Shown here one piece after another: positions 1 to 64,000 of a stretch of 64,000 nucleotides of DNA. Made by a program: the position numbers and the translations under genes. Numbering within the stretch: the stretch's first letter is position 1; each line of letters starts with the position of its first letter. The notes beneath the pieces were generated by a model. That model did no database searches, was not told the origin of the DNA, and saw nothing but the letters and a program-made list of their open reading frames with translations. The stretch comes from an uncultured virus (IMG/VR IMGVR_UViG_3300009155_005562) (lineage: Duplodnaviria; Heunggongvirae; Uroviricota; Caudoviricetes), in IMG/VR virus record IMGVR_UViG_3300009155_005562; one strand, written 5' to 3'.

Positions 1-31
1 CATAGAGTATTTCATAGAGTATTTCATAGAG
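1..31. repeat. Short tandem repeat, 12-bp unit (CATAGAGTATTT) x ~2.6, truncated by window edge
   Basis: catagagtattt catagagtattt catagag read directly. Confidence 0.7.
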
Positions 32-522
32 AAAAACAGCGAGAGAATATATCAGAGACCTTCTCAGCACCTCGCTATTGAACGCATTCTCTTATATCAT
101 AGCGATCCATATACATTTTGACGATTCAGTTTAACAAAATATATCTCTATGAAACTCGCTAATAAATCAGCTAAGAACTACCAGAGTTACCAATAGGACG
201 TATACTCCTGCTGCCATTACTCCGAATCCCATCATGAGCATTGCAATGATAGCTATATGAAACACAATGCTCAATATAGTTTCGAACATGCATCCTAGTA
301 TTATCAATCCTATTAGGAGAAGCAATATCATATTATTTGTTTCTACATCCTGATCCGGTCATTCGTTGTTTGTTCTCCACATAATACACTTTAGTTAATC
401 GTTTATGGTTGCTCTTCATATACGATTCACATTCAGTATGTGTGGAGAATTCTTTTAGCGTTAGGTTCTGGGAACCGGACAGCGTCATTAGTACTACATA
501 ATATATTACCATGTTCTTTCTC

Positions 523-530
523 TATAAATA
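523..530 (+). promoter_or_regulatory. T4-type late promoter TATAAATA
   Basis: Exact gp55 consensus 30 nt upstream of ATG 560. Confidence 0.7.
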
Positions 531-559
531 AAAGGCATGTTGACTTAAAAGGGGGGAAT

Positions 560-763
560 ATGAAAAGAATAATGTTAACTATGCTATTGTTAAGTGGCTG
601 TGATGCTGAGTTTCGGTATCCTTGCCAAGATAATGAGAATTGGAAAAAGCCTGAATGTAAGGCGCCTGTATGTGAAATAAATCGGGACTGTCCTAAATAT
701 ATTTTTGAATCACAACCGGAAGTGATGCAGATTCTTCCTAGTGAACAAGGAGCTAAAAAATGA
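560..763 (+). CDS. Small lipoprotein (Cys-rich)
   Basis: True start likely ATG 560 after G-rich RBS; MKRIMLTMLLLSGC signal plus lipobox; four further Cys. Confidence 0.7.
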   Translation: MKRIMLTMLLLSGCDAEFRYPCQDNENWKKPECKAPVCEINRDCPKYIFESQPEVMQILPSEQGAKK

Positions 764-1101
764 GCGAAGTTTCATCTAAAAGAGGCGAAAGATATACATC
801 AGAAGAATTGATGGTTCGTCTGAAGTTCTTCATTGGCATGTGCCTGGCATTGACGCTAATCGGCATCGTGTTCGTGGTCCTGTACTCAATCATCTTTGTA
901 ACGCAACCGCTTGGGGCTATTTCGCCCATCGATCAAAAGTTCTTCGAGCTAATCATCCCCGTTGCTACATTCCTTTGCGGCACGCTCTCGGGCATCATGC
1001 TTGCGGGAACCGGCAAGGAAGCTGCTATGGCCGGCGTTGCACATGCGCTAAACCAAAAAGCTGAAATGGATGCAGCTAACGAAAACGACCCTGCACCATG
1101 A
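760..1101 (+). CDS. Two-TM membrane protein (holin-like topology)
   Basis: Two hydrophobic helices; ATGA overlap with lipoprotein gene. Confidence 0.6.
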   Translation: MSEVSSKRGERYTSEELMVRLKFFIGMCLALTLIGIVFVVLYSIIFVTQPLGAISPIDQKFFELIIPVATFLCGTLSGIMLAGTGKEAAMAGVAHALNQKAEMDAANENDPAP

Positions 1102-1295
1102 AGACATTCAGAGAGTTCAACGAAGGCCTGATCGGTGACTTGACCGGGCTCTCTGTTGCGTCTAAACGACTCAGGGGGATTGGCAAAATCGCGACCAATC
1201 TCCTGCCGGTCACCAAAAAGGCTATCGCTAAGAGAGTTGCAGGTGCCTTCACCGCCCCTGCAACTGTCAAGCGCAAACGCAAAAATCGTTATTGA
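1098..1295 (+). CDS. Small basic protein, putative internal head protein
   Basis: N-terminus MKTFREFNE resembles the T4 internal-protein capsid-targeting sequence. Confidence 0.5.
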   Translation: MKTFREFNEGLIGDLTGLSVASKRLRGIGKIATNLLPVTKKAIAKRVAGAFTAPATVKRKRKNRY

Positions 1296-1528
1296 ATAAC
1301 TACGACCTTTCTCACTACTCGGTCGTCGTCATCGTCTTGAGGACCTTCATAGTCTTCAAGCAGCTTGTCCGTTCTGTGATATTCACTATACTCAACCTCT
1401 CCCTCGAATACATCACGAACAGCCGGCGCGACCTGCGTGCGCCAATAGTCATTGTATCCATACGTAAAATGGATTTCGGCTTCTGCATCGAAGCCTTCTA
1501 ACAGCTCAATCAGTTCAGATACTTTCAT
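1289..1528 (-). CDS. Early hypothetical protein
   Basis: ORF with RBS behind early promoter; MKVSELIELL start typical of small phage proteins. Confidence 0.65.
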   Translation of the reverse strand: MKVSELIELLEGFDAEAEIHFTYGYNDYWRTQVAPAVRDVFEGEVEYSEYHRTDKLLEDYEGPQDDDDDRVVRKVVVIQ

Positions 1529-1560
1529 TATGCATTCCCCTCTCTCATCATGTTAAACTA

Positions 1561-1589
1561 ATTATAAGCTGGCGCGAGAATAAAATCAA
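1561..1589 (-). promoter_or_regulatory. Early sigma70-type promoter
   Basis: TTGATT-17-TATAAT on minus strand. Confidence 0.75.
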
Positions 1590-1822
1590 GCCCTGATGGA
1601 CTCGACTGCTGCGAACATCTTGCGCATCTCCACGACCAGGTGGGCATACGCTTCCTTCTCTTCCTGATAACAACTCTCGAGGTTGTCTCGCGTGTACTCC
1701 ATCGCATGGATGAAGTCAGCATCCTTGTTGACGTGCTGCTGCAGGAACGCTTGGATCTGTTCTATGATTGCCAGTGCTTCTTTCGTGTTCATCTTGCTTC
1801 TCCTCTCTCTCAATGATGATTC

Positions 1823-1851
1823 ATTATAGCCTGGTGAGGAAATAAAGTCAA
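1823..1851 (-). promoter_or_regulatory. Early sigma70-type promoter
   Basis: TTGACT-17-TATAAT. Confidence 0.8.
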
Positions 1852-2052
1852 GAGGCAACCCCGTAGCTGAGGATAGTCGTGTCGCTGTCGAACTCATCAA
1901 CGAAGTTGAGCTTGTCGTTATCAAGAATGTATTGCTTGATGTTGTCCAGCTGGTCTTCTGGAACCTCGACCTGCTGCTGGAAGTACAGAACCGTCTTGTA
2001 CACCACGTTTACCTTAGCCATCTCACATCTCCTTTCTCTCAATGTTGAACTA

Positions 2053-2081
2053 ATTTTAGCGTGGCACGAGAATTAAGTCAA
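2053..2081 (-). promoter_or_regulatory. Early sigma70-type promoter
   Basis: TTGACT-17-TAAAAT. Confidence 0.7.
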
Positions 2082-2386
2082 GCACTTTCCTCGTCGAAGT
2101 CGTCGTCGCGAGGAACGAAACCGATGACCTTTTTCGTTGTTCGTCCGAATGCAAACTTTGTATGCCTCATGTTCTCAAACTCATAATCGATAGGAGGCTT
2201 AGGAGGTGTCCATCCGTGAACTCGTTCGTCAGGAATTGCACCAATGGATAATAGAGTGGAATCTTTTCCAAACTCTTTGCGAAGAAGATACTTAACATAA
2301 CCAAAATCTCCATAACCCTTCGCACGGTCCTCGAAAAACTTCCGCGTAACGGAACCGTCAACTAATTTAATATCGGCGTATAACAT
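2078..2386 (-). CDS. Hypothetical protein
   Basis: ORF track; downstream of promoter-like TTGAGT-17-CATAAT at 2393-2421. Confidence 0.55.
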   Translation of the reverse strand: MLYADIKLVDGSVTRKFFEDRAKGYGDFGYVKYLLRKEFGKDSTLLSIGAIPDERVHGWTPPKPPIDYEFENMRHTKFAFGRTTKKVIGFVPRDDDFDEESA

Positions 2387-2417
2387 AGCTCTATTATGAC
2401 CTATAATGAATAATAAC

Positions 2418-2636
2418 TCAACGTCTCATTGTAGCAGCATCAATAGCCGACTCTTCATTAAAGATAGGCTGAAGGCAGCTCTTGTGCATAATGGTAATAC
2501 CTACCATATTGTTCCCAGTATAACGCTTCTCAGGAGCTTTGTATGCGCAATATGAATTATCATCCCGCGAAGGAATACGATCATTACTACCGCGGTAACT
2601 ATAACGAGGAATACCAGTATTAAAGAATCCCATCAT
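2418..2636 (-). CDS. Conserved T4-like phage hypothetical protein
   Basis: C-terminal YTG..M.GI..MHKS..P.F...A.D...MRR motif recognised from T4-like phages. Confidence 0.6.
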   Translation of the reverse strand: MMGFFNTGIPRYSYRGSNDRIPSRDDNSYCAYKAPEKRYTGNNMVGITIMHKSCLQPIFNEESAIDAATMRR

Positions 2637-2860
2637 TCAACTCCGAAATGTTCTTGTAAATCTCGTTTAATAAACTTCACGGCATTGTCCCAAATATCAT
2701 TACTACCACCTCGTTCAGCATCGTCTACAATGCCTAAACATTCCTGCACAATCAACTCGGCGAACTTTGCAGGATTACAACCAGCAGGTGTAATAAACCC
2801 AGTCTTGTCAGTATAATAAAATCCAGCCTGTTCAGCAAGTTCTCGAATTCGTTGGTTCAT
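2633..2860 (-). CDS. Hypothetical protein (MNQRIRELAEQA family)
   Basis: Recurrent small phage family ending in HFGVE. Confidence 0.6.
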   Translation of the reverse strand: MNQRIRELAEQAGFYYTDKTGFITPAGCNPAKFAELIVQECLGIVDDAERGGSNDIWDNAVKFIKRDLQEHFGVE

Positions 2861-3037
2861 TTTGTTTCCTTGAACAGGGGCACACCATCAGTCAAGTGCC
2901 GCACATATTCTAACATGGGCAAGGTATCCAGTGTGCCACGATGCCGCTGAATGGTCAAGTTACCTTCTTGCATTATAGCATAGAAAAACTGGTTTGTGGC
3001 ACCTTCTTCAATTTGTTTCTTAAAATATTCGTTCATA

Positions 3038-3523
3038 TTAGCTCCCACAAATCAGACGAACGCGCCCATCGGACATCGGAATGAACTTCTCAATAAAGGT
3101 ATGATGATCGTTAGATTCCTGAATAGCCTTATCGGCAGCCATCCACAAATGCATCCAAGACACTTCACCGTTAATCGGATTACAGGTAATGGGAACCTCG
3201 GCATCACTTTCCCAGCCCTCAAATACCAAAGTAGTACCTCGGATTTTAGAATCGTCGTAGATATTCTCGACTTCGAAAATAGACCAGGTAGTATGAAGCC
3301 CGTTAGCCATTCGAATCTGTTCAAAAACATCCATCTGAGTATTAAACCATTCGGCTTCCTGCAAGCGAACGTTTTTGAAGCCTTTTTCAATACCCTGCTT
3401 GGCCTTTTGAAGAGTACTAATCAAACGAGGCGAAAGGACATCCTCAAGCTCTTGAATAGCGCTCTCAAGACGACAAATGCCATTATGAATGCTCTCTTGC
3501 TCTTCTTTAGTAAGAGTAAACAT
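3038..3523 (-). CDS. Hypothetical protein
   Basis: ORF track; coupled to neighbouring ORFs. Confidence 0.6.
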   Translation of the reverse strand: MFTLTKEEQESIHNGICRLESAIQELEDVLSPRLISTLQKAKQGIEKGFKNVRLQEAEWFNTQMDVFEQIRMANGLHTTWSIFEVENIYDDSKIRGTTLVFEGWESDAEVPITCNPINGEVSWMHLWMAADKAIQESNDHHTFIEKFIPMSDGRVRLICGS

Positions 3524-3711
3524 TACGCAACCTCCTGCGAGTTCTTCACGTCAAAGATTTGAATGTAGGTGTTTAGGAAGTCGGCAAGCAGCGCTGCTTG
3601 CTCAGGATTGCGCGCAACCAGTCGGTTGGCAATGAAGCGAATATCCATATCGCCAGCCTCGATGAGGTTGAGGATAGTTTCGCCGCGTTGATCGTTCGTC
3701 AAGTTCGTCAT
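3523..3711 (-). CDS. Early hypothetical protein
   Basis: AAGGAG RBS; promoter TTGCTT-17-TATACT at 3739-3767. Confidence 0.6.
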   Translation of the reverse strand: MTNLTNDQRGETILNLIEAGDMDIRFIANRLVARNPEQAALLADFLNTYIQIFDVKNSQEVA

Positions 3712-3859
3712 GTGTGTGTCTCCTTAGTTAACAAAGACAGTATACAGGGGAAAAGAAATTAAAGCAACCACAAAAGCCCACTCTATGAAAGTAAACTGGT
3801 CAAGGAACTTTAGCAATCGAGGGCATCTATTGTCCATCCAGTAGCGATAACGACTCATG

Positions 3860-4090
3860 CTATCTCCTTTCGAAATCCTCTTGACAAAAGATGCATCGAC
3901 ATACGCCTGATGCAGCTTTGCGCCGGGCTTCTGGAATTTCTTCTCCGCAGTCAATACAATGCGACAGGCTAGGAGCATAGGAGAGACCTGCTCTCACCCT
4001 CGCTACGGCGTTCTCGCTTAGATGGATAGCATGTAGCTGGCCCATCTCGGATTCCTCGAAGTTCTGTTCTCGAGCATGAGAATCAAACAC
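3860..4090 (-). CDS. TraR/DksA C4-type zinc-finger protein
   Basis: CIDCGEEIPEARRKA...CRCIFCQE motif; likely GTG start at 4090 after AAGGAG. Confidence 0.85.
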   Translation of the reverse strand: MFDSHAREQNFEESEMGQLHAIHLSENAVARVRAGLSYAPSLSHCIDCGEEIPEARRKAASGVCRCIFCQEDFERR

Positions 4091-4208
4091 TACGAAGCTC
4101 CTTTTGAAGGTTCTGCTTACCTTGCTTGCGATTAGCCTTGTTGGTCTTACCATGCGCACCGCCCTTGCGGAAGTGCGCATGCACTGCAAAAAAGTTCCTT
4201 GGTTTCAT
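4083..4208 (-). CDS. Small basic protein, 41 aa (not in ORF track)
   Basis: MKPRNFFAVHAHFRKGGAHGKTNKANRKQGKQNLQKELRSV; GAGGAG RBS and promoter upstream. Confidence 0.6.
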   Translation of the reverse strand: MKPRNFFAVHAHFRKGGAHGKTNKANRKQGKQNLQKELRSV

Positions 4209-4233
4209 TTCGTTCTCCTCACTCAACATAGAC

Positions 4234-4262
4234 ATTGTAGCGTGACGAAGAAATAAAGTCAA
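4234..4262 (-). promoter_or_regulatory. Early sigma70-type promoter
   Basis: TTGACT-17-TACAAT. Confidence 0.75.
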
Positions 4263-4613
4263 CTAGTCGTAATTGCTCCACTCCGATACGGCGAAGTGCA
4301 TCTTTAGATAGATTTTATCGCTATCTTTGTATTTGGTAGCTTCGTAATAAAAGCCACCTGTACTAGTATAATAGTTTACCGAATCAAGATCTGGTTTTTC
4401 AGTTGCTTGCTTCAATACTCCTTCAGCGACTTCTCGAAGATATTTACGAGCATGCTTCTTCATTTGAGGAATAGAAGGAATATCGTTTCCGATAGTAGCC
4501 CATCTCCAATCCAAATGTTCCATCACATCATTAACGCGTTCCCAATCGAAATAATCGATAAAATCGTCAATAGTTTCTTGAAGATCGAAAGGCTTAATAA
4601 TATTATCGCTCAT
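4263..4613 (-). CDS. Hypothetical protein
   Basis: ORF track. Confidence 0.6.
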   Translation of the reverse strand: MSDNIIKPFDLQETIDDFIDYFDWERVNDVMEHLDWRWATIGNDIPSIPQMKKHARKYLREVAEGVLKQATEKPDLDSVNYYTSTGGFYYEATKYKDSDKIYLKMHFAVSEWSNYD

Positions 4614-4768
4614 TAGCTTTTATCCACAAAGGCCTTAATACGTGCAGCTAGTTCAAAAGAAGCGTTAATTACTTCTTCTGCTGTAGCATCCTTATTAGAA
4701 TTTTCCCATGTAATATGATATGCTTGACGGAAAATATCTAGACGAATTTCAAACGGTGACTTACTCAT
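4613..4768 (-). CDS. Small conserved phage protein, 51 aa (not in ORF track)
   Basis: MSKSPFEIRLDIFRQA...; fills the gap with overlaps on both sides. Confidence 0.55.
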   Translation of the reverse strand: MSKSPFEIRLDIFRQAYHITWENSNKDATAEEVINASFELAARIKAFVDKS

Positions 4769-5076
4769 ACTGCCTCCTTAATATGTTTGCATTTGCCGTG
4801 ATACTTAAATCCAGTACACGTACATCGTTCAACGCCATTTACATTAGTAATATAATAAACACTACCTTTTGAACCTCGAATGATGCGAGTATTCTTTTCT
4901 GTATCAGCTTTAATAACTTCAAACTTACGCCCGCGTTTATCGAAGTCCATCGGCGAGGTGAACGTGACCGGTTTCTCGCCATCTATTTGATAACCTAATA
5001 GCTTGTTTTGAGAGTCATTAAGAAAATAGGTATGATTACTCCAATCCCAGTTAGTAATCTCACGAACACTAATCAT
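4765..5076 (-). CDS. SWIM zinc-finger protein
   Basis: C-terminal CTCTGFKYHGKCKH. Confidence 0.75.
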   Translation of the reverse strand: MISVREITNWDWSNHTYFLNDSQNKLLGYQIDGEKPVTFTSPMDFDKRGRKFEVIKADTEKNTRIIRGSKGSVYYITNVNGVERCTCTGFKYHGKCKHIKEAV

Positions 5077-5294
5077 TATCTTTATATGCCTTTTTTATTT
5101 TTAATTGAATCTCTGCAGCAGCCATCATTCTGCCAATATCAATTTCCCATGTCTTATCACTATCAGAATCTATATTACACAACTTAATACAGTCTTCAAT
5201 AATAAGCTGCGCCAAAAGAGCTGGCATAGTTTCTGGCTTGTTTGCCGTAGCTCTAGTGGCAACATTAACCAATGCAGTTAATCGGTTGTTCATT

Positions 5295-6170
5295 TTAACC
5301 GTTAACCAGCATATAAGTCGCCAGGCTCTTCCAGTCCGGCTTACCCGAGTTACGAATCTTCGCAACCATCAGCAGCGTACGCAAGCTAATCTCACGAGCC
5401 TCATTACGCTTCTGCTTAATCAGATCAAGAGCATCACGCTTAACACCTGCATTCATATCCGGCTGAAAGCTCGGAGTAATAACGAGAGTCTCCATGCGCT
5501 CGATCTTCTGATCGGTCGTCATCGACAGGTCAACGTTCATCGAACGCGAACGAATAGCCTGATCGATCTTTGATTGCGGCATATTCGAGATGAACACGAC
5601 CCCGCCCTTGAACTGGAAGAAACGCGGCAGATCGTCAATACGCGAAGTATTCCACGAGATAATGCGACGATCATACGAATCAAGCGCACCCTTGAGCAGG
5701 TTAAGCGCATCAGCGTCCTTCAGAATGCTATCGCAATCATCGAAAACGATAATCGAGTTACGGTTCTCATACAGAACACGATAAAGACCCTTCGCAGTCG
5801 AAAAGCCCTTAACGATGCGATAAGTCGAACGCGGAGCAGCAACCTCACCCGGTTCCTTTTCGCTAAAGTCTTTCAGACCAGCGGCCTTCAGAGCAGCAAC
5901 TACCGTAAACGACTTGCCAAGACCGCCTTCGCCAGTAATAACGGCCGAAGCAGTCTGACCCTTCGCGACCATCGTCACGAGATCTGAAGTAAAGTCAAAA
6001 CGCTGATTAATGCCGAACTGCGAAACCGGTTCAGCAGCTTGAGGTATGAAGCTTGACGAGCTCATCTCGCGAACCTTCTTGTTGACATACGAAGCGTTCA
6101 CCGAACGAACAACTTCGACACCGTCGATCGAACCGACGAACTTGTTACCGACTTGAGTCACAGAAATCAT
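5295..6170 (-). CDS. AAA+ ATPase
   Basis: Walker A GEGGLGKS, Walker B IIVFDDCD, sensor ISN, arginine finger RSR. Confidence 0.85.
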   Translation of the reverse strand: MISVTQVGNKFVGSIDGVEVVRSVNASYVNKKVREMSSSSFIPQAAEPVSQFGINQRFDFTSDLVTMVAKGQTASAVITGEGGLGKSFTVVAALKAAGLKDFSEKEPGEVAAPRSTYRIVKGFSTAKGLYRVLYENRNSIIVFDDCDSILKDADALNLLKGALDSYDRRIISWNTSRIDDLPRFFQFKGGVVFISNMPQSKIDQAIRSRSMNVDLSMTTDQKIERMETLVITPSFQPDMNAGVKRDALDLIKQKRNEAREISLRTLLMVAKIRNSGKPDWKSLATYMLVNG

Positions 6171-6208
6171 TTTCTCTCCTTGTGTGTGTTTTCCCTAACG
6201 ACCAATAC

Positions 6209-6237
6209 ATGATAGCGTCACGCAGAAATAAAGTCAA
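6209..6237 (-). promoter_or_regulatory. Early sigma70-type promoter
   Basis: TTGACT-17-TATCAT. Confidence 0.7.
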
Positions 6238-6743
6238 CCCTTGTGGTACGCATTGACGATCTTCGAAGCTTCGGCAGCCTGGCGATCGAACGCCTCAATC
6301 TCCCAAGGCAGGTTGCGATAGCTCTCGAAGGTAGCACCGCGACCTACATGCTTCTGACCGTTCCAGACGTGGTGATACCCGTCGCGAGCAAGGCGCCCGG
6401 ACATGTACTGCTCAACGTGAACCATCTCATGACCGAGCGTCTCAGCCATATCCTTGAAGCTCGGCAAAACCTTTGCGTTAAGCAGTACGGTAATCAGCTT
6501 GCCGTTACTGCTACGGATGCACTTGCCGTGCGTGCGCTTGGTCTTGAGGTTCTTCAGGTAGTATATGATACGAACATCGTTACCTGCATCTGTCAGCTTT
6601 TCGCGCAACGGAGCTTCGATAGCCTTCTTCGCTGCTGCGACAACCTTGCGAAAAACTTCCAGGTTACCCTTCATGTAGGTATTGATCTGGACGGTAGTGA
6701 AAACGTTTTCGTCTACTTTGATATCGGTCTTGTTGCTGCTCAT
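6234..6743 (-). CDS. HEXXH zinc metallopeptidase-like (SprT-like)
   Basis: LGHEMVHVEQY ... PWEIEAF. Confidence 0.75.
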   Translation of the reverse strand: MSSNKTDIKVDENVFTTVQINTYMKGNLEVFRKVVAAAKKAIEAPLREKLTDAGNDVRIIYYLKNLKTKRTHGKCIRSSNGKLITVLLNAKVLPSFKDMAETLGHEMVHVEQYMSGRLARDGYHHVWNGQKHVGRGATFESYRNLPWEIEAFDRQAAEASKIVNAYHKG

Positions 6744-6781
6744 CTATGTCTCCTTGTGTGTGTTTCCCTAACAACACAATC

Positions 6782-6810
6782 ATTTTACGAGCGCTCGGAA
6801 AAAAAGTCAA
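6782..6810 (-). promoter_or_regulatory. Early sigma70-type promoter
   Basis: TTGACT-17-TAAAAT. Confidence 0.7.
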
Positions 6811-6884
6811 CCACTTTCTCCCCTGATTTTAGCCAAGATAGATATAGATAACAATTTTCGAAAGTGCTTTAATAACCTTATCTT

Positions 6885-7496
6885 ATGTACTGCGTGTATC
6901 TAATAACTGAAAAGCTAACTCAGTCTAAGTTAATCCATATCTTTGATGGAGAAAAGACAGTTTTCATAGAATATTCTCCTAGATTATTTCATATAGAATT
7001 ATTAGAGAAACATCAAGACAAATTCATAGCGGGAAACCGCATAGAACCTCTAAGAAAGTTATATAAATGCCCGGTTAAAACTTTCTTAGACAAAAAAGAA
7101 GTATCCCCTCTAAGAAACCCTCTAAGAAAACCGTTAAAGCCCGGTCCTAAACCAGGTACTAAGTTTAAGATTACCGATGAAGATAGAGAAAGAAGAAGAA
7201 AACAGTTTAGCAAAGAACTACATCCAAATGCTAATGGCTTAACTGAAGAGCATAAGCAGAAAATAAGCGCTACAAAGAAGACTCAACCTAGTAATTTCAC
7301 AGGTAAAAAACATACTGAAGAATCAAAACGAAAGATAGCAGAGAAAAAGATAGGTAACAAGCATAGGGAAGGATGGACCTTCTGTTTTAATCCTATCACA
7401 GGAGAAGAAAAGGTTATTAGAGTCACAGATAAGATACCAGAAGGATATAGATTAGGGAGATCAAAGTCCACAGCTGACAACTTTAATAAATACTAA
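6885..7496 (+). CDS. NUMOD3-motif protein, homing-endonuclease-like
   Basis: Two NUMOD3-like repeats (LTEEHKQKIS; GKKHTEESKRKIAE); orientation opposite to the early block. Confidence 0.6.
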   Translation: MYCVYLITEKLTQSKLIHIFDGEKTVFIEYSPRLFHIELLEKHQDKFIAGNRIEPLRKLYKCPVKTFLDKKEVSPLRNPLRKPLKPGPKPGTKFKITDEDRERRRKQFSKELHPNANGLTEEHKQKISATKKTQPSNFTGKKHTEESKRKIAEKKIGNKHREGWTFCFNPITGEEKVIRVTDKIPEGYRLGRSKSTADNFNKY

Positions 7497-7523
7497 CGCT
7501 GTAAACTAACCCAAGGGAATAAC

Positions 7524-7991
7524 ATGAATAAAAACACTCTTGCATTGGTTATGGCTATATTATTTGCTTCTTCTTCATTCGCTGAGCCAATCGTTACTGA
7601 TTCGACTACAAGAAGCTTCTCTGACTCTAAAAGCGAAACTACCGTCAAGTCACCTCCTCCAACCGCTGTAGCTCCATCCTTCACAAGTATTAATAGCGAT
7701 GTATGCGCTGTTGGTATTTCTGGAGCAGCTCAAACTCAAATCCTAGGCATTGCTATTGGTTCTACCTATGTCGATAAGAATTGTGAGCGCTTAAAGCTTG
7801 CTAAGAATCTTTATGACATGGGCATGAAAGTAGCTGCAGTATCTGTTCTCTGTCAAGATGAAAGAGTATTCTCAGCTATGTTAAATGCTGGAACGCCCTG
7901 TCCTGTTGATGGTCAAATAGGTGAAAAGGCTAGAGAAATTTGGGAAGCTAATCCAACTCGCCAGCCTCAAAAAGTAAAAAGTAAAGAGTGA
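7524..7991 (+). CDS. Secreted Cys-containing protein
   Basis: Signal peptide ending SFA-E; four Cys; AATAAATA late-like promoter upstream. Confidence 0.7.
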   Translation: MNKNTLALVMAILFASSSFAEPIVTDSTTRSFSDSKSETTVKSPPPTAVAPSFTSINSDVCAVGISGAAQTQILGIAIGSTYVDKNCERLKLAKNLYDMGMKVAAVSVLCQDERVFSAMLNAGTPCPVDGQIGEKAREIWEANPTRQPQKVKSKE

Positions 7992-9808
7992 AAGATAAGT
8001 TAATTAACTTTTTACTATGGGGTGCAATTGTTATCTCTGTTTTATTATTAGCTGCTATTAAGCCTGCTAAAGCAGATATAATTACCGTCCCTATTCCTGG
8101 TGCACCTGGACTAAACGTAACAGTAGGTACAGGTGTAAATGCTATACCTCTTGCTGAAATAAAAAACAACCCTCAAGCCTTTAACGTTACTATGGGTGAT
8201 GATAGTAACGTTAATATACCTTTAGGGTTTACTTTTCCTTTCTTTGGTCAAAGCTTTACAAACTCATGGATGTATTCTAATGGTGGAGTAAGTTTTAAAG
8301 GTCCAGATGTTCCTGGAGGCTTTTGCTGCGCAGGAGAAAACTTAAACACCTTAAGAAACCCAGCATACAATTATTCCATTGTTCCTTTATGGACTGATTT
8401 AATAGCATATCAAGGAGGAAGTCATTATTACTTACGCGAAGCTAATGCATTAACATATGGGTGGTACGGAGTAAGTCAGTATGGAAATATTAATAATAGA
8501 AATAGCTTCGAAGTAAAAATTGATGCTTCCGGTCTTGTTGATACTAGAATAGCCGGAGCACTTGTAACCGGAAGCCCGGTTACTTCAGGCATGATTGGAG
8601 ATATAAGCAAGGGTGAGTTTTATCAATTCTATCACGGGAGCGGGATAAACATAAATCAAGGTGGATCTGTTTCATGGCAAGCACTAGGAGGAACAGGCGG
8701 AGGAAATCCTTGTATAATTAATCCTCTATTCGATGCTTCTTGCCCGGGATATGCTGAAGCGTATCTTGCCCAGCAGTGCACTATAACTGCTCTGTTTAGT
8801 TCTTCCTGCCCCGGTTACGGTGCAGCATATTATATTCAACAATGTTCTTTAAACGCGCTGTACGATACTGGATGCCCAGGGTATACACAAGCATATTATA
8901 ATCAGCAATGTTCTACTGATCCTTTATACGACACTGGTTGCCCTGGCTACAATCAAGCTTATTACAACCATCAATGCTCTTTAAATCCTCTCTATGATAC
9001 TGGTTGCCCGGGATATGAGTTAGCGTATTACAATCAGCAATGTTCGTTGAATCCATTATATCATACTGGTTGCCCAGGGTACAGCACTGCTTACTTTAAT
9101 CAACAATGCAATCTTAATGGACTATACGATAGAACCTGTCCAAAGTATGCTGAAGAATATGCCAAGCAACATATAATAAACACTCCTAAACCCGAAACTG
9201 CGTCAACAACTGCGGTCTCGACTTCTTCAAACTCTCCTTCATCTGTAGCCCTTGTACCTGATGCAGTAGTTAATCAGACCATTACATCAACTGCTACAAC
9301 CGCTGCACCGACAGGAGCTGCGCCAGCCGCTCCTGTAAACCTTACAGCTCAGCCTCAGTCTACACAAATGCAATCGCCGATGGAGCAAGGTCAACCTGGT
9401 AAACAAGAATCGAAACCTGAGTCTAAATCAGAACCCAAGTCAGAAACTAAAACTGAAAGCAAGCCTGAGTCAGCTAAAATGGCTTCAGCTAGAGCCGCTG
9501 CTAAAGAATCTGCGCAGAAATCAAATGCTGAAAAAGGATCGCAAGCTGCTGCTAACATGGGACAAGCTAAATCAATGAACGAACAAATTAATAATCAGGG
9601 TATTGTAATAGGAGCAATGGGATTTGTTCCCGGGTTTGATGCTTATTTAAACAATACTCTTAAAGATATTCAGTTTTATAAGAAGGTAGAAGTTTATAAA
9701 AATCAAAATAATGTTGATAATATACGCTTGCTTCGTGGTTTATCAGGTGGTAGTGACAGGCTTCATGAAAAAATGATCGATAGTCAATACTCACTAAAAG
9801 GTAACTAA
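7988..9808 (+). CDS. Secreted/anchored protein with NIDO-like domain, seven Cys-rich repeats and low-complexity linker
   Basis: N-terminal hydrophobic helix; GDD...IPLGFTFPFFG...SNG...PLWTDL nidogen-like motif; 22-aa repeats. Confidence 0.7.
   Translation: MKDKLINFLLWGAIVISVLLLAAIKPAKADIITVPIPGAPGLNVTVGTGVNAIPLAEIKNNPQAFNVTMGDDSNVNIPLGFTFPFFGQSFTNSWMYSNGGVSFKGPDVPGGFCCAGENLNTLRNPAYNYSIVPLWTDLIAYQGGSHYYLREANALTYGWYGVSQYGNINNRNSFEVKIDASGLVDTRIAGALVTGSPVTSGMIGDISKGEFYQFYHGSGININQGGSVSWQALGGTGGGNPCIINPLFDASCPGYAEAYLAQQCTITALFSSSCPGYGAAYYIQQCSLNALYDTGCPGYTQAYYNQQCSTDPLYDTGCPGYNQAYYNHQCSLNPLYDTGCPGYELAYYNQQCSLNPLYHTGCPGYSTAYFNQQCNLNGLYDRTCPKYAEEYAKQHIINTPKPETASTTAVSTSSNSPSSVALVPDAVVNQTITSTATTAAPTGAAPAAPVNLTAQPQSTQMQSPMEQGQPGKQESKPESKSEPKSETKTESKPESAKMASARAAAKESAQKSNAEKGSQAAANMGQAKSMNEQINNQGIVIGAMGFVPGFDAYLNNTLKDIQFYKKVEVYKNQNNVDNIRLLRGLSGGSDRLHEKMIDSQYSLKGN
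8711..9172 (+). repeat. Seven 66-bp (22-aa) Cys-pair repeats, consensus CSLNPLYDTGCPGYxxAYYNQQ
   Basis: Read from translation. Confidence 0.85.
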
Positions 9809-9809
9809 A

Positions 9810-10334
9810 ATGTTAGAAGAAAAAAACTTAGAAGAACAAATTGCTGATACTGAAATAAAGATTGGTAATTTTAGCTTTACCCCAATGAAGTTAATGTTAG
9901 CTGGATCTATTGTATCAGCTGTTGTAGGAACTCTCTGGGGTGGATTTGAAATCTACAAAGATTATATGGATATGAAAGAAGCAATTCAAACTTACGTTGC
10001 TCCAGACTTATCTGAAATCGATAAGAAGTTAGCTATAGTAGAAGAAAACTCTGCTAAATCTACTGATTATACTAGAGATATTAAAAATGATCTCAAAGCT
10101 GATATTCGTAGACTAGAGGAAGTAGTTGAGCAGGTCGAAAGAAATACTAAACAATCACAGCGTGATATGGATAATGCTGTTAAAGATTCTAGAACTGATA
10201 TGAGCAAGTTGGATAAGGATCTTCGCTCAGAGATGACTAGAATCGATAAAGAGAATGATGGTGAATTTAGAAAGCTTCGTAAGGATGTAGATGATAAAAT
10301 CAAGAAAGCTCTTGATAATCCTCTAGCTAATTAA
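9810..10334 (+). CDS. Single-TM coiled-coil protein
   Basis: TM helix followed by a charged heptad-rich region. Confidence 0.7.
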   Translation: MLEEKNLEEQIADTEIKIGNFSFTPMKLMLAGSIVSAVVGTLWGGFEIYKDYMDMKEAIQTYVAPDLSEIDKKLAIVEENSAKSTDYTRDIKNDLKADIRRLEEVVEQVERNTKQSQRDMDNAVKDSRTDMSKLDKDLRSEMTRIDKENDGEFRKLRKDVDDKIKKALDNPLAN

Positions 10335-10538
10335 GCTCTATTAGAGGCCCTAGCTCCTAGATCGGACATAAAGCTAGCGGCCTCTATTTCATTTGTAAAA
10401 TACCTAGTAATAGATTCAATAGTCTTTTCATTAAAAAGAATTAGAAGAATCCCTCTACTACCCATAGAACTTGCTTTAACAGTCCAGTCACCAACCTTAA
10501 TTGAATTAAGAGAAACATAAAGGTGATATGACTTTTCT

Positions 10539-11009
10539 TTAGCTTTTTTCTTTTCTGTCATAATTATCTCTAAAAAGGTCTAGTAGGATTCTTTCGTTAA
10601 TATAAGCTTCTCGTTCCCATGGACTGTTAATTCCGTCATCCTCACTATGTTCTTGCTTCTTCCAATAATTCTTATTATTAGAGAATTTAAGCTCTTTCCT
10701 ATAATATTGTCTAGCGTGAACCATTTCATGAGCCAGAGTAGAAAGCATATCATCAATATCTTTAGTATTTAGTATCTCAATATCAAACTCCGGCTCATTA
10801 AAGTCATTATTAAACGAGCAATAACCAAGAGCAGATTGTTCAAGTTTATTCTTTACATTGATAAAGAAATGTATCTTATAAAGTGAGTTCTGAGTAAAAA
10901 TCTTTGAAGCGAAAAACTCCACAGCATTTCTTAGAATTTTTCTACTACGACCACGAATAGTAAAGTTAGCCAGCTTTCCTTCTTCATAATCGTATTTGTA
11001 ATATTTCAT
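10539..11009 (-). CDS. HEXXH zinc metallopeptidase-like (SprT-like)
   Basis: LAHEMVHARQY ... PWEREAY. Confidence 0.75.
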   Translation of the reverse strand: MKYYKYDYEEGKLANFTIRGRSRKILRNAVEFFASKIFTQNSLYKIHFFINVKNKLEQSALGYCSFNNDFNEPEFDIEILNTKDIDDMLSTLAHEMVHARQYYRKELKFSNNKNYWKKQEHSEDDGINSPWEREAYINERILLDLFRDNYDRKEKS

Positions 11010-12391
11010 TTAAATGTATCAAAAATATCTTTATTAAACTTCTTTTCTCCCCTCAACCTCTCTCCTGTAGAAGACTGATCGAAAAGGGGCTTATCATCTA
11101 TAATATCGTCTTGCGCGACTTGCTCGACGTTATAAAGTCTCATCTTCGCCCGGTCAATACCAACCACAAACTTGCGATGCATGCTTGGATCATTGTACCT
11201 GTTCTTAAGTTGTTTGACCAGTATTTGGCCAAGATCTTCCATTTCCTCGGTCGATATAAGAGCGAACATAAAATCGGCAGTCGCCGGTAGCCCGAAACTC
11301 TCGCTAGTGTCTTCGAGACCGAGATCAGTATTAGTATAACCTGAACGCGTAGTTTGAGTAGCCGAAACAATCGGAACGTTGAATTCAACAGCGAGGCCGC
11401 GTAGTTCTTCAGCAATCGATTTAATATACGTATACGAATTAACATTCGAACCATACTTCAGCCTTGAAGACATGCAGATGTTTAAGTAGTCGATATAGAT
11501 TATATCAGGAACGAAATTTCTTTTCAACTTCAATTCATTCATAAGATGCCTGAAGTGCCCGGCACCAGCTGATGCAGTAGGATATTCTTTAATAATAAGC
11601 TTGCCTGTAGTCTTACTCTTAACCCTCTCTACCTTTTTTTCATATGTCTCTTTTGGAAGCATAGTAAGCATATCCATAGCCTCGTTCAAAAGATTAGCAT
11701 CAATTCTTTCTGCAATCTTTTCTTCAGCCATTTCCATTGTAATGTAAAGAACATTATAACCGGATGATAAGTTAGACGCTGCGCAGTGACACATAAACAA
11801 TGACTTACCAACACCGGTACCCGCAAGTGCAATATTAAGAGTCTTTAATGGTAGTCCGCCTTTAGTAATAGTATTAAAGTAATCTAAGTCAAAGGGAACT
11901 CTTCTCTCTTTCTGATGATAAAATTCATAGCGGGCTTCGTAATCGTCTAAAAAATCATGACCGATATGAGTATCAAACGATATTGCTAATGCATCAGATA
12001 GAATTTTAGGAATATTACCTTTACCATTATCAGACTGTCCATTCATAATTTGAATAGACTCCATAATAGCATTGTAAATAGCTTTATCCTGACAAAACTT
12101 TTCAGTCTGATCTACTAACCAGCGCTCATCAGACTTTACTTCTTCTAGTGTCTGAATGTTCTCAACTAGAAGTTTATGCTCTTCGTCATTAAGACCAGCT
12201 ACTTCAGCGGCCTCAATAACCAGTGCTGCTTTAGTAGGCACTGTATTATATTTGTCAACATAAACATCAATAAGTTTATAGAGCTTCTTATCTAGTTTAT
12301 TCTGAAAATAATCTTCTTTAAGGAATGGAAGAGTCTTACGTGCAAACGTTTCATTGTAAAGTAAGTTAGAAAAGATACTCTTTTCAATCAT
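11006..12391 (-). CDS. 41: DnaB-like replicative helicase gp41
   Basis: LAGTGVGKSLFMC, YITMEMAEE, IAEELRGLAVE, SESFGLPATAD, KQLKNRY. Confidence 0.97.
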   Translation of the reverse strand: MIEKSIFSNLLYNETFARKTLPFLKEDYFQNKLDKKLYKLIDVYVDKYNTVPTKAALVIEAAEVAGLNDEEHKLLVENIQTLEEVKSDERWLVDQTEKFCQDKAIYNAIMESIQIMNGQSDNGKGNIPKILSDALAISFDTHIGHDFLDDYEARYEFYHQKERRVPFDLDYFNTITKGGLPLKTLNIALAGTGVGKSLFMCHCAASNLSSGYNVLYITMEMAEEKIAERIDANLLNEAMDMLTMLPKETYEKKVERVKSKTTGKLIIKEYPTASAGAGHFRHLMNELKLKRNFVPDIIYIDYLNICMSSRLKYGSNVNSYTYIKSIAEELRGLAVEFNVPIVSATQTTRSGYTNTDLGLEDTSESFGLPATADFMFALISTEEMEDLGQILVKQLKNRYNDPSMHRKFVVGIDRAKMRLYNVEQVAQDDIIDDKPLFDQSSTGERLRGEKKFNKDIFDTFK

Positions 12392-13430
12392 CAGTATCAG
12401 TCACCTGTGATTGTTGACCTGCACCGTAACTAAACTCTTTCTTAGCTACGTCTTCTAGCCTTGCCATGACTTCTTCTGTAAAATACTTCTCGGGGTTACG
12501 ATTAATTTCCTTACCAAATACTTTAGAGCCATCTGGTAATTCATAGCGGGTTGATGACTTAACAAAGATATTATGTTTCTCTGCTAGGTCTAGAAGCCCG
12601 TAATATCTGTCGAGGCCTTTGTCGTAAGTAAGTAGCACTTCTGCTTGAGCGTGCTCTTTAGAGAGACGGGACTTATACATTTTGACTCGGATAACGTTTC
12701 CGATAACTTCATCTCCGTCTTTTTCTTTCTTTTTGCTAAGCATTGCAATAGTGCTGGCAGCGTATTTAAGGCCTGAACCACCTGATACCTCCTTCATAGG
12801 GACATAAGAGCCAACCATTTCATAGACGTGGTTGGTAACTAGCATCGGAACTCGCACCTTAGCAAGTTTCAATGTAAGTACACGGAAGGTAGCTTTAATG
12901 ACTTGCGATTTAGTCATATCTCGCGTATCCTTACCTTCAAGACTATCTTCCATTTCCTTAGAAGTAGATAACAGGCCTAGAGAATCAAGCACAAACATCA
13001 TAGGAGGACGCTTTTCTTCCGGCTGCTTTTCATATGCCTCGATCATTCTTAGCGCATGAGTCTTAAACTTCTGAATTGTATCTGGTTCTGCAATAATGAC
13101 TCGGTTAGTATCGATACCGCGTTCTTCCATCATCTGCTTTGTGACCGCCGCTTCGGTGTCGTAGTAGACAACTCCTCCGGTTGGGTTTCGGTCAAGGAAA
13201 GATCGGACGACCCCAAGAACGAAAAAAGTTTTACCAGTAGCGGACTCCCCTGCAAAAGCAGTAACTTTATTATCAGGTACGCCGCCATAGAGGCTACCAG
13301 AGAGGACAGCGTTGAGAATATAGCTGCCAGTATCAATAAAGCCCCCAAACTCAGCACTGCCATTGCCGTCAGCGGCAATACAAGTATCTTCATCTTTAAT
13401 CGTCTCCACTAAATCTCTAAAAAAGCTCAT
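12384..13430 (-). CDS. uvsX: RecA-like recombinase UvsX
   Basis: FAGESATGKT, YYDTE, LDSLG, GGSGLKYAAS. Confidence 0.95.
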   Translation of the reverse strand: MSFFRDLVETIKDEDTCIAADGNGSAEFGGFIDTGSYILNAVLSGSLYGGVPDNKVTAFAGESATGKTFFVLGVVRSFLDRNPTGGVVYYDTEAAVTKQMMEERGIDTNRVIIAEPDTIQKFKTHALRMIEAYEKQPEEKRPPMMFVLDSLGLLSTSKEMEDSLEGKDTRDMTKSQVIKATFRVLTLKLAKVRVPMLVTNHVYEMVGSYVPMKEVSGGSGLKYAASTIAMLSKKKEKDGDEVIGNVIRVKMYKSRLSKEHAQAEVLLTYDKGLDRYYGLLDLAEKHNIFVKSSTRYELPDGSKVFGKEINRNPEKYFTEEVMARLEDVAKKEFSYGAGQQSQVTDTDD

Positions 13431-13443
13431 CGTCTATCCTTTA

Positions 13444-13620
13444 TTAAAAGCGTGCACATTTCATAATATAATCTATTACTCGCTCAGAATCAACTTCAAA
13501 TATATCGATTGGTTTTTGCATATCAAAAGCTTTGTTTGGACCATTCCACCAGCGCTCTACCAAGGTGTCATCACCAACCATAGCAAATAAAATACCATCT
13601 AATTGAGACTTTTCTATCAT
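13444..13620 (-). CDS. Small protein resembling the Xre/MbcA/ParS antitoxin C-terminal domain (not in ORF track)
   Basis: 58 aa; ERWWNGPNKAFDMQKPIDIF. Confidence 0.45.
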   Translation of the reverse strand: MIEKSQLDGILFAMVGDDTLVERWWNGPNKAFDMQKPIDIFEVDSERVIDYIMKCARF

Positions 13621-13621
13621 A

Positions 13622-14113
13622 TTAATCCCACAAATCCTGATAATAATTACCGAAGAGTTCTAGACCTTCATTGATACGTTGCAGATGCATCATACGACCG
13701 TCCCAGTCACATTCACCTCGAACCTTCCATTTAATTTCTCCACCCTTGTACCAATCGATTTCAGGCTTGACTAGCCAATATTGCTCTTCCCAATCATCGT
13801 CTAGAACTTGCTCAAATGACCAAATCATTTTATCCAAGATTTCAATCCAATGCTTATGACCAGCATCCCATGCATCTTGATTTCCGTCTGCATAGAAGTC
13901 AAAGCATAGTTGAGGATATTGATCAGATGTTTGTTGAAATTCTGGAAGGCTTCCTGGTGAACCTTGTTTGTTAGCTTTAATCTGCTTAAGCATAGGAAGG
14001 ATAATAAGTGCAAGCGTATGATCCATACCCCATGTATCCCACTTGTCGATACGGATATCAATCTTACGCTCTTTAGTACTATCTTTAGGATACCTACCGA
14101 TATGCACTTTCAA
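13622..14113 (-). CDS. Conserved T4-like hypothetical protein
   Basis: DTWGMDHTLALII...GLELFGNYYQDLWD. Confidence 0.7.
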   Translation of the reverse strand: MKVHIGRYPKDSTKERKIDIRIDKWDTWGMDHTLALIILPMLKQIKANKQGSPGSLPEFQQTSDQYPQLCFDFYADGNQDAWDAGHKHWIEILDKMIWSFEQVLDDDWEEQYWLVKPEIDWYKGGEIKWKVRGECDWDGRMMHLQRINEGLELFGNYYQDLWD

Positions 14114-14289
14114 AATAAAGCCTCTTCAAAGTTATTCCAGTCAATAATAGGCTTAATTATACGCTCTTCCTTAATTAAGTACCATCCATCTCTTTTATTA
14201 ATAAAGACCTCAGCATATCGTTTAGTTTCAAATTTACGAAACTTATCTCCGAACTCATCTGCTGCATAATAAAAATACTTCATAGAATA

Positions 14290-14562
14290 TTAGCCGTTGT
14301 AAACCTCATTAAGTTTTTCTCTAAAGGCTTCAATTTTTTCTACACGATTAGGCCAGTAAATATATTCTTTCTCTGGATTTTTTGCAAGATTATTTAATAG
14401 AGGTACTATCATATTGTAGAGCTTATCTATTTTTTGTGCTGTAGCAGATGCTACTTTAGTAGTAGAAACTACTGTTTCTTGAGCTTCTTGAACAGCTTCA
14501 AGTTCAGTCTCATTAACTAAACTAAATCCAAAGTCAAAATCATCGTTAATTTTTAAGTTCAT
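14290..14562 (-). CDS. Conserved T4-like hypothetical protein
   Basis: DFDFGFS...PLLNNL.KNPEKEYIYWPNR. Confidence 0.7.
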   Translation of the reverse strand: MNLKINDDFDFGFSLVNETELEAVQEAQETVVSTTKVASATAQKIDKLYNMIVPLLNNLAKNPEKEYIYWPNRVEKIEAFREKLNEVYNG

Positions 14563-17096
14563 ACGAAAAATCCTTCTAGCGTGCTTCTACGTTCTGTTTC
14601 CCATCCGATAACGTCTAGAATACCTTTGAGAGGCTCAATAAATGCCTTCTCAAACTGCTTATCATAGTCGATCATATGATCGAGCTCTAGTTCCTTAGGC
14701 AGTTTGCCAGGAGTAGTAATAACGTGCTCACCGAGATAGTTAGGCGACTTTAGATAACAGAACTTAATCTTATCGCCTTTGTTAATTAGATCATATCTCT
14801 TGTCTAAGCCTCTCTCCTTCAACGCATGATTATAGAGAATAGCACCTTTAACGTGAATTGGAGTACCAGTCTTAAATATCTTACCGCCGCTCTTATCTTG
14901 CCACTTGTCCAGCTCTTTACACCCTCGAGGGAACGCTATAGCATCAAAACCAAGCTTCTTAAACTCGTCTCGCTCTTGCGCGATAAAATTAATTAGATCG
15001 TCTTCCGTCTTCTCGATAATAAGCTTGATAGCTTTTTTAATAAGAGTTCTACAAGACGCAGGTGTTGAAGACCTAACTGCTTCGATGCCCATCATCTTCA
15101 GTTTAGGCTCCGCATACTGCACGCCTTCTGAGTTATGGACATTAAGGATGTATCGTTTCTTAGCGGTGAAAATTCCCTTATTAGCGATTACTTCTCGCTT
15201 CATCTTCATCTTTTGATCGTATGCATTTACATAAAGAGCAAGCTCTTCATAGCATTTATCAATATAAGGCTCGAGCACCTGGTCGCAGAACTTATCTAGA
15301 AACTTAACTGTTTTTTCATCAGTCTGATCCGGAGCAGCATGCTGTACTAGTCTGTCCAAGGTAATATACATTGAATCAGTATCTACAGCTAATACGTAAT
15401 CAATGCCGTTCGTTTTAAGAGTCTTGTTTAGATACTCATTAATCTTCTTTTCCATCCAGCGGATGGATAGTTGACCTGACTTAGTGATTGACTCCGCGTA
15501 GCGAGGGTCAAACCAGCGGAAAAACATATTGCCAAGTGCACCATAAGCGCTATTCAGCTGAATTTTCTTAGCAAGCTGCATATTATGACAACGTGCAATT
15601 TCCTTCTCGAATTCATACGAAGGATTAGCTTCATACTTCTTCTTAGCTTCAATCATCAACTTCTTATACTTGACGCGGTCATTATACATCTGTTCCATCA
15701 GCTTAGGTAGAAACCCTTGATAGTCTCTATCAAAGTAGCAGCCAGAAGCAGCAACAGTATAGTTCTGCGTTAGCATCTCGTTTCTAATTGAGAGATCGTT
15801 TAGAGCTCCGTTAAGTATCTTTTCGATGCCTGAGTCAGTTGCAAGTGCTGCAAACGTTCCCTTATAGGTCTCAGGTGAGATATTATATTGCATGATTAGA
15901 TGAGGATATAGACTATTCAGGTCAAACGATACCACCCACTTGTGCATACCGAGCTGAGGGTCCTTAACATAGGCACCTACAATCTGCTTGTCCTTTTCCC
16001 GCCTGTCAGCTACGTCAAAGTTAGGAACTACAATACCTTGACCCATAAGATAGTTATGGATAATAATATCCCACATTCGAACGGAAGTAAACGTATCAAG
16101 ATAGTTGACCTTAGCATCGTATGCTAGAGCAAATACCTGCTCGATAAACTTAAGCTTATCTTCTAGCCTGTCAACTAGCTGAACGTCTCGAATGTTATAA
16201 TTAATATAGTTCTGGAAGTCATTTTTATAGAAGTCATCCAGATTATCAAAGCCTAGAGCATTATAGTCTAGCTTCTTTTCACCTAGTTCAACAAATGCAA
16301 TATGATCTAGCTTATAGCTTTCTTGATTAGTAAACGAAAACTTCTTGTGAAGTTGCAAATAATCAAGAATTGTAACGCCAACGATGATAGGAATATTAAA
16401 CGTCTTGCCTGCTATTTCTACCTCGCGTTCTGATAGAAGACCCCATGGTGAAAGTCGCTTAGCTGATTCCGGTCCTACCAAACGCGTAACACGATTAATG
16501 ATGTAAGGCATATCAAAGAACTCTACGTTCCAGCCTGTAACGATATCAGGCAAAAACTGCTTTGATCGCCAAACGGTAATAAACTTATTGATTAAATCTA
16601 GCTCATCCTTGCAACGAAGATATGTTACGTTTTCGTCAGTAACGGTATATTCGTGATATCCGAAGACGACGTATTTTCCGTTTTTAGCGAGGGTGATTGC
16701 TGTGAGGGGTCTTTCTGCTGTCGAGATGTCTGGAAAACCGCCCGTCGCCTCGATTTCGATATCGATTGAGACAACTGAGATTTTCTTCGCATCATAGTCC
16801 ACCTCTCCGGAGTAGTGTTCGTTAATAAACGGATATACCCAGTTAGTCATCCCGTAGATTTCTTTACCGGAGATATCGGAATTTTCCTTAATATAGTTTC
16901 TAGCTTCGTAGGGATTATCAAAAACCTTCTTATATACTGTACGACCCTGAAGAGTTTTATACTCATCAAGACTTACCCGGTCGGTAGTAAATAAGAAAGG
17001 CTCGCATGGAACGGTATATTGAACTCGTTCCCCGCTTTCATAACCTCGAATTAGAAATTCACCTTTATACAGGTGGACGTTAGTATAAAATCTCAT
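14559..17096 (-). CDS. 43: Family B DNA polymerase gp43
   Basis: Exo DIE; DLNSLYP; KIQLNSAYG; DTDS; KKRY; C-terminal clamp-binding TLEGFF. Confidence 0.98.
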   Translation of the reverse strand: MRFYTNVHLYKGEFLIRGYESGERVQYTVPCEPFLFTTDRVSLDEYKTLQGRTVYKKVFDNPYEARNYIKENSDISGKEIYGMTNWVYPFINEHYSGEVDYDAKKISVVSIDIEIEATGGFPDISTAERPLTAITLAKNGKYVVFGYHEYTVTDENVTYLRCKDELDLINKFITVWRSKQFLPDIVTGWNVEFFDMPYIINRVTRLVGPESAKRLSPWGLLSEREVEIAGKTFNIPIIVGVTILDYLQLHKKFSFTNQESYKLDHIAFVELGEKKLDYNALGFDNLDDFYKNDFQNYINYNIRDVQLVDRLEDKLKFIEQVFALAYDAKVNYLDTFTSVRMWDIIIHNYLMGQGIVVPNFDVADRREKDKQIVGAYVKDPQLGMHKWVVSFDLNSLYPHLIMQYNISPETYKGTFAALATDSGIEKILNGALNDLSIRNEMLTQNYTVAASGCYFDRDYQGFLPKLMEQMYNDRVKYKKLMIEAKKKYEANPSYEFEKEIARCHNMQLAKKIQLNSAYGALGNMFFRWFDPRYAESITKSGQLSIRWMEKKINEYLNKTLKTNGIDYVLAVDTDSMYITLDRLVQHAAPDQTDEKTVKFLDKFCDQVLEPYIDKCYEELALYVNAYDQKMKMKREVIANKGIFTAKKRYILNVHNSEGVQYAEPKLKMMGIEAVRSSTPASCRTLIKKAIKLIIEKTEDDLINFIAQERDEFKKLGFDAIAFPRGCKELDKWQDKSGGKIFKTGTPIHVKGAILYNHALKERGLDKRYDLINKGDKIKFCYLKSPNYLGEHVITTPGKLPKELELDHMIDYDKQFEKAFIEPLKGILDVIGWETERRSTLEGFFV

Positions 17097-17111
17097 TATG
17101 AAGATTTAATC

Positions 17112-17405
17112 TCACTTCATTGTCTTAGCAACTACGAGCCCTGATCCGTAAATACGGTTGTAGTTATTTAGGAGCTCAACGTTAGGTGTGAAGGTGCACG
17201 TACGATGAACGGTGTCAAACGCAAACTCAACCTCTTCGGCATATGGGGCGAAAGGGATCAGCCCTACAGTAAAATTGCCAGATTGAGATGGAAGCATCTG
17301 AACAATAGCGATGTTCTTGAGCTTGAAAAAAGTTGCGTTATCGAAGGTAAGCTCGCCAATAAGCTCTTCCCCGTTAATCATACGAACAATTTTAATGCTA
17401 GCCAT
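17112..17405 (-). CDS. Conserved T4-like small protein (Sm-like fold)
   Basis: IKIVRMINGEELIG start; position upstream of gp43. Confidence 0.6.
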   Translation of the reverse strand: MASIKIVRMINGEELIGELTFDNATFFKLKNIAIVQMLPSQSGNFTVGLIPFAPYAEEVEFAFDTVHRTCTFTPNVELLNNYNRIYGSGLVVAKTMK

Positions 17406-17607
17406 TTAGATATCCAATAGTGTAGAGAATGGTAATTATAGTGCTTACAAAGAATAGACTCCACTCTTTCCACTTAAATGAAATATACATCCAACCAAAA
17501 TTACCTAGAAGATAAAAGATAAAATTGATAGGTGTAATATCATATGCTGTTAGCCCTGCTGCTAGCACTACGAAGAAAGATGATGCCCACTTAATAATTG
17601 TTTCCAT
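17398..17607 (-). CDS. Small multi-TM membrane protein (PnuC-like)
   Basis: Three hydrophobic segments; start placed at METIIKW. Confidence 0.5.
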   Translation of the reverse strand: METIIKWASSFFVVLAAGLTAYDITPINFIFYLLGNFGWMYISFKWKEWSLFFVSTIITILYTIGYLNG

Positions 17608-17611
17608 AGTA

Positions 17612-17631
17612 AAGGGGGCCGAAGCCCCCTC
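17612..17631 (-). terminator. GC hairpin with UUCG loop downstream of hsp20
   Basis: GAGGGGGC TTCG GCCCCCTTT. Confidence 0.6.
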
Positions 17632-17686
17632 CTTCAATTCCACTGATTTAGCCATGCCCATTCTTCATCAGTAACGGGCCACATGA

Positions 17687-18181
17687 TTAAGCCTTATCTT
17701 CAGTAAGAAGTTGCTTATCAGAAGAAGTACTGATTTCGATCTTCTTTGGCTTTTTGTGTTCAGGAATAATACGCTCAAGGAAAACCTTCAGCATGCCGTT
17801 TAGATATTCGGCATTTTTAATCTCAACCGTATCAGCGAGATTAAACTTGCGTGAGAAGGCACGGTCAGAAATACCCTTGTAGATATAGGTCTGATCAACA
17901 CCATCAGCAGTTAGAGAATCAAGAGTAGATTGGCCTTTAACTGTAAGAACGCTATCAATAAGCTCAAGCTCAAGCTCATGCTTAGCGAAGCCGGCCACTG
18001 CGAGTTCGATAACGTACTTGTTATCATCAACCTTCTTGATGTTGTATGGAGGATAGTTTGGAATGTTCTTAGCTACATCGTCATGGAACTTTGCCAGACG
18101 GTTAAAGGTTTCATCGAAACCAACAAAGAACTTATCGAGGTCCTTATAAGAACCGGTAAAGAGACTAGGAATTGTAGTCAT
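17687..18181 (-). CDS. hsp20: Small heat-shock protein Hsp20 (IbpA-like)
   Basis: NYPPYNI, IELAVAGF, GISDRAFSRKF, NGMLKV; start MTTIP after AAGGAG. Confidence 0.93.
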   Translation of the reverse strand: MTTIPSLFTGSYKDLDKFFVGFDETFNRLAKFHDDVAKNIPNYPPYNIKKVDDNKYVIELAVAGFAKHELELELIDSVLTVKGQSTLDSLTADGVDQTYIYKGISDRAFSRKFNLADTVEIKNAEYLNGMLKVFLERIIPEHKKPKKIEISTSSDKQLLTEDKA

Positions 18182-18236
18182 AAATTTCTCCTTAATTAAG
18201 CAAGATTGCAAATTGCGACCCCGAAGGCATCGCGTT
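18179..18236 (-). promoter_or_regulatory. ROSE-like RNA thermometer in hsp20 5' UTR
   Basis: UCUUGCUU-AAUU-AAGGAGA hairpin sequesters the SD with a bulged G; upstream UUCG hairpin. Confidence 0.65.
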
Positions 18237-18237
18237 A

Positions 18238-18675
18238 TTATTTAGCTAGGACATCCAACTGAATGCCAGCTTCCTCGAACATAACCTTAGTTACGTCCCA
18301 GTTGAGGTAAGGCTTAATCTCATCTGAAGCCTTACATACAACTCTTTTTATACCGCGCTGAATGATTGATTTAGCACATTCATTGCACGGCATTAATGTT
18401 ACGTATATAGTGCACCCTGTAACATCGGTGTGTGCATTATCGATGGCGTTTCGTTCGGCATGACATACAAATTTATATTTGACATCTCGATGATTGTAGC
18501 GAGCCTCACAATCATCAACGCCTCTAGGAAGACCATTATAACCAAGAGAGATAATATGATTTTTATCATTTACTATAACTGCTCCAACCTTCGTGCTAGG
18601 GTCTTTAGACCAACTACTTATGTGTGCTGCAAGATCTAAGAACCTTTGATCCCATTTATCTCTGGATTTGTCCAA
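18238..18675 (-). CDS. cd: dCMP deaminase (start uncertain)
   Basis: SKDPSTKVGA, GYNG, HAERNA, PCNECAK. Confidence 0.9.
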   Translation of the reverse strand: MDKSRDKWDQRFLDLAAHISSWSKDPSTKVGAVIVNDKNHIISLGYNGLPRGVDDCEARYNHRDVKYKFVCHAERNAIDNAHTDVTGCTIYVTLMPCNECAKSIIQRGIKRVVCKASDEIKPYLNWDVTKVMFEEAGIQLDVLAK

Positions 18676-19033
18676 ACTTGTTAAGCTGACTGGACTCTCT
18701 AACGATAGATTCCATCGCCAATTGTCGACGTTGTTTACTAGTTTGTTCTTTGAGTCCATATTTTTCACACCATGCTTTCCAAGCAGCTTTTTGCTTATCG
18801 CGGGCTTTTTTCGAAGGTTTACGCCCGGAGTTACTTACTTTTACTATCAATTATCAAGCTCCGAAACAAGTTCATTAAGAAAGTCATGCTCATCAGGAAA
18901 TTCTTCTAGAAACATGTCCTGAATATCTTCTAAAGCAAATTGTGTTGTCTCTACTAGATTATAGAAGAAACCGCTCATAGCAGATTCCTTCTGGTCACGC
19001 ATAACTTTAAGCTGAGCTTGACTACGAAACATT

Positions 19034-19480
19034 TTAGTCCTTATAGTCGATAGTATTAGTAAGTTGTTCAATTACTTCTGCATCTGTCCACGTGCTTATG
19101 TAATCATTATCTTTCTTGCTAAGTTCCAGTAAATCAGCATATTCAATCTGACGGCCATCGAAAACCTGAGTACCTAGATGCTTCTGGGAAAATTCCTTAA
19201 AGTCAGGATCGTGCTCGTTAAAGACAACCTCGTCCATAGCATCATCAAGGCCCTTTGCCTTTACAACATATCGATTTCGGAACGTGCTTAGAACATCTAC
19301 AACAAAATAATTAAGATTATCATCCACTTTAATTATGCTCCATGAGCCATCTTTATTGTTAATCCATTGTAGCTTGTCACCGATTTTAAATCCAGAGGCT
19401 TCTAAGATTTCATCGTTAAGCTGAAGATAGAGTTCCTTATCAACACCTTCTTGAACACTTAAAACAAATGACTTTTTCAC
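19034..19480 (-). CDS. Hypothetical protein with N-terminal AbrB-like domain
   Basis: LYLQLNDEILEASGFKIGDKLQW. Confidence 0.55.
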   Translation of the reverse strand: MKKSFVLSVQEGVDKELYLQLNDEILEASGFKIGDKLQWINNKDGSWSIIKVDDNLNYFVVDVLSTFRNRYVVKAKGLDDAMDEVVFNEHDPDFKEFSQKHLGTQVFDGRQIEYADLLELSKKDNDYISTWTDAEVIEQLTNTIDYKD

Positions 19481-19839
19481 TTGTTCTTACCTTTAGCAAT
19501 GGTATCAATATTTTTGCATTGAGTATCCCAATCACCAAGATAGGTGTCGTAGGGTCCTGCAGAACCAACAGCTCCTGAAGGGTCAATACTAATATAGTCT
19601 GAGCCTGCAGCCCCTTCTATACCTATCATACTGTCACCTAAAAAACTAACAGTTTCACAGCCATGAGAAGAAAATTCAAAGTTGCTATTCTCAATAATTT
19701 CTAAGTTACCATTAAAGACAAATCCACAACCGCGAAGAAAAGATTCAAAATTTTCTATAACATTATTAAGTTGAATCTCATCAAACTCATGAGTAATCTT
19801 GAGATCGTCAAGCGTATGAGTAAAAGTAAATTTAGACAT
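19477..19839 (-). CDS. Conserved T4-like hypothetical protein
   Basis: ITHEF...FESFLRGCGF motif. Confidence 0.6.
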   Translation of the reverse strand: MSKFTFTHTLDDLKITHEFDEIQLNNVIENFESFLRGCGFVFNGNLEIIENSNFEFSSHGCETVSFLGDSMIGIEGAAGSDYISIDPSGAVGSAGPYDTYLGDWDTQCKNIDTIAKGKNK

Positions 19840-19855
19840 AATATATCCTTAAAGT

Positions 19856-19929
19856 TGGAGCGGGATGCGGGAATCGAACCCGCGACTCTAGCTTGGAAGG
19901 CTAGGGTAATACCATTTTACGAATCCCGC
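19856..19929 (-). tRNA. tRNA-Gly(UCC)
   Basis: Cloverleaf GCGGGAT...GTTCGATT...CCA. Confidence 0.95.
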
Positions 19930-20399
19930 TAGGCAGCCAATACTTCTTTAATCCTATCAGCAGCATAACTCGCTGCAAACGCTTGAGGCTTAATAAGGGG
20001 TGTAACATTGCACATGCCCTTAATATATCCTACTGCCTCGTTAATAATACAACTCGAACCGTGAAGATCACTTGGATTAATATCTAGATGAACTTCAACA
20101 TCTCTATCTTCTAGAACTTCTTGTAGTTTTAAATACAGCTCTGCAACTTTATATACTTCATTCATTAGCCGCATTCTTGGGCGGTTCTTGCTTTGATCAT
20201 AATCGCGTTCTCTTTGAACTTCGCCAAAGAGCTTGCAACCATGTCTTCCGTCAATGTGTACTACTATTGCGAGTGTGTAATCAGCATACCAAATATTGTT
20301 ATTAATGAATCTTTCAGAGTCGCCACCAATATAAATTTTTGTGCTAGGGCCTTGTGCTTCGATAAACTCTTTTACTTCATTAATATCTATTTTTAGCAT
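19929..20399 (-). CDS. RNase H-like YkuK family protein
   Basis: IYIGGDS, RLMNEV, EVHLDIN, AASYAAD. Confidence 0.8.
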   Translation of the reverse strand: MLKIDINEVKEFIEAQGPSTKIYIGGDSERFINNNIWYADYTLAIVVHIDGRHGCKLFGEVQRERDYDQSKNRPRMRLMNEVYKVAELYLKLQEVLEDRDVEVHLDINPSDLHGSSCIINEAVGYIKGMCNVTPLIKPQAFAASYAADRIKEVLAA

Positions 20400-20413
20400 G
20401 CTTACTCCTTAAT

Positions 20414-20501
20414 TGGTGCCCGGGACCGGAATCGAACCGGTACGCCGTTTTAAGGCGGCAGATTTTAAGTCTGCTGTGTCTACCTATTTCACCACCCGGG
20501 C
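20414..20501 (-). tRNA. tRNA-Leu(UAA)
   Basis: Class II cloverleaf with CCA. Confidence 0.95.
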
Positions 20502-20506
20502 AAATA

Positions 20507-20854
20507 TTACTTTTTAGCGGCTGGCTTACGACCAGGTTTACGACCAGGTTTCTTAGCAACAGGAGGCTTAGTTTCCACTACTTCCTGTACAACAGGCTCA
20601 TCTACTACAGGAGCTGGTTCTTCTACCACAGGAGCTGGCTCAGGAGGCAGTTCGATCTTAATATCTGAAACCTCGGAGTTATCTGTAATAATCACGCTTT
20701 GAACTTCTTTAACTGGTTCTGGGGCAGGAGCAGGAGCAGGAGGAGGCTCCGGTTGTTTAATATCATCTAGATATTCTAGTCCTGCTTTATCCAGATAGTT
20801 CCATACAAATGCAACTGCTAGGGCTGCAGCAATGATACCGATAATTGTTAACAT
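20507..20854 (-). CDS. Membrane-anchored Pro/Glu-rich protein with basic tail
   Basis: N-terminal TM, PAPAPAPEP linker, KKPGRKPGRKP. Confidence 0.6.
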   Translation of the reverse strand: MLTIIGIIAAALAVAFVWNYLDKAGLEYLDDIKQPEPPPAPAPAPEPVKEVQSVIITDNSEVSDIKIELPPEPAPVVEEPAPVVDEPVVQEVVETKPPVAKKPGRKPGRKPAAKK

Positions 20855-20871
20855 TTACTTCTCCTTTATAT

Positions 20872-20947
20872 TGGTGCGCCCGGTAGGATTCGAACCTACA
20901 CTCAACGGATTATGAGTCCGCTGCTTTAACCATTAAGCTACAAGCGC
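20872..20947 (-). tRNA. tRNA with CAU anticodon (Ile2/lysidine type or elongator Met)
   Basis: GCGCTTG...GGACTCATAATCC...CCA. Confidence 0.9.
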
Positions 20948-20953
20948 TAAAAC

Positions 20954-21030
<77 letters not shown>

Positions 21031-21067
21031 ATGATTTATTATATCCTACTCGTGAAAAGATATCAAC

Positions 21068-21075
21068 TATAAATA
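21068..21075 (+). promoter_or_regulatory. Late promoter TATAAATA, back-to-back with a sigma70 promoter for tRNA-Arg
   Basis: Exact consensus; adjacent minus-strand TTGATA-17-TATAAT. Confidence 0.7.
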
Positions 21076-21090
21076 AAGTGGAGGGGAAAA

Positions 21091-21873
21091 ATGACAAAAT
21101 ACAAATCCATTTTTATTTCTGATGTACATCTTGGAACTAAAGACAGCAGAGCTGATTTAGCTGCCAACTTTTTAAAGTATAATACCTGTGATAATTTATT
21201 TCTAGTGGGTGATATCATCGATGGCTGGAGAATTCAACAAAAAAAATGGCATTGGAAAAAAAGTCATTCCGCCTTTATTAGAAGAATCCTTAAACTAAGC
21301 AGAGATAACACCTCGATTACTTATGTTACTGGGAACCATGATGAGTTCTTAAGACCATATGTCGGTTCCTTCTCACTCGGTAACATTAACATAGTAAACT
21401 CTGCAGAATACAGATCAATAAACGGGGAGAAGTATTTAATAGTTCACGGAGATATGTTCGACGGAATAACTAGATTAGCTCCATGGCTATCATTCCTGGG
21501 CGATAAAGCTTATGATTGTGTTTTATGGCTCAACACTAAATTTAATTGGTGGCGTCATAAGTTAGGATTTGGATATTGGAGTTTATCTAGATTTTTAAAG
21601 CATAAAGTAAAAAAAGCAGTAGATTTTGTATTTAAATTTGAATTAAATGTAACTAGCTATGCTGCTAAAAGAAATTTTGACGGAATAATATGTGGTCATA
21701 TTCATACACCGGAAATTAAAACTATTAACGGTGTTACATATATGAATACCGGTGATTGGGTTGAGAGCTGCTCTGCGCTAGTTGAACACCATGATGGATT
21801 ATGGGAAATAGTTTATTGGACAGAGGCAAAAGATGAAATGGATTCTACTAATAATAGTAGTGCAAATCAATAA
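21091..21873 (+). CDS. Calcineurin-like metallophosphoesterase, UDP-2,3-diacylglucosamine hydrolase (LpxH)-like
   Basis: SDVHLG, GDIIDGW, GNHD, HGDMFD, GHIH, NTGDW. Confidence 0.85.
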   Translation: MTKYKSIFISDVHLGTKDSRADLAANFLKYNTCDNLFLVGDIIDGWRIQQKKWHWKKSHSAFIRRILKLSRDNTSITYVTGNHDEFLRPYVGSFSLGNINIVNSAEYRSINGEKYLIVHGDMFDGITRLAPWLSFLGDKAYDCVLWLNTKFNWWRHKLGFGYWSLSRFLKHKVKKAVDFVFKFELNVTSYAAKRNFDGIICGHIHTPEIKTINGVTYMNTGDWVESCSALVEHHDGLWEIVYWTEAKDEMDSTNNSSANQ

Positions 21874-22006
21874 TCCGGCAGACATACCTGGCAAGGTATT
21901 TTTAGAATTTCAAGATAAAGCATCTTGTATGGCAGCCCTTGACACTATGACTTACTGGATTAAGTTTAATACATTTAAAGTCGTAGGCTCTTGCTACGAA
22001 AAATAA
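21833..22006 (+). CDS. Small hypothetical secreted protein, 57 aa (not in ORF track)
   Basis: MKWILLIIVV...C...C; overlaps the end of the LpxH-like gene. Confidence 0.5.
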   Translation: MKWILLIIVVQINNPADIPGKVFLEFQDKASCMAALDTMTYWIKFNTFKVVGSCYEK

Positions 22007-22007
22007 T

Positions 22008-22446
22008 CGGTTACGCTACTCAGGTTGCAGTTCGCGTTCTAGACCGCTCCTACACTTATACACCCTTTCGTCCCTAGCTTTCGCTTCGCACCCAATACAC
22101 CGAAAGGTATGGGGCGGGTCCTTGACAGTAACGACTACTCTGGGTACGGCCTATAAGAAGGGCTCGCCATTTCGCTGTACGCGCTACTGTTATCGTCTCC
22201 TAAAGACTCATCAGAAGGACTGTTATAGGTGTCAAGCCATTCCTTACCGGGGAACCACTTGACCGGGAGGTTACTCCGACCACGTCTAATAACGCTTCGA
22301 CGATAACGCTTAAAGTATTCGATCTTTAAGAATCGCTAGTCATATGGTGGAACTAGGCACCTGAGAGTTCTGGACACTATTTGGCCAATAGTGCTGTGGC
22401 ATAACACAAACTCACACCTCTCCTAAACCCAAGGAGACACGGGGGT
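22008..22446 (-). ncRNA. Large structured non-coding RNA at the 3' end of the tRNA array
   Basis: No credible ORF, GC-richer than flanks, multiple hairpins, long-range helix CTCAGGT/ACCTGAG (22359-22365 with 22019-22025). Confidence 0.6.
22118..22229 (-). ncRNA. Hammerhead ribozyme-like fold (type I, one extra U in core)
   Basis: GUCCUU-CUGAUGA-GUCU(UUAGG)AGAC-GAUAA-CAGUAGCG...CGUUACUG-UC-AAGGAC; all three stems pair. Confidence 0.7.
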
Positions 22447-22447
22447 T

Positions 22448-22523
22448 TGGTAGGAGGTACCGGGTTCGAACCGATCACATTCACGGTGTAAGCGTGACGC
22501 TCTACCAACTGAGCTAACCTCCT
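22448..22523 (-). tRNA. tRNA-Val(UAC)
   Basis: Cloverleaf with CCA. Confidence 0.95.
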
Positions 22524-22527
22524 ATTT

Positions 22528-22604
22528 TGGTCTCGGCGGCAGGGTTCGAACCTGCGACCTCCTGCTCCCAAAGCAGGCATTCTACCAGACTGAACTACGC
22601 CGAG
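22528..22604 (-). tRNA. tRNA-Pro(UGG)
   Basis: Cloverleaf with CCA. Confidence 0.95.
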
Positions 22605-22611
22605 AAACTTG

Positions 22612-22684
22612 TACGAGTGGCGAGACTCGAACTCGCGACCAGCGGATTAAAAGTCCGTTGCGCTACCAACTGCGCCACACTCGC
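22612..22684 (-). tRNA. tRNA-Lys(UUU), CCA not encoded
   Basis: Cloverleaf; 3' end reads ...A-CAA. Confidence 0.9.
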
Positions 22685-22691
22685 AGAAAAC

Positions 22692-22767
22692 TGGTGCCCT
22701 GTGTCGGATTCGAACTGACCACCTACGCATTACAAGTGCGTTGCTCTACCAAATGAGCTAACAGGGC
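22692..22767 (-). tRNA. tRNA-Thr(UGU)
   Basis: Cloverleaf with CCA. Confidence 0.95.
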
Positions 22768-22773
22768 AAGACT

Positions 22774-22849
22774 TGGCTCCCCGACCTGGGCTCGAACCAG
22801 GGACACACGGATTAACAGTCCGTTGCTCTACCGACTGAGCTATCGGAGA
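22774..22849 (-). tRNA. tRNA-Asn(GUU)
   Basis: Cloverleaf with CCA. Confidence 0.95.
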
Positions 22850-22855
22850 ATAAAC

Positions 22856-22929
22856 TGGTTGCGGGACCTAGATTCGAACTAAGAACTCAGGCTTATGAGA
22901 CCTGTGTGATGCCATTTCACTATCCCGCT
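22856..22929 (-). tRNA. tRNA-Met(CAU), initiator-like
   Basis: CAU anticodon with 1:72 mismatch (A:A). Confidence 0.88.
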
Positions 22930-22967
22930 ATACGTACATTATACTGCTTATTGAATATAAGTCAACT

Positions 22968-23041
22968 TGGACCCGGTGGAGAGAATCGAACTCCCACATG
23001 CAGATTTGGAGGCTGCGGTTCTGCCATTAAACTACACCGGG
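22968..23041 (-). tRNA. tRNA-Trp(CCA)
   Basis: Cloverleaf with CCA. Confidence 0.9.
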
Positions 23042-23042
23042 T

Positions 23043-23132
23043 TGGCGGAAGCGGTGAGATTCGAACTCACGGTGCCATCGCTGGCACGACAGTTTTCAAG
23101 ACTGTTGCAATAAACCGGGCTGCCACACTTCC
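23043..23132 (-). tRNA. tRNA-Ser(UGA)
   Basis: Class II cloverleaf with CCA. Confidence 0.95.
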
Positions 23133-23138
23133 ATAAAT

Positions 23139-23221
23139 TGGTGCCCAAGAAGAGACTCGAACTCTTACGCCGAAGCACTGGCTTCTAAGACCAGCGTGTC
23201 TACCAATTCCACCACCTGGGC
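23139..23221 (-). tRNA. tRNA-Leu(UAG)
   Basis: Class II cloverleaf with CCA. Confidence 0.95.
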
Positions 23222-23229
23222 AATTAATC

Positions 23230-23323
23230 TGGTCCTCCCGACAGGATTCGAACCTGTAACGTGCCCCCATCTAGAGCCAATGCCGGGTATAAGCCGGGTG
23301 TTTTACCATTAAACTACAGGAGG
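23230..23323 (-). tRNA. Atypical tRNA, UAU anticodon (Ile) with long variable arm
   Basis: 94 nt; normal D and T arms; ~23-nt extra arm; CCA encoded. Confidence 0.75.
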
Positions 23324-23375
23324 TATTTCTCAACAACAAATAAATTATAGTTTAGAAAGTAAAAGAATGCAATTG

Positions 23376-23774
23376 TTATCTTACCTTACGACCAATGTTG
23401 TACTTTGCTACTAATTCCCATTCGTCTTTTTCTTTATAGGGAAGAACTTTGATCTGTGACAAAGGTGAAACTGGTTCTCTGGTTTTTAGAGGGTTAATCT
23501 GTTGTATAAGTCCCCACTCAGTAAGAAGATTAACTATCGTATTGCGCCGGGCAATATCATCCTCGGAGAAGTTAGATGGCTTACCATCCAATAAGAATAA
23601 TTCTTTAAAATGTACAACATAGTATCTACCTTGCTTATGGAGAATATGACATGATTGATAAAGCTTACGGTCTTTTCTCGAAGCCACACCGATACGAGTG
23701 AGAGTTTCACGAATTTTTAAAAAGTCGTACTCCTTTATTAGACGAACTTCAATCAAGCTATCAAGCACGTTCAT
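23376..23774 (-). CDS. regA: Translational repressor RegA
   Basis: FLKIRETLTRIGVASRK...LYQSCHILHKQGRYYVVHFKELF. Confidence 0.97.
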   Translation of the reverse strand: MNVLDSLIEVRLIKEYDFLKIRETLTRIGVASRKDRKLYQSCHILHKQGRYYVVHFKELFLLDGKPSNFSEDDIARRNTIVNLLTEWGLIQQINPLKTREPVSPLSQIKVLPYKEKDEWELVAKYNIGRKVR

Positions 23775-24158
23775 TTAGCCACCTTTTTCTAATTGTTTTT
23801 TGATCATGCTAATTTGATCATTCGATAGCAAGGATAATGCTTGAGAGGCTTTCTCATCGCTATAACCATAAAACTGCTTAACAGCTTCAAAATCATTACT
23901 ATCTTGTTTTTTTACCCATTTAGCAAATCGCTTTTGGGACCTAATACTATATAGGAGATAGTAATATTGAAGTTTATTATCTAGATGGCTGTATCGGTTT
24001 ACTTCATTAGCATAAAGAACGGTATCAGGAAAATATGATAGCGACTTATTAATTAGAAAAGGCGAATAAGACTTCTCGGAGAGTTCTTCGTTATCCGAGT
24101 CTCCTATTAGGTCTTTTTTGTTATAGGTAATGGAATTTGTAAAGTCAAACGGGTTCAT
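23775..24158 (-). CDS. 62: Clamp loader small subunit gp62
   Basis: YSPFLINKSLS...KRFAKW; synteny. Confidence 0.93.
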   Translation of the reverse strand: MNPFDFTNSITYNKKDLIGDSDNEELSEKSYSPFLINKSLSYFPDTVLYANEVNRYSHLDNKLQYYYLLYSIRSQKRFAKWVKKQDSNDFEAVKQFYGYSDEKASQALSLLSNDQISMIKKQLEKGG

Positions 24159-25087
24159 TTGAATTCACAGTTAACCATTGTCTCTGTAAGAAAGGCTACA
24201 AGATTAATCTCTCTGTCCGCAACAAAAGCAGCTTTGTATTGATACTCTGCTATGATTAAGATTAACTGCGGTACAGAAGATGGTTGCAAGCATTCAGACG
24301 CTGAATCATAGAACTGTCTAAAAAAAACTGCGTCGTCTACCTCTGATTCACCTACCCATTTACGAATACCGCTAAAGTTCTTTTCTTTTAGCAAACCTAC
24401 TAGCTCTTTAAACTTAGTATCGGTAAATGAAGAGAGTATACCGGTATCAATTTTACCCGTAGCAGAGTATCGTTGAAGCTCGTTTAAGGTTCTACGGAAG
24501 TCTGGAAAGAACCTTTCTACTACTACTGCAAGAGCTTTTGACTCAAACTCAACCTTTTCAGAATTAAGAATCTCTGCTACACGATTATAAAACTTAGTAG
24601 CCATCTTAGGTCTAGACGACTTAGGAATCTTAAATTCAACAACTGAGCACCGTGAATGAAGAGGATCAATGATACGGTTACGAAAGTTGCATGTAAGAAT
24701 AAACCCGCAATTCTTAGAGAATTCCTCCATAAAATTGCGTAAGGCAGGCTGAGTGCTGTTTGGGTTAAGATAGTCTGCTTCATCTAGAATAACATATTTA
24801 CGACCTCCAACAAGGGAAACGGAGGATGCAAACTGTTGTATCTCATTACGGAGTGTATCGATATTACCGTTCATAGAACCGTTAATTACGATATAGTCAC
24901 ACCCCAACTGCTCAAGCATGGCCTTAGCAACGGTCGTCTTACCTACACCTGCACGACCAGTTAATAGCAAATTAGGTACGTTTTTTTGATCGACAAACGT
25001 TTGAAAAGCAGTTTTTAATTCGTCAGGAAGAATAGTTTCTTCGATAGTGCGCGGGCGATACTTCTCTACCCATAGAAATTCTTTCAT
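24155..25087 (-). CDS. 44: Clamp loader large subunit gp44
   Basis: LWVEKYRP, GRAGVGKT, DEAD, SRC, FPDFR. Confidence 0.97.
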   Translation of the reverse strand: MKEFLWVEKYRPRTIEETILPDELKTAFQTFVDQKNVPNLLLTGRAGVGKTTVAKAMLEQLGCDYIVINGSMNGNIDTLRNEIQQFASSVSLVGGRKYVILDEADYLNPNSTQPALRNFMEEFSKNCGFILTCNFRNRIIDPLHSRCSVVEFKIPKSSRPKMATKFYNRVAEILNSEKVEFESKALAVVVERFFPDFRRTLNELQRYSATGKIDTGILSSFTDTKFKELVGLLKEKNFSGIRKWVGESEVDDAVFFRQFYDSASECLQPSSVPQLILIIAEYQYKAAFVADREINLVAFLTETMVNCEFK

Positions 25088-25095
25088 AATATATC

Positions 25096-25662
25096 CTAAA
25101 GCGTCGCATATACATCATCACCATGAACAAGAACAGTATACCCTTGTTCTGCTAAGATACTCAAAAGCACATTGAGATCAACAAACTTATGTTCTATTTT
25201 AAGCTTCTTCGGTTTTACTCTCCAGTTATAAGCACATAGAATCTCTAGTTCATGACCTTCTACATCCATCTTTAAATACTCTACATCTCTAATACCATGC
25301 CTGTAAAAAAAGTAATCTAAAGTAAAACACTTAACATTTCTCGTAATAGCCTTGCATGAACTTAAGTAGCCTTCTTTTAAGTTACGTTCAATTAAATTAC
25401 TACTAGAGAAGTTTAAATGACTAATACCTCTAACCCATTGCTCTGAAGCAGTATTAGGGTCAATATAGGTTATTTCAGCTTTCCCATTATAGCTAGAAAT
25501 AGCACAGTTATCAAAAAAGGCACCATCATTAGTGCCTATTCTTTTTTTAAGAGAGTCAAGATACTCTGAAACAGGCTCTACGAAGTAGACCCTGTTATCC
25601 GGAGTTAAGAAGTTATCGAGATTGTCAAAATCGCTAGTGCCTATCTCGACGTAGTTTTTCAT
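25096..25662 (-). CDS. FkbM-family methyltransferase
   Basis: VEIG...FVEP...NCAIS...LKMDVEGHE...IEH. Confidence 0.8.
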   Translation of the reverse strand: MKNYVEIGTSDFDNLDNFLTPDNRVYFVEPVSEYLDSLKKRIGTNDGAFFDNCAISSYNGKAEITYIDPNTASEQWVRGISHLNFSSSNLIERNLKEGYLSSCKAITRNVKCFTLDYFFYRHGIRDVEYLKMDVEGHELEILCAYNWRVKPKKLKIEHKFVDLNVLLSILAEQGYTVLVHGDDVYATL

Positions 25663-26318
25663 GCTTGAAAGTTTGAACTTGCTTCGGTTGCTACCCAGTA
25701 TGTAACATCATCACTCTTAAATTGTGCGACCCCCTTAGAAGTGATGTTAACATCGTAGCTACCACCCATTACCTTAATATTTTCTGCCTTAAAGATCATC
25801 CTGAAAGTATGCTCCGTGCTCTTCAAGTGAACGCGGTAGTTATCACTAGAAGGATTCTTTGAATCAATAGCCTCAAGATACATCTCGCCATCCTCGCCTG
25901 TTACCGCGATTTCAGGTAGTTGAAGTACGCCCAAAGCTTTTGAAACCTTCTGCAAGTCTTCTGCAGTTAGAACAAAGTTAATTTCCGCCTCTGGCATGTT
26001 TACACCTTTAGCGTCTGAACTAATAATCATTCTAGGATCTGCAAACGTATACTGAACCTTCTGCTTACCAGAAGAGATAGTCATATTACTTTCTTGAATA
26101 TCTAATTCAGGTTGATCGAAAAGCGACAGTACTCCTAGAAAACGCGACAAATCATAGATTGCAAAGGAGCGGGGGATCTCTTCTTTAATCGTTGCTGACG
26201 CCATAATTGTTTTCTGAGGAGATACTGTCGTGAGAACCTTCCCCTCTCTAAAAATAAGAGAGGGGTTAATCGTAGAAAAGTTCTTAAGGATTTGAACTGT
26301 TCTTTGATCTAATTTCAT
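25659..26318 (-). CDS. 45: Sliding clamp gp45
   Basis: MKL...ILKNFSTINPS...IYDLSRFL; synteny. Confidence 0.95.
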   Translation of the reverse strand: MKLDQRTVQILKNFSTINPSLIFREGKVLTTVSPQKTIMASATIKEEIPRSFAIYDLSRFLGVLSLFDQPELDIQESNMTISSGKQKVQYTFADPRMIISSDAKGVNMPEAEINFVLTAEDLQKVSKALGVLQLPEIAVTGEDGEMYLEAIDSKNPSSDNYRVHLKSTEHTFRMIFKAENIKVMGGSYDVNITSKGVAQFKSDDVTYWVATEASSNFQA

Positions 26319-27265
26319 TTTTTACCTTTCCGTAGCTGCGATACATCAGCTGTTGCCGAAGCACCAATCGTAGCAAGGTCAATCAAACTACCACCGAAGA
26401 TATACGAGCCAACGTGCTGTAGCTTCATCCAAGGGCAGAACCAAACCTTAAGACCTGCCTTAGCTGCATGATAGCAGAAATTATAGTCTTCTGAGAGGTA
26501 ACGCTTAGACGATTCTTTTTCGTTGTCAACAATCTTCTTAGCTGCAGCTTGCAAACCTTCCTTGCCGTTAGCAACGTCTTCCAGTAGATCATGTAGAGAT
26601 TGATAGCTAAAACCCCGGTCGATAATACAATCGAAGTAGGCATGAATCTCACGTGTACCATCGAAATGCTCTGTACGGACATGGTCAGGCTTGTACGACA
26701 GGTATGGATAAGCTTCCTTATAGCGCTCAAATGCACGACGCTGAACCATCATAAAGCCTGTACCAATTTCTAGAACTTCAACCGGCTCACCAAGCGGAAT
26801 CTCACGTGTATTTGACTTTGGATTGAATACATAGTCGCCAACATAATTTTCTAGCTTGTTTGGATCCTCTTCAGCTACACCCTTATCAACTGCTTGCTTA
26901 ATCTTTTCCCAGGAAATACACTTCTTGGGATAAGGGCCGCCCATAACGTCATAATCACTCTCATCAGTCATAAGAGCAAGTAAAGCGAGAATGTCTTGAG
27001 GGTTAAACCCGATATCACTATCGATAAACATTAGGTGAGTTGCATCTGACCGCATAAACTCATCTACGCAATAGTTACGAGCTCTGGTAATAAGAGACTC
27101 GTTAAACAAGTAGTAAAGCTGCAAAGGGATATTATACTTTGCACACATTGCTGAAAGGTCAGCAATGCTACGTGTATACATACCTGCGCACTGACCACCG
27201 TACATAGGCGTAGCTACGAATAGCTTTTTCTTCTGTAATTCTTCAACTGCGATTTGGATTTGCAT
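26315..27265 (-). CDS. GT-A fold glycosyltransferase-like protein
   Basis: ATPMYGG, ESLITRARN, FIDSD (DxD), GTGFMM, LSEDY. Confidence 0.7.
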   Translation of the reverse strand: MQIQIAVEELQKKKLFVATPMYGGQCAGMYTRSIADLSAMCAKYNIPLQLYYLFNESLITRARNYCVDEFMRSDATHLMFIDSDIGFNPQDILALLALMTDESDYDVMGGPYPKKCISWEKIKQAVDKGVAEEDPNKLENYVGDYVFNPKSNTREIPLGEPVEVLEIGTGFMMVQRRAFERYKEAYPYLSYKPDHVRTEHFDGTREIHAYFDCIIDRGFSYQSLHDLLEDVANGKEGLQAAAKKIVDNEKESSKRYLSEDYNFCYHAAKAGLKVWFCPWMKLQHVGSYIFGGSLIDLATIGASATADVSQLRKGKK

Positions 27266-27765
27266 TACGATGCTCCATATTTTTTATCATGTTCCTTACC
27301 TACCCCATAGTCGCCGTCATATAGGTGTAGCGCCTCTGCATCAAAACTCAAGTACTGACCAATACGAGTACCCTTTTTAATTCTAGCAGGTCCGCACGTT
27401 ACATGCATTACCCCTGCCATAACACCACTATACCCTGAATCGTAAAGGCCAGAAGTAAGAAATACTCCATTGCGATTCAGCGTGCTTCGTGTAATTACCC
27501 ACCCGGCCTCGTTAGGGCCTACGGTGATACTATTCTTCATGATTACTTCATAAGAGCCAGGTTCAAGCTCGAAAAATCCATCTACATCCGGGTGAATTTC
27601 TGTCGAACCTCTATGAGTCTTACTATGGTTAGTAATTTCAAATACAGTATTACTTATTTTATATACCTTACCCAATCTCAAGTCTACTGCGTTCGGTTGC
27701 ACATCAGACTTAGAATCAACATGCGAAAGAGTTGTCTCTGAATGTCGACCGTAAACATGCTTCAT
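27265..27765 (-). CDS. Trimeric dUTPase / dCTP deaminase family protein
   Basis: PNAVDLRL, RSTLNRNG, YDSGYSG, RIGQ. Confidence 0.85.
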   Translation of the reverse strand: MKHVYGRHSETTLSHVDSKSDVQPNAVDLRLGKVYKISNTVFEITNHSKTHRGSTEIHPDVDGFFELEPGSYEVIMKNSITVGPNEAGWVITRSTLNRNGVFLTSGLYDSGYSGVMAGVMHVTCGPARIKKGTRIGQYLSFDAEALHLYDGDYGVGKEHDKKYGAS

Positions 27766-28442
27766 ACTTCATCTCCAAAAAAGTAAGGATTCTCAACCGT
27801 CTTAAAACTAAAGATCGGGCTTGCTGTCTTATTTTCAAAGTTCATCATCAACACTTTATTAGACTCAGTTGCCTTTGAACTCTCAAACTTCGTAGATGAT
27901 ACGTTAAGCTTATCATCAATAAACATCGGTGAAATTTCATTCCTAAACAAGTACATATTATTAGTTGCATAATATAGGCAACTAAAAGAACCATCAAGCT
28001 TGTCTAATGCATACCATCCGTTTGCATAGAGTTCAAGAAGCATAAGCATTGTATCCCATTTAATATCTCCGCTATGCTCCTGCAACTTCTTAACTACATC
28101 TTCCTTTAGAATACCATTATGCCAGAGGCATTTTTCATATACTTCATGCTTGACGTCCTTACTAACCTGGAACGTCGAAATCAAATCCATGCGCGCCGGG
28201 TGAATTGAATTAATACTATTTGACTCTGTAGTAGGTGCTTGAACATGAACCACTCCGTACTGTCTCTGCGGCACTTCTACCAAAGACAAATCGATATTAC
28301 CAAGACCTTGCTTGATTAAAGTAAGTGTACCGGTATACGTATCATACAGAGAGAACGAATACGAATGACTTCCTCGATAGGAATTTAACTTAATAAGCTC
28401 GTGTAGCTTTGTTGTATCAAATGAACCAATAATTGCGCACAT
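27762..28442 (-). CDS. Stand-alone class II (Ntn) glutamine amidotransferase
   Basis: N-terminal Cys (MCAIIG), RG, HNGIL, DT, GSFS. Confidence 0.8.
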   Translation of the reverse strand: MCAIIGSFDTTKLHELIKLNSYRGSHSYSFSLYDTYTGTLTLIKQGLGNIDLSLVEVPQRQYGVVHVQAPTTESNSINSIHPARMDLISTFQVSKDVKHEVYEKCLWHNGILKEDVVKKLQEHSGDIKWDTMLMLLELYANGWYALDKLDGSFSCLYYATNNMYLFRNEISPMFIDDKLNVSSTKFESSKATESNKVLMMNFENKTASPIFSFKTVENPYFFGDEV

Positions 28443-28485
28443 ATTATAATTATCCGTTGAGTTGATTAATTATAGAATATACTCA

Positions 28486-29238
28486 TTACTTAATCAACTT
28501 ATCCCACGGTATATCAATAGAATAATCTACCGGATCTTCTAACCCTGCTTTAGCGAAGTTAGCTATCCTTTCTGCACAAGAAGGACACTTACCGCAGCTC
28601 TCACCATCGTCTGATGGATTATAGCAAGTCAAAGTATACTGTAGGAGATGTTCTAGCTTAAGTTCTTTACAGATTTCGATCTCTTGATGCTTGCTGAGGT
28701 GACTGAACGGTGCAACTATCTTAACTTTATGTGTTCTATTCTGCTCCGCTACCGTATTAATGCTATCTACAAACCGTTGTGTTGTATCCCAATAGCCATA
28801 CTCGTCATGAACCTGTAGACCAGTAAACACATATGATGCATCTGTAGCTTCAGCCTGCGCAAGAGTAAGAGACAATAAAATCAAATTTCTAAAAGGTACG
28901 TACGTTTTAGGTTGAGGGTCTCCTAAAACGTCTTTAATTGTAGGCATGGCAACATCTGTACCACTAATATTAGCTGAAATAGGCTTAGCTATTTCTCCTA
29001 GAATAGATAGATCAAGAATTTTATGATCAATACCTAGCGATTCACATAGCGTTGTTGCGCAATTGAGTTCATGTTTCTGCTTCTGGCCATAATCATATGA
29101 GAGCGCAAATACTTTATCAGCCCCATATTTCTCTACCAGAAGCATGGTCATGATAGAAGAGTCCAACCCGCCTGACAATACGGCTAAAACGTTTTTATTA
29201 GTATCAGGTAGGCTACTAAGAGCATCACTTAGGTTCAT
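28486..29238 (-). CDS. queC: 7-cyano-7-deazaguanine (preQ0) synthase QueC
   Basis: LSGGLDS, YGQK, YVPFRN, TCY...CGKCPSC. Confidence 0.95.
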   Translation of the reverse strand: MNLSDALSSLPDTNKNVLAVLSGGLDSSIMTMLLVEKYGADKVFALSYDYGQKQKHELNCATTLCESLGIDHKILDLSILGEIAKPISANISGTDVAMPTIKDVLGDPQPKTYVPFRNLILLSLTLAQAEATDASYVFTGLQVHDEYGYWDTTQRFVDSINTVAEQNRTHKVKIVAPFSHLSKHQEIEICKELKLEHLLQYTLTCYNPSDDGESCGKCPSCAERIANFAKAGLEDPVDYSIDIPWDKLIK

Positions 29239-29425
29239 TTCGTTCCTTCTGCACTCTATGAATATAGACTACAGCATCCATTAGCTCTTCTTTAAGATGC
29301 TGTACCCATTGATCAAAGTTTAGATCGGTTCTTTCTGTTGTAACTCTGTACTTGTTATACCCGTGTAAAGATCTAGCAACGAACTCGTCACAAATTTCAT
29401 TAACATTCTTATCCGGTGAATCCAT
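29225..29425 (-). CDS. MazG-like all-alpha nucleotide pyrophosphohydrolase
   Basis: RS..G..KY...WVQHLKEELMDAVVY (EExxD). Confidence 0.6.
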   Translation of the reverse strand: MDSPDKNVNEICDEFVARSLHGYNKYRVTTERTDLNFDQWVQHLKEELMDAVVYIHRVQKERNEPK

Positions 29426-30354
29426 TACTGCCTCATCGTCTTTTTGCAGAAATTAAATTCAGACACCAAAGAGCCTGCATATTGATACAATACTTCTGAT
29501 GATGAAGCGCGAACCGGATTAATATCAATACCGCCACGACGTGTATACAAGCATGCAACTAGAAGCTCTTCTGGCTCTAGGATATCGTAAAGTCGCTTGT
29601 AAATACATTCACAAATCTCTTCATGGAAATGATTCTCTTTGCGCATGCTTACAATATATTGCAGAAGAGATTCTGGTGTAACTGCGTTTTTACCTTTAAT
29701 ATGAACGTACACATCTCCCCAATCAGGCTGATTAGTTACTCGGCAGTTTGAACGCAACGAATGCGAACGCCAACGCTCGTAACGCCCTATACTAGGAACA
29801 ACCTGTAGAATATCAGACCTTTCGGTATATTCGTCAAACGTTAGTTCTAGTATATTGCAATACGATTCGAGCGAAGTAAAGTCACCTTTAATAGGAATAG
29901 ACTCATCCACATGACCAATTGCAATCTGTACCCATACATCAGCACCGGTGGCTCTGCTTAGATGAGAAGAGATCTGGTCTTCGATCATCCATAGATCATC
30001 CGGGGTATCCATCAGCTTGGCCATATTATAAGAATTGAGATATAGCTTTACTGACTTTGACTCTACAATGTTAGGGCTTTTGCTATCGCAAACAAACTTC
30101 AACCAGCCGGAAATAGGAAATCCGTTCTTAAGTAAGGTTGAGAATTCATAAGCATTCCACGCATCGTGTCCGATGAAGGGTAGATTGTCGTCGTGAAGCT
30201 CATACTCAGTTCGATTAAGCTGTCTAGGCACAGATACCAGAAGCGACTCATCTACACTATCTGGTGTAACATAGGGCTTGACTACTGTCCCATCACCTGC
30301 GCGACCTAGGTGAACTGAGACAAGATCATTTAATGTTTTTTGATTATCACTCAT
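29425..30354 (-). CDS. queF: Bimodular preQ0 nitrile reductase QueF
   Basis: QueF motif ESKSVKLY, SNCRVTNQPDWG, FHEEICE, YTRRGGIDINP. Confidence 0.92.
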   Translation of the reverse strand: MSDNQKTLNDLVSVHLGRAGDGTVVKPYVTPDSVDESLLVSVPRQLNRTEYELHDDNLPFIGHDAWNAYEFSTLLKNGFPISGWLKFVCDSKSPNIVESKSVKLYLNSYNMAKLMDTPDDLWMIEDQISSHLSRATGADVWVQIAIGHVDESIPIKGDFTSLESYCNILELTFDEYTERSDILQVVPSIGRYERWRSHSLRSNCRVTNQPDWGDVYVHIKGKNAVTPESLLQYIVSMRKENHFHEEICECIYKRLYDILEPEELLVACLYTRRGGIDINPVRASSSEVLYQYAGSLVSEFNFCKKTMRQ

Positions 30355-30902
30355 ATTTTATTCATTTCCCTATTAATTTCTACTGCATTAAGTACAAATT
30401 GAACTCGCTCCCTCACCGTACCTTTTACACGATAGACTGGAATCTCAAAACGTGTAATGGCTTCGTCGAAGATATTTACTATACGTTCTCTAAAGAAAGT
30501 ATTAATAGAGCGAACACCATCATTTTTAATCTCGAACTCTGGTGCAATATAAAAAATCATATCATACCCACTTATCATTCGATTAAAAACAGTCTCAACA
30601 TAATCCATAGTATCAGACTTAATCTTGCCATTCTCTCGTAAATATCTGGAATAGACATAACCATCAAGTACTGTTCTATCTGTAATCATATGATTATGCA
30701 TAGAAAGATTAACTATATGCTGATTCATAATCAGCTCTTGTGTTGTATCAGTGCCTTCTTCGTTAATAGGCAGACCATATGATGCAACCTTTCTCGTCAC
30801 TTCACTGCAAACATCATAGGTTTTAAAGAACGGCTCTGAACGCAACGCATTCAATAGAGTCGTTTTACCAGTAGACTGTGCACCGCTTAGACCAATTCGC
30901 AT
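30351..30902 (-). CDS. P-loop nucleotide kinase-like protein (AAA_28/NadR type)
   Basis: GAQSTGKTT, ITDRTVLD, DGVR. Confidence 0.75.
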   Translation of the reverse strand: MRIGLSGAQSTGKTTLLNALRSEPFFKTYDVCSEVTRKVASYGLPINEEGTDTTQELIMNQHIVNLSMHNHMITDRTVLDGYVYSRYLRENGKIKSDTMDYVETVFNRMISGYDMIFYIAPEFEIKNDGVRSINTFFRERIVNIFDEAITRFEIPVYRVKGTVRERVQFVLNAVEINREMNKI

Positions 30903-31432
30903 TCAAATTTATCCTTAAAAAAAGCAAGCCATGAATGAAGAGAAGTAAGCTTCAGAGTATCGTATATCTCTTCTCGCGAGTTACAACTATTAAACACAGC
31001 AAACTCATAAAGTATCTCTCCTGCATCTACTTCAGGTGTAACCTTATGAATGATACTTCCAATTCTATCGTAAAGAGAAAGATTCTTTGCTACCACCTCT
31101 TGAGGATCTTTACCTTTAAGCTCCGGGTACTTTGTAATTAGTCCAGGATGCCCATTATACATTTCACGAGAGTTAACAATATCTTCATTAATAATCCTAA
31201 GATATCCATGCAGCGTATAGACTGTATCAGATGCGTCCTTTCTAATAAGCCGCATAATATTAGCATGCGTATTAGATACGACGTTACAGGTATTAATAAA
31301 AGGATGCCACGAAGCGTGCTCTAGATTATTAGTATATACTAGATCCGGCTTAATACCAAGCTTTGAAGAAATAGCAGATATCTCAGAACCTGTCTGAGAA
31401 AATAAAGCAACCCATCGCCTATCTTTAACCAT
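30887..31432 (-). CDS. PurN-like formyltransferase (candidate DpdN)
   Basis: LHGYLRII, NGHPGL..YP, GSIIHKVTPEVDAGEI. Confidence 0.8.
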   Translation of the reverse strand: MVKDRRWVALFSQTGSEISAISSKLGIKPDLVYTNNLEHASWHPFINTCNVVSNTHANIMRLIRKDASDTVYTLHGYLRIINEDIVNSREMYNGHPGLITKYPELKGKDPQEVVAKNLSLYDRIGSIIHKVTPEVDAGEILYEFAVFNSCNSREEIYDTLKLTSLHSWLAFFKDKFECELV

Positions 31433-32213
31433 TAACTATTGACCTAAAGCACTCAATATTATAAAAAATCTTGCTCAATTGCTCATCATTAATATCCGAG
31501 TTAATAAGCGTATAGAGCTTCTCGATAGGCTTATCTTCCAATCCTTTAATACCATTATATCGAATATCTTTCAAACCAGCAACTACAGGATTAGATGTAT
31601 CTAGAGAATCAATCCATTTATAGCCTCGATACACATCAAACTCTTGAGGAAGCCCGCAGCCTAGAAGGTGATGAGGCTTATTAATATTGATCACATTTGC
31701 AATATTAAGCATGTAATTAATTAAAGCATCTCGCCCGTACATATAGTGATGGTACTTCGTCGGGAGAACGCCATTAATCTCTTCGTTAACAAAGAAAGAG
31801 TAATCAAAAGAAATAGCAATCTTATCAACTAACGGTTCAATCTCTTGATAGCACCAGACTATTTCTTGAACGCTCTTACCTTGAACTACCCCGATAGACT
31901 TTTTACCTGCAAGATGTTGCCATTGCTGAACATTCTTAACTGTTTGCTGGGCGTCTTCAAGAACATCCGGAATAATATAATAAGTAGGATCTAGCTTCTC
32001 AATCCATTCACAGTATTTGTCTCTGTCAAAAGCAGTACCGAGCTCAAATACAGAATTGTCAAGTATTACTTCACGTTTCTTCTGCAATGCTCTTTCAAAA
32101 AGACTATAGTACTTCTCATTTTCTTCAAAAAGATGTACAAGAGCATAATCATAGTCGGTTACTTCTTGCACTTTATTAAAAATACTTAGAGGGGCTTCGT
32201 GGGCTATTTTCAT
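31425..32213 (-). CDS. TGT-fold DpdA-like deazaguanine transferase
   Basis: ILDNSVFE, IPDV, VVQG, HHLLG, SLDTS TIM-barrel motifs; located inside the que cluster. Confidence 0.7.
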   Translation of the reverse strand: MKIAHEAPLSIFNKVQEVTDYDYALVHLFEENEKYYSLFERALQKKREVILDNSVFELGTAFDRDKYCEWIEKLDPTYYIIPDVLEDAQQTVKNVQQWQHLAGKKSIGVVQGKSVQEIVWCYQEIEPLVDKIAISFDYSFFVNEEINGVLPTKYHHYMYGRDALINYMLNIANVININKPHHLLGCGLPQEFDVYRGYKWIDSLDTSNPVVAGLKDIRYNGIKGLEDKPIEKLYTLINSDINDEQLSKIFYNIECFRSIVNG

Positions 32214-32722
32214 TGCAGCTTCTTAATAAATGGTTCGTTTTTTGATACCCAGAGAATATAAGCTCCGTTCTTGACAAGCCTAGCTCTGTGCTTGTTCTTC
32301 TCTACATGCGCTCGCATTGCATCTACCTCATAGCAGTAAATGCTTTCGTAGACTAAATCAACACCGTAGATTTCACGGGCAGTAGTAGTATAAATCCAGC
32401 CGTTACGGGCTTTATCGTCATAGACTTCTACTCCTAGAAATCCTTTAAAGATGTTAGTTTTAACATCGATAGGATGCCCATCAACTGTAAAATCTATTTT
32501 CAATTTAACTTGACTATGAGGATCTTCTTTCTTTTCATATTCAATATTATTCTCTACAAGATAGCGCTCAACTACCCCTTCACCGCTATCCCCCTTACGA
32601 CCAGATTCACCGTATCTGCCTTCTGAGTTCTGATACCAAACCATATCTTTAAATATCTCACTTAAACATTTATGAATTAGATAATCAGCTTCTTTTGCCG
32701 ACTCTTCTGATAGTTTAGTCAC
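32210..32722 (-). CDS. PD-(D/E)XK nuclease-like protein
   Basis: GE..VE, IDF...IDVKT. Confidence 0.6.
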   Translation of the reverse strand: MTKLSEESAKEADYLIHKCLSEIFKDMVWYQNSEGRYGESGRKGDSGEGVVERYLVENNIEYEKKEDPHSQVKLKIDFTVDGHPIDVKTNIFKGFLGVEVYDDKARNGWIYTTTAREIYGVDLVYESIYCYEVDAMRAHVEKNKHRARLVKNGAYILWVSKNEPFIKKLQ

Positions 32723-32736
32723 TCTGCGTATTTAAC

Positions 32737-33420
32737 TCAACGGGGTGCGAATTCTTGTTGCAGCTTTACGTTATCAAAAAACTCTTTCTTTACATCTGCC
32801 TCTTTAAACTGGCCTTTAAGTACGGTTGTTTGAGTAAGAGATGAATGAGCACCAATACCTCTATTCTCACAGCACCCATGAGTAGCCTGAATATAAACCG
32901 CTACGTCTTTGCTACCCGTAGCACTTTTAATTTCGCGAGCAATATCGTTGCAGAGTTCTTCTTGCAAAGTTCCACGCCGGGCACACCACTGCGCAATACG
33001 CGTGTACTTTGAAAGCCCTATAACCTTATCCTCAGGAATAATACCAATATAAGCAACACCGGATACGGGCTGATGATGATGCGAACACATTGACTTTAAT
33101 TCGGACCTGACTACAAGCATCCCTTTGTATGCAGCATTACCTACGTTAGGGAACGAGGTAGCATCTGGTCTAGGAAAATATCTACCAGCCATAATTTCCT
33201 GAACATACATCTTAGCTAGTCTTTTCGCTGTTCCCTTTGAGTTTGGGTCATTTTCCCGGTCAATGAGCAAAGCATCCAGTACTCCTTCAAACGCTTTTGT
33301 AGCCTCTTCAATAATAAATTCACGATCTGCATCATTGAGAATTGAGGAAATATTATCACCGGCCCAATACCTTATCTTGTTGTTAATGAGTTTATTACGC
33401 AACAGTTCAGTATACTTCAT
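32737..33420 (-). CDS. folE: GTP cyclohydrolase I FolE
   Basis: SMCSHH, GLSKY, LQEEL, HGCCENRG. Confidence 0.95.
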   Translation of the reverse strand: MKYTELLRNKLINNKIRYWAGDNISSILNDADREFIIEEATKAFEGVLDALLIDRENDPNSKGTAKRLAKMYVQEIMAGRYFPRPDATSFPNVGNAAYKGMLVVRSELKSMCSHHHQPVSGVAYIGIIPEDKVIGLSKYTRIAQWCARRGTLQEELCNDIAREIKSATGSKDVAVYIQATHGCCENRGIGAHSSLTQTTVLKGQFKEADVKKEFFDNVKLQQEFAPR

Positions 33421-33422
33421 TA

Positions 33423-33890
33423 TTAACCTTCATAAAATGCTGAGTTACCCGCATGCTCAAATACTTCTACTGACCTTACACGCACGGTGGGGTTAAGTAG
33501 AGTTCCATTTTCTCTCCAGTCATCCAGCATTAATGCAAGCTGATTATAGGCAAGCTCCGCAAACCGCTCACAACCCACAGCAGGTACTACTCTAACATCT
33601 GCTACACCCATACCGTGCAGCTGCTTAAGCGTATTAAGTTCCGGATCGTCTTCTGCTAGAATTAAAGTATGGTCAAACATGTATTCTAGCCATTCTTTAA
33701 ACTCCTTCAGCCCACCAAAGTCCATAACCCAATTGCGGTCATCTAGACTATCACATTCAAACGTAACATGCACGCCAATAGAATATCCGTGCAAGAGACA
33801 GCAATGACTGTGAGTACTTTTCCATTGTCTAAAACAACAACTTAGACCTCGATCATTACCGTATGTCTTAGTACTATAAAACTTTCCCAT
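33423..33890 (-). CDS. queD: 6-carboxytetrahydropterin synthase QueD
   Basis: HC.LLHGYS, WVMDFG, FDHT, VEVFE. Confidence 0.9.
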   Translation of the reverse strand: MGKFYSTKTYGNDRGLSCCFRQWKSTHSHCCLLHGYSIGVHVTFECDSLDDRNWVMDFGGLKEFKEWLEYMFDHTLILAEDDPELNTLKQLHGMGVADVRVVPAVGCERFAELAYNQLALMLDDWRENGTLLNPTVRVRSVEVFEHAGNSAFYEG

Positions 33891-33891
33891 A

Positions 33892-34326
33892 TTATTTCTC
33901 CCACCAAAAATCAATCCAATCACTAAATTCTGATCGCCGTATTGTCATGTAATGGTAGTCTGGAACTACCGGCTGTTCTTTGTTCCATACTATCACTGCT
34001 ACATCTGTCTTGCCGTGAATCTCCATAAACGATTGAATAGTCTTACCCGTATCTAAAATTTCATCTACAAGTAGGACCTTATTTCTAGGATTATCGAGAA
34101 TATCCATCAATGTAATGGATGGCTTCTTACGGTCAGTGTCCCAATTGCTTGCTAGCATAGGGACATCGAGCTTATGACTTAGAATAGTAGCAGGTATCAG
34201 ACCGCCTCTAGTTAAGCCTACGATATAATTATACTTAATTTTCTTCTTTCTAATTTGCTCTACTAGTTCGTCTATGGCTGAACTAAACTCAGCAAATGTA
34301 AATTCATAGGTTCCTATGTCCCCCAT
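33892..34326 (-). CDS. Type I phosphoribosyltransferase (Gpt/Xpt-like)
   Basis: GLTRGGL, PRPP loop VLLVDEILDTGKT, WIDFWWE. Confidence 0.85.
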   Translation of the reverse strand: MGDIGTYEFTFAEFSSAIDELVEQIRKKKIKYNYIVGLTRGGLIPATILSHKLDVPMLASNWDTDRKKPSITLMDILDNPRNKVLLVDEILDTGKTIQSFMEIHGKTDVAVIVWNKEQPVVPDYHYMTIRRSEFSDWIDFWWEK

Positions 34327-35171
34327 GCGTTTCTCCAAATATCTACTTGCAATCGCGGAGAGTATCTCCACCCTAATTTCATAGCATGCTCTGCTACTTG
34401 TTTATTGTTTAAATAATAAACTTGCTCTGTACCACCAACAGGCATCAAATATACATCACCGATAAAGCCGCCGTCTTTAAATTCTTTAACTGCCTTTTTA
34501 GCATCTTCAATATCTTCTTCCGTCGCAACTACAAACTTAAGATAGGTATGACCAATACCTTGATAGTCGTGAACAATTTCTGGCTTGATAGCATCCTCCC
34601 ACTTCTCACCTGAGCATGGAAGTTTAGCTGATACTGAGAATGTAAGTCGATCAAAGTTACGGCCAAATCTAGTAAATTCTTCAAACAAGAAGTATTTAAA
34701 ATCTTCTGTTAAAGGTTGAGTACCGTTCGTTTCAAACGTAAGGTTTTCTAGATCGTAGATGAAATCAGCGCGCTTGATAAGATCAGGGAACGAACGCTGC
34801 CATCCTAGAAGAGGCTCTCCGCCAGTAATAACTAAATGCTCTTTTTTCCATTTTCGTTCTGGAAGCAGCTCAAAAATCTTTTGAGCAATTTCGTCAGTAG
34901 ATCGTACAGGACTAAGATGCTTAAAACGAGGATCCCAACTAGCATAAGAATCACATCCAGTATGAACCAGAGGAAGCTCTTCATAGAGTTTATAATTAGA
35001 AATTTGGCTAGCAACATTATCTCTCTCATCACTCAGCTGTCCTGGTGGCATGCCAAACCCGGCACATTAGAAGTTACAACCGAAAGTTCTTAAAAAGATT
35101 GAAGGCACACCTACAAAGCGCCCTTCACCTTGCAGGCTATAAAAAAGCTCTGCGACTTTAATTTTTGACAT
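34314..35171 (-). pseudogene. queE: Radical SAM CDG synthase QueE with in-frame TAA at codon 35
   Basis: MSKIKVAELFYSLQGEG...RTFGCNF*CAGFGM...GCDS, ITGGEP, FETNG; stop at 35067-35069. Confidence 0.85.
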
Positions 35172-35207
35172 TTTTCACTCCTAGTTAACGTGGAAGGGCA
35201 CGATAAA

Positions 35208-35732
35208 TTATATAGCTCGGCCAATCTGCTTTAGCTTCTTAACTTTCCTATCAAGAATCTTCTTTTGATTAAGAGCTCTTGTTAAATGAATTGCATTAGC
35301 TCTCTTAGTATAATCGATACCGTTTAAATGGTCAAGCTCATGTTGTACGCATCGCGCGGTCATTCCGATAAACTTTTCCGTATGGAATTCACCAAATGCA
35401 TCTTGATACCTGACCTTAATTACCGATGGTCTTTTAATTGGTAAGAATAAATTAGGATACGTTAAGCACCCCTCGTCTAGTTTTACTTCCTCAGTAGTCG
35501 AGTCAACAATCGAAGGATTAAATAAAGCTAAGGGCTCTACTGAATGTAGAACAAACACTCTGTAAGGTAATCCTACTTGATTAGCTGAGAGACCGATTCC
35601 TTTATTGTGAACCATAGTCTCGATAAGGTTATTAGCTAATTCAACTGGATGAATAGGTGGTTCAGTAAAGTTAAATCTCTCCAACTTAGTAAAGAGAAGA
35701 TGATGATCAGGTTTAACTAATTCATATATCAT
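35208..35732 (-). CDS. def: Peptide deformylase
   Basis: GIGLSANQVG, EGCLT, QHELDHLNG. Confidence 0.95.
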   Translation of the reverse strand: MIYELVKPDHHLLFTKLERFNFTEPPIHPVELANNLIETMVHNKGIGLSANQVGLPYRVFVLHSVEPLALFNPSIVDSTTEEVKLDEGCLTYPNLFLPIKRPSVIKVRYQDAFGEFHTEKFIGMTARCVQHELDHLNGIDYTKRANAIHLTRALNQKKILDRKVKKLKQIGRAI

Positions 35733-37444
35733 GCTGCCATCCTGCTAAAGTTTTTATGCTTTTCAAATTTAATAACGCTATGAAACTTATCATATAACTG
35801 ATCACCTTTATGACTAATAATAAAGATATTAGTATCTGCGGTGATAGTTTGAATAATCTTTAAGAACTCATCTGTACCTGAATTATCTAGACTGCTGTCG
35901 AAAACCTCGTCCATGATAAGAAGATTAGTACTAGCAGAATTGCGCAGCTTAGCAATTGCTCTCCAGGTAAAGAGTAGAGCAAGGTCAATACGCATCTTTT
36001 CACCTTCGCTAAAAGATTCATAACTAAATTCATCCCTAAACCTCGATTTAATAGTTTCTTCAAAATTCTCATTCAATTCAAAATTAACAAAGAAGTCCAT
36101 AGCCGCCAGGTACTTGTTAATAAGCTTATTCATAACAGGCACGTACTGCTTAATAATCTTCGTCTTAATACCTGAATCCTTAAGAAGAATACCAGCTACA
36201 TCTAGTAGCTTTCTATCTTCAGTTAGGTTTTCTTTACGAGTTAACGCATCTTTGAGGTTAGTTTTTAATTCTTTAACCTCTTCATTACCTGCATCAATAT
36301 GCTTTGTATTGTTCTGTAGTAGCAATATCTCAGCATTAAGTCCTTTTATAAATTCATTGCATACTGTAACGGCATTATGATGCTCTGTAATTTCCTTTTG
36401 TAGTTCTTGCTGTCTTTCAAACGACTTAGAATAAAGACTAATCTTTTCATTAATACGATTGAGCTTGCGATCCATTTGACCTAGCCCTGCACTAATTTCG
36501 CCAACAACATTATCATTATCGCTAAGAACATGTTCCTTAAAGTCGTGAGAAATACCTTGCTTACACGTAGGACAATTATCGTTGTCTCGATATAAATTAC
36601 TTTCTTTAATAAGCTTAACTGATTTCTCGTACATCTTGCGATAGAGTTCACGCAGATTTCTATCATTTTCTCGTAGAACTTCTATCTGATTTACATCAGC
36701 ATCTAAAGCACTTGAAAGAGTCGAGCACTCCTGTATTTTCTCATTAACTGTAATTATTTGCTGTTCATATTCAGCTATCTTTACTCTCTTTTGCTCAATA
36801 AGTTCATCATTATTCTGTTTCATTGAGTCAATATGCTTTTTGTGCAGCTCTATCTTTTCTGCAAGACTCTTGATTAAGTAATCATTATCAACTATATCAT
36901 TTTTATTAGTAACAACCCTATCTTTAAGGAGAGTATTCATAGTAGAGAAAATCTGAATATCAAGTAGATCTTCAATAACTTCTCTACGGTGTGCAGCTGG
37001 TAGTTGCATGAACGGTACGAACGACGCGCTACCTAATATGACGATTTGTGAGAATGACTTAAAGTTAAGTTTGAGAATACTTTTCTCAAACATCTCTTGA
37101 TACTCTTTATTTTCCGAACTCTGATTAATTAGATTGCCATTCTGGTATATTTCAAATACGTTAGGCTTAATACCTCTGATGACTTTATAATCATACCTAC
37201 CAATGCTAAACTCGAGATGAACTTCGAGATTCTTCTGATTAATAGTATTAATTAATTGAGGCTTGTTAATCTTGCGAAACGGTTTGCCGTAAAGCGCAAA
37301 TGCAAGAGCATCGAGAATAGTAGATTTACCAGCACCATTCTCTCCTACAATAAGAGTTGAACGGTTACGAGTAAAGTCTATTTCAGTAAACGTATTGCCT
37401 GTTGAAAGAAAGTTCTTCCAGCGTATATTTTTAAAATATATCAT
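35729..37444 (-). CDS. 46: Rad50/SbcC-like ATPase gp46
   Basis: GENGAGKS, CPTC hook, FSEGEK, MDEVFD, IISH. Confidence 0.97.
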   Translation of the reverse strand: MIYFKNIRWKNFLSTGNTFTEIDFTRNRSTLIVGENGAGKSTILDALAFALYGKPFRKINKPQLINTINQKNLEVHLEFSIGRYDYKVIRGIKPNVFEIYQNGNLINQSSENKEYQEMFEKSILKLNFKSFSQIVILGSASFVPFMQLPAAHRREVIEDLLDIQIFSTMNTLLKDRVVTNKNDIVDNDYLIKSLAEKIELHKKHIDSMKQNNDELIEQKRVKIAEYEQQIITVNEKIQECSTLSSALDADVNQIEVLRENDRNLRELYRKMYEKSVKLIKESNLYRDNDNCPTCKQGISHDFKEHVLSDNDNVVGEISAGLGQMDRKLNRINEKISLYSKSFERQQELQKEITEHHNAVTVCNEFIKGLNAEILLLQNNTKHIDAGNEEVKELKTNLKDALTRKENLTEDRKLLDVAGILLKDSGIKTKIIKQYVPVMNKLINKYLAAMDFFVNFELNENFEETIKSRFRDEFSYESFSEGEKMRIDLALLFTWRAIAKLRNSASTNLLIMDEVFDSSLDNSGTDEFLKIIQTITADTNIFIISHKGDQLYDKFHSVIKFEKHKNFSRMAA

Positions 37445-38514
37445 TAAAGACTGTGCTCAAGGGATACAGCGTCATTATAAAGACTACGTAATAGATTTTC
37501 AAGTTTTATTTTATCTGTACTCAGTTCCAATTGCTCGACATACTTGTTGAGTATTGTTATGGTGTCTTCTGCTTCGTTAATTATATCTGAATCATCTTCT
37601 AGATTTAAGTTAAGATGATCCTCTACTACCTGTAAATCTATCACACCGCTCTTTTCTAATTTTTCGATATAAAGATCAAACCAGTAAGGGTTTGTTTTAT
37701 TCTTAACCACAACTTTAACAATACTATCGCGATATTGATTAAAATTATCCACAATAACTTCTTCCATTGACTTATTGACATCATCATACCACACTTTATA
37801 AAACATTCTTAAAGGATTAGGAACAAATGTAAGCTCCCGTGTATGTGTGTCAAAAATATGAAACCCCTTCTGGTCGTCATAATCAGACCAGGTAATTTCG
37901 TAAGGTGTACCTAGATAATGAATATTTTGTCGTGATGACTTGTGATGAAAATGGCCAGATAGTACCATATCAAACTTTGAGAAAGTATCGGAGCTAAAGC
38001 CCCCGTCGTTAAACGAACCTTTATACATCTCAAATCCACTTATCTCGAAATGACCGAAGAGTAGCTGGCTCTTCGTATCATCTATGGCTTTTAAACAATC
38101 GTTATAGTTGCCAGAACATATCCATGGCATTAGAAGGATATCAGTGCCGTCGAGATTTAATTCATGTGGGGTACTGTAAGTGGTAATGTTAGGGTATTCA
38201 CCGAGCAATAAGTCGGGTGAATTAACATCGTTTGTATTCTTAAAAAATGTGTCGTGATTACCTGCGATGATATGTGTCTTAATATTCCTCTTCGCCAGAT
38301 TATCAAAGAAGTATTCTTTGCAATGCTTTAGCGACGCAAAGTTAATGTACTTACGTCTATCAAATACATCCCCCAAATGGAGTACAGTATCAATCTTATG
38401 CTCATCTATATACTGAAAAAATACTTCGTTATAAAACTTAGCAAAAAAATTAGAGAACGAAGAGCTATCTCCCCGGGCTCCATAATGAGTATCAGTTACT
38501 ATCGCTATCTTCAT
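37444..38514 (-). CDS. 47: Mre11/SbcD-like nuclease gp47
   Basis: DTHYG, GDVFD, GNHD, GHFH. Confidence 0.96.
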   Translation of the reverse strand: MKIAIVTDTHYGARGDSSSFSNFFAKFYNEVFFQYIDEHKIDTVLHLGDVFDRRKYINFASLKHCKEYFFDNLAKRNIKTHIIAGNHDTFFKNTNDVNSPDLLLGEYPNITTYSTPHELNLDGTDILLMPWICSGNYNDCLKAIDDTKSQLLFGHFEISGFEMYKGSFNDGGFSSDTFSKFDMVLSGHFHHKSSRQNIHYLGTPYEITWSDYDDQKGFHIFDTHTRELTFVPNPLRMFYKVWYDDVNKSMEEVIVDNFNQYRDSIVKVVVKNKTNPYWFDLYIEKLEKSGVIDLQVVEDHLNLNLEDDSDIINEAEDTITILNKYVEQLELSTDKIKLENLLRSLYNDAVSLEHSL

Positions 38515-39064
38515 TTTCTTGTTCTTCCTCAAGGAAAACTTCTAAACCCTGTTTTCTTTTCTTCTTCTTCTTTTCTATACCGTCTTCAAAATTTCTAATA
38601 AAGTCGGACATATTTTGATTGTCAAACTCATATCCAGGTGAATCGAACTCCCCATCATCAAAATCGTTAACATCTGATAAGGTGTTTAATATAATAGAGT
38701 TTTCTAGTGACTTATGTTTAATATAAAGTTGCTTCTTCTCTTTCTGTATACGTCTCAAGAAAGCAAAGTAAATTATCTGAGTAAAGTATGCGAAAGGATT
38801 ATTTGTTCTATTAGGATCAAAATTATCGATATAGGTAATACAATTCTCTATACCATCACTAATCATCTCTTCTCGGTATGAGTAATTAATAAAGTTAGGC
38901 TTTAAAGATAGTCTATTTGCGATCATTAAAATACAGCTACCAACATATCGAGGTACAACAGGCTTACCTATCTTACCGTTTGACTGTTCGTGTTCTGTAA
39001 CTAGTTTCTTATACTCTACCATTTCAGCATAGAGCTTCTTATTATCGACGTAGTAATTATTCAT
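38492..39064 (-). CDS. 55: Late sigma factor gp55
   Basis: YVDNK, MISDGIENC, NPFAYFTQI. Confidence 0.96.
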   Translation of the reverse strand: MNNYYVDNKKLYAEMVEYKKLVTEHEQSNGKIGKPVVPRYVGSCILMIANRLSLKPNFINYSYREEMISDGIENCITYIDNFDPNRTNNPFAYFTQIIYFAFLRRIQKEKKQLYIKHKSLENSIILNTLSDVNDFDDGEFDSPGYEFDNQNMSDFIRNFEDGIEKKKKKRKQGLEVFLEEEQENEDSDSN

Positions 39065-39450
39065 TAGTTAAGATAAGGCTTCTTTATCATTTTTTCTATT
39101 AAAGCCTGTGCAATATCACCTGTATCTTCTAAAAGCGCATCAGCTTTTTCTGATAGTGTTGTATCGAGCGCTGGGTCCATGTACTCTGTAATATCTCTTA
39201 GAGTAGCATTGTAAAACTGTTCCATGCTCGGCTTAGGATCAGTCTGTGTTACAATATGATCAATATAAAATGAAAACTTTGTATTGCCTGCAAAAGGCAT
39301 ATATCTATGCATTGAGATAACCGGTGGAGCAGCAGGCGAACGCACAAAGTAATTAATCTGTAAGGGATTATTTACTACTACCTTATCACCAGTCTGAGTT
39401 GATTCTCCGACGATCTCAGTACCATCTATGAGCTTAATTAGTGTAATCAT
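39064..39450 (-). CDS. Conserved T4-like hypothetical protein
   Basis: LIKLIDGTEIVG; synteny between uvsW and gp55. Confidence 0.7.
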   Translation of the reverse strand: MITLIKLIDGTEIVGESTQTGDKVVVNNPLQINYFVRSPAAPPVISMHRYMPFAGNTKFSFYIDHIVTQTDPKPSMEQFYNATLRDITEYMDPALDTTLSEKADALLEDTGDIAQALIEKMIKKPYLN

Positions 39451-40904
39451 GAGTCCTTAAGTCCTATGTTATAGATTTTATAATTGAACTTTTCCTCATT
39501 ATAAATCTTTATTCGTTCTGCGAAGTGTAGTATAGTATGATTCTTCTTTGATTTCCAGGTTAGGTCATCTGCAATATCATACAGTGTAGCGGTATTCTTA
39601 GTACTGCTCTTTCTAAGACCTCTACCTATCGACTGAAGGTTTCTAATTCTTGACTTCGAAGGACTAGCAAATATGACGTTATGAAGGTTTTTAATATTAA
39701 CTCCAGTTGAGAATGTACCGTAGGATGCTACTATGATTGAATTTTCGCTTTTCTCAACTGCAAGTCTTATATCTTCTCTAATCTCACCATCTACTTCGCC
39801 TGATACGAAGTATACCTCCCTGCCGCTTTGCTTTAAAATATCGTAAAGAACTTTGCCGTGCTTTTCAACGTACTGGAAAAGAAGGAGTGTATTGCCTTCA
39901 AGAGACAACGCTAGATTAGTTATAAACTTATTTCTCGCTGGATTACATACTATATAGTCCATCTCAGTATGATAGTCTGCATTCTTAACTATTTGCTTTG
40001 CCGAATCGGAATGCTGAAGTATGATAGCTTTTATTTTAAGTTCTGCAAGATGATTTTGCTCCATCAAGTCAGCAGTAGATGTAACTCTCTTTACTGGTCC
40101 AAATAGACCTTCAAGAACTAGTTTATGAGTATGTGTACCATCTAGTGTACCAGTAAAGCCGAATCTGTTAGGACAGTCAATAAGTTTTGACATTATAGAT
40201 GTCAAGCTCTTAGCTTTAAATAGATGAGCTTCATCCCCTATAATTGTATCGAATTGACTAAACCAGTTCTTTGGCATTTTATAGATGGACTGCCAGGTAG
40301 AGATGACAAAAGGCAATTCAGTATCCTTCTCTGCTCCAGATAGGATTCTATGAACAAACTTATTCGAATCCATACCACTATATGACTCAAAGTCAGATGC
40401 CATTTGATGTACTAGGGAAGTAGTAGGTACGACTATAAGAGTTTTCTTCTTATAGAAATACCTACTCAGTATATAAATTATTAACGATTTACCCGATGCA
40501 GTTGGAGATAATAGCACGCATCGTCTATTTCTTACCGCATGCGCAAACGCTTCTATCTGATAGTCTCTAGGCTCTAAAGTAAGTTCAAGTGACTTAATAT
40601 ATTCTTTTGCATCTACTAGTGAAAATTCTTGATCAAGAAAATGCTCTCTATCTAAGAAATCTACTTCGTAGTTTCTTTCCCGGGCAAAGAGTTCAATGTG
40701 AAGTCTCAGGCCTGCGTATATGGTACGCGTGGCAGAACTAAAAAGTCTTATTTTACCATCCCACACCTTGCGGCGCACGGCGGGCAGGAAGCGTGCTCCT
40801 GGAACAGAAAATGTAAAATAGTCAGAAAGCTCCTGCGCTACATCTGGATCGCAGTGGGCTTTAATAACTACATCATTAATTTTCTCTATGACTATTTTTG
40901 ACAT
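39447..40904 (-). CDS. uvsW: SF2 helicase UvsW
   Basis: PTASGKS, DEAH, TGT, QSIGRGLR. Confidence 0.96.
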   Translation of the reverse strand: MSKIVIEKINDVVIKAHCDPDVAQELSDYFTFSVPGARFLPAVRRKVWDGKIRLFSSATRTIYAGLRLHIELFARERNYEVDFLDREHFLDQEFSLVDAKEYIKSLELTLEPRDYQIEAFAHAVRNRRCVLLSPTASGKSLIIYILSRYFYKKKTLIVVPTTSLVHQMASDFESYSGMDSNKFVHRILSGAEKDTELPFVISTWQSIYKMPKNWFSQFDTIIGDEAHLFKAKSLTSIMSKLIDCPNRFGFTGTLDGTHTHKLVLEGLFGPVKRVTSTADLMEQNHLAELKIKAIILQHSDSAKQIVKNADYHTEMDYIVCNPARNKFITNLALSLEGNTLLLFQYVEKHGKVLYDILKQSGREVYFVSGEVDGEIREDIRLAVEKSENSIIVASYGTFSTGVNIKNLHNVIFASPSKSRIRNLQSIGRGLRKSSTKNTATLYDIADDLTWKSKKNHTILHFAERIKIYNEEKFNYKIYNIGLKDS

Positions 40905-41338
40905 TAAGCCCCTACTTTAAACTTTTCCCATGCTATCGCTTGAGAGATCTGATAGCTTCTTGTAGGTAGAGACTTTATGATAGACTCAACGAACTCTACT
41001 TTTTCTTTCTGCAATTCGATTCTATTCTGATATGATCTAAGCTCGGTATCAGAATCTAAGTACATCGGTATATCGGATCTTAAAATTTTAAGAGGATTTG
41101 GCTCCCATCCGTTTGATTTGAGCGTACTTTCGTCTAATGATCCGTTATAGTATTCAAACTTATGTCGATATAGAATCTTTGACTCGCCTTCCAGTTTTCT
41201 TAGAAGCATTCTCTCACTAGAGAAAATCTTAAAGTATTTTGAATGCAGCTGAGGTATACGTAAGCTCTCTTCACCGAGCTCCGTGCGATCTATACAGCTA
41301 TCTCTTTCCCATAGTTCTTGAATTTCTTCTAGTCTCAT
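40904..41338 (-). CDS. uvsY: Recombination mediator UvsY
   Basis: D..ID...L..ES..IP.LHSKY; synteny. Confidence 0.9.
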   Translation of the reverse strand: MRLEEIQELWERDSCIDRTELGEESLRIPQLHSKYFKIFSSERMLLRKLEGESKILYRHKFEYYNGSLDESTLKSNGWEPNPLKILRSDIPMYLDSDTELRSYQNRIELQKEKVEFVESIIKSLPTRSYQISQAIAWEKFKVGA

Positions 41339-41384
41339 AGCAATTACCTAAACGAATTGCTATTATTATAATAGACTATGCAAC

Positions 41385-41909
41385 TTAAATCAAGTAATTG
41401 AAAGAGAATGATTGATACTTAAAGGTGACATCTACTTCCATATAACTTACATCCGTTTCACTCGAACTGAATTTTAGCTCTGACAGATTATAAGGAAATA
41501 GATTTTTAAAGTTAACTTCAACAATAGGGTTTTTAGAACTGCTTAGCACAGTCAAAGTAGCATCTGAAAAAATACCATCCCCGGAACCTGGTCTAGCATT
41601 TACTATTTGCTGGTGCTGAGTAAAATCATCTGGGAAGCTTATTGCTATCATCCAGTCAAATAGTTCTTTGTAGTTGCGCAATTCCTCATCAACTTTAAAA
41701 GTAACTACTAAGTCATCGTATGTATTCTTTACACCAGTAAATGGTAAGTCAACGAATGGTGTACCAAGTGTTGCTACACCGATACTAATACCAGGTATAG
41801 AAGCCGATTGAACAAAGTAGTTCAGCCCAGGGGTTCGTTTAATGTTAAACTTAAACCCTAGAGGAGAAAGAAAATTAGTATTAGTTGGTATTTTAGTAAT
41901 TGCACTCAT
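41385..41909 (-). CDS. 3: Tail completion protein gp3
   Basis: NFLSP.GFKF, FKVDEELRNY, FPYNLS; late promoter at 41915-41922. Confidence 0.88.
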   Translation of the reverse strand: MSAITKIPTNTNFLSPLGFKFNIKRTPGLNYFVQSASIPGISIGVATLGTPFVDLPFTGVKNTYDDLVVTFKVDEELRNYKELFDWMIAISFPDDFTQHQQIVNARPGSGDGIFSDATLTVLSSSKNPIVEVNFKNLFPYNLSELKFSSSETDVSYMEVDVTFKYQSFSFNYLI

Positions 41910-41925
41910 GATAGTATTTATACTT

Positions 41926-41952
41926 AAAAAAAGCCCGCTGTTAAGCGGGCTT
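41926..41952 (-). terminator. Rho-independent terminator after gp23
   Basis: AAGCCCGC-TTAACA-GCGGGC followed by a U7 tract. Confidence 0.85.
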
Positions 41953-41983
41953 AGTTACTTCTTATTATTATTTTTCTATTTTA

Positions 41984-43330
41984 TTACATTAGGTTGCTAA
42001 CTAGAACACGTCTGTAATAAACGTTTGTGTTTTCAGCTAGACGGCCTAGAGCTGAATCACTTGAACCTTCAGCGAATGGGTTGGCAACCATACCATATCT
42101 GGTCTTGAAGCCAATCTTGGGCTGGAAGGTGTCTTGGTCAACAGCACGAACCATTTGTAGAGGAACGTATGGGCAGTAGAAAAGGCCAGCGTCGAATGGT
42201 GACGAACCCTTATAACCCATCATGAAGAAGTTACCTGTCGAATATGGATCAATATAGACACGAATACGACCGTTTAGAACACCAGCGAATGTAGCACCAG
42301 TATCATCAACGTTTAGGTTGTTGCTGTTTAGAGCAGGAGCGTAATCTAGAACGCCAGCCATTTGAAGGGCTGAAGCAACGTCTGACGAGCAGAGTACGAA
42401 GTTACCCTTACCACGTCTTGTGTCCTTGGCGATCTTGTTTGCTTCTCTTTCGAGTTGGAACATTAGACCCTTGAACTTTTCAACTGACCAACGACCGTTC
42501 GAGTCGGTGTCTAGGTCGAAAATACCAGATGTTGTTGTGCCTTCTGTAGCACCTTGCTTGGCTGTAACGTAGATTGTACGAACAACTTCACGGTTGATTT
42601 CAGATAGGATTTCGGTTGAAAGGATGTTCGAAAGCTCTGTCTCAGCGTCTAGGCCATGGATAGCACGTAGATCTTGTGCAAGTTCCATTGTGTACTCAGC
42701 CTTAAGAGCACGTGACTTAGCTGTCACAGAAACCTTCTCGATTGAGAAAGCCATTTGTGGGAATACTAAGGTGTTGTTTGAACCTAGGTATTCAGCTGAA
42801 GCTGTTGGCATACCTGAGCTATAGTTAACGTTAGCTGAGGTAGCTAGTGAAGTGGTGTTTGTATGACCACCTAGTGCACCTAAGTGAACGTTACCGATTT
42901 GGTTGCCACCGCCTGGTAGAGCTGAGAAGCCGGTGTTAACTTCGTTGTAGAATGTCTCGGTGCTGGTTTGGTTGCTATAACGAGCACGCATCGCGAAAAT
43001 AAGACCTGTAGGACCAGTCATAGGCTGGACACCGCAGATGTCATAAGCGATTAGGTTAGGCATTGCACGGCGAACTAGAGAGATCAATACTGGATCGAAA
43101 GTATCGATAGCGCTAGAACCGTCACCAGCTTGAACTGAGTTAACTGGTTGGCCTGCTTCAAAAAGATTTTGGCTGCCACGAGCAACGTGACCGGCTTCGC
43201 GTAAAGCGCGCTCGGTGTTCTCGAGGATGGTAGCAGTAACTGAACGCTTGTGTGGATCCTTGATCTGGTCTAGATCGGGATGCTCAAGCACAGGCTGCCA
43301 TTTTTGTTGAATTTCTTCATTTAAATACAT
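41984..43330 (-). CDS. 23: Major capsid protein gp23
   Basis: LVRRAMPNLIAYDICGVQPMTGPTGLIFAMR, KSRALKAEY, FQPKIGFKTRYG. Confidence 0.98.
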   Translation of the reverse strand: MYLNEEIQQKWQPVLEHPDLDQIKDPHKRSVTATILENTERALREAGHVARGSQNLFEAGQPVNSVQAGDGSSAIDTFDPVLISLVRRAMPNLIAYDICGVQPMTGPTGLIFAMRARYSNQTSTETFYNEVNTGFSALPGGGNQIGNVHLGALGGHTNTTSLATSANVNYSSGMPTASAEYLGSNNTLVFPQMAFSIEKVSVTAKSRALKAEYTMELAQDLRAIHGLDAETELSNILSTEILSEINREVVRTIYVTAKQGATEGTTTSGIFDLDTDSNGRWSVEKFKGLMFQLEREANKIAKDTRRGKGNFVLCSSDVASALQMAGVLDYAPALNSNNLNVDDTGATFAGVLNGRIRVYIDPYSTGNFFMMGYKGSSPFDAGLFYCPYVPLQMVRAVDQDTFQPKIGFKTRYGMVANPFAEGSSDSALGRLAENTNVYYRRVLVSNLM

Positions 43331-43367
43331 TTTTGAGTCCCCTTCCTTTTTAATTTGGGTTAATAAT

Positions 43368-43375
43368 TATTTATA
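43368..43375 (-). promoter_or_regulatory. Late promoter TATAAATA (gp23)
   Basis: Exact consensus; the same motif lies at 44353-44360 (gp22) and 50868-50875 (gp18). Confidence 0.8.
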
Positions 43376-43379
43376 AAAA

Positions 43380-44324
43380 TTACTTCTTGATGGTACTTGA
43401 AATAGCGCTAACATAATGTGCAACAGGGCCTGAAGATCTTGGTGCAGCAGAGACAGGCTCATCCGCGCTCTCAACTTCTTCTTCTATCATGTTAGACTTG
43501 ACAACCTTTCCGGCGAAATAGTTTTCTTTAACTATTTCTAGCTTACGCTTATAAGTTTCAGCATCACTGAACTCAACGCCTTCTGCAAGGGTCTTGAACT
43601 TGTCGGCTTGAACTGCAACTAGGCCTTCAGCAACTTCAGCGAAGATTAGATCCTTAGCATGCTCGTCTAGAACTTTTGAAAGTTCAATGTTTTGCTCAAT
43701 TGATTCATTGAGTCTGCTTTCTAGCTCTTCTACCTTATCAGCTAGTTCTTCTACTACTGAAACTTTATCCTCAGGTACGTCAATATAGTGCTCTTGGAAA
43801 AGAGTCTTTAGACCATCAATAAATTCTTCTGTGATTTCAGAGCGTAGTGAAGATTCGATGGCGACTTCATTCTCAACCATCCATTCCTTAACTACATAGT
43901 TCATGTAGTCATCAACCTTAGTAGAAATATCTTCTACTACTGCAACTACTTGCTCTTCTAATTCAGCTTCAAATTCTTTCTGCATTTCTTCACGTAGTGA
44001 TTCAACCTTAGCGTGAACAGCAGCTTCAAAAATTGTTACAGCCTTCTCTTTGAATTCTTCAGTAAGATCCTGGCCGTCGAATAAACCTTCGATGTCTTCT
44101 TTCATGGCTACTGAGGCTTTGTTCTTAGCAGAGTAGTCACCAGTTGCATTGGTGTTGTTCTCTGAATCAGTATCTTGAACTTCGCCTTCTAGCTTCTTAG
44201 GAGCTAGATCGCCTTGATGTTTTGAGTTGGGTAGAGTCGCGGTTTTAGCAACAGGCTGAGGGACCTTTGAGACCCCAGTCTGGCCACCACCCACGTCCAT
44301 TAATTCTTGTAAATCTTGTGTCAT
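43380..44324 (-). CDS. 22: Prohead scaffold gp22
   Basis: FKEKAVTIFEAAV, YMNYVVKEW. Confidence 0.93.
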   Translation of the reverse strand: MTQDLQELMDVGGGQTGVSKVPQPVAKTATLPNSKHQGDLAPKKLEGEVQDTDSENNTNATGDYSAKNKASVAMKEDIEGLFDGQDLTEEFKEKAVTIFEAAVHAKVESLREEMQKEFEAELEEQVVAVVEDISTKVDDYMNYVVKEWMVENEVAIESSLRSEITEEFIDGLKTLFQEHYIDVPEDKVSVVEELADKVEELESRLNESIEQNIELSKVLDEHAKDLIFAEVAEGLVAVQADKFKTLAEGVEFSDAETYKRKLEIVKENYFAGKVVKSNMIEEEVESADEPVSAAPRSSGPVAHYVSAISSTIKK

Positions 44325-44370
44325 TTTAAAGCTCCTTGGTTATTACTATTTTTATTTATAAAAGTTTTTA

Positions 44371-45021
44371 CTAGAGAGACTTAAAGAAGTCTGAAAAGAC
44401 TCTAAGCTTGGCTTCTTGAAGCTTTTTAGAAGGTGCTTTCTGTATTACTCTCTTATATTCTTCTATCTTCTGCGCTTTTAAAATGCCATTATCCCATACC
44501 CAATCCACACCTTCCATGATACCTCTAACAAAGGCGTCAGGTGCTGAAGGATCAGCGACAATGTCAGCAGCAGTGGCAAGATAAAAATCATCCTGCACCT
44601 CTTGAATACCATCTTTGTTTTGCTTTAAAGAGCCCATGCCTCGCGAAGAGACACCCAATTGAGCTCCCTCTGTCATTAGGTTCTTTACTATATTACCGTA
44701 AGGAGTATCAAGAATCTTAGCCTTGCCGATAAAGTTATCACCCTCGCGCTTTAAGCTCTTTGTGATGTGTGAAGCACGCTCTAGATTAAGAGTTGGGCCT
44801 GAAGGATGTCCTAGCTCACCAAAAGCTCTATTCTTATCGATATACTCTTTAGAATATCTATTAACTTCTTTATCTAAAGTTTCTGTACGATAGATTCTAT
44901 TGTTTCTATTCTTTAAGTTGCCTTGAAGAAATACCCCTTCAATAAAAAAGTCTTTTTTACCTGACTCTTTTTCTTCAACAAGGTACTTAACCTCTTCTAC
45001 TAGTTCGCTAATTAGTTTCAT
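44371..45021 (-). CDS. 21: Prohead protease gp21
   Basis: NRNNRIY, GELGHP, GVSSRGMGS, DIVADPSAPDA. Confidence 0.97.
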   Translation of the reverse strand: MKLISELVEEVKYLVEEKESGKKDFFIEGVFLQGNLKNRNNRIYRTETLDKEVNRYSKEYIDKNRAFGELGHPSGPTLNLERASHITKSLKREGDNFIGKAKILDTPYGNIVKNLMTEGAQLGVSSRGMGSLKQNKDGIQEVQDDFYLATAADIVADPSAPDAFVRGIMEGVDWVWDNGILKAQKIEEYKRVIQKAPSKKLQEAKLRVFSDFFKSL

Positions 45022-45022
45022 T

Positions 45023-45379
45023 TTAGTTCTCGTAATAGTCGTAAGTTGCGGGAGGATTCATAATCTTAGTTAATTCTAAAAGTACGAAGCCAGCACCACC
45101 AGAACCAAAAGTAACTACAACGTTTGCTGTTGAATCTACTGAAAGAGCCATGCCTTCGCCAGAAAAATCAATACCGCCAGTCGAATTAGGTGGAAAGTAA
45201 AGTAATGTATTAGAGCCGCGCTTTACAAAGACATCAGTGTTAGCTGACCAAAATATCTGTGATACTTGTAACTCGCTAAATGTGTCTCCTGTGAGAGAGA
45301 AAGATGAAACGTTTGAGTTAACGTTTGCAATAGCGTGAATGACTATCTTACCATTTCTTTGATTAATTATCGTCGCCAT
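45023..45379 (-). CDS. Head-region hypothetical protein
   Basis: Position between core genes. Confidence 0.55.
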   Translation of the reverse strand: MATIINQRNGKIVIHAIANVNSNVSSFSLTGDTFSELQVSQIFWSANTDVFVKRGSNTLLYFPPNSTGGIDFSGEGMALSVDSTANVVVTFGSGGAGFVLLELTKIMNPPATYDYYEN

Positions 45380-46268
45380 CAGCGTTCTCCAAGATAGACT
45401 GAGCAAATTCTAATAATTCAGGCTGACGACCTTCATCAATCATTTGCAACATAGTATCTCTATTATCTTCATCAAGATTAATGTACAGTTCTAAAAGAGA
45501 AACATCTACTTCTTCATAAGCTAACTTTTTAGTAGCTGTATCTATACCCTTAAGTCTCTTGCCAATATGCTTAGCCATAATGTTTGAGCCGATAGAAGGA
45601 TTGTTCTTATTTTTTACTTGAAGTCTTCCAAGAGTATTACCAGAACGAGTTAGATCGACAGCAGCTTTGTGCACATAGCTGCGCATTGTTGATTTGTCTA
45701 GTTCATCAACCTGTTCGACTTCTTCCTTCATACCGCCCTTCTTGGCTGAAAGGTAGGCAGCAATTCCCATCATTCTGCGCTTCTCTTTTGACTTGCCAGC
45801 AAATTGTGGAGCCTTTGACTTTTCAAAGTCAGAAACATATTCACCGGCGCCCATCGATGGATTAAGCTTTTCTTCTAATCTATTATCTTCACTTATGCTG
45901 CTTATTTGTGTTTCAATAGCTTGAGCAGTAGTTCTATCGTTGCGCTCTAAAGCTTTAGCAAGCTTCATGTAAAGATTAGCTCTCTTGAAATCGCCCTTAT
46001 TTTTCCAGACTGAGGCAGCTCTTACAGCGCCTTCGTGAGAAACTTCTTCTAGATGATCTGCTTCTTCATAAACTTTTTCATCTGAGCCAGGATTATATCC
46101 GTGCTCCTTTTCGCGATCAAAAGGAGTAACATTTGTAGCATTAAACACATCATCTTTGTTGCCGTTAGCGTCTTCCTTCTTGGCAACAATATGCTTATCT
46201 ACAAATTTTTTCTCATCGGCTGCTTTGGGCTGATATCCCTTAAGCATTTGTTTAAGAGTCTTGGGCAT
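45363..46268 (-). CDS. Prohead core / internal head protein
   Basis: Repeated (L/V/M)xEE segments resembling gp21 cleavage sites; gp67/gp68 position. Confidence 0.6.
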   Translation of the reverse strand: MPKTLKQMLKGYQPKAADEKKFVDKHIVAKKEDANGNKDDVFNATNVTPFDREKEHGYNPGSDEKVYEEADHLEEVSHEGAVRAASVWKNKGDFKRANLYMKLAKALERNDRTTAQAIETQISSISEDNRLEEKLNPSMGAGEYVSDFEKSKAPQFAGKSKEKRRMMGIAAYLSAKKGGMKEEVEQVDELDKSTMRSYVHKAAVDLTRSGNTLGRLQVKNKNNPSIGSNIMAKHIGKRLKGIDTATKKLAYEEVDVSLLELYINLDEDNRDTMLQMIDEGRQPELLEFAQSILENADGDDN

Positions 46269-46269
46269 T

Positions 46270-46509
46270 TTAAACCTCTGTATCTTCCGTTTCTAAATAT
46301 TCGTCTTCCTGATATTCTTCATTGCTATCAGTTTCTGATTGTTCTTCTTCTTGCTCACCAGAGAACATATTTTGAGCAAGTTCTAATTTTTTATCTTCTA
46401 CTGCCTGCGCTATTTTAGCAGCCATTAAATGATTAAAAGCATCTTTAAATGTTTCTGGCTTGCTTTCAATAGCATTATTAATCATATCATCAATTGTAAA
46501 ATCTGTCAT
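46270..46509 (-). CDS. Acidic prohead core protein (gp67-like)
   Basis: Small, acidic tail, directly after portal. Confidence 0.65.
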   Translation of the reverse strand: MTDFTIDDMINNAIESKPETFKDAFNHLMAAKIAQAVEDKKLELAQNMFSGEQEEEQSETDSNEEYQEDEYLETEDTEV

Positions 46510-46533
46510 TTTAAAAGCTCTCCATGTATTTAT

Positions 46534-48096
46534 TTATTGAATGGTTTGACCTGGCTGCTGAGCAGGTTCTGAATCTTGTTCTGTATCTTGTTCAGGAGGT
46601 GGGTTGTATTGAGGGTCATCCATCTCTTGCTTAATTATTTCATCTTGTCTTTCTATTTCATCATCCGATTGACGTAGCACAACTCTACGAATCCAGTTAT
46701 GAGAAAAATACTTATCGGTATATGGATCAGCCAGAGCAAGCAAGTTAAGTCTTTCAGTAAATATTTCAGATTCCTTAAGCTCAGCGAAGTAATTGTCTTT
46801 ATTAAAGTCAAAAGAAATTCTAGAAGAAATATCACCCCAGTCGTCACTATTAATAATACCTTTAAGTATTAACTGTCTCTCCAGGCACTTAAGAAATAAT
46901 GAAGTAAATTTAAGTCTAAGTCTACCTATAAATCTTGCAAATTTAACTTCATCGCGAGAAATCTCTGTTGAGCGACCTAGAGCAAATGCTGTGTCTTGCT
47001 TTAATCTAGATGAAGGTACGTTCAGTGCTTTATAAAGATTTTCCTGGAAATAAAGAATATCGCCCATCTCACCCAGATTTTGACCAGGGGGTAGAGTTTG
47101 AACTTCCGTACCTCTACCCCCTTCACGGCGGGGGAACCAGTAATCTTCAAGCAGTGTCATGAACTTACGGTCATCACGGATCTCGCCATTAGACGCATCA
47201 TATACTAATCTATTCTTGTGACGTATCATAATATCGCGAAGATATTGCTCTGCTTTCATCTTAGGCAAATTACCTACATCTACGTAGAATATTCTTCTTT
47301 CCGGTGCTCTTGAAATTCTATAAATTACCGCAGCATCTTCTAATGTTCTTAATTGATTTAATGCTTTAATTGCTTTATGGAGATTAGAAAGAATTAGTGA
47401 GTTACTAACGTCCATAAGGCCAGATGTGATGTGTACTATACTGTCCTTGGCAATCTTAATTCCTGCAGCAGGGCTTGAAGAGGCTGATGATGCTTTATCA
47501 CTAAAGTTTTTCTCGCTGAAAAGGTAATATTCAGCTTTTGTATCAGTAATATTAATATTTGTTTTTGGATCTTTTCTTTTTCTTACTTCTTTAATTTTAC
47601 GTAGACGTCTTGGATCTACATATCTTAATTCTTGTATACCTAACTCCGGACTCTTAATATCAATTACAACGTGATAATATAGCCTGCCGTCAACATACCA
47701 TCTTCTAAAGATATCATAGCATTGCGAATTAAAGTTCAAGAGCTCTAGTACGGTAGTAAATTCTTTCTGAAAAAGCTTTTTAATGTTATCTGAAAGCCCT
47801 GTTCTGTCAAGATTCATCTTAACAATATCTTCATCAGGGTCATTAACAATGGCTTCGTTAACGATATCATCAATAGCGGAGTCCACCTCCGGGTGCATTG
47901 ACATATCACGGTATCTGTTTACTAATTGCGCTTCGGTCTTTACTGTGCCTTCAAGATCTACATACGTACCATAAGCACCACCTGCGGCCACAATAACAGC
48001 GCCGTCATCTGCTGTCTCTGGAACAAATGACGGCGTATTATCTAATTGCTGCTCGGAATCAGCAGCACGCTTTATTTCAAACCCAAATAAATTCAT
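46534..48096 (-). CDS. 20: Portal protein gp20
   Basis: WYVDGR, YRISRAPERRIFYVDVGN, EDYWFPRREG. Confidence 0.98.
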   Translation of the reverse strand: MNLFGFEIKRAADSEQQLDNTPSFVPETADDGAVIVAAGGAYGTYVDLEGTVKTEAQLVNRYRDMSMHPEVDSAIDDIVNEAIVNDPDEDIVKMNLDRTGLSDNIKKLFQKEFTTVLELLNFNSQCYDIFRRWYVDGRLYYHVVIDIKSPELGIQELRYVDPRRLRKIKEVRKRKDPKTNINITDTKAEYYLFSEKNFSDKASSASSSPAAGIKIAKDSIVHITSGLMDVSNSLILSNLHKAIKALNQLRTLEDAAVIYRISRAPERRIFYVDVGNLPKMKAEQYLRDIMIRHKNRLVYDASNGEIRDDRKFMTLLEDYWFPRREGGRGTEVQTLPPGQNLGEMGDILYFQENLYKALNVPSSRLKQDTAFALGRSTEISRDEVKFARFIGRLRLKFTSLFLKCLERQLILKGIINSDDWGDISSRISFDFNKDNYFAELKESEIFTERLNLLALADPYTDKYFSHNWIRRVVLRQSDDEIERQDEIIKQEMDDPQYNPPPEQDTEQDSEPAQQPGQTIQ

Positions 48097-48115
48097 AATT
48101 ACCTCAAATTAGTGG

Positions 48116-48667
48116 TTACGCACCACCAGCATTACCAGTAACACCTCCAGAAACTTCCCACCAATCGTACTGGAATGTGACAGTAAACTCTTCCATTTGA
48201 TCAGTTGTGCTCCAATCGACTTCAATTGGAGAGATTTCTGATGGGAATATTCCATTAAACGTATAAGTTCTGATAGGTACACCAGTTTTCGAAAACTGGG
48301 TAACCTGTGCCTGAGCCTTATACAGCAATGGGCTAGCCGAACCAAAAGCTCTTAGGTTACCTTGCTTACTTTGAATAGCATTTGACCATTCTTCCATTGC
48401 ATTTCTAATTAGGAAGTCTTCGTCGTTAATAACTGTGACAGTCCAATCAGCAAATGTTCTGTCACCTGCTAGTCTAATTTTTCTACCAAAGTAAGGGACT
48501 TCCATTACCCCTAGCGTTGAAGCAGGGATTTGAGCAGCTCTTACTAAGAATGGTACCTTAATGTCAGCAACACCATTTACTGGGTTGTTAATTGTAACCT
48601 GGAAGAGCGAGTTTCTCGCCCCACCATAGGTTAACTGACTTCTAATTTCGTTAATATTAAATGCCAT
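48116..48667 (-). CDS. 19: Tail tube protein gp19
   Basis: GGAR..LF, AGDRTFADWTVT, EEFTVTFQY. Confidence 0.96.
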   Translation of the reverse strand: MAFNINEIRSQLTYGGARNSLFQVTINNPVNGVADIKVPFLVRAAQIPASTLGVMEVPYFGRKIRLAGDRTFADWTVTVINDEDFLIRNAMEEWSNAIQSKQGNLRAFGSASPLLYKAQAQVTQFSKTGVPIRTYTFNGIFPSEISPIEVDWSTTDQMEEFTVTFQYDWWEVSGGVTGNAGGA

Positions 48668-48694
48668 GTCTATTCTCCTTAATTTTATTTATGA

Positions 48695-50811
48695 TCAAAA
48701 TTGACCAACAATTTCTGAGAATTCGACACCAGTTCTCACTGCTACGAAGTTCAACTGGATGAAGTTGATTGACTTCGCAGGTTTAATATAGATGTCACCA
48801 ACGAACTCATTTCTATCAACAACCTCTGGGGTGTTGTTGGTTTCATCGCAGACGACCTTAAAGTCGTAAATACCACGACGACCTTGAACATCACGCAGGA
48901 ATGGTTCTACTAGATTCTTAAACTGAGCTCTTGTGAACTGATCGTTAAACTCGAATAGAGTGAACTTGGCAGCTGTAGCAATTGCTTTCTCAAGTACAAT
49001 GAACAATCTACGAACGTTAATGCGGTCGAAAGCTGATGGCTTGCTTAAGAGTGTCTTATCTCCGAATAGCAGAGTGCCTTGTCCGGGGAATGTTACTACC
49101 GGATTAACTCCATTCTTATAAAGAATGTCGCGCTCTGACTTATTAGGATTATAAGATAGTTTAACTGTATTCTTAATAATACCTCTGTTGAACCCTGCTG
49201 GTGAGAACCATGGGTCTCTGGTATCATCTGTACGAACACATAGACCAGCTACGTCACCATTTAACGGAATATATCTATAGATGTCGTTATACTTGTCGTA
49301 TTGATACTTATAGCCTGAATCTAAAACAGCATAGGATGTGCTGGATAGACTATTTCTAAAGTCAACTACGTCAGCATATTCATCTTGACCGGAATTTTGA
49401 ACAACGTCGGCCTTATCTGGAGAGATGAAAGCAACGCAATCTTTTCTTGTTTCGCAGATGTTATCAATAATATGATTAGCAAGCTGAGTAGTATTTGTAC
49501 CACCCTTTGCCTTACCTTGCAGAATTAACGAGACGTCAACATCTTCGGCTGACTTAAATCTATCGTACCCGGCAGTAATAACCCCTATCGATACGTTAGC
49601 TTCGTCTTGACCATCTGATCCGTAGCTAAACGAAAGGCTTATAGCGATATTATTTGATTGCGAGGTAATAGCACTTGCATTGGCTGTATAGCCGGCAGCT
49701 CTGTTAGCGTTGTAATAGACGTAACCTGAATTTTGATTAATAACATCTCTTACATAATTTGAGTTGCCGTCAGATGTCTTAGCATCAGTAGCTCTTGAAA
49801 GTCCTTGATATACCTCTAGAATGGTACCAGGAATACCAGTAAATACACCATCTTGATCTGCCACTACTACATGTACCTCGTCAACAGCAGCTGAATTACC
49901 AAAATCTGCTGTGTATGTAGAGGTGCTTGGAGCAGCATCAACGTTGAAAGCATATTCCCAGTAGCGCTTTAGATATCCTGCAGCAACTGTTTCTACGTTA
50001 GCGGCTTCATTGTTACCAAATGATACTAGTGAATACTTTTGATCTGTATTAACTGTAAAGTATGCATGAGTAGCGTTTGTTGTAACACCGCTAATAGCTG
50101 TTACTTTTAGGTATTGAGTGCCTATTGAAGAATTACCTACCTCGATTAAATCACCAGCACTTAATAGCCCGCTTACTGTAGTGGCTCTTGCACTAGCTTC
50201 TGAAACAGTACCGGTCGAGCTGTTCGCTATCTTAACTGTAACTGTATTGCTGCCGTTTGTAGCAACTATAGATGTTAATTGGCCGTTGGCACTTAGGTTA
50301 GCATCACCGTTACGAAGCGTTGTGTTTGAAAAGAAAGTATTTGGTGTATCGCAGACCGAGACTTTTAAAGAGTTTCCAATTGCACCTGGATATCTAGCAA
50401 TATATCTTACGTTCGTTTCTGATGCAAGATTAGTAGTAACGGTAGAATCTAAGAAATGATCTTCGTTCTTAACTAATAAGTTTGTATTAGAAGTAACAGC
50501 GCCGACGTTAGCATAGGCTGTTAGCACACCGCTAGCACCTGTAGCATCGGTAGTATTAGCTGCTCTAACTACATAAAGCTTATTACCGTAGGCTAAGAAG
50601 TTAGCAGCTGTAAAGAATGTTTCCGCATTGTGATTGGTAGGCTTACCAAAGCGGGCAACTAGAGTATTTTCTGAATCAACTAAAACACGTTTTTCTACAG
50701 GTCCCCAACGAAACACACCAGCAAGTGCGCCTTCTGTTGAAGATACTGCAGGGACAACCGTCTTAAGTCAATTTCAGATACGTTAACACCTGGACTGACT
50801 TGAAATGGCAT
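48695..50811 (-). CDS. 18: Tail sheath protein gp18, frameshifted near 50762 as sequenced
   Basis: MPFQVSPGVNVSEIDL in one frame, TVVPAVSSTEGALAGVFRWGP in another; PWFSPAG, FDRINVRRLF. Confidence 0.93.
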
Positions 50812-50886
50812 TTTATTCTCCCCTCAAAGGTTTTTTGTTTAGCATAGTATGACAAGACTATCTGTTGTATTTATAAATTGTAAGAA

Positions 50887-52518
50887 TTAACTAGCCATCC
50901 ATTGATTAAAGGACATTTGCTCATCATCAAGGTTAACAATCCTAGGCACTTCTTCTACTTGAATTCCTTTATCAATAACTCCAAAAGGAGCTAGTTCTTC
51001 TTCTATTCTCTGCACATTATCATCATATAAGTTTTTTCTGACGTTTGAATTAACTATTTCTTTAAAATAACTTTGATCTGCTAGCCAGGAAAACAAAACA
51101 CAACACATAACTAAATCATCATTACCTTCTTCTGCTTCATAGGTTGTTCCATTACTAACAAATCTATACATCTCATTAATAGTAGCGAAATCACATATTA
51201 TTAGCTTATCGCTTTCTACTAGTGTTTTAAAGTTAGAGCAACCTAACTTCTTAACTGCTTTAGTAGTTCTTACCCCGGCGTGTGTCTGTTGAGAAAAACC
51301 TCCAGACATTACCACACCTCTTGAGGTGTGGCTATGAGAAAAAACTAAATTATCATATTCCAAATCATGCTGCAAAATATCAGCTACTTGCTGTCCTATA
51401 TCGTTTGTTTCTACTAAGACCATAGCACTGTTATAATGCATAGCTAATCTGTAAACGATATTAGGGTAAAGTAGAGGATCTATTTCTCTATTCCTGTAAC
51501 TCGCTACATCTTTATAAGGAAAGGTTGTTACATCGAAAATTTTAAATGCTGAGTAGTCACCTTCCTTACCTCTTGCTGTATCAACCGTAACACAGTAAAT
51601 ATTATTTTGAACTGGATGCTCGTGTATCTTTAAATATTCATCTGATTGAATAGGTGACTTATAAACTAGGGTCCTAAGTTTTGCAGCACTTATGAGAGTA
51701 GATGATGAGCCTAAAAACTCGCACTCAAATTCTTGTCTGAATTGTTCTTCAGACGTATTGCGAATCATTTCCTCTTTCCAAGCATGATCACGGCCAGGAA
51801 CTTGACTCCAATGTACATCTATTCTATGGTAAGAATTCCTACCTGCCTCACTATCCGCCCAAAGCTTATAAAAAAGATTAAGCCCGTTAGGTGTAGATGT
51901 AATTAATACCTTGGTAGTTTCACCAGATGATATTGTTGGAAAGACCGAATTAAAAAATGATTCTTGAATATTAGCGGGTACGAAGGCAAACTCATCAAGG
52001 TAAACAAAGTTTTGAGATGTACCTCTTATAGCTGATGAGGCAGTAGAGCTTGCTTGAATCTTTGAACCGTTTTCCAGTTCAACATTACCTTTGTTCCATT
52101 CTACAATACCTTGCTGCAACCACTTAGGCATATGCTCATAAGCTAGCTGAATACGTGATAGAATTTCACGTGCTTGTTTTTCTTTATGTGCTAGTATAGC
52201 AACAGAATAGTTTTCATTAAATAAAACTCTGTGCATTATTATACCTACAACAACAGTTGTCTTACCAACCTGCCGTGGCATCTTACATATTACAAATCTT
52301 TCTTTATCCGATAGATTAATAATATTCTTTTGATAGTCATAAGGCTTAAATGGAATTAAACCTCTGTCTACGTTAACAATCTTTACATAATTTTCAATAA
52401 AATAAACTGGATCTCGAGCGCACTTTACAAATTCAGTGACTTGATCTCGAGTCCATTCTAGTTCAACATAGCTACGTTTTAGGTTTCTATTACCTAGATA
52501 CGACTCATTCTGTGCCAT
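50887..52518 (-). CDS. 17: Terminase large subunit gp17
   Basis: PRQVGKTT, YLDEFAF, STPNG, DDLVM. Confidence 0.97.
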   Translation of the reverse strand: MAQNESYLGNRNLKRSYVELEWTRDQVTEFVKCARDPVYFIENYVKIVNVDRGLIPFKPYDYQKNIINLSDKERFVICKMPRQVGKTTVVVGIIMHRVLFNENYSVAILAHKEKQAREILSRIQLAYEHMPKWLQQGIVEWNKGNVELENGSKIQASSTASSAIRGTSQNFVYLDEFAFVPANIQESFFNSVFPTISSGETTKVLITSTPNGLNLFYKLWADSEAGRNSYHRIDVHWSQVPGRDHAWKEEMIRNTSEEQFRQEFECEFLGSSSTLISAAKLRTLVYKSPIQSDEYLKIHEHPVQNNIYCVTVDTARGKEGDYSAFKIFDVTTFPYKDVASYRNREIDPLLYPNIVYRLAMHYNSAMVLVETNDIGQQVADILQHDLEYDNLVFSHSHTSRGVVMSGGFSQQTHAGVRTTKAVKKLGCSNFKTLVESDKLIICDFATINEMYRFVSNGTTYEAEEGNDDLVMCCVLFSWLADQSYFKEIVNSNVRKNLYDDNVQRIEEELAPFGVIDKGIQVEEVPRIVNLDDEQMSFNQWMAS

Positions 52519-52882
52519 TTTGTTGCTTTATTAATTTTTGCAGCTCAGCAGTACTACCAACAAAGAGGTTATTATGTACTGTAGTCGGCTTTGCCTCGTC
52601 CTTAAGGATTTCTTTTTTCTTTTTTGTTAATTCTAAAAGATCTTTGTTTGTTTCCGCCATAGTTTTAATAAGATTAGCGGCTACCTCATAACTTCTAGGA
52701 TGCTGGGACATACCTGCTACCTGCAATATGCCGTCTAAAGCTTCATTGCCTTTTTCAATAATATTAAGCATATTGCCACGTGCATACTCAAAATCATCTT
52801 CAACTGTAGGGCCTCTATCAAGAACCTCTACCTTATCGTTTAAGGGAGGGAGATTTAGAGCCTTAGAAATTTCATCGCTCAT
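52505..52882 (-). CDS. 16: Terminase small subunit gp16
   Basis: DDFEYAR, HPRSYEV, FVGSTAEL. Confidence 0.93.
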   Translation of the reverse strand: MSDEISKALNLPPLNDKVEVLDRGPTVEDDFEYARGNMLNIIEKGNEALDGILQVAGMSQHPRSYEVAANLIKTMAETNKDLLELTKKKKEILKDEAKPTTVHNNLFVGSTAELQKLIKQQNGTE

Positions 52883-53700
52883 TATACACTCGTTGTTGTA
52901 ATAATATAATCCCAGTCGTCTGATTCTTTGATTAGTGTTCTATCTATTGTAAGCTGAGAATTAGTTGTAGGTGAACCATTAGCTAGTAGACCTGGAATAA
53001 TGGTTACATTCTCTTCTGGTGATGTAGCTAATGATGAATTCGATGTATAGAAGTTTACATTGGCAAGAGTAATAACACCACCAGACTTGATTGGCCCAAA
53101 TAGATAGCCTTTCATTGTAAAATCTAGTTTCCAGGTTATAAGTCTTCTCTCTTCAAATCCACCTTCATAGGTGTCTTCAGACGTTACATTTTTTATTACT
53201 ACTGGAATGTCCATCTTGACATCTAATTCTGGAATAATATTAAGTGTAGCAGTCCAGTCAGGAGTAAAATATGGTAAAATTTGTTCAAGTATTCTTGTGC
53301 CATCTTCTGCATTTTTAACATATATGTTTAAAGAAAAGTCTATATCATATGGAACTGGATTATAGACGTACTTTAATCTTTCTTCTGCAGTTGGATGGGT
53401 CTTAAGATGTCCTTTATTAATTGTAGTTAACTTTCTAGATGAATCATAGCTTAATGACTCAATTTCAAAGGACATTCTAGGAAGTACAATTGCAGTGGGT
53501 CTAGTAAGATTTGGATCTCCATCTAGCCTAGCAAGGGTCTTTTGTTTTGGACCATAACTGATAGGAACTCTTAGAGTTGCATATGAAGCAGCATTACCGG
53601 TCTGACCGTCATCTCTATTAATGTAGATGTCATTAAATAGAGTGCCAAAATAGGTTACATACTTGCGAATAGTTCTATGATAAAATGTCTGATTAAACAT
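52882..53700 (-). CDS. 15: Tail sheath stabiliser gp15
   Basis: FGTLFNDI, LPRMSFE, EQILPYF. Confidence 0.93.
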   Translation of the reverse strand: MFNQTFYHRTIRKYVTYFGTLFNDIYINRDDGQTGNAASYATLRVPISYGPKQKTLARLDGDPNLTRPTAIVLPRMSFEIESLSYDSSRKLTTINKGHLKTHPTAEERLKYVYNPVPYDIDFSLNIYVKNAEDGTRILEQILPYFTPDWTATLNIIPELDVKMDIPVVIKNVTSEDTYEGGFEERRLITWKLDFTMKGYLFGPIKSGGVITLANVNFYTSNSSLATSPEENVTIIPGLLANGSPTTNSQLTIDRTLIKESDDWDYIITTTSV

Positions 53701-54431
53701 CAGTAAGCTCCTTCACTGAACGGATCTTTTTCAGAGAAGTCGACAAAATCAGATGCTTCATTCTGTATTTCGCTGATATCGTCTATAACATTAGTGCCAA
53801 TAGATGCGCCCTCAGTGACTAACTGAAATCCATCTTCATCTAGAAGGAAATCAGAGTATCCACCGGTTGTTTCATATTTAAGACCAAATGCAACAACATC
53901 TATAGTAAAGTTGTCATATAAGTTATCAATATCAGAATACCCAGTAATAAATCTTTCATTACTATATTCAAATAGCTCGCACGTAATATCAAATGTTTGC
54001 AGTGCACCTAATTGATAAAAGATAGCTTCATGCTCGACAAATTTAATTTCAAATATTTTATTATTAAGCGGGAAGTAAATTAAGTCGCCTTCTCTAGGTC
54101 TTACTATGGCTTCTAAACTCCCTACTTCTTCATTAAAGACTCTGCGAGCGACTGTAAATGTAACTTGATCTCTAATTTCTAAGTTGAATTTTGATAAAAA
54201 ATCTCCGTCACCTTTAAACCCATCAACATTTTTAATATACATTTCGATAGGATACACTATTCTAAATTCAGAAACCGGATCCTCGCCATAGATATTATCA
54301 AAGTTAACTCTTGTTCTAGGGAGATAGAACAAATCATGACCATAGATTTTAATAGACTCTACTACTAAATTTTCTATTAAAAGCTGCTCTTGGCTGCTTT
54401 GAAAGTTATTAAAATAGAAATTGGTTGCCAA
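53700..54431 (-). CDS. 14: Neck protein gp14
   Basis: ESIKIYG, RPREGDLIYFP, CELFEYS. Confidence 0.93.
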   Translation of the reverse strand: MATNFYFNNFQSSQEQLLIENLVVESIKIYGHDLFYLPRTRVNFDNIYGEDPVSEFRIVYPIEMYIKNVDGFKGDGDFLSKFNLEIRDQVTFTVARRVFNEEVGSLEAIVRPREGDLIYFPLNNKIFEIKFVEHEAIFYQLGALQTFDITCELFEYSNERFITGYSDIDNLYDNFTIDVVAFGLKYETTGGYSDFLLDEDGFQLVTEGASIGTNVIDDISEIQNEASDFVDFSEKDPFSEGAY

Positions 54432-54434
54432 TGC

Positions 54435-55178
54435 TTATCCAATCATATCCATTACTGGAAGGCTGTAAGAGTTAATCATTTCATCTTCTAGCTTATCTAT
54501 TTGAGTTTTAGCATCATCCATTATCTTCTCACCGTTAAACTGAACACCACCAGGGAGCTGGAGTCCGCTAAACTTTGTTAAGTTTGTTCCCCATTGATAC
54601 TTAAGTTTAGCTGTGCAATACTCTTGTAGCCAGCGATCACCCCATGCATCTGTAAAGGTACTAGGGTCTATAACTTCATAAGCCTCAACTAAAAGGTATT
54701 CGCCTGCTTTAATTCTTTCCCATTCCATGTCGATGAATAGCTTATTTGTGTGTCTGTTATAACGAATGGGCTGCTGGCCAACCAAAACTTCTTGAATAAG
54801 ATTAAGATGCATCATGGTCATATAATATGGAACCATACTTACTGATGTAAGTGTATACAAGTCGTTTAGAGCAATTTGATATTGTATGTTAAAGAGATCT
54901 CTGCTACCTGTAATCATTCCACCTACTGGGAATATTCTTACAGCTCCAATTATATTTTCAGGTAAAATAATATATTTGTTTGTCTTGTTTAATTCTGTTA
55001 CTTGATGTTTGTAATAAGTTTTTTCAGAACCATCAAAGTGGTAGTCATAGTAATATTTTAATGATTCGTCAATTCTATCTTCGACTTGATCGTCGTCTAC
55101 GTTAATTTCTATAACGGGCTTGCCAAGCTTTCTAAGGCAATACTCTTTAAATTCACTTCTTGTGGTAGGAACGGCCAT
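54435..55178 (-). CDS. 13: Neck protein gp13
   Basis: YCLRKLGKPVIEINV, LPGGVQFNG. Confidence 0.94.
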   Translation of the reverse strand: MAVPTTRSEFKEYCLRKLGKPVIEINVDDDQVEDRIDESLKYYYDYHFDGSEKTYYKHQVTELNKTNKYIILPENIIGAVRIFPVGGMITGSRDLFNIQYQIALNDLYTLTSVSMVPYYMTMMHLNLIQEVLVGQQPIRYNRHTNKLFIDMEWERIKAGEYLLVEAYEVIDPSTFTDAWGDRWLQEYCTAKLKYQWGTNLTKFSGLQLPGGVQFNGEKIMDDAKTQIDKLEDEMINSYSLPVMDMIG

Positions 55179-55190
55179 AGTGATCTCCTT

Positions 55191-55973
55191 TTAGGTAATA
55201 CTATTTAGCCATTCAGAAACAGTAAGATATTTATGTGATATATGATACTTTGCTTTAGTATAGGATTGATATTTGCCAATCAGATGCTTTGGAAACTCTA
55301 CTGTTTTTATTTCACCGCTGTATTTTTTAGCTACAAGTCTTGCAACCTCTGCAAATGATATAGGGTTTGATGTACCAACATCGTATATACCGGTACTTAA
55401 CTCGCTCAAGGTAATGCTAACAACATCATCCACTGATACGAAGTCCCTATAGAAATGTTCTGAGCCTTCAAATAGTTCTATAGGTTTTCCATCTCTAATA
55501 TTTTCTGTAAATTTAAAAATAGGACTAGACTGATGTCCTTTACGTTCATCAGACCCATAAACGTTAAAATATCTAAGCCCAGTAATCTTGTTAAATTTAT
55601 CGATATTATCGAGTACGTAGTAGTCAATAGTAGATTTAGAAAGTGCGTAGTAGTTAAGCGGATTTATTACGTCTAATGAATTGCCATAAACTGAAGCTGA
55701 AGAAGCATAGACGACAGGGATATTATACTCTATAGCTTTATTAAGAAGCTGTTGGCTATAAAGAATATTATACTCATAGATGTGATTAATATCCTTACAG
55801 GTAGTATCTGAAATAGCACCTAGATGTATAATTTTATTTATTTTTGCCCAGTCAGTAAGATTTAAAGTGACAAATACATTATCACTAATTAAATCAGAGC
55901 ACATTACTGGAGTGTTAATCTTCTTAAGAAGATTCCTACCGATAAACCCTTTATGGCCAGTTAGGAATATCAT
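55191..55973 (-). CDS. hldD: ADP-L-glycero-D-manno-heptose 6-epimerase (HldD/RfaD-like)
   Basis: TGHKGFIG, HLGAISDT, YASSASVYG, YALSK, LRYFNVYG, RDFV. Confidence 0.85.
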   Translation of the reverse strand: MIFLTGHKGFIGRNLLKKINTPVMCSDLISDNVFVTLNLTDWAKINKIIHLGAISDTTCKDINHIYEYNILYSQQLLNKAIEYNIPVVYASSASVYGNSLDVINPLNYYALSKSTIDYYVLDNIDKFNKITGLRYFNVYGSDERKGHQSSPIFKFTENIRDGKPIELFEGSEHFYRDFVSVDDVVSITLSELSTGIYDVGTSNPISFAEVARLVAKKYSGEIKTVEFPKHLIGKYQSYTKAKYHISHKYLTVSEWLNSIT

Positions 55974-56274
55974 TAAAAAAAGCCTTATCGTTAAACGCCT
56001 TGTCGTCGATCCATATATCGTAGGATGGCTTGCCAAGTCTTAGCTCAGAATACTTTACCCCCCATTCATCTAGCTGTCGCTGTGTAAGCTCAGAATGATC
56101 TATACCCGATGTAGATCCTCTTGCAGTCCAGTAGATAATAGTATGACCTTCATCATAAAGCTTATTCATCCTTTCTATTCTATCAACAATGGGTGTATGC
56201 TTAATGTACACCCATTGACCGTTCTCCTTTACAGGATTACAGATAGTTCCATCAATATCACAAATTATTACCAT
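55951..56274 (-). CDS. HAD-family phosphatase
   Basis: DIDGTI, WTAR, GKP, IDDK. Confidence 0.8.
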   Translation of the reverse strand: MVIICDIDGTICNPVKENGQWVYIKHTPIVDRIERMNKLYDEGHTIIYWTARGSTSGIDHSELTQRQLDEWGVKYSELRLGKPSYDIWIDDKAFNDKAFFNDIPNWP

Positions 56275-56659
56275 AGTTTAAAATTTTAGTTGTTGAATAA
56301 CCAGGGATATAGTTAAAAATAATAACATCTTTAACTAATTCTTTACCAATAACCGACTCTTTTGTATAATCACCACCCTTTACTAAAGCGTCAGGTTTTA
56401 TTTTTTTTATAATTTCGTACGGTGTATCTTCATCAAATATAATAACATCATCAACAAATTTAATAGACTTTAACATAAAGTATCTATCAGCTTCATTATT
56501 AAAAGGTCTATCTGCGCCTTTAAGTCTTTTAATAGATTGATCACTATTTAAGCCTACTACTAACCTTGTATCAGCAAAACATTCTTTGCAGAATTTTAAA
56601 AGCTCTATATGCCCGCGATGAAGTATGTCAAAGCAGCCGTTTGTAAAGACAGTCTTCAT
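56258..56659 (-). CDS. HldE domain II-like nucleotidyltransferase
   Basis: FTNGCFDILHRGH, GLNSD, KGGDY, YSTT. Confidence 0.88.
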   Translation of the reverse strand: MKTVFTNGCFDILHRGHIELLKFCKECFADTRLVVGLNSDQSIKRLKGADRPFNNEADRYFMLKSIKFVDDVIIFDEDTPYEIIKKIKPDALVKGGDYTKESVIGKELVKDVIIFNYIPGYSTTKILNYGNNL

Positions 56660-57428
56660 ATTCTTTAGAATTTAACACGTAGGTGCCTACTTTTGTTACT
56701 GATAAGGATGCCATTTCGCTTGCTACTTCAGCAGCATTAAAGAAGTCTAAATCTAATTCTATACCTCGAGCTAGCGCAGCTACAAAGACATCTCCGGCTC
56801 CAGTAACATCCATTACTTCTACTTTGGAGGGAGAGATGACTCTATATTTACTACCATACAGCATATGAGTATTTTCTTCACCACAAGTAACTATAATACC
56901 TCTAATATTAAATTTGTTACTGATATATCTTAATGATTCTTCGTTAGGTGGGCATTTGCAACTATCCCAGAACTCCTTATAGTTAGCCTTGAGTATGGTA
57001 CAGTCTTGATAGTTGTCAAATGTTTTCTTTGGATCTACTATTGTAATACATTGTTTTATATTACAGTCTTTTATTATTTGCTTTATATTATGAAGTATTC
57101 CTTTATTATAATCACTAAGAACTATAATATCATTCTTTCTTATAAAGTTATAATCTATTTCTACAGGACAGTACTGCTCTTCATCCACTCTTGCAATAAT
57201 TTTATCATTACAAAATATTCTTAGCTTATGCGGTATTTTATAATTAGTGTCTGTATAGCATTGAGCATTTGTAAGAGCTGAGATATTTTTAAATACATTA
57301 CCCGCACCGCCAGATTTAGTTTCTTTCCTAATTTTTTCTACAATAGGAATATATGCTTCTGGTGATTGCCTAGATGTAGTACCAAACCAGTATTCATCTT
57401 CTATTAAATCACCTATAACTTTAATCAT
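56628..57428 (-). CDS. HldE domain I-like PfkB sugar kinase
   Basis: R.SPEA..P, GGAGNV, SDYNKG, VDPK, DVTGAGD. Confidence 0.85.
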   Translation of the reverse strand: MIKVIGDLIEDEYWFGTTSRQSPEAYIPIVEKIRKETKSGGAGNVFKNISALTNAQCYTDTNYKIPHKLRIFCNDKIIARVDEEQYCPVEIDYNFIRKNDIIVLSDYNKGILHNIKQIIKDCNIKQCITIVDPKKTFDNYQDCTILKANYKEFWDSCKCPPNEESLRYISNKFNIRGIIVTCGEENTHMLYGSKYRVISPSKVEVMDVTGAGDVFVAALARGIELDLDFFNAAEVASEMASLSVTKVGTYVLNSKEYEDCLYKRLL

Positions 57429-57828
57429 TAGTTATATCTTTTATAATGTGTAATAAATTATCGTTATAGTTCCAGGATGTAATCCTGAAGTTATAATCCG
57501 GTTCTGTAAATATTTTATCAGTATCCGGGTATCTACTAGACTTTATAGTATCCATCCAGATAGTATAATCAGCGTCAAATATTTCTCTCTGTTCCTTTAG
57601 CGGTGCTACAAAATCAACTATTACAAATTCTTTATTGCAGTTAAATGAAAGCTCTCTAAGTCTTTTTGCTTGATTAATTCTACCTTGAAAACTAAAATCC
57701 CAGTCATTGAATTCCTGTCTCACTTTATCTGCATTAATTCTTGCTACGGAGGGTAGAAGGTCTTTGAGCTTATCAGACAAAAAAGTCTTACCGGAGCCAG
57801 GTAGCCCCATAACTAAAACTCTCTTCAC
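57421..57828 (-). CDS. Adenylylsulfate kinase-like P-loop kinase
   Basis: GLPGSGKT, NAD.VR, DWDFS..GR..QA, DFVAP. Confidence 0.65.
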   Translation of the reverse strand: MKRVLVMGLPGSGKTFLSDKLKDLLPSVARINADKVRQEFNDWDFSFQGRINQAKRLRELSFNCNKEFVIVDFVAPLKEQREIFDADYTIWMDTIKSSRYPDTDKIFTEPDYNFRITSWNYNDNLLHIIKDITND

Positions 57829-59186
57829 TTAATGATCCTAGCCACAACATTATTATTATCTTCTTGCACCTTAAAACTATAGTTAAGATCTTCCAGTACT
57901 TTTGTCATTGTTTCTTTTGTAAATCCAGTTCTATGTCTCATAAAATCGTTATCTTTAGCAATAAATTTACTGAATCCATAGATCATATCATGACTAGTTA
58001 TATCACCTGCAGGTGAAGAATAGAGAGTATCATTTAATGTGCCTTCAAGGATATGTCTAGCTGTGACCTTTAGATCTGGCACTACGACAATTAACTCACC
58101 TGCTGGTTTAAGAATTCTGTGCATTTGCTTAATGCATTGCTTGACACTGTAAGAATCAACGTGTTCTAAGCAATGATGAATAAAAACCTTATCTGCAATG
58201 TCGGAAGGAATGTTTGTAAGGTCAAGTAAATCTGCAACAACATCTGGGCTTATAGCCTCGTCAATATCTACTCTAACCTCCTTCATCCCTAAAAATTCTT
58301 CTGCATGATTTGTATCCTGAATGCTGCTTCTGCCACAACCAATATTAAAGAAATATTTTTCTTTATCTTCTAGCTGATAGTTAAATGGTTTTTGTTGATG
58401 TTTGTCCCATAATGACTGCCAATCGGCAAACGGATCTTTTTCACTTTCGGTTTGCATATGAAAAGCAAGACTAGGAATTGGGATAAGAAGAAAGTATCCT
58501 CTTTCCTTAAAAAGTTGATTTATAGAGTTATCTTCCATATTTCTATCGAACGGATCACTGGTACCCATTTTATAGAAAAGATCCCATTCCTTATTAATAA
58601 TACTAACGTGAGTCATGAAACAACTGGCAGTTAGTAGGTTGGTGCGCCAGTGTCTATCACAACTTTGTATGATATGTGAAGATATTACTGTATTTACGGG
58701 TGCATAGTGATATGGGTCATTATAGGGAAAAACACTTACCGGGGATTGCAGACTACCGGAGGTCTGCATAAGAGTCCAGACCATATCTCTAACAGCAGAC
58801 TTTTCATACAAGTAATCATCTTGCGCAAAATAAACTAGATCAATACCATTATCTTTACCATATTCATAGCACTTAAGAATAGAGGGCATCACCCCTCTAG
58901 TCTCTAAATGTTCTAATGAACTTTCAAATGGACATTTTGAAAGTTGCTTGTTTAGAAAATCTAAAGTTTCTTCGTCGGAATGATCATCAAATATCTTTAA
59001 TCTTAGGTTAAAGTTTGGTAAAACATTATACGCATCAATAAGTGTGTTAACTAAACTGCTTACACACCTCTTGGTTACTTCTGGTTTAGAATTACTTACA
59101 AATCTCTTGCTTGAATTGTCTCTATTAGACACTGAATGAGTTTGCAATACTACTAGTAAATCAAGTATTTTTTTCTCGCTCTTCAT
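57825..59186 (-). CDS. GT-A glycosyltransferase fused to class I SAM methyltransferase
   Basis: DDHS, YFAQDDY; NIGCG, HCLEH, LKPAG..VPD. Confidence 0.7.
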   Translation of the reverse strand: MKSEKKILDLLVVLQTHSVSNRDNSSKRFVSNSKPEVTKRCVSSLVNTLIDAYNVLPNFNLRLKIFDDHSDEETLDFLNKQLSKCPFESSLEHLETRGVMPSILKCYEYGKDNGIDLVYFAQDDYLYEKSAVRDMVWTLMQTSGSLQSPVSVFPYNDPYHYAPVNTVISSHIIQSCDRHWRTNLLTASCFMTHVSIINKEWDLFYKMGTSDPFDRNMEDNSINQLFKERGYFLLIPIPSLAFHMQTESEKDPFADWQSLWDKHQQKPFNYQLEDKEKYFFNIGCGRSSIQDTNHAEEFLGMKEVRVDIDEAISPDVVADLLDLTNIPSDIADKVFIHHCLEHVDSYSVKQCIKQMHRILKPAGELIVVVPDLKVTARHILEGTLNDTLYSSPAGDITSHDMIYGFSKFIAKDNDFMRHRTGFTKETMTKVLEDLNYSFKVQEDNNNVVARIIK

Positions 59187-59763
59187 ATTCTTTCGCTAAC
59201 CATTTTGGTAAAATTCTATAATATTGAACAGTGCCACAATCCAATGAATGGAATACCCATGGTCTAATAAACACACCATGATTACATTCTAATATCATAT
59301 TATGAGTAACATCCCATTCAAAAAGGTTCTTGTAATTAAACTGAAACCCTTCTAGTACGTTTCTTGAATCTGTCTTATCATATTCTTCAGTATATCGAAT
59401 ATCACTGACATGTTTATAGATATTTAAGGTATTACGCTCTAAAGCTAAAATAAAACACCACTCGTGAGGTGAATCGAAGCTTTCGAAGTGAATCATATTG
59501 TTAAAAGGTTTTCTTACTATACCCGATCTTTTATGATCGACTACAACTTCTTCGCCTAGTATTTTTGAAAATACTAAATGAATATCTGGTAGCACTAGAT
59601 TGAAGTCGGGCATTTCCAAGCCATACTCTCTCTCTACATAGTTAACATCTTGAACTACCGAGCAGAGGGCTTCAGCCTCTCCTTTAGGGAAAAAGCCGTC
59701 AGCATGAATTACTTTTACAGCTGTTCTGTTAATATCAAATTTAGGTTTCTTTTTATTGGCCAT
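59161..59763 (-). CDS. Putative 2OG-Fe(II) oxygenase-like protein
   Basis: ADGFF, IHFE, N..VF....FHS pattern. Confidence 0.45.
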   Translation of the reverse strand: MANKKKPKFDINRTAVKVIHADGFFPKGEAEALCSVVQDVNYVEREYGLEMPDFNLVLPDIHLVFSKILGEEVVVDHKRSGIVRKPFNNMIHFESFDSPHEWCFILALERNTLNIYKHVSDIRYTEEYDKTDSRNVLEGFQFNYKNLFEWDVTHNMILECNHGVFIRPWVFHSLDCGTVQYYRILPKWLAKEYEEREKNT

Positions 59764-60688
59764 AGATATCGTTAAGAATAATTAGACTATATCTTTCTAT
59801 TTCTTCGTTAGAAAAATTCATTATACCGTCATTAAGTCTTTCTGAAAAATCTGTATCCACTCCGCCTATTCTGATAGGGCTATAAACCGGCTTAGAATTA
59901 TATCTACGAAATATTCTAAAATAGTCTGGGTAGCTAACATTCTTTTCAAATGTACTACCCATAAAAATACTTCCTGGTTTATTAAATACTCTTGCCATAT
60001 GCTGGCCTACACTATCACAACCTATAAAATAATCACACTCACTTATTAAAGCCATGTGCATTCTTAGATCAGGGTTGAATTTTGCAAGATCAGGGCTAAA
60101 TGAATCTCCTGGATGCTTAAATTCCATACCGCCGAAATAAAAAACTAAGCAGTCTTTATCGTTAAGAAACTGTCCGATTTTTAAATAATCATCAACATTT
60201 AAACTCCTGTTGGAGTTGTCGAAGGGTTGACCGTTGGTCAAAGCCATTCCGCTACCATAAGGTTGAAAGACTACAACTTTATTCTTATTATGAATCTGTT
60301 TAAATTCATTAATAATTCTTTTAATGGAAAGTGACTCATATGAACTTATATAAAGATTAGGTTTAGTTAAATCTTTATGATTTGTTGTTTTGTTTATTTC
60401 TCTATCAAATGCTTCAGCCAAGGATATCTTTTGATTGTAATAATCATGAATATAATATGGTTCCGGGCTTACAAAATTATTATTCTTAATATAATCCGCA
60501 AATATATTTTTTTGATGAATACCTACAGTTCTTTGTTGTAAAATAGGATGACTCCAGAACAGATCCTGCCAGCCATGTACAATAACCCTAAAGTCATCAT
60601 CAGGATTTAATTTATGATATTTTTCCAGCGCTGGAACAGCTGCAATAACTCTTCCGGCGCCTCCATTAATAGAAAACGTTGTATTCAT
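59753..60688 (-). CDS. GT9 (heptosyltransferase)-like protein
   Basis: GGAGRVI, VFQPYG, FIGCDSVGQH. Confidence 0.65.
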   Translation of the reverse strand: MNTTFSINGGAGRVIAAVPALEKYHKLNPDDDFRVIVHGWQDLFWSHPILQQRTVGIHQKNIFADYIKNNNFVSPEPYYIHDYYNQKISLAEAFDREINKTTNHKDLTKPNLYISSYESLSIKRIINEFKQIHNKNKVVVFQPYGSGMALTNGQPFDNSNRSLNVDDYLKIGQFLNDKDCLVFYFGGMEFKHPGDSFSPDLAKFNPDLRMHMALISECDYFIGCDSVGQHMARVFNKPGSIFMGSTFEKNVSYPDYFRIFRRYNSKPVYSPIRIGGVDTDFSERLNDGIMNFSNEEIERYSLIILNDIYGQ

Positions 60689-61473
60689 GAAGCGTATGTA
60701 CTCCACCAGGATTGCCAGTCAATAAACGGGTCTTTTTGTTGATCAAATTGCATATGAAGTGCCAGGCTGGGTATAGGATTAAATCTAATTGCTTGACCGG
60801 AATTCCAAATTTTCCAAATGGTATTTGCTTCTTCGTAATGCTCTGTTCTAGGGTTAAGATAGTCACCATTATACTTTAACGCTAGCACTTCGAATAGCTC
60901 CCAGTGCTTCTTAAGAAGCTGAGGTCTTGTCATTAGAACATTGGTAGTAAATACACCTGTTCTCCAGTGTCGATGCGAACCATGGACTATAAAGTCTGTT
61001 CTTACGGGAGGATTATATTCAGAAGGCTCGTCAAACGGATATAATACTATGTCATCTCTTTTTAGTCTTTCACGAAAGATATTATAAGAGCCTACCATTT
61101 CATGTATAGCTGTTGTAGAGTGTAAGTAATCATCTTCGACAGAATAAATTAAATCAGCGCTACTATCCCTGCAGAGAATCCATTGCTGAAAAGCTGAGTT
61201 ATTATATCCTCTATCTTCTAGCTCAATGAACTTCTGCTTTTCTTTCAATACGCTTATAATGTCTCTAATAAGCGATTTTGTTTCTTCTGAAGAATGATCA
61301 TCAAGAACTATAAGATTAGTATCAGAATTAGTTGCATACTGAATCGAACGTACTAGTGACTTAATGCAACCCCTAATTAATTCCTGCTTTTCTAGTCCGT
61401 GGTATCTCTTTCTCCAATCAACATGGACGTTAGCAATATCACAAGTACGTAGTACTATATCAAGCTTAATCAT
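60685..61473 (-). CDS. GT-A glycosyltransferase-like protein
   Basis: LDDHS, YSVEDDYLH, PIPSLALH; paralogue of the 57825 N-terminal domain. Confidence 0.7.
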   Translation of the reverse strand: MIKLDIVLRTCDIANVHVDWRKRYHGLEKQELIRGCIKSLVRSIQYATNSDTNLIVLDDHSSEETKSLIRDIISVLKEKQKFIELEDRGYNNSAFQQWILCRDSSADLIYSVEDDYLHSTTAIHEMVGSYNIFRERLKRDDIVLYPFDEPSEYNPPVRTDFIVHGSHRHWRTGVFTTNVLMTRPQLLKKHWELFEVLALKYNGDYLNPRTEHYEEANTIWKIWNSGQAIRFNPIPSLALHMQFDQQKDPFIDWQSWWSTYAS

Positions 61474-62246
61474 TATCTCCAGACTTCCATGCCTGCATAC
61501 TTGTTAAGAACGTCTGGAGGAAGAATAAACTTTCTTTCTCTATACTCTACTTTCTTCCGCACATCATGAAGCTTGATACCGATCTCTGAATCATACTCAT
61601 CCCAAGATGCTTCAACATTATTAAAGTCATGCTCGTAATATTGCTCGCCTAAAAATGCATAAAGAGCTCTCATTGTATCTTTAGGATTCTTACAAAGCTG
61701 ATCGTACTCAAGTAAAAATAATAGCGATTGCTCAGGACCGGTAATGGCTTGCTTAATACCAATATAAGGAAAGCCTACTACCCCGTCTTCTGTCATAAGT
61801 GTATCTACTCTTTGATACACCGAGTTTGAATGTCCTCCGGTAACCGTATTAATAGAAAAAGGGTTGCGGCGGTGTGCACATTCAAAGCTATCAAGAACCC
61901 AGTTAATATCCCTTACACAAACAATATAGCGTGATTTTGGATACAAATCACGAGTGACCGCGGTTAAATATGTCCAAGCTCTGTTTGTATTAAAAATGAC
62001 CGGGCTATCTACTTCTTCGTAGAAACCTTCAAAGAGATGTCTTACTAAATTTTTTCTTCTATTAATAGGCACCTCTGACTTCATGCCAGGTGAATCCTGG
62101 CTGTGCTCTATTACTCCTTTAACTAAATTAGCTAACGAATCAGTAATAGATGAATGGAATCTAGGATTCTGTTTTAAGATAGATGTTAGTAGAGTTGACC
62201 CTGCGCGAGGAAGGCCGGTAATAAAATGATATGTTTTTTCAGTCAT
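61473..62246 (-). CDS. PAPS-dependent sulfotransferase
   Basis: GLPRAGSTLL, CVRD...S, YDQL..NP. Confidence 0.85.
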   Translation of the reverse strand: MTEKTYHFITGLPRAGSTLLTSILKQNPRFHSSITDSLANLVKGVIEHSQDSPGMKSEVPINRRKNLVRHLFEGFYEEVDSPVIFNTNRAWTYLTAVTRDLYPKSRYIVCVRDINWVLDSFECAHRRNPFSINTVTGGHSNSVYQRVDTLMTEDGVVGFPYIGIKQAITGPEQSLLFLLEYDQLCKNPKDTMRALYAFLGEQYYEHDFNNVEASWDEYDSEIGIKLHDVRKKVEYRERKFILPPDVLNKYAGMEVWR

Positions 62247-63597
62247 GTTTACTCATCAATTTAAAAAGTTCTTGCTGTATATTATACAGCGGTTCATTCC
62301 AACATGCAACTTTTGTTTGCTTATGCACTTGAAAATTATCACCATACCACGGCGATTTAGTAGTTTTACTTGAAGTAGTCCAGATATAATACTCAGCAAT
62401 TGGAACTGCCACAAAAGTAGTCTTGCCGATAGCACCAGCTGCATGTACTAGACTAGTACACGAGCTTACAATACAATCCATTTGGCTAATAAAATCTAGG
62501 GTATCTTCCCAAGAATTAATTTTGCCGGATAGGTCTATAACATTATCGTAATTAACTGGTTCTTTATCAATATAATAAATTTCAGCATTGCTTGGTAAGT
62601 ACTCAAGCATTTTTTTAATAGGTATTTTTCTATATTCGTCTTGGCTAAAATATGGATTACCGCTGCATTTAATGCCTATTTTAAATTTACTACTCTTAAG
62701 CTTATTTTTAGGCTTATTTAAAGGTTTTAAGTAGGGACCTTCCCATAAACTATTCTCATCAAGATTTAGATAAGCAGGCAGACTCATCATTGGAGCCCAG
62801 AGTTGCTTTCTATCAATAGAGTATGATTCGGTTATTACTTCAAATCCATTTCTTCTAAAAAAATTAACCGTATCTTCACGATACTTTGACCAGGAAGAAA
62901 ATAGTATAGGTCTCATTCCTAATTTTTTAATATTATTAAAAAATCTAATATTAATTATTTCGTCACCGATGCCACCTTCTCCTTCTACGTATATTGTTTT
63001 ACCTGGATAAGCAGATCCAGTCCAGCGACGCATTTTTAAGTTAGTTTCAAATTTGCCACTTGTAGGCTTAAACGTACCTAGAAAAGAAAGAATACCTTCA
63101 GCAGTCTTCCCCTCGCGAAGAAGTTTTCCAGATAAAGCACTGCGCATATCTTCAGCTCGGTCCGGATACTTATTAATAAGCTCTAGAAGTATTTTTTCTG
63201 AAGTAATTTTGTCGCCTTTGAGGGCAACATTAAATGCCATCTGGGTTTGTGTTTCAAAGTCGTCAGGTGTTGCTTTAAGATTTAAATCAACATAAAACAA
63301 TGCCTTGTCTGGCATGTTCATAGCATTGTATGCCTTATACAGATTGGCTCTTGCAATATAAAGCTGCTCTGGTGATTCTGCTCTTATATAAGCCGCTTCA
63401 GCGCATTTAAGATAAAGATCTCGATATTCTGCCTTTAATGAAAGGTACCCTAGAGTATCAAAGTCTTGAAGCGATTCTGCTCGCTTAAAATACATATCAA
63501 GCATTTCAAATACAATTTTTCTCTTCTCCTGATAAAGAAGATCCATAACAACAGGTTTTAAGTCTTGTATTGTAAACTCAATTACTTCTTCAGCCAT
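62239..63597 (-). CDS. TPR + GT9-like glycosyltransferase
   Basis: Helical repeats; EGGIGDEI..RF, TSLVHAAGAIG, SPWY. Confidence 0.75.
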   Translation of the reverse strand: MAEEVIEFTIQDLKPVVMDLLYQEKRKIVFEMLDMYFKRAESLQDFDTLGYLSLKAEYRDLYLKCAEAAYIRAESPEQLYIARANLYKAYNAMNMPDKALFYVDLNLKATPDDFETQTQMAFNVALKGDKITSEKILLELINKYPDRAEDMRSALSGKLLREGKTAEGILSFLGTFKPTSGKFETNLKMRRWTGSAYPGKTIYVEGEGGIGDEIINIRFFNNIKKLGMRPILFSSWSKYREDTVNFFRRNGFEVITESYSIDRKQLWAPMMSLPAYLNLDENSLWEGPYLKPLNKPKNKLKSSKFKIGIKCSGNPYFSQDEYRKIPIKKMLEYLPSNAEIYYIDKEPVNYDNVIDLSGKINSWEDTLDFISQMDCIVSSCTSLVHAAGAIGKTTFVAVPIAEYYIWTTSSKTTKSPWYGDNFQVHKQTKVACWNEPLYNIQQELFKLMSKHD

Positions 63598-64000
63598 CCT
63601 TCACCACCACTAACTTTACCCATAGTTCTTCTATAATATTATTGTGCTCTCTGAGATATTTTTCCACCTTATCTCTTGGCTCACCTTCGAACTCCTTGCG
63701 GTAAAGTTGCGATGGCATGTAATCCCAATCAACTATCTCAAAGTCAACATTAAAGTAATCCCCTAGACGGCTAGAAGCTGCTTGTTGTTCTTTGCACAGT
63801 TTATTGTGCTTTTTACTGAATAGCAGAAGCCCACCCACAGTAATAGGTCTTCTATGAGTAGGATCATCGTAGAAATAATCGTGCCTGTGATGTGGCACTC
63901 TTATATCAATTAATGCTCCGTGTTTGCAAATTCTATAGAGCTCTTTCAAGCAGTGAAAGTACCCTTCACCTAAATGCTCGAACACATGATGTGCTACTAC
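63590..64000 (-). CDS. Class I SAM methyltransferase (5' truncated)
   Basis: HVFEHL...ELYRICK.GA.I.I.VPH...DPTH. Confidence 0.7.
   Translation of the reverse strand, partial: VVAHHVFEHLGEGYFHCLKELYRICKHGALIDIRVPHHRHDYFYDDPTHRRPITVGGLLLFSKKHNKLCKEQQAASSRLGDYFNVDFEIVDWDYMPSQLYRKEFEGEPRDKVEKYLREHNNIIEELWVKLVVVKDG

Follow-up and report, generated by a model that had tools for sequence, protein, structure and literature searches.

The window analyzed here, a stretch of 64,000 nucleotides, comes from a T4-like lake phage; it contains genes for a family B DNA polymerase, gp44/gp62-type clamp-loader proteins and RegA, and DNA of the phage occurs in freshwater metagenomes. Fourteen tRNA genes are positioned on the minus strand. 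The upstream tRNA array ends with tRNA-Val(UAC) (22448..22523, minus strand), behind which approximately 440 nt lack an open reading frame (ORF). Read on the same strand as the tRNA gene, this spacer is composed of a noncoding module made up of a row of short hairpins (22230..22447), a type I hammerhead ribozyme at a distance of 218 nt from tRNA-Val (22118..22220), and a structured RNA of about 117 nt ending in ...GUAGCGUAACCGA (22007..22123), the predicted 3′ product of the ribozyme, which starts at the cut site. The downstream RNA is followed in the window by UUAUUUUU and then by a convergent metallophosphoesterase gene, with no tRNA and no same-strand ORF after it. This calcineurin-like metallophosphoesterase gene (21091-21873, plus strand) is placed on the opposite strand within the tRNA region; it is missing from two relatives, L002 and L003, whose homology to the window stops sharply at 22007. 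The tRNA-Ile(UAU) gene is oddly long, at 94 nt in the window (23230-23323) and 92 nt in L356 (1032-1123), a related viral contig, and in both phages it carries extra sequence compared with a 71-position tRNA model.

A strong match to a sigma-70-like promoter (TTGACT, 16 nt, TATAAT; 11/12) is found on the minus strand at 22938-22965, between the tRNA-Trp and tRNA-Met genes of the array, and is a possible start of the ribozyme-bearing transcript. Metatranscriptome contigs from two studies cover 22250-22486 and 22250-22437, bridging tRNA-Val and the upstream module, and are weak evidence of transcription, all of 22007-22249 lying outside them. Both contigs end at 22250; since a polymorphic site, 22249, is directly adjacent, this shared end is probably an assembly break.

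The first-pass annotation had proposed a hammerhead with three stems, a core and a predicted cut site, and each of these pieces was found where it had been placed. The assignment draws on reading of the sequence, the minimum free energy (MFE) fold, a type I descriptor and R1, our own covariance model built from the window's lineage, and the stem strands and C17 were located by script. Stem I (6 bp) is formed between GUCCUU (22220-22215) and AAGGAC (22123-22118), and the 5′ strand leads into the core segment CUGAUGA (C3-A9, 22214-22208), in which the free position N7 is 22210. Stem II (4-5 bp) follows as GUCU/AGAC (22207-22204/22198-22195) with the loop UUAGG in between, then the GA-U-AA element (22194-22190) comprising G12, A13, an inserted U13a (22192), A14 and A15.1. 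Stem III pairs ACAGUAGCG (22190-22182) with CGUUACUGU (22133-22125) in 9 bp, one of them G-U, and encloses a 48-nt extension (22134..22181) that is predicted to fold as an irregular hairpin and is invariant in a four-sequence alignment, giving a stem III span of 66 nt. All 13 core positions carry the hammerhead letters in order, with the GAAA string broken by the one U, which both the Rfam and the R1 alignments place as a one-base insertion between A13 and A14. The closing pairs are A-U at 1.1-2.1, G-C at 10.1-11.1 and A-U at 15.1-16.1. Because stem I is the open stem, the element is a type I hammerhead, and from hammerhead geometry the scissile bond is predicted to lie 3′ of C17 (22124) and 5′ of A1.1 (22123).

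The MFE structure of the isolated 112 nt consists of exactly the three hammerhead stems, with a folding energy no better than that of shuffled sequences (z = −0.86, and z = +0.25 when 136 nt are folded). Folds of longer contexts (136 nt and 441 nt) pair GUCCUU elsewhere, and stems I and II are not chosen. The 441-nt MFE structure joins the stem I 5′ strand (22215-22220) to AGGGAC (22070-22075) instead of AAGGAC; AGGGAC is positioned 48 nt downstream of the cut and is retained in L356, and in this folding model the AGGGAC/GUCCUU helix could be a competing pairing, a post-cleavage pairing or a coincidence.

The type I descriptor, in its canonical or +U form, found this site and no second one when both strands of the 64-kb window were scanned, and among simulated windows of the same dinucleotide composition 20 stem base pairs were reached in none of 400 and 18 bp in 2 of 400. 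A control set of 81 loci with the same 18-base core pattern was drawn from metagenomes and prokaryote genomes. Stems I and III together comprised at most 9 bp in 77 of the 81 core-pattern loci, with 15 bp in three family members and 16 bp in L146, a locus described below.

The Rfam hammerhead models, suggested earlier as a check, do not recover the element. At the gathering score no hammerhead was called; the type III model Hammerhead_3 gave 17 bits against a threshold of 48.5 (E = 2.5), and RF00163, at E≤10, matched neither of two whole phage records (G001 and G002). The canonical relative L356 is also undetected by Rfam at E≤0.1, and another relative, L310, scores 33.8 bits for Hammerhead_1, whose threshold is 34, so the missing score is read as a sensitivity limit of the models and not as a structural criterion. 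No HDV-like Rfam match was obtained in the element even at E≤10. The core insertion that had been singled out is indeed present, though it is not a new feature: U13a belongs to a published set of active natural hammerhead variants (Perreault et al. 2011, PMC3088659), and in the available portion of that paper the Solibacter usitatus ribozyme is drawn with G-A-U-A-A (Fig. 5 and Fig. S6) and listed in a 'phage, plasmid or transposon' region. The two ribozymes share the identical U13a insertion in the GAAA element and differ in that the S. usitatus example, as drawn there, is of type III, its ends lying at stem III, and is built from other stems.

Close relatives with an identity of about 95% across the 440 nt were found in three viral contigs (L002, L003 and L004) and two metagenome contigs (L138 and L155). 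Scans of viral contigs for the U13a core pattern turned up real hammerheads in the same three contigs only; the remaining 8 of the 11 viral-contig loci, as well as 47 of 47 loci, were coding sequence or chance matches, and a real hammerhead was present at 0 of 18 loci with the pattern in prokaryote genomes. Among the candidates set aside, the L121/L124/L209 and L114/L211 families have the core pattern only, showing coding-like variation and lacking a proper stem I, with an additional G after C17 in L124, and the descriptor matches L037, L040, L087 and L062 belong to the genes for DNA polymerase or RegA or to a ribosome-binding-site region. No match to the 611-nt region was found among GenBank phages by blastn with 'distant' settings, nothing was found at E≤10 when the 441-nt profile was run with nhmmer against 80 T4-like phage loci (reached via the RegA gene), and R1 had no match in five large related phage records.

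More distant homologues connect the element to canonical hammerheads. R1 produced full-length alignments with L356 (48.2 bits), L146 (33.2 bits) and L310 (32.7 bits), the best other score in the window being 14.6 bits, and in the R1 alignment the inserted U is deleted in L356 and L310. L356, which with L303 corresponds to viral contig IMGVR_UViG_3300023179_001150, has stem I (GUCCUU/AAGGAC) and stem II identical to those of the window and shares the stem III base ACAG/CUGU, whereas it has GAAA without the U, the loop II sequence UCAGG and a 28-nt stem III; its MFE structure is a textbook hammerhead. L310 has the same stem I as the window, and stem III is remodeled in both L310 and L356. Since these canonical homologues align to R1, the element is a hammerhead by descent, and the comparison indicates that U13a and the long stem III are states derived from a canonical ancestor.

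The remaining homologue, L146 (GCCUAA-CUGACGA-GUCC-UUAAU-GGAC-GAUAA-CCUAGUGG...CCACUAGGU-C-UUAGGC), is positioned between two same-strand ORFs, and its MFE structure is the hammerhead fold (z = −3.45). Compared with the window, both sides are changed and pairing is kept at 4 of 6 pairs in stem I and 6 of 9 pairs in stem III. By its sequence, L146 qualifies as a second, independent U13a type I hammerhead. The stems are thus maintained by compensatory change across L146, L310 and L356. PHROGs returned no family for the ORFs flanking L146, nor for an ORF in L002 that is described below.

The canonical form of the core pattern (GAAAC for GAUAAC) is very common in viral contigs, with at least 132 loci. 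Type I accounts for 99 of the 135 canonical core matches listed, mostly with a 6-bp stem I, and among the matches listed, stem III spans of 32-130 nt are also seen in canonical relatives and in 8 of the 99 type I relatives a tRNA lies on the same strand no more than about 400 nt away. Two of those eight, L303 and L292, display the order tRNA, 6 nt, ribozyme, about 110 nt, tRNA. In viral contig L297, a canonical type I hammerhead (395-471) fills the gap between two tRNA genes, running 4-5 nt into the predicted end of each. In L280, L232 and L314, the stem I 3′ strand AGACAG is able to refold with CUGUC just downstream into a 5′-terminal hairpin ahead of a ribosome-binding site and ORF, a modeled rearrangement that would be consistent with a part in forming the 5′ ends of mRNAs.

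No part of the spacer is as well conserved within the window's lineage as the ribozyme. The four-sequence alignment has 1 variable column in 112 in the ribozyme, compared with 19 in 218 in the 5′ part and 21 in 111 in the 3′ part. The sole variable ribozyme column, 22183, changes a stem III G-C pair to G-U, which is uninformative about pairing, and the lineage otherwise has almost no variation here. In contigs of a further DNA run, a U-to-C strain variant appears at 22210, which is N7, the free core position.

The structured RNA that begins at the cut site is conserved together with the ribozyme. Window positions 22123-22007 match L356 579-691 with an nhmmer E value of 4e-37, and RNAalifold predicts three hairpin domains with 30 pairs, 3 of which show compensatory changes. 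The L356 locus reads tRNA-Leu (438-514), AAAAAA, ribozyme (521-584, with C17 at 578), downstream RNA (579-691), UAU and tRNA-Asn (695), so that its ribozyme follows tRNA-Leu by 6 nt without the 218-nt upstream module, and its downstream RNA of about 113 nt also ends in ...GUAGCGUAACCGA, 3 nt ahead of tRNA-Asn. Because the ribozyme and the downstream RNA are joined in the same way in L356, the conserved unit is the ribozyme plus the downstream RNA. In L002, the conserved RNA is followed after 20 nt by the start of a 52-codon ORF that has a ribosome-binding site.

The first hairpin after the cut, located 0-1 nt past stem I, has the apex ACC-N4-GGUGUA. This hairpin follows 6 of 99 canonical ribozymes among the matches listed, compared with 88 of 20,000 windows expected by chance. 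Loci with the motif include L356, L292, L230, L271 and L310, and several such RNAs end in ...AACC(A/G). R2, a model of the whole downstream RNA, gives a weak match to L310 (E = 0.16) and leaves L292, L230 and L271 undetected, so the case for a wider downstream-RNA family consists of the hairpin motif. From the sequences, the hairpin may mark a wider family of small RNAs headed by hammerheads, or it may serve the ribozyme as a tertiary element.

We consider it fairly probable that the element is a genuine type I hammerhead of the phage/prophage type, of canonical ancestry, that frees the 5′ end of the downstream RNA, and the U13a form is probably active. In the proposed pathway, the ribozyme would be transcribed together with the minus-strand tRNA array, and once stems I-III had formed, the RNA would be cut between C22124 and A22123. 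The ribozyme would remain on the upstream product, which would carry a 2′,3′-cyclic phosphate, and the structured RNA of about 117 nt (22123-22007) would be released with a defined 5′-OH end. In L356, RNase P acting at tRNA-Asn, 3 nt further on, would set the 3′ end of the RNA, as expected from established tRNA processing; this step is limited to L356, because no tRNA follows the RNA in the window. Processing of the tRNA transcript or the RNA around it had been suggested for the ribozyme from the outset, and given its place in the tRNA operon, processing of surrounding RNA is most likely what it does. Clean trimming of a tRNA 3′ end is excluded by the type I geometry, since the cut falls near the ribozyme's own 3′ edge and leaves the ribozyme on the upstream product, so that the cleavage defines the 5′ end of the next RNA.

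A possibly switchable ribozyme had been put forward in the first-pass annotation. In a regulated version of this scheme, the upstream module, set directly before the ribozyme in this lineage, may together with U13a and the enlarged stem III have made a conditional hammerhead. CCUAUAA (22229-22223) would toggle between docking onto loop II through its CCUA (active) and, in the inactive state, pairing with UUAUAGG (22156-22150) of the stem III insert, and release of the ~117-nt RNA would then be timed or regulated. This would be a natural allosteric hammerhead, which to our knowledge has not been described. The two complementarities proposed do exist: CCUA at 22229-22226 forms a 4-bp match to UAGG of loop II, and UUAUAGG is the perfect complement of CCUAUAA. 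All three segments are also invariant in the lineage, and a stem I/loop II pseudoknot is present in about 40% of natural hammerheads according to the available part of one survey (PMC3088659). The 4-bp match is short, however, and among shuffles of the 112 nt some perfect helix of at least 7 bp arose in 55 of 300, and a complement of the first 7 nt in particular in 3 of 300. CCUAUAA is moreover the conserved tail of another module, which supplies it together with 22229-22221. This upstream module is about 95% conserved in L002, L003 and L004, contains one compensatory pair (22326/22313, A-U to G-C), and is absent beside the L356 hammerhead. The final ~60 nt of the module are similar to L356 1-57 (local score 38, against a mean of 23.7, sd of 4.7 and maximum of 42 for shuffles), where the contig start, before tRNA-Cys, has a sequence ending ...UGGCYUGACACCUAU, as in the module tail. 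Upstream of the L356 ribozyme, where AAAAAA is found and loop II is UCAGG, there is no CCUG or CCUA partner, and no loop II partner is found in L146. Since the pseudoknot and the 7-bp alternative both use the tail of a separate module that is absent beside the L356 ribozyme, neither pairing is supported, and we regard the switch as very unlikely. The ACC-N4-GGUGUA hairpin might, we infer, make the stem I/loop II contact instead of CCUA. A single ornate RNA of about 440 nt closed by a long 5′/3′ helix was also considered and dropped in favor of two modules end to end: its fold was not better than shuffles (z = −1.35), its long-range helices had four one-sided changes, three broken pairs and no compensatory pair, and in L356 the ribozyme unit occurs with no 5′ module before it.

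Three other explanations bear on whether the hammerhead cleaves and what the cleavage is for. The U insertion and enlarged stem III could have inactivated it, leaving a dead or crippled relic kept as a structural part, for instance as a protein or nuclease site; the scores below every Rfam threshold, the departure of the core from the strict consensus and the failure of the 136-nt and 441-nt folds to choose stems I and II are compatible with such a loss. We judge it unlikely, because U13a is among the active natural variants in the accessible text of PMC3088659 and recurs independently in L146 with intact stems, while in the window's lineage the ribozyme varies at a single column, retains all core letters and has its sole core polymorphism on N7. 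If the ribozyme does cleave, its purpose may instead be to separate or stabilize transcripts, the cut uncoupling the tRNA precursor from what follows (an mRNA in some relatives) and giving a 5′-OH end. The L002 ORF with its ribosome-binding site close behind the conserved RNA would agree with this purpose, as would the type I hammerheads located about 30-60 nt ahead of ORFs in L146, L280, L232 and L314 and the phage hammerheads placed in polycistronic transcripts in the available sections of Perreault et al. (2011, PMC3088659). This explanation is quite unlikely for the element studied here, where no same-strand ORF comes after the RNA in the window and where the ~115-nt RNA shows conservation and compensatory changes of its own and, in L356, has a tRNA as its boundary. 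As for a chance resemblance within a conserved spacer, very many windows were screened at the first stage and the simulations did occasionally reach 18 stem base pairs, but they never reached 20, and the clear homology to canonical hammerheads through L356 and L310 all but refutes this idea, which we hold to be extremely improbable.

The ribozyme itself is ordinary, in that hammerheads of type I are frequent in phages and the extra U, a rare core variant, has been described before, and it represents a new example of a known ribozyme class and not a new kind of RNA switch. In common with the phage/prophage type I hammerheads (RF00163, clan CL00010), so far as these are described in the available part of PMC3088659, it has the core, three stems with a 6-bp open stem I, the G10.1-C11.1 and A15.1-U16.1 pairs, C17 and a place between genes of a phage operon, and it is unlike them in U13a, the 66-nt stem III span and the sub-threshold Rfam score. 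Theta ribozymes, which are minimal HDV-like ribozymes with a nested double pseudoknot beside phage tRNAs, have been postulated to process tRNA transcripts (Kienbeck et al. 2024, PMC10879173), and they resemble the window element as self-cleaving ribozymes in a phage tRNA region, cleavage being predicted in the window. According to the available text of that paper, their fold is different, and cleavage at the ribozyme's own 5′ edge allows them to remove the 3′ trailer of a tRNA. In the window hammerhead the predicted cut falls close to the 3′ edge of the ribozyme, and the element is separated from the tRNA by 218 nt, which places it outside the theta type. In the literature searched, no paper was found on natural hammerheads inside phage tRNA arrays. 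The tRNA cluster of phage T4 reportedly yields small stable non-tRNA RNAs, species 1 and 2, that are processed from the tRNA operon; we know of no ribozyme there, and the likeness, which is one of description only, is that of non-tRNA small RNAs from a T4-type tRNA operon.

For the hammerhead family, these loci show that the Rfam hammerhead models miss real members that have U13a or a long stem III. For the phage, the value lies in the context, a hammerhead fused to a conserved structured RNA of about 115 nt within phage tRNA arrays, and to go by the sequences compared here, its likeliest job would be to make the 5′ end of this small conserved phage RNA. In L356, where the RNA lies between the predicted ribozyme cut and the 5′ end of a tRNA, the arrangement suggests that a non-tRNA RNA may be matured by a ribozyme at its 5′ end and by RNase P at its 3′ end.

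What the first reader, a model, noticed from the sequence alone, without database searches (positions are those of the whole stretch)
22008..22446. About 430-nt highly structured non-coding RNA co-transcribed with tRNAs
Seen: an ORF-free region starting right after tRNA-Val CCA, GC-richer than its flanks. Hairpins include TCTCCT/AGGAGA, GCACTATT/AATAGTGT, CTTAAAG/CTTTAAG, GTCAAG/CTTGAC and AGC-GAAA-GCT. A long-range helix CTCAGGT/ACCTGAG encloses ~330 nt including the hammerhead. Established: large ornate RNAs (GOLLD, ROOL) and T4 RNA C/D lie in phage tRNA clusters. Inference: a large phage ncRNA, possibly a new class, carrying a ribozyme domain.
Basis: partly seen in the sequence, partly recalled or inferred. 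Interest (0 to 1): 0.72.

Follow-up and report, generated by a model that had tools for sequence, protein, structure and literature searches.

The report
Two phage RNAs joined by hammerhead
The gene-free stretch behind tRNA-Val in this lake phage is not one giant RNA: it is a folded 220-base RNA of no known family, then a self-cutting hammerhead ribozyme, then a second small RNA that the ribozyme would cut free.

Summary
The stretch is real RNA-like sequence on the minus (tRNA) strand, 22446 to 22007. It has no convincing ORF, its GC is 0.47-0.53 against 0.29-0.39 in the flanks, and it sits inside the tRNA operon of a T4-like freshwater myovirus.

It is not a single ornate RNA. It is a chain of separable parts.
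- **Module A (22446-22227)** is an uncatalogued folded RNA that starts at the CCA end of tRNA-Val. Two hairpins keep their pairing through 9 double-sided changes in a second phage lineage. There it stands alone, without the rest.
- **A type I hammerhead (22220-22118)** has a canonical core in two relatives. The window's copy carries the extra U ("U13a") that Perreault et al. 2011 describe.
- **Module B (22123-22007)** is a roughly 117-nt RNA whose 5' end the ribozyme would create. In one relative a tRNA follows 5 nt after it.

No Rfam family reaches its gathering score (nothing at all for GOLLD, ROOL, tmRNA or RNase P). Similarities to T4 rnaD and to the COG2908 RNA failed my controls. Cleavage and function are untested. 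Earlier notes of this scan (e1-5729152, e1-5704556) reached the same reading on near-identical DNA.

The parts
22938..22965 (-). sigma-70-like promoter (TTGACT, 16 nt, TATAAT; 11 of 12) ahead of tRNA-Met, Asn, Thr, Lys, Pro, Val and the RNA region
   Evidence: This is a consensus match only: 7 such sites in 2.7 kb against 5.1 +/- 2.0 in shuffles. No terminator-like site lies between it and 22007, apart from one hit that falls inside tRNA-Met.
22448..22523 (-). tRNA-Val(UAC), the last tRNA before the region. Module A begins directly after its CCA.
   Evidence: 64.2 bits
22227..22446 (-). Module A: an uncatalogued folded RNA of about 220 nt. Hairpins: P1 22437-22419, P2a 22393-22375 (GGCC loop), P3 22356-22336, P4 22330-22309, P5 22277-22266, P6 22263-22231. 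Conserved blocks: GUGAGU, CCAGAACUCUCAGGUGC (22373-22357), GAGUAAC, UGACACCUAU.
   Evidence: A full-length homologue lies directly after a tRNA CCA in L253 and L265, and a truncated one at the start of the L083 contig (13.3 bits, E 0.01 in 261 kb). Between lineages P6 has 5 of 11 pairs and P2a 4 of 6 pairs changed on both sides with none broken. P3 has 2 of 4. P4 has one A-U to G-C swap in L002/L102 and the X9 contig. No Rfam match on this strand at E <= 10.
22231..22263 (-). P6 of module A: a 6-bp and a 5-bp helix stacked across a small internal loop, with a 7-nt loop, followed by single-stranded ACC(U). It has the dimensions of a tRNA acceptor/T-arm minihelix.
   Evidence: Pair table (7 sequences, 0 broken pairs). 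The tRNA-like reading is my inference. In L083 a real tRNA-Leu...CACCA occupies the place just before the hammerhead.
22118..22220 (-). Type I hammerhead. Stem I GUCCUU 22220-15 / AAGGAC 22123-18. Core CUGAUGA 22214-08. Stem II GUCU/AGAC 22207-22195. Core GA(U)AA 22194-90, with the extra U at 22192. Stem III 22190-82 / 22133-25, carrying a 48-nt extension. Predicted cut after C22124.
   Evidence: Rfam RF00163 over the full model: L083 521-584 scores 27.8 bits (gathering 34), E 3.8e-5, no non-canonical pair; the window scores 16.7 bits, E 0.21. The descriptor gave 19 of 19 hits in copies of this family and 0 in 5 shuffles of 940 kb. The X9 contig lacks the U at 22192 and varies only at N7 and in loop II. 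U13a is described in PMC3088659, section 8.
22007..22123 (-). Module B: a roughly 117-nt RNA downstream of the cut. H1 22116-22087 (apex ACCUUUCGGUGUA). H2 AGC-GAAA-GCU 22085-76. A variable 3' arm with hairpin H3 GCG/CGC 22047-34, whose loop holds the palindrome UCUAGA. Conserved tail UGAGUAGCGUAACCGA 22022-07.
   Evidence: Six distinct versions (window, L002, L102, L085/L106, L083/L104, X9 contig). Compensatory pairs: H1 C-G to U-A in L104; H3 C-G to U-A in L104; H2 A-U to G-C in X9. Similarity ends at AACCGA in all of them. In L083 tRNA-Asn starts 5 nt later.
21091..21873 (+). Neighbour only: an LpxH-like (COG2908-type) metallophosphoesterase gene, convergent with the RNA region. It is absent from this spot in L002, L085 and L083.
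   Evidence: Pfam Metallophos 1.3e-12. NCBIfam LpxH models match over their full length but below cut-off (48.3 against 134 bits). The sister contig G005 has the gene (73% identity) about 13 kb away.

Best explanation
The region is the non-tRNA part of a phage tRNA operon transcript. It encodes two separate small structured RNAs with a self-cleaving ribozyme between them.

Transcription probably starts at the promoter-like site at 22965-22938. It runs through six tRNAs and carries on into the region.

Module A begins at the CCA end of tRNA-Val, so the enzymes that trim the tRNA would also make its 5' end. It ends in a tRNA-acceptor-like minihelix with an ACC tail.

The type I hammerhead that follows cuts after C22124. 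That separates module A plus the ribozyme (ending in a 2',3'-cyclic phosphate) from module B (starting with a 5'-OH at A22123).

Where a tRNA follows module B, as in relative L083, RNase P cleavage at that tRNA would define module B's 3' end. The cassette then has the layout ribozyme - RNA - tRNA.

Shown here:
- the three-part anatomy
- the separability of the parts
- conserved base pairing
- a hammerhead core that varies only where hammerheads are allowed to vary

Inferred:
- that the ribozyme actually cuts
- the role of the tRNA-processing enzymes
- the minihelix reading

What the two released RNAs do is not shown. My working guess is that they are stable phage RNAs of the T4 RNA C / RNA D kind, and that module A's acceptor-arm mimic engages tRNA-end enzymes or tRNA-targeting host factors.
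For: Host: a T4-like myovirus. Pfam finds gp23, gp20, sheath, terminase, gp43, RegA and gp44/62.

Strand: all 14 tRNAs are on the minus strand. Five one-sided substitutions turn pairs into G-U, or back, on the minus strand (columns 73, 113, 137, 220, 269). On the plus strand the same changes would read A-C.

Hammerhead:
- Rfam RF00163 full-length alignments.
- The descriptor hit only this family: 19 of 19 hits in 940,041 bases, and 0 hits in 5 shuffles.
- L083 and the X9 contig have the canonical CGAAAC. The X9 changes fall at N7 (22210), loop II (22202) and the extra U (22192).
- Stem III is rebuilt (CAGC.../...GCUG) in L083, with the fourth pair U-A becoming C-G.
[quoted passage not shown] Their Figure S6 legend covers active core variants (PMC3088659: section 8 read in full, plus passages).

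Separability:
- In L253 and L265, module A lies right after a tRNA's CCA (tRNA-Lys in L253; ARAGORN does not call it in L265) and is followed by a hairpin and then tRNA-Asn or an ORF. There is no module B in those loci.
- L083 has module B between tRNA-Leu and tRNA-Asn, with a truncated module A at the contig start.

Covariation.

RNA libraries: X18 contig 9 (237 nt) covers 22250-22486 and bridges the tRNA-Val/module A junction with 39 and 198 nt on either side. X20 contig 17 (188 nt) covers 22250-22437.
Against: - Self-cleavage was not tested. Both Rfam scores are below the gathering score of 34, and the text I read gives no rate for U13a variants.
- The family is small: six module B versions and two module A lineages. 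Several helices never vary.
- The structure was predicted on the same alignment that I used to count its pairs, so the count leans towards it.
- The X9 version does not keep the 3' arm of module B. Pair 22069-22015 becomes C-C, and 22070-22026 is largely replaced.
- The MFE is no better than shuffles.
- The RNA-library contigs could come from DNA in the libraries. Contigs cannot show ends or strand. Both stop at 22250, next to a polymorphic site (22249), which looks like an assembly break rather than an RNA end.
- In the window no tRNA follows module B closely. Two plus-strand ORFs lie between it and tRNA-Arg, so its 3' end here is undefined.
Confidence: 0.65

Rival explanations
1. One reading: one large (~430 nt) ornate RNA of a new class. 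It is closed by the CUCAGGU/ACCUGAG helix, and the hammerhead is an internal domain.
For: - The two 7-mers are complementary, and the MFE fold uses them.
- In X9 the change C22023 to U keeps the pair as G-U.
- Four contig lineages keep A and B adjacent.
Against: - L253 and L265 carry module A, including the invariant CUCAGGUGC, with no module B.
- L083 carries module B, including CCUGAG, with no module A next to it.
- L085/L106 have G22021 to U, which gives a C-U mismatch in the helix.
- CUCAGGUG has conserved partners inside module A. One is CACC..UGA, close by. The other is ACCU at module A's 3' end, which RNAalifold pairs in all 5 sequences.
- If the hammerhead cuts, it splits the RNA.
Confidence: 0.1
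2. Module B is a cis-regulatory leader related to the COG2908 RNA motif (Rfam RF02939). That motif precedes LpxH-like genes in other phages. The hammerhead would supply the leader's 5' end in place of a promoter.
For: - H1's apex matches the RF02939 consensus. In L083, ACCUUUCGGUGUAG matches over 15 positions. In the window the match covers the full model at 11.6 bits. It is the only match at E <= 10 in the 145.7-kb record G001.
- Loci L164, L167, L171, L174 and L184 carry true RF02939-like RNAs about 150 nt upstream of genes 51-54% identical to the window's 260-aa LpxH-like protein. L209 and L216 are short loci that hold only the first 49 residues, 63-65% identical.
- In those loci a TATAAATA-like box sits just upstream. 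That was read by eye in the output.
- An LpxH-like gene lies next to the RNA in the window.
- A model of those leaders aligns end to end with module B (13-14 bits).
Against: - Control: 11 unrelated loci that merely share the 16-mer score 13.0-15.9 bits with the same model.
- The reciprocal model built from module B does not find the leaders at E <= 10. Its only 2 hits are chance coding loci.
- All 14 control genomes also 'ring' for RF02939 at this level.
- The outer helix and the second hairpin of the motif are missing.
- The window's LpxH-like gene is on the other strand.
- In G005 that gene lies about 13 kb away with no motif in front of it.
- In L083 and L002, tRNAs follow module B.
Confidence: 0.1
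3. The window's hammerhead is a dead relic inactivated by the extra U, and the whole stretch is left uncut. It would then be either a fused A-B RNA or plain spacer between tRNA sub-clusters.
For: - The insertion lies between A13 and A14 of the core.
- The window's Rfam score drops to 16.7 bits.
- Three of the four full-length lineages carry it.
Against: - The three lineages with the extra U differ by 4-5% over the region. Yet all other core bases and all pairs of stems I and II are unchanged. Stem III has a single C-to-U change that keeps the pair as U-G (column 269).
- The same insertion (U13a) is described as structurally tolerable in natural hammerheads.
- Covariation argues against plain spacer.
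Confidence: 0.15

Closest known systems
Type I hammerhead ribozymes of phages and prophages (Rfam RF00163; Perreault et al. 2011, PMC3088659), including the U13a core variant
   Same: - Core CUGAUGA ... GA(U)AA.
- G10.1-C11.1 and A15.1-U16.1 pairs.
- GUC cleavage triplet.
- Open stem I.
- Phage intergenic setting.
- The extra U in GAAA is the described U13a insertion.
   Different: - It sits inside a tRNA operon, between two uncatalogued RNAs.
- Stem III carries a 48-nt extension in the window.
- It scores below Rfam's gathering score.
- Activity is untested.
Phage T4 small stable RNAs rnaD (species 2, 119 nt) and rnaC (species 1, 139 nt)
   Same: - They start right after a tRNA's CCA in the tRNA cluster of a T4-type phage.
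- rnaD ends in ...GCGCACCA, and rnaC has a T-arm-like end.
- Their roles are unknown (PMC3014915, passage).
- A 23-column local similarity to T4 rnaD: score 29 against 18.4 +/- 2.3 for shuffles, with 0 of 300 shuffles reaching it.
   Different: - Profiles of rnaD (3 phages) and rnaC (4 phages) do not hit the region on the right strand.
- The similar T4 hairpin is not conserved in JS10 or DCP80 rnaD, nor in module A of L253.
- T4 has no hammerhead there.
HDV-like theta ribozymes next to phage tRNAs (Kienbeck et al. 2024, PMC10879173)
   Same: A small self-cleaving ribozyme embedded in a phage tRNA array. The authors propose that it takes over part of transcript processing (passages only).
   Different: - A different ribozyme class.
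- Theta ribozymes abut the tRNA 3' end and are proposed to cut the trailer. Here the cut lies 64 nt (L083) or 323 nt (window) past the tRNA and frees a downstream RNA.
- The word 'hammerhead' does not occur in that paper.
COG2908 RNA motif (Rfam RF02939)
   Same: The apical hairpin ACC-UUUC-GGU-GUA(G) with flanking C/G pairs. An LpxH-like gene is nearby in the window.
   Different: - 11.6-14.5 bits against a gathering score of 58.7.
- No outer helix and no second hairpin.
- The matched-background control fails.
- The gene is on the other strand.
GOLLD, ROOL and other large ornate RNAs; tmRNA; RNase P RNA
   Same: Often found near tRNAs in phages (recalled, not tested). A related contig, L030, does carry a permuted tmRNA downstream of regA.
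   Different: - No Rfam match to any of them at the gathering level or at E <= 10.
- ARAGORN finds no tmRNA in the window.
- The parts here are small and modular.

Membership tests
Hammerhead ribozyme, type I (RF00163) | Core strand CUGANGA between stems I and II | tested here: met
   CUGAUGA at 22214-22208. It is identical in all versions, except that U7 becomes C in 1 of 2 X9 contigs, at the free position N7.
Hammerhead ribozyme, type I (RF00163) | Core strand GAAA between stems II and III | tested here: inconclusive
   Canonical in L083 and the X9 contig. The window, L002/L102 and L085/L106 have GAUAA. That equals the U13a insertion described in PMC3088659.
Hammerhead ribozyme, type I (RF00163) | Three helices with G10.1-C11.1 and A15.1-U16.1, an H17 cleavage nucleotide, and open stem I | tested here: met
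   Rfam alignment without non-canonical pairs in L083. Descriptor hits with 6-bp stem I, 4-bp stem II, and a 9-bp (window) or 4+6-bp (L083) stem III, with C17.
Hammerhead ribozyme, type I (RF00163) | Score at or above Rfam's gathering score (34 bits) | tested here: not met
   27.8 bits in L083, 16.7 bits in the window. The long stem III and the extra U cost score.
Hammerhead ribozyme, type I (RF00163) | Site-specific self-cleavage | not testable with these tools
   Needs an in vitro or in vivo assay. The contigs cannot show RNA ends.
T4 rnaC / rnaD small stable RNAs | Sequence or profile homology to T4-type rnaD or rnaC | tested here: not met
   nhmmer with both profiles, all filters off: no hit on the minus strand of the region at E <= 100.
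T4 rnaC / rnaD small stable RNAs | Located in the tRNA cluster, starting at a tRNA's CCA end | tested here: met
COG2908 RNA motif (RF02939) | Gathering score. An outer helix that encloses two hairpins. | tested here: not met
   11.6 bits against 58.7. The second hairpin is absent (1 nt where the model has 15).
COG2908 RNA motif (RF02939) | Lies upstream of a COG2908-type gene on the same strand | tested here: not met
   The window's gene is on the opposite strand. Relatives have tRNAs or another ORF downstream.
GOLLD / ROOL / tmRNA / RNase P RNA | A match to the Rfam covariance model. For tmRNA, also a tRNA-like domain and a tag reading frame. | tested here: not met
   No match at E <= 10. ARAGORN finds no tmRNA. 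A true permuted tmRNA in L030 scores 111 bits with the same tool.

The most novel reading that the evidence does not exclude
This would be a natural 'ribozyme - RNA - tRNA' release cassette. The hammerhead sets the 5' end of a ~117-nt RNA, and RNase P at the next tRNA sets its 3' end.

It is coupled to a second RNA (module A), which the tRNA-trimming enzymes make. Module A ends in an acceptor-arm mimic with an ACC tail.

Both would be stable, trans-acting phage RNAs. Module A might act as a decoy or substrate for enzymes or host defences that act on tRNA 3' ends. That would give the long-unexplained T4 RNA C / RNA D type of gene a tractable, covariation-rich relative.
Probability: 0.2. Interest if true: 0.7.

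Novelty: new variant of a known kind. Interest (0 to 1): 0.5.

Why it matters
Phage tRNA clusters have been known since the 1970s to hold extra small RNAs of unknown role. The T4 review I saw still lists RNA C and D as unexplained.

This region adds two uncatalogued folded RNAs with real compensatory changes. It also shows a hammerhead placed where it would cut one of them out of the tRNA transcript. That is the layout genome engineers use to release guide RNAs (ribozyme or tRNA flanks; search listing).

If the cut is real, phages would use ribozymes as well as host RNases to process non-coding RNA operons. That would extend the theta-ribozyme idea to another ribozyme class and another habitat.

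It is not a new class of giant RNA. The family found so far is small and lives in lake phages. The same reading was already reached elsewhere in this scan.

Tried and rejected
1. Whole-region homologues near regA. Among the 80 regA loci of T4-like viral contigs, 0 of 80 gave an nhmmer hit at E <= 1.
2. The 'phages' collection. blastn in distant mode found no match.
3. Exact-pattern scans.
   - 1 locus, real.
   - 2 loci, both real.
   - 3 loci, all real.
   - 11 loci, of which 4 were real and already known and 7 were coding chance hits.
   - (metagenomes): 10 loci, 4 real and 6 chance.
   - 2 loci, 1 real.
   - 34 loci, 4 real. L243 is unclear.
   - (prokaryote genomes, module A pattern): 0 loci.
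4. T4 rnaD/rnaC homology. Rejected.
5. COG2908 RNA homology of module B. Rejected after the controls.
6. A type III hammerhead reading (17 bits). Replaced by type I.
7. tmRNA. A related contig has one, but the window's region does not.
8. Module A model R3 against 39 loci, including other ~210-nt inter-tRNA gaps (L004, L019, L058). Only L083 1-58 matched. I therefore could not confirm that module A is 'widespread'.
9. A pseudoknot between hammerhead loop II (UUAGG/UCAGG) and CCUGA (22024-20). It holds in 4 of 5 versions, with a U-U mismatch in L085/L106 (read by hand). It stays an idea.
10. RNA-library cover. No contig of X18 or X20 was laid on 21900-22249. Contig gaps prove nothing.
11. The common stop of both RNA contigs at 22250 is most simply an assembly break at the 22249 polymorphism, not an RNA end.
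12. An LpxH-like gene as a fixed partner. Absent next to the RNA in L002, L083 and L085. Found in 2 of 5 records.
Full report
**What and where**

The window is a T4-like myovirus. Pfam finds the major capsid protein gp23, the portal gp20, the tail sheath, the large terminase, a family B DNA polymerase, RegA and the clamp-loader subunits. Sequencing runs that hold the stretch are labelled freshwater or lake metagenomes.

All 14 tRNA genes are on the minus strand. The flagged stretch must therefore be read from 22446 down to 22007, starting directly after the CCA of tRNA-Val (22448-22523).

It holds no convincing ORF. Its GC is 0.465-0.525, against 0.285-0.39 on both sides. A strong sigma-70-like site (22965-22938; 11 of 12) precedes the six tRNAs upstream of it. 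No terminator-like site separates them from the region.

Thermodynamics alone does not mark it out. The MFE z-score is -1.17 on the minus strand and -0.98 on the plus strand.

**Known families**

Rfam 15 gave only the 14 tRNAs at gathering level. At E <= 10, in ever smaller search spaces, it gave nothing for GOLLD, ROOL, tmRNA, RNase P or introns. ARAGORN finds no tmRNA. The same tools do recognise a permuted tmRNA at 111 bits in a related contig.

**Relatives**

The region is rare.
- None of the 80 regA-linked loci of T4-like viral contigs has it.
- The phage collection has no match.
- Exact-pattern scans of IMG/VR and of JGI metagenomes found three further full-length lineages, 95-96% identical to the window: L002, L102 and L085/L086/L106. 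They also found the window's own contig (G001/L099).
- A DNA run holds a fourth, more divergent full-length version. This is X9 contig 25, with 32 substitutions and 9 gaps over 21900-22506.
- One contig (L083/L104) holds only the 3' ~180 nt, wedged between tRNA-Leu(UAG) and tRNA-Asn.

**The hammerhead**

In L083 the shared part opens with a textbook type I hammerhead: GUCCUU-CUGAUGA-GUCU..AGAC-GAAA-CAGC..GCUG-UC, then AAGGAC.
- Rfam RF00163 aligns it over the full model with no non-canonical pair. It scores 27.8 bits (gathering 34), E 3.8e-5.
- The window's copy (22220-22118) has the same stems I and II and the same CUGAUGA. It reads GAUAA instead of GAAA and carries a 48-nt extension in stem III. 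It scores 16.7 bits, E 0.21.
- My own type I descriptor, which allows that U, hit 19 times in 940,041 bases of window plus loci. All 19 hits were copies of this family. It hit nothing in 5 shuffles of the whole set.
- Variation falls where a hammerhead allows it. The X9 version changes only N7 (22210, in 1 of 2 contigs), loop II (22202) and the extra U itself, which it lacks.
- L083 rebuilds stem III with a compensatory fourth pair.
- The extra U is not a novelty. Perreault et al. [quoted passage not shown] Their Figure S6 legend covers active core variants (PMC3088659: section 8 read in full, other passages).
- Three lineages that differ by 4-5% all keep the U. All other core bases and the pairs of stems I and II are untouched in them. 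Stem III has one C-to-U change that leaves a U-G pair.
- The predicted cut is after C22124.

**Module B (22123-22007)**

Similarity among all versions ends at AACCGA (22007).
- H1 (22116-22087) keeps a C-G to U-A swap in L104.
- H3 (GCG/CGC, 22047-34) keeps a C-G to U-A swap in L104.
- H2 (AGC-GAAA-GCU) becomes GGC/GCC in X9 through changes at both 22085 and 22076.
- The arm 22070-22026 is poorly conserved. X9 replaces most of it and breaks one predicted pair.
- The H3 loop is the palindrome UCUAGA. In the X9 version, which I rebuilt from the differences, another palindrome stands there. I leave that as an observation.
- In L083, tRNA-Asn starts 5 nt after AACCGA. Hammerhead cleavage and RNase P would there release a discrete RNA of about 117 nt.
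- In L002 a 49-nt spacer and tRNA-Arg follow.
- In L085 a Shine-Dalgarno sequence and a small ORF follow.
- In the window two plus-strand ORFs follow.

**Module A (22446-22227)**

A covariance model of it (R3) found one match in 261 kb of related loci. That match is the first 58 bases of the L083 contig, cut off by the contig's end (13.3 bits, E 0.01).

A pattern built from the shared blocks then retrieved L253 (a 94.5-kb contig) and L265. These hold a full-length copy of about 217 nt. In both it starts directly after the CCA of a tRNA (tRNA-Lys in L253). It is followed by a hairpin and then tRNA-Asn or an ORF. Neither locus contains the hammerhead or module B.

Between the two lineages:
- The terminal hairpin P6 keeps all 11 pairs, while 5 change on both sides.
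- The GGCC-loop hairpin P2a keeps all 6 pairs, while 4 change on both sides (7 and 6 sequences).
- P3 changes 2 of 4 pairs on both sides, with one A-C mismatch in L002.
- If a random pair is canonical 6 times in 16, nine for nine has a chance of about 1.5e-4. This is my own rough figure.

Within the window's lineage:
- P4 shows an A-U to G-C swap in L002/L102 and X9.
- Five one-sided changes make or remove G-U pairs on the minus strand.
- That structure was predicted on the same alignment, so the count leans towards it.

P6 has the dimensions of a tRNA acceptor/T-arm minihelix and is followed by ACC. In L083 the element just before the hammerhead is a real tRNA ending in CACCA. The tRNA-mimic reading is inference.

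**The long-range helix**

CUCAGGU (22365-59) and ACCUGAG (22025-19) are complementary. Three things speak against the helix.
- The block CCAGAA(A)CUCUCAGGUGC is invariant in L253/L265, which have no module B nearby.
- CCUGAG is conserved in L083, which has no module A nearby.
- L085/L106 carry a disrupting G-to-U change.

Module A offers its own invariant partners. RNAalifold pairs AGGU with ACCU at the module's 3' end in 5 of 5 sequences. I therefore read A and B as independent modules placed end to end.

**Expression**

Two metatranscriptome libraries from two studies each hold a contig that starts in or just after tRNA-Val and runs into module A. X18 covers 22250-22486 and X20 covers 22250-22437, each with one other letter.

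The X18 contig bridges the tRNA/module A junction. This fits read-through. It cannot show strand, ends or a single transcript, and DNA in the libraries is not excluded.

Both contigs stop at 22250, next to the polymorphic 22249. I take that for an assembly break.

**Leads that failed controls**

1. T4 rnaD/rnaC.
   - They occupy the same kind of place, and T4 rnaD shares a 23-column stretch with P6 (0 of 300 shuffles reach the score).
   - That hairpin is not kept in other rnaD genes, nor in L253's P6.
   - rnaD and rnaC profiles do not hit the region.
2. The COG2908 RNA (RF02939).
   - The apex of H1 matches it. True examples of that motif lie about 150 nt upstream of genes 51-54% identical to the window's neighbouring LpxH-like gene in five viral loci, and two more short loci cover only the gene's start.
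   - A model of those leaders scores module B no better (13-14 bits) than it scores 11 unrelated loci that merely share the 16-mer (13.0-15.9 bits).
   - The reverse search fails.
   - The window's gene is on the other strand.
   - A sister contig has that gene about 13 kb away with no motif.
   - The coincidence of names is worth remembering, but membership is not met.

**Literature**

- Hammerheads flanking phage genes are known (PMC3088659).
- HDV-like theta ribozymes next to phage tRNAs are known and are proposed to trim tRNA trailers (PMC10879173, passages).
- I found no paper in the held library that places a hammerhead inside a phage tRNA gene cluster. The library lacks most subscription journals.
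- Notes of this scan list several such cases.
- Two notes on near-identical DNA (e1-5704556, e1-5729152) reach the same anatomy. Their claim that module A is 'widespread' I could confirm only for a second lineage.

**Verdict**

This is a real, modular RNA locus: uncatalogued RNA, then hammerhead (U13a variant), then a second uncatalogued RNA. It is most likely processed out of the tRNA operon transcript. It is not a giant ornate RNA. The function of the released RNAs is unknown. Cleavage is plausible but untested.

Noticed in passing
L030 9092-9429: A related T4-like viral contig (160 kb) carries a permuted (two-piece) tmRNA gene about 3.7 kb downstream of regA. The tag is ANDDSYYGDYALAA. Rfam tmRNA_permuted scores 111 bits.
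   Followed up: partly
L164 1410-1526 (-), also L167, L171, L174, L184, L209, L216: True COG2908-type RNAs (135-148 bits with my model). Each sits just downstream of a TATAAATA-like box and about 150 nt upstream of an LpxH-like gene. The RNA extends about 70 nt beyond the 45-nt Rfam motif: two more hairpins with compensatory changes and an AACCGAAU tail. A hairpin over the GGAG before the start codon follows.
   Followed up: partly
L131 204-297 (-): A shorter, divergent copy of the same leader RNA (55 bits) lies in front of a different gene. Its first residues looked to me like a GMP reductase/IMP dehydrogenase-type protein. That was by eye only and was not tested.
   Followed up: no
window 21091-22006 (+): An LpxH-like metallophosphoesterase gene and an overlapping 57-aa ORF are inserted, in the opposite direction, between module B and tRNA-Arg. 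L002 and L085 lack them at this spot. G005 has the gene (73% identity) about 13 kb away.
   Followed up: partly
window 22440-22419 and 22207-22195: The 9-mer UUUAGGAGA occurs both in hairpin P1 of module A and in stem-loop II of the hammerhead. As a result, P1's 5' strand GUCUCCU is fully complementary to the ribozyme's AGGAGAC. RNAalifold chose that long-range pairing. It would unfold stem II and could switch the ribozyme off.
   Followed up: no
window 22075-22070 and 22123-22118: AGGGAC after hairpin H2 could pair with GUCCUU as well as the true stem I partner AAGGAC does (6 pairs, one of them G-U). This is a possible competing fold. Both are invariant in all versions.
   Followed up: no
L004 7670-7881 and 7956-8181; L019 7784-7998; L058 7792-8012; L083 197-354: Other ORF-free gaps of about 160-225 nt between tRNA genes in related phage loci. 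L004 7956-8181 and L019 7784-7998 share a GGGGUAA(G/A)AAUCCCAAU hairpin near their ends. None matched my module A model.
   Followed up: partly
L265 (reverse strand), just upstream of its module A: The 3' half of a tRNA-Lys-like gene is present (..GGUCGCGAGUUCGAAUCUCGCCACUCGUACCA), but ARAGORN calls no tRNA there. The sequence upstream of it differs from L253. This may be an interrupted tRNA gene.
   Followed up: no
window 21038-21066 (-): A second strong sigma-70-like site (TTGATA, 17 nt, TATAAT; 11 of 12) lies directly ahead of tRNA-Arg. It suggests that the downstream tRNA sub-cluster has its own promoter in this phage.
   Followed up: no

Follow-up and report, generated by a model that had tools for sequence, protein, structure and literature searches.

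Is guanine replaced on free nucleotides before a phage genome is copied, or in the finished DNA? This question is raised by a gene cluster in the genome of an uncultured freshwater T4-like phage (IMG/VR record IMGVR_UViG_3300009155_005562), analysed here as a 64,000-nucleotide stretch (the window). Between positions 27265 and 35171, we found 13 co-oriented minus-strand ORFs (Table 1), all lying where the first-pass annotation had described a single block, and 11 of the 13 have family-level support from Pfam, TIGR/NF, phrog or the comparison with Flavobacterium phage immuto. The proposed families of QueC, QueF, QueE, QueD, FolE, the DpdA-like and PurN-like proteins, the PRTase, the P-loop kinase, the Ntn amidotransferase and the dUTPase-like protein were upheld. 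The block had also been placed between gp46/def and gp45: the def/gp46 border was recovered, but a GT-like gene (26315-27265) separates the block from gp45. We regard the block, with good support, as a genome-substitution module for 7-deazaguanine; it belongs to the DpdA3 class and the formyl-preQ1 type and occupies a variable island between def/gp46 and gp45. Its companion genes hint at a guanine swap on free nucleotides before replication which, if true, would run contrary to current belief.

Table 1 ORFs of the 7-deazaguanine block in window coordinates
Feature	Coordinates	Strand	Basis
DCD/dUTPase-superfamily NTP pyrophosphatase, candidate dGTP remover	27265..27765	-	PF22769 55.4 bits
Ntn (class II) glutamine amidotransferase-like, QueC partner	27762..28442	-	GATase_7 17.8 bits (below cut-off); phrog_12378 7.7e-44
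QueC, 7-cyano-7-deazaguanine (preQ0) synthase	28486..29238	-	PF06508 179 bits; TIGR00364 170.8 bits (above cut-off)
Conserved 66-aa ORF, predicted two-helix hairpin	29225..29425	-	AF2 pLDDT 88.5
Bimodular QueF, preQ0 reductase to preQ1	29425..30354	-	QueF_N 101 bits + QueF 68 bits
AAA_28 P-loop kinase, nucleoside-kinase / NadR-RNK-like	30351..30902	-	PF13521 70.4 bits
DpdN, PurN-like formyltransferase, preQ1 to formyl-preQ1	30887..31432	-	43% identity to immuto DpdN
DpdA3, minimal TGT-fold guanine transglycosylase	31425..32213	-	51% identity to immuto DpdA, 40% to CP220 gp056
Variable nuclease-like ORF, possible NERD / PD-(D/E)XK relative	32210..32722	-	GE...D...DxK pattern
FolE, GTP cyclohydrolase I	32737..33420	-	PF01227 135 bits
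QueD, 6-carboxytetrahydropterin synthase	33423..33923	-	PF01242 62 bits; phrog_2389 2e-39
6-oxopurine (XGPRT-like) phosphoribosyltransferase (PRTase)	33892..34371	-	PF00156 50.5 bits
QueE, 7-carboxy-7-deazaguanine synthase, 285 codons	34314..35171	-	read-through translation; TAA at 35067-35069

The supply of the modified base is well supported: FolE, QueD, QueE and QueC lead from GTP to preQ0, and QueF from preQ0 to preQ1. QueF scored 228.6 bits against TIGR03138, under the equivalog cut-off of 293, and is 43% identical to immuto QueF. The Ntn amidotransferase-like protein starts with MCAIIG, and a homologue adjoins QueC in Pseudomonas phage pf16 and in 49 records of Vibrio phages of the nt-1, VH7D and KVP40 type. 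The in-frame TAA of queE falls within the radical-SAM Cys motif. In seven relatives, the gene is uninterrupted (283-285 aa), and the codon reads CAA or ACC in these relatives, in the nearest record (G001) and in the contigs of all three covering runs (X1-X3); on the plus strand, position 35069 is G rather than A in G001 and in the X1-X3 contigs. The stop is thus a feature of this assembly that these relatives and the covering public contigs do not share.

The assigned roles of the two central enzymes are likewise well supported: DpdA3 swaps guanine for a deazaguanine and DpdN formylates its aminomethyl group. Both are found, intact and conserved, across more than 80 related loci, which were labelled with HMMs made from our own matches rather than with curated models. 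The top structural matches of the DpdA3 model (AF2 pLDDT 93.5) were all TGTs (Foldseek E 1.8e-7; VIA Z 17.7, rmsd 2.9, 230 aligned), and D52 and D205 are invariant. DpdA3 is 262 aa long, contains no Cys cluster and extends a mere ~57 residues past the nucleophile Asp205, and it therefore lacks the large DNA-binding-surface insertion of bacterial DpdA; net charge did not discriminate (median -12 for DpdA3 versus -7 for VH7D DpdA2). In DpdN, N93/H95/D136 are invariant among 28 sequences, and its profile matches PurN structures with E 1e-13, and the match extends over the N-terminal SxxGS loop. Loops of this type bind the GAR phosphate in PurN; that of DpdN aligns with GAR-transformylases only and not with the other matching formyltransferase structures, which speaks for a nucleotide-level reaction.

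According to PMC10516641, dG is gone from immuto DNA, which contains 345,000 fdPreQ1 per 10^6 nt. The order QueF-kinase-DpdN-DpdA3 is collinear in both phages (43, 36, 43 and 51% identity), and FolE, QueD and the PRTase are common to both. Immuto encodes an NTP pyrophosphohydrolase too, but of the PRA-PH type, whereas that of the window is DCD-like. The window further differs in its T4-like backbone with a family B polymerase (PolA in immuto), in the QueC and Ntn amidotransferase genes within its cluster, and in the additional 66-aa and nuclease-like ORFs. The cluster is well supported as a further member of the immuto-type formyl-preQ1 systems. By analogy with immuto, formyl-dPreQ1 is predicted to replace most or all dG in the virion DNA of the phage.

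A dNTP pyrophosphatase travels with DpdA3. Homologues of the DCD-like protein, which scored 84 bits against NF002598 (cut-off 130), were found by tblastn in only 5 of 50,697 phage records; each of the five encodes DpdA3. Of the related loci whose right flank spans 7 kb or more, 46 of 46 carry a DCD-like or MazG/PRA-PH-like NTP pyrophosphatase, confirming the suspected linkage to DpdA clusters; a MazG/PRA-PH-like gene fills the DCD slot in some relatives, and CP220 has an HD domain in place of either type. In the window, the pyrophosphatase is the DCD-like gene and not the 66-aa ORF, for which a MazG-like call was not supported: this predicted hairpin gave no Pfam match at E≤10 and no PDB or Foldseek match, and its hhalign comparison with three families of MazG-like proteins from related loci yielded <1% probability. 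It occurs only where the kinase exists (24 loci with kinase, 0 without; n = 57).

DpdA3 has a second companion in an adjacent small kinase, drawn from three families. It lies beside DpdA3 or one gene off in 9 of 11 isolate lineages, in line with the expected linkage. The AAA_28 type of the window adjoins DpdA3 in immuto and CP220 as well; AAA_18/33 members are found in phiST, MA9V-3 and CP220 (gp055), and T4 gp1-type DNMKs in Ahp1 (64 bits), D479 (36 bits) and, weakly, Bakedbeans; Youna2 has a Walker-A ORF near DpdA3. The top PDB matches of the window kinase profile, deoxynucleoside kinase 8puu (E 4e-4) and NadR-type proteins, resemble a nucleoside kinase or NadR-RNK more than the NMP-type kinase initially proposed. 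Across 52 evaluable loci, the kinase slot held a kinase only (31) or a DUF3310 ORF only (21), never both or neither. The 21 kinase-less loci also lack the PRTase, and their fetched flanks contained no further small Walker-A ORF. Given these losses and at least four switches of kinase state on the DpdA3 tree, the kinase is either dispensable or replaced by host enzymes.

Other DpdA3 phages are Campylobacter CP220 (dADG), Cellulophaga phiST (dDG) and, in table DS1, RHph_I1_18, PA5oct and Ahp1_CNU-2021 (PMC10516641). They resemble the window in having DpdA3 beside a kinase and/or dNTP pyrophosphatase, but differ in their CDG-derived end products, in having DpdL or no QueC/QueF, in lacking DpdN and in using kinases from other families (AAA_18/33, DNMK); in RHph_I1_18, DpdA3 is fused to DUF3310.

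Considering these companions, we tentatively prefer, at not far below even probability, a substitution made in the nucleotide pool by the logic of T4 gp56, gp42 and gp1. The DCD-like pyrophosphatase would convert dGTP to dGMP, both barring dGTP from replication and supplying substrate. Acting on dGMP or deoxyguanosine instead of DNA, DpdA3 would then replace guanine by preQ1 or formyl-preQ1; the pyrophosphatase and adjacent kinase suggest that it may act on dGMP. This kinase, followed by host or phage kinases, would take the product to the triphosphate, which gp43 would incorporate, and the XGPRT-like PRTase would be an optional booster returning released guanine via GMP to GTP for FolE. Against such a route, all characterised TGT/DpdA enzymes act, to our knowledge, on polynucleotides, making free-nucleotide exchange by a TGT fold unprecedented, and dUTPase and dNMP kinase are also routine T4-type housekeeping genes. 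We prefer it because of the pyrophosphatase (46/46), the DCD-like gene accompanying DpdA3 (5/5), the kinase neighbours (9/11), a PRTase that occurs only together with a kinase, and the missing DNA-binding insertion. Three reports in PMC10516641 add to this: replacement is complete in all three DpdA3 phages so far analysed (≤30% for other DpdA classes), DpdA3 by itself did not modify DNA in E. coli, and CP220-infected cells contained the ADG nucleoside.

The idea is not new for DpdA3-class phages. A pre-replicative proposal was made earlier for Campylobacter phages (cited in PMC6884629) and abandoned in 2023 on the discovery of DpdA3, whose discoverers concluded that insertion is post-replicative (PMC10516641), a description retained in a December 2025 paper. 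From the first-pass version, the likeness of pyrophosphatase, modifying enzyme and kinase to known pre-replicative systems survives; PRTase entry, MazG and an NMP-type kinase do not. Complete substitution by hydroxymethylcytosine in T4 relies on the dCTPase gp56, the dCMP hydroxymethylase gp42 and the dNMP kinase gp1. A comparable set of three is predicted here: a dNTP pyrophosphatase, an enzyme that modifies the base and a dNMP kinase. The enzymes are non-homologous, save for the DNMK of Ahp1 and D479, and the modifying enzyme would be a transglycosylase. The 2-aminoadenine (Z) system of cyanophage S-2L (PurZ/MazZ/DatZ; PMC8342488) follows a similar logic in removing the canonical dNTP, supplying a dNMP substrate and making the analogue at the nucleotide level; the window differs in lacking a PurZ homologue, in its DCD-like rather than MazG/HD pyrophosphatase and in its TGT-family enzyme.

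The published model is a serious contender that we rate only slightly lower. Here, gp43 uses ordinary dGTP and DpdA3 puts preQ1 in place of every G in dsDNA; DpdN formylates preQ1 either in DNA or earlier, as the free base, PRTase and kinase together recycle freed guanine to GTP for FolE, and the DCD-like protein is a housekeeping dUTPase. That DpdA3 has a TGT fold and retains the two catalytic Asp residues fits this model, as does the universal presence of DpdA3 in clusters that repeatedly lost kinase and PRTase; a mildly positive groove of DpdN, a possible DNA-binding place according to the Cui supplement, and the XGPRT-like PRTase with its conserved purine-stacking Trp region agree with it too. 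DNA is the substrate of DpdA1, DpdA2 and bacterial DpdA (PMC10164549; PMC10516641). Bacterial DpdA shares the TGT fold and catalytic Asp pair and requires a nucleotide-hydrolysing ATPase partner, DpdB, so that the P-loop neighbour is not necessarily a nucleotide kinase and could be an ATP-using DpdA3 helper; yet the modification by bacterial Dpd (DpdA/DpdB/DpdC) is sparse and sequence-specific, and its DpdA possesses a 128-residue insertion, which forms the DNA-binding surface, as well as a structural Zn site, both missing from DpdA3 (PMC10164549). The model also leaves unexplained the genuine nucleotide-kinase neighbours (T4 gp1-type DNMK, dNK/NadR-like profile) and the restriction of the DCD-like gene to DpdA3 phages, as a generic dUTPase would be more widespread. 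Moreover, a dGTP-hydrolysing enzyme would oppose replication with dGTP, and the inactivity of DpdA3 alone on DNA in E. coli is difficult to accommodate.

The PRTase had been proposed as the entry step, converting preQ0, preQ1 or formyl-preQ1 with PRPP to a ribonucleotide that kinase, ribonucleotide reductase and NDK would turn into a dNTP; the pyrophosphatase would clear dGTP, gp43 incorporate the analogue and DpdA3 patch residual G only. PRTases acting on 7-deazapurine bases are known from toyocamycin and tubercidin biosynthesis, which counts for this route. The PRTase is indeed linked to DpdA clusters: the 25 phage records with a homologue are predominantly of DpdA3 phages (immuto 4, phiST type 5, Pseudomonas PA5oct/PA5oct-like 11), it is embedded among que genes in the window, PA5oct and cyanophage BUCT-ZZ01, and it never occurs without a kinase (25 loci with, 0 alone; n = 52). 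No DpdA3 was found in BUCT-ZZ01 by profile A2, which also misses the PA5oct DpdA3, and BUCT-ZZ01 may therefore still hold a divergent DpdA. We nevertheless consider the route improbable. Of 52 evaluable loci, 27 lack the PRTase, as do the 96%-complete close relative G002, CP220 and MA9V-3, while DpdA3 is constant; the window encodes no RNR; and the kinase resembles a nucleoside rather than an NMP kinase. As the top PDB matches of the PRTase are purine/xanthine-guanine PRTases (1vdm, 1.6e-11; E. coli XGPRT, 2e-5), it could merely salvage guanine.

That the genes only supply host tRNA queuosine or its precursors, or a partial low-level DNA modification, is very unlikely: que genes without DNA modification are discussed for DpdA-less phages (PMC6884629) and queE is interrupted as assembled, but this stop is missing from relatives and public contigs, DpdA3 and DpdN are intact, and the DNA of the closest characterised relative is fully substituted (PMC10516641).

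The nuclease-like ORF is a variable part of the block, present in three of eight close relatives. It gave no Pfam or PDB match, leaving the initial nuclease call with the GE..D..DxK pattern, kept in 18 sequences, and a weak alignment (hhalign 55%, E 1.2e-4) to a protein with a NERD domain that a relative encodes in this slot. In other relatives, this slot is occupied by SNase or HNH genes.

Gene content in family searches places the window within a T4-like phage genome, and its nearest related record, G001, has 90% of sampled words in common with it. Public contigs with this stretch come from freshwater metagenomes; 4 runs each contain at least half of its words, and one of these runs may be the source. 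The first-pass annotation had described a contiguous minus-strand block of 7-deazaguanine genes between gp46/def and gp45. We confirmed the block as 13 tightly packed or overlapping ORFs with the expected def/gp46 border, where the peptide deformylase gene directly adjoins it; at the other end, a gene for a GT-A-like protein (phrog_1574) separates it from gp45. This gene is common to T4-like phages of the phiM12, Cr30, DLP6 and RHph_I1_18 type, and because such phages carry a homologue we regard it as a lineage backbone gene outside the cluster.

Pfam, NCBIfam and PHROGs identified FolE, QueD, QueE, QueC and a bimodular QueF in the cluster, along with a PurN-like formyltransferase, an AAA_28 P-loop kinase, a type I phosphoribosyltransferase (PRTase) and a DCD/dUTPase-like protein; a protein beginning MC... 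gave a weak class II amidotransferase match. PADLOC returned no relevant match. The QueF-kinase-formyltransferase-DpdA order is collinear with that of Flavobacterium phage immuto, whose transglycosylase and formyltransferase were named DpdA3 and DpdN and in whose DNA dG was reported as undetectable, with 345,000 formyl-dPreQ1 per 10^6 nucleotides (Cui et al. 2023, PMC10516641). Given the collinear block and the homologous proteins, we count the window cluster, by its predicted gene content, as another instance of the immuto-type formyl-preQ1 system.

The queE gene is interrupted by an in-frame TAA (35067-35069, minus strand) within its radical-SAM Cys motif, FGCNF*C. Seven relatives encode Gln or Thr at this position (CAA or ACC; CAA in G001), and the contigs of all three covering runs, the possible source among them, have G rather than A at position 35069 of the plus strand. 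A search for an ochre suppressor among the 14 window tRNAs found no UUA-reading (TTA) anticodon. Judged by these sequence comparisons, an assembly error or else a rare variant most likely accounts for the stop.

The DpdA-like assignment of the first pass held, both through kinship with published DpdA3 proteins and through a TGT-type TIM barrel with both catalytic Asp residues. Identity is 51% to the immuto protein, 40% to that of Campylobacter phage CP220 and 24.5% to that of Cellulophaga phage phiST, over 91-100% of the protein, and one common profile aligns all four. Every one of the best structural matches of the AF2 model (pLDDT 93.5, pTM 0.90) is a tRNA-guanine transglycosylase, with Foldseek E values from 1.8e-7 upward and a VIA Z of 17.7 (rmsd 2.9, 230 residues aligned). 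D52 (LDN; general acid/base) and D205 (SxD; nucleophile) are invariant in 31 sequences. Compared with TGT or DpdA, DpdA3 is ~100 residues shorter, with 1 invariant Cys and ~57 residues past the nucleophile; bacterial DpdA is described with a 128-residue insertion beyond the nucleophile that forms a positively charged DNA-binding surface together with Ins1, and with a conserved structural Zn site (PMC10164549). Acidity was dropped as an argument against DNA binding (median pI 5.1, net -12), VH7D DpdA2 being likewise acidic. The exchange of guanine in DNA by DpdA3 is putative even for the published members (PMC10516641).

Using the window DpdA3 as query, we recovered 8 close loci from IMG/VR, and scanning with a profile raised the number to at least 532 relatives, the best 80 of which were fetched, with the first 8 re-fetched among them. 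ORFs in these 80 loci were labelled with uncurated HMMs built iteratively from our own matches. Kinase and PRTase were counted in 52 loci, namely those among the best 80 of at least 532 that contain both QueE and QueF; 28 truncated loci were dropped. With the at least 532 related stretches in IMG/VR, the formyl-preQ1 full-replacement system, known in one cultured Flavobacterium phage, would reach a large freshwater group of T4-like phages. Detection with PF01702, the Pfam TGT model, proved useless: it found no DpdA3 in 5 records, known carriers among them.

The PurN-like gene encodes DpdN, with 43% identity to the immuto protein and PurN structures matched at E 9.5e-14. It lies between DpdA3 and QueF in 77 of the 80 loci (best 80 of at least 532 relatives), and N93, H95 and D136, the catalytic Asn, His and Asp of PurN, are invariant in 28 sequences. 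In a profile search, its N-terminal FSQTGSE loop aligned with the ISGxGSN loop of GAR transformylases, which we take to be the holder of the GAR phosphate; against PurU, Fmt and sugar formyltransferases, the alignment began only past position 40. If the loop does hold the GAR phosphate, this analogy points to a phosphorylated DpdN substrate.

Homologues of the cluster's amidotransferase regularly adjoin QueC (KVP40/nt-1/VH7D-type Vibrio phages, pf16); we assign it to the making of preQ0 rather than to a nucleotide pathway. The DCD-like gene scored 55.4 bits with PF22769 (cut-off 27) and 23.8 bits with PF00692 (cut-off 22), and fell below the equivalog cut-offs of dUTPase (84 vs 130) and dCTP deaminase (45.6 vs 92.8). 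Its product is a predicted member of the dUTPase/dCTP-deaminase superfamily with a trimeric dUTPase-like core, assigned neither to dUTPase nor to dCTP deaminase. At E<=1e-5, homologues occur in 5 of 50,697 phage records, with DpdA3 in all five. We had considered it a mere backbone gene, as RHph_I1_18 has it, and withdrew this view since RHph_I1_18 and every other carrier encode DpdA3 (table DS1 of PMC10516641; own HMM).

The 66-aa ORF between QueC and QueF, which had been read as MazG-like, has no detectable relation to MazG in these searches and belongs to a conserved viral family. No Pfam family matched at E<=10, and hhalign probabilities against three MazG/PRA-PH-like families of related loci were 0.1-0.3%. 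Its AF2 model is a two-helix hairpin for which Foldseek gave no match at E<=0.001 and whose Atlas neighbours carry no Pfam family; an EELxDAxxY motif is the sole MazG resemblance. The ORF tracks the kinase: across 57 loci with QueF and QueC, drawn from the best 80 of at least 532 relatives, both were present in 24, the kinase only in 8, the ORF only in 0 and neither in 25.

The proposed linkage of pyrophosphatase, kinase and PRTase with que genes was borne out fully for the first and partly for the other two. In each of the 46 loci whose right flank spans 7 kb or more (best 80 of at least 532 relatives), the cluster encodes an NTP pyrophosphatase, which is DCD-like in 29 and MazG/PRA-PH-like in the others. 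The kinase occurs in 31/52 loci and the PRTase in 25/52: 25 loci have both, 6 the kinase only, 21 neither and 0 the PRTase only. Counted per DpdA3 cluster at 80% identity, these numbers are 14, 4, 9 and 0, respectively. A state count on the DpdA3 tree gave at least 4 changes for the kinase and 5 for the PRTase; the 3 independent pairs (2 in the same direction, 0 opposite, 1 without difference) are too few for comparison of the two.

For the kinase profile, the best solved relatives were NadR-type proteins and a deoxynucleoside kinase, the match to the latter (E 4e-4) spanning the DR(S/T) motif. Members of the same AAA_28 kinase family adjoin an FkbM methyltransferase in 89 Streptomyces phage records that have no DpdA3, which rules the family out as a deazaguanine-exclusive marker; in 131-kb Streptomyces phages, the two genes overlap. 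The window has an FkbM-family methyltransferase gene as well, located between gp45 and gp44 and present in 1 of 8 close relatives. By sequence, the PRTase is a type I fold member of the XGPRT-type 6-oxopurine family with a PRPP motif, closest to purine and xanthine-guanine PRTases (PF00156, 50.5 bits; 1vdm, 1.6e-11; E. coli XGPRT, ~2e-5); its base would be guanine or a 7-deazaguanine. The relative G002, which is 96% complete and otherwise has the cluster, lacks PF00156, as do the complete CP220 and MA9V-3 genomes. Homologues were found in 25 phage records, including 9 of immuto or phiST type, 11 from Pseudomonas phages (PA5oct and PA5oct-like, with DpdA3 checked in PA5oct alone) and the cyanophage BUCT-ZZ01.

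A DUF3310 ORF (83-90 aa) fills the kinase slot between DpdN and QueF in 21/21 kinase-less loci and in 0/31 loci with a kinase, so that the two are alternatives in the 52 loci, never both and never neither. Among the papers listed by a literature search, none describes a function for DUF3310. In Rhizobium phage RHph_I1_18, DUF3310 is fused to the DpdA3 C-terminus. No further small Walker-A ORF was found in the fetched flanks of kinase-less loci, 3 regex matches being a gp46 fragment and QueF.

Among isolated phages, tblastn detected DpdA3 in 26 records: 4 of immuto type, 15 of CP220 type, 5 of phiST type, Chryseobacterium phage MA9V-3 and Weizmannia phage Youna2. Published carriers also include RHph_I1_18, PA5oct and Ahp1_CNU-2021 (table DS1, PMC10516641), and our HMM and hhalign searches add the Vibrio phages D479 (E 1e-17, 98.9%) and Bakedbeans (E 5e-12, 97.8%). 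A small kinase from one of three families adjoins DpdA3 in 9 of 11 lineages, two of these being weak calls.

Features of the window and of related stretches (L numbers), and DpdA3 gene neighbourhoods of isolated phages
Record	Position	Strand	Feature
Window	14559-17096 (gp43)		Replication/repair genes: gp41, UvsX, gp43, dCMP deaminase, RegA, gp62/44/45, gp46/47, gp55-like sigma factor, UvsW, UvsY
Window			Structural/packaging genes: gp23, gp20, gp18, gp17, others
Window	6885-7496	plus	NUMOD3-motif ORF
Window	19856-23323	minus	tRNA array, n=14, includes 94-nt tRNA, Ile(tat) per ARAGORN
Window	25096-25662		FkbM-family methyltransferase
Window	26315-27265		GT-A-like protein
Window	27265-35171	minus	Deazaguanine cluster
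Window	35208-35732		Peptide deformylase
Window	55191-63597		Island: NAD epimerase, cytidylyltransferase, PfkB kinase, APS-kinase-like, methyltransferase, GT2, sulfotransferase
Window; L048; L085; L063; L007	32210-32722; 7477-8001; 7589-8017; 7236-7589; 9616-10017		DpdA3-upstream slot: NERD-like ORF, SNase, HNH, small unknown ORF
L085	6910-7539		Vut_1/YhhQ-type transporter
L047	9298-9561		DUF3310
L048	9271-9543		DUF3310
L063			DUF3310
L085			DUF3310
L104	6672-7940		DUF3310
L010 (BUCT-ZZ01)	8192-15126		QueE, PRTase, 118-aa ORF, QueD, FolE, two GT1-type glycosyltransferases
CP220			HD+AAA_33 fusion, DpdA3, AAA_28 kinase
phiST			DpdA3, AAA_18 kinase, DpdL, MazG; elsewhere PRTase beside weak DNMK match and RNR
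MA9V-3			AAA_18/33 kinase, DpdA3; DCD-like gene nearby
Ahp1			DpdL, DpdA3, DNMK (64 bits), DCD-like
D479			DpdA3, DNMK (36 bits), DCD-like
Bakedbeans			DpdA3, weak DNMK-like ORF
Youna2			183-aa Walker-A ORF, DpdA3, PolA
RHph_I1_18			DpdA3-DUF3310 fusion, then DCD-like
PA5oct			DpdA3, GT-like, DpdL, two ORFs, PRTase, QueE

DpdA3 has a dNTP pyrophosphatase as its constant companion and in most cases a nucleotide kinase too; for each of the two, different lineages use enzymes that share an activity class but no homology. This pattern is the signature of T4 gp56/gp42/gp1 and of the S-2L Z system and would be hard to motivate if G entered DNA first. Our preferred reading is substitution before replication, in which the pyrophosphatase, DpdA3 as entry step and the kinase would act together and the PRTase would return the guanine released by DpdA3. 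Gene families that would correspond to the canonical dNTP pyrophosphatase, nucleotide-level modifying enzyme and dedicated kinase of the T4 hmC and S-2L Z systems are present and co-inherited, though 21/52 loci have no kinase; any likeness would be one of working logic and not of homology. Four observations from the literature also agree with substitution before replication: the three DpdA3 phages analysed all show complete replacement, DpdA3 failed in DNA assays in E. coli, infected cells contained the ADG nucleoside (all PMC10516641), and a modified dGTP had earlier been proposed for Campylobacter phages (cited in PMC6884629). We tentatively suggest, as a possibility short of a probable one, that DpdA3 is a dGMP/deoxyguanosine transglycosylase and not a DNA transglycosylase. 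With a dNMP/nucleoside kinase and a pyrophosphatase dedicated to dGTP (DCD-like, MazG-like or HD), it would then form a third natural strategy for placing a non-canonical purine throughout a genome before replication.

The published post-replicative model, in which DpdA3 acts on DNA, follows closely in likelihood. All known action of this fold is on polynucleotides, bacterial DpdA requires an ATPase, and the same 21 loci dispense with kinase and PRTase and carry DUF3310, the domain joined to DpdA3 in one phage. Least likely is entry into the nucleotide pathway through the PRTase, as the first-pass annotation had it, since the PRTase is the most dispensable part of the cluster.

If substitution does precede replication with DpdA3 as its entry, then the mechanism now ascribed to the complete-replacement 7-deazaguanine phages (CP220, phiST, immuto and over 500 uncultured relatives) is wrong, and a DpdA3 acting on nucleotides would represent a new TGT-fold activity and a route to enzymatic 7-deaza-dGTP analogues. 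The pyrophosphatase/kinase pattern makes it worth asking anew whether substitution comes before or after replication, a question that cultured phages allow to be tested cheaply. Neither "phosphoribosyl" nor "kinase" occurs in the main text of PMC10516641; in parts of its supplement "kinase" is absent and "phosphoribosyl" appears solely in HHpred PRA-PH matches. A literature search with most subscription journals outside its scope gave no link of the accessory genes to DpdA3 and no nucleotide-level synthesis. Relative to that DpdA3-defining paper and the literature found, the pattern of DpdA3 with a pyrophosphatase and usually a kinase appears new; a paper of December 2025 continues to place the substitution at the nucleic-acid level.

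The BUCT-ZZ01 region, from a Synechococcus phage, combines preQ0 genes and a PRTase with two glycosyltransferase genes. It contains no QueC, and our DpdA3 profile A2 finds no DpdA3 there, yet A2 also misses the published PA5oct DpdA3 (hhalign 4.6%); the pathway may be a DpdA-independent or a divergent deazapurine route.

The "nuclease" of the first pass, upstream of DpdA3, has no database match; it keeps a GE...D...DxK pattern and resembles, at an hhalign probability of 55%, a NERD-domain protein in the same slot of a relative. Among relatives, this slot is variable, holding an SNase, an HNH or another small gene, or being empty, and its genes could be homing elements or nucleases against G-containing DNA. 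In one relative, a phage Vut_1/YhhQ-type transporter of the preQ0/preQ1 importer family lies inside the cluster, between FolE and an SNase gene. Elsewhere, the window encodes a homing-endonuclease-type ORF and, beside the neck and tail genes, a sugar-nucleotide and sulfation island.
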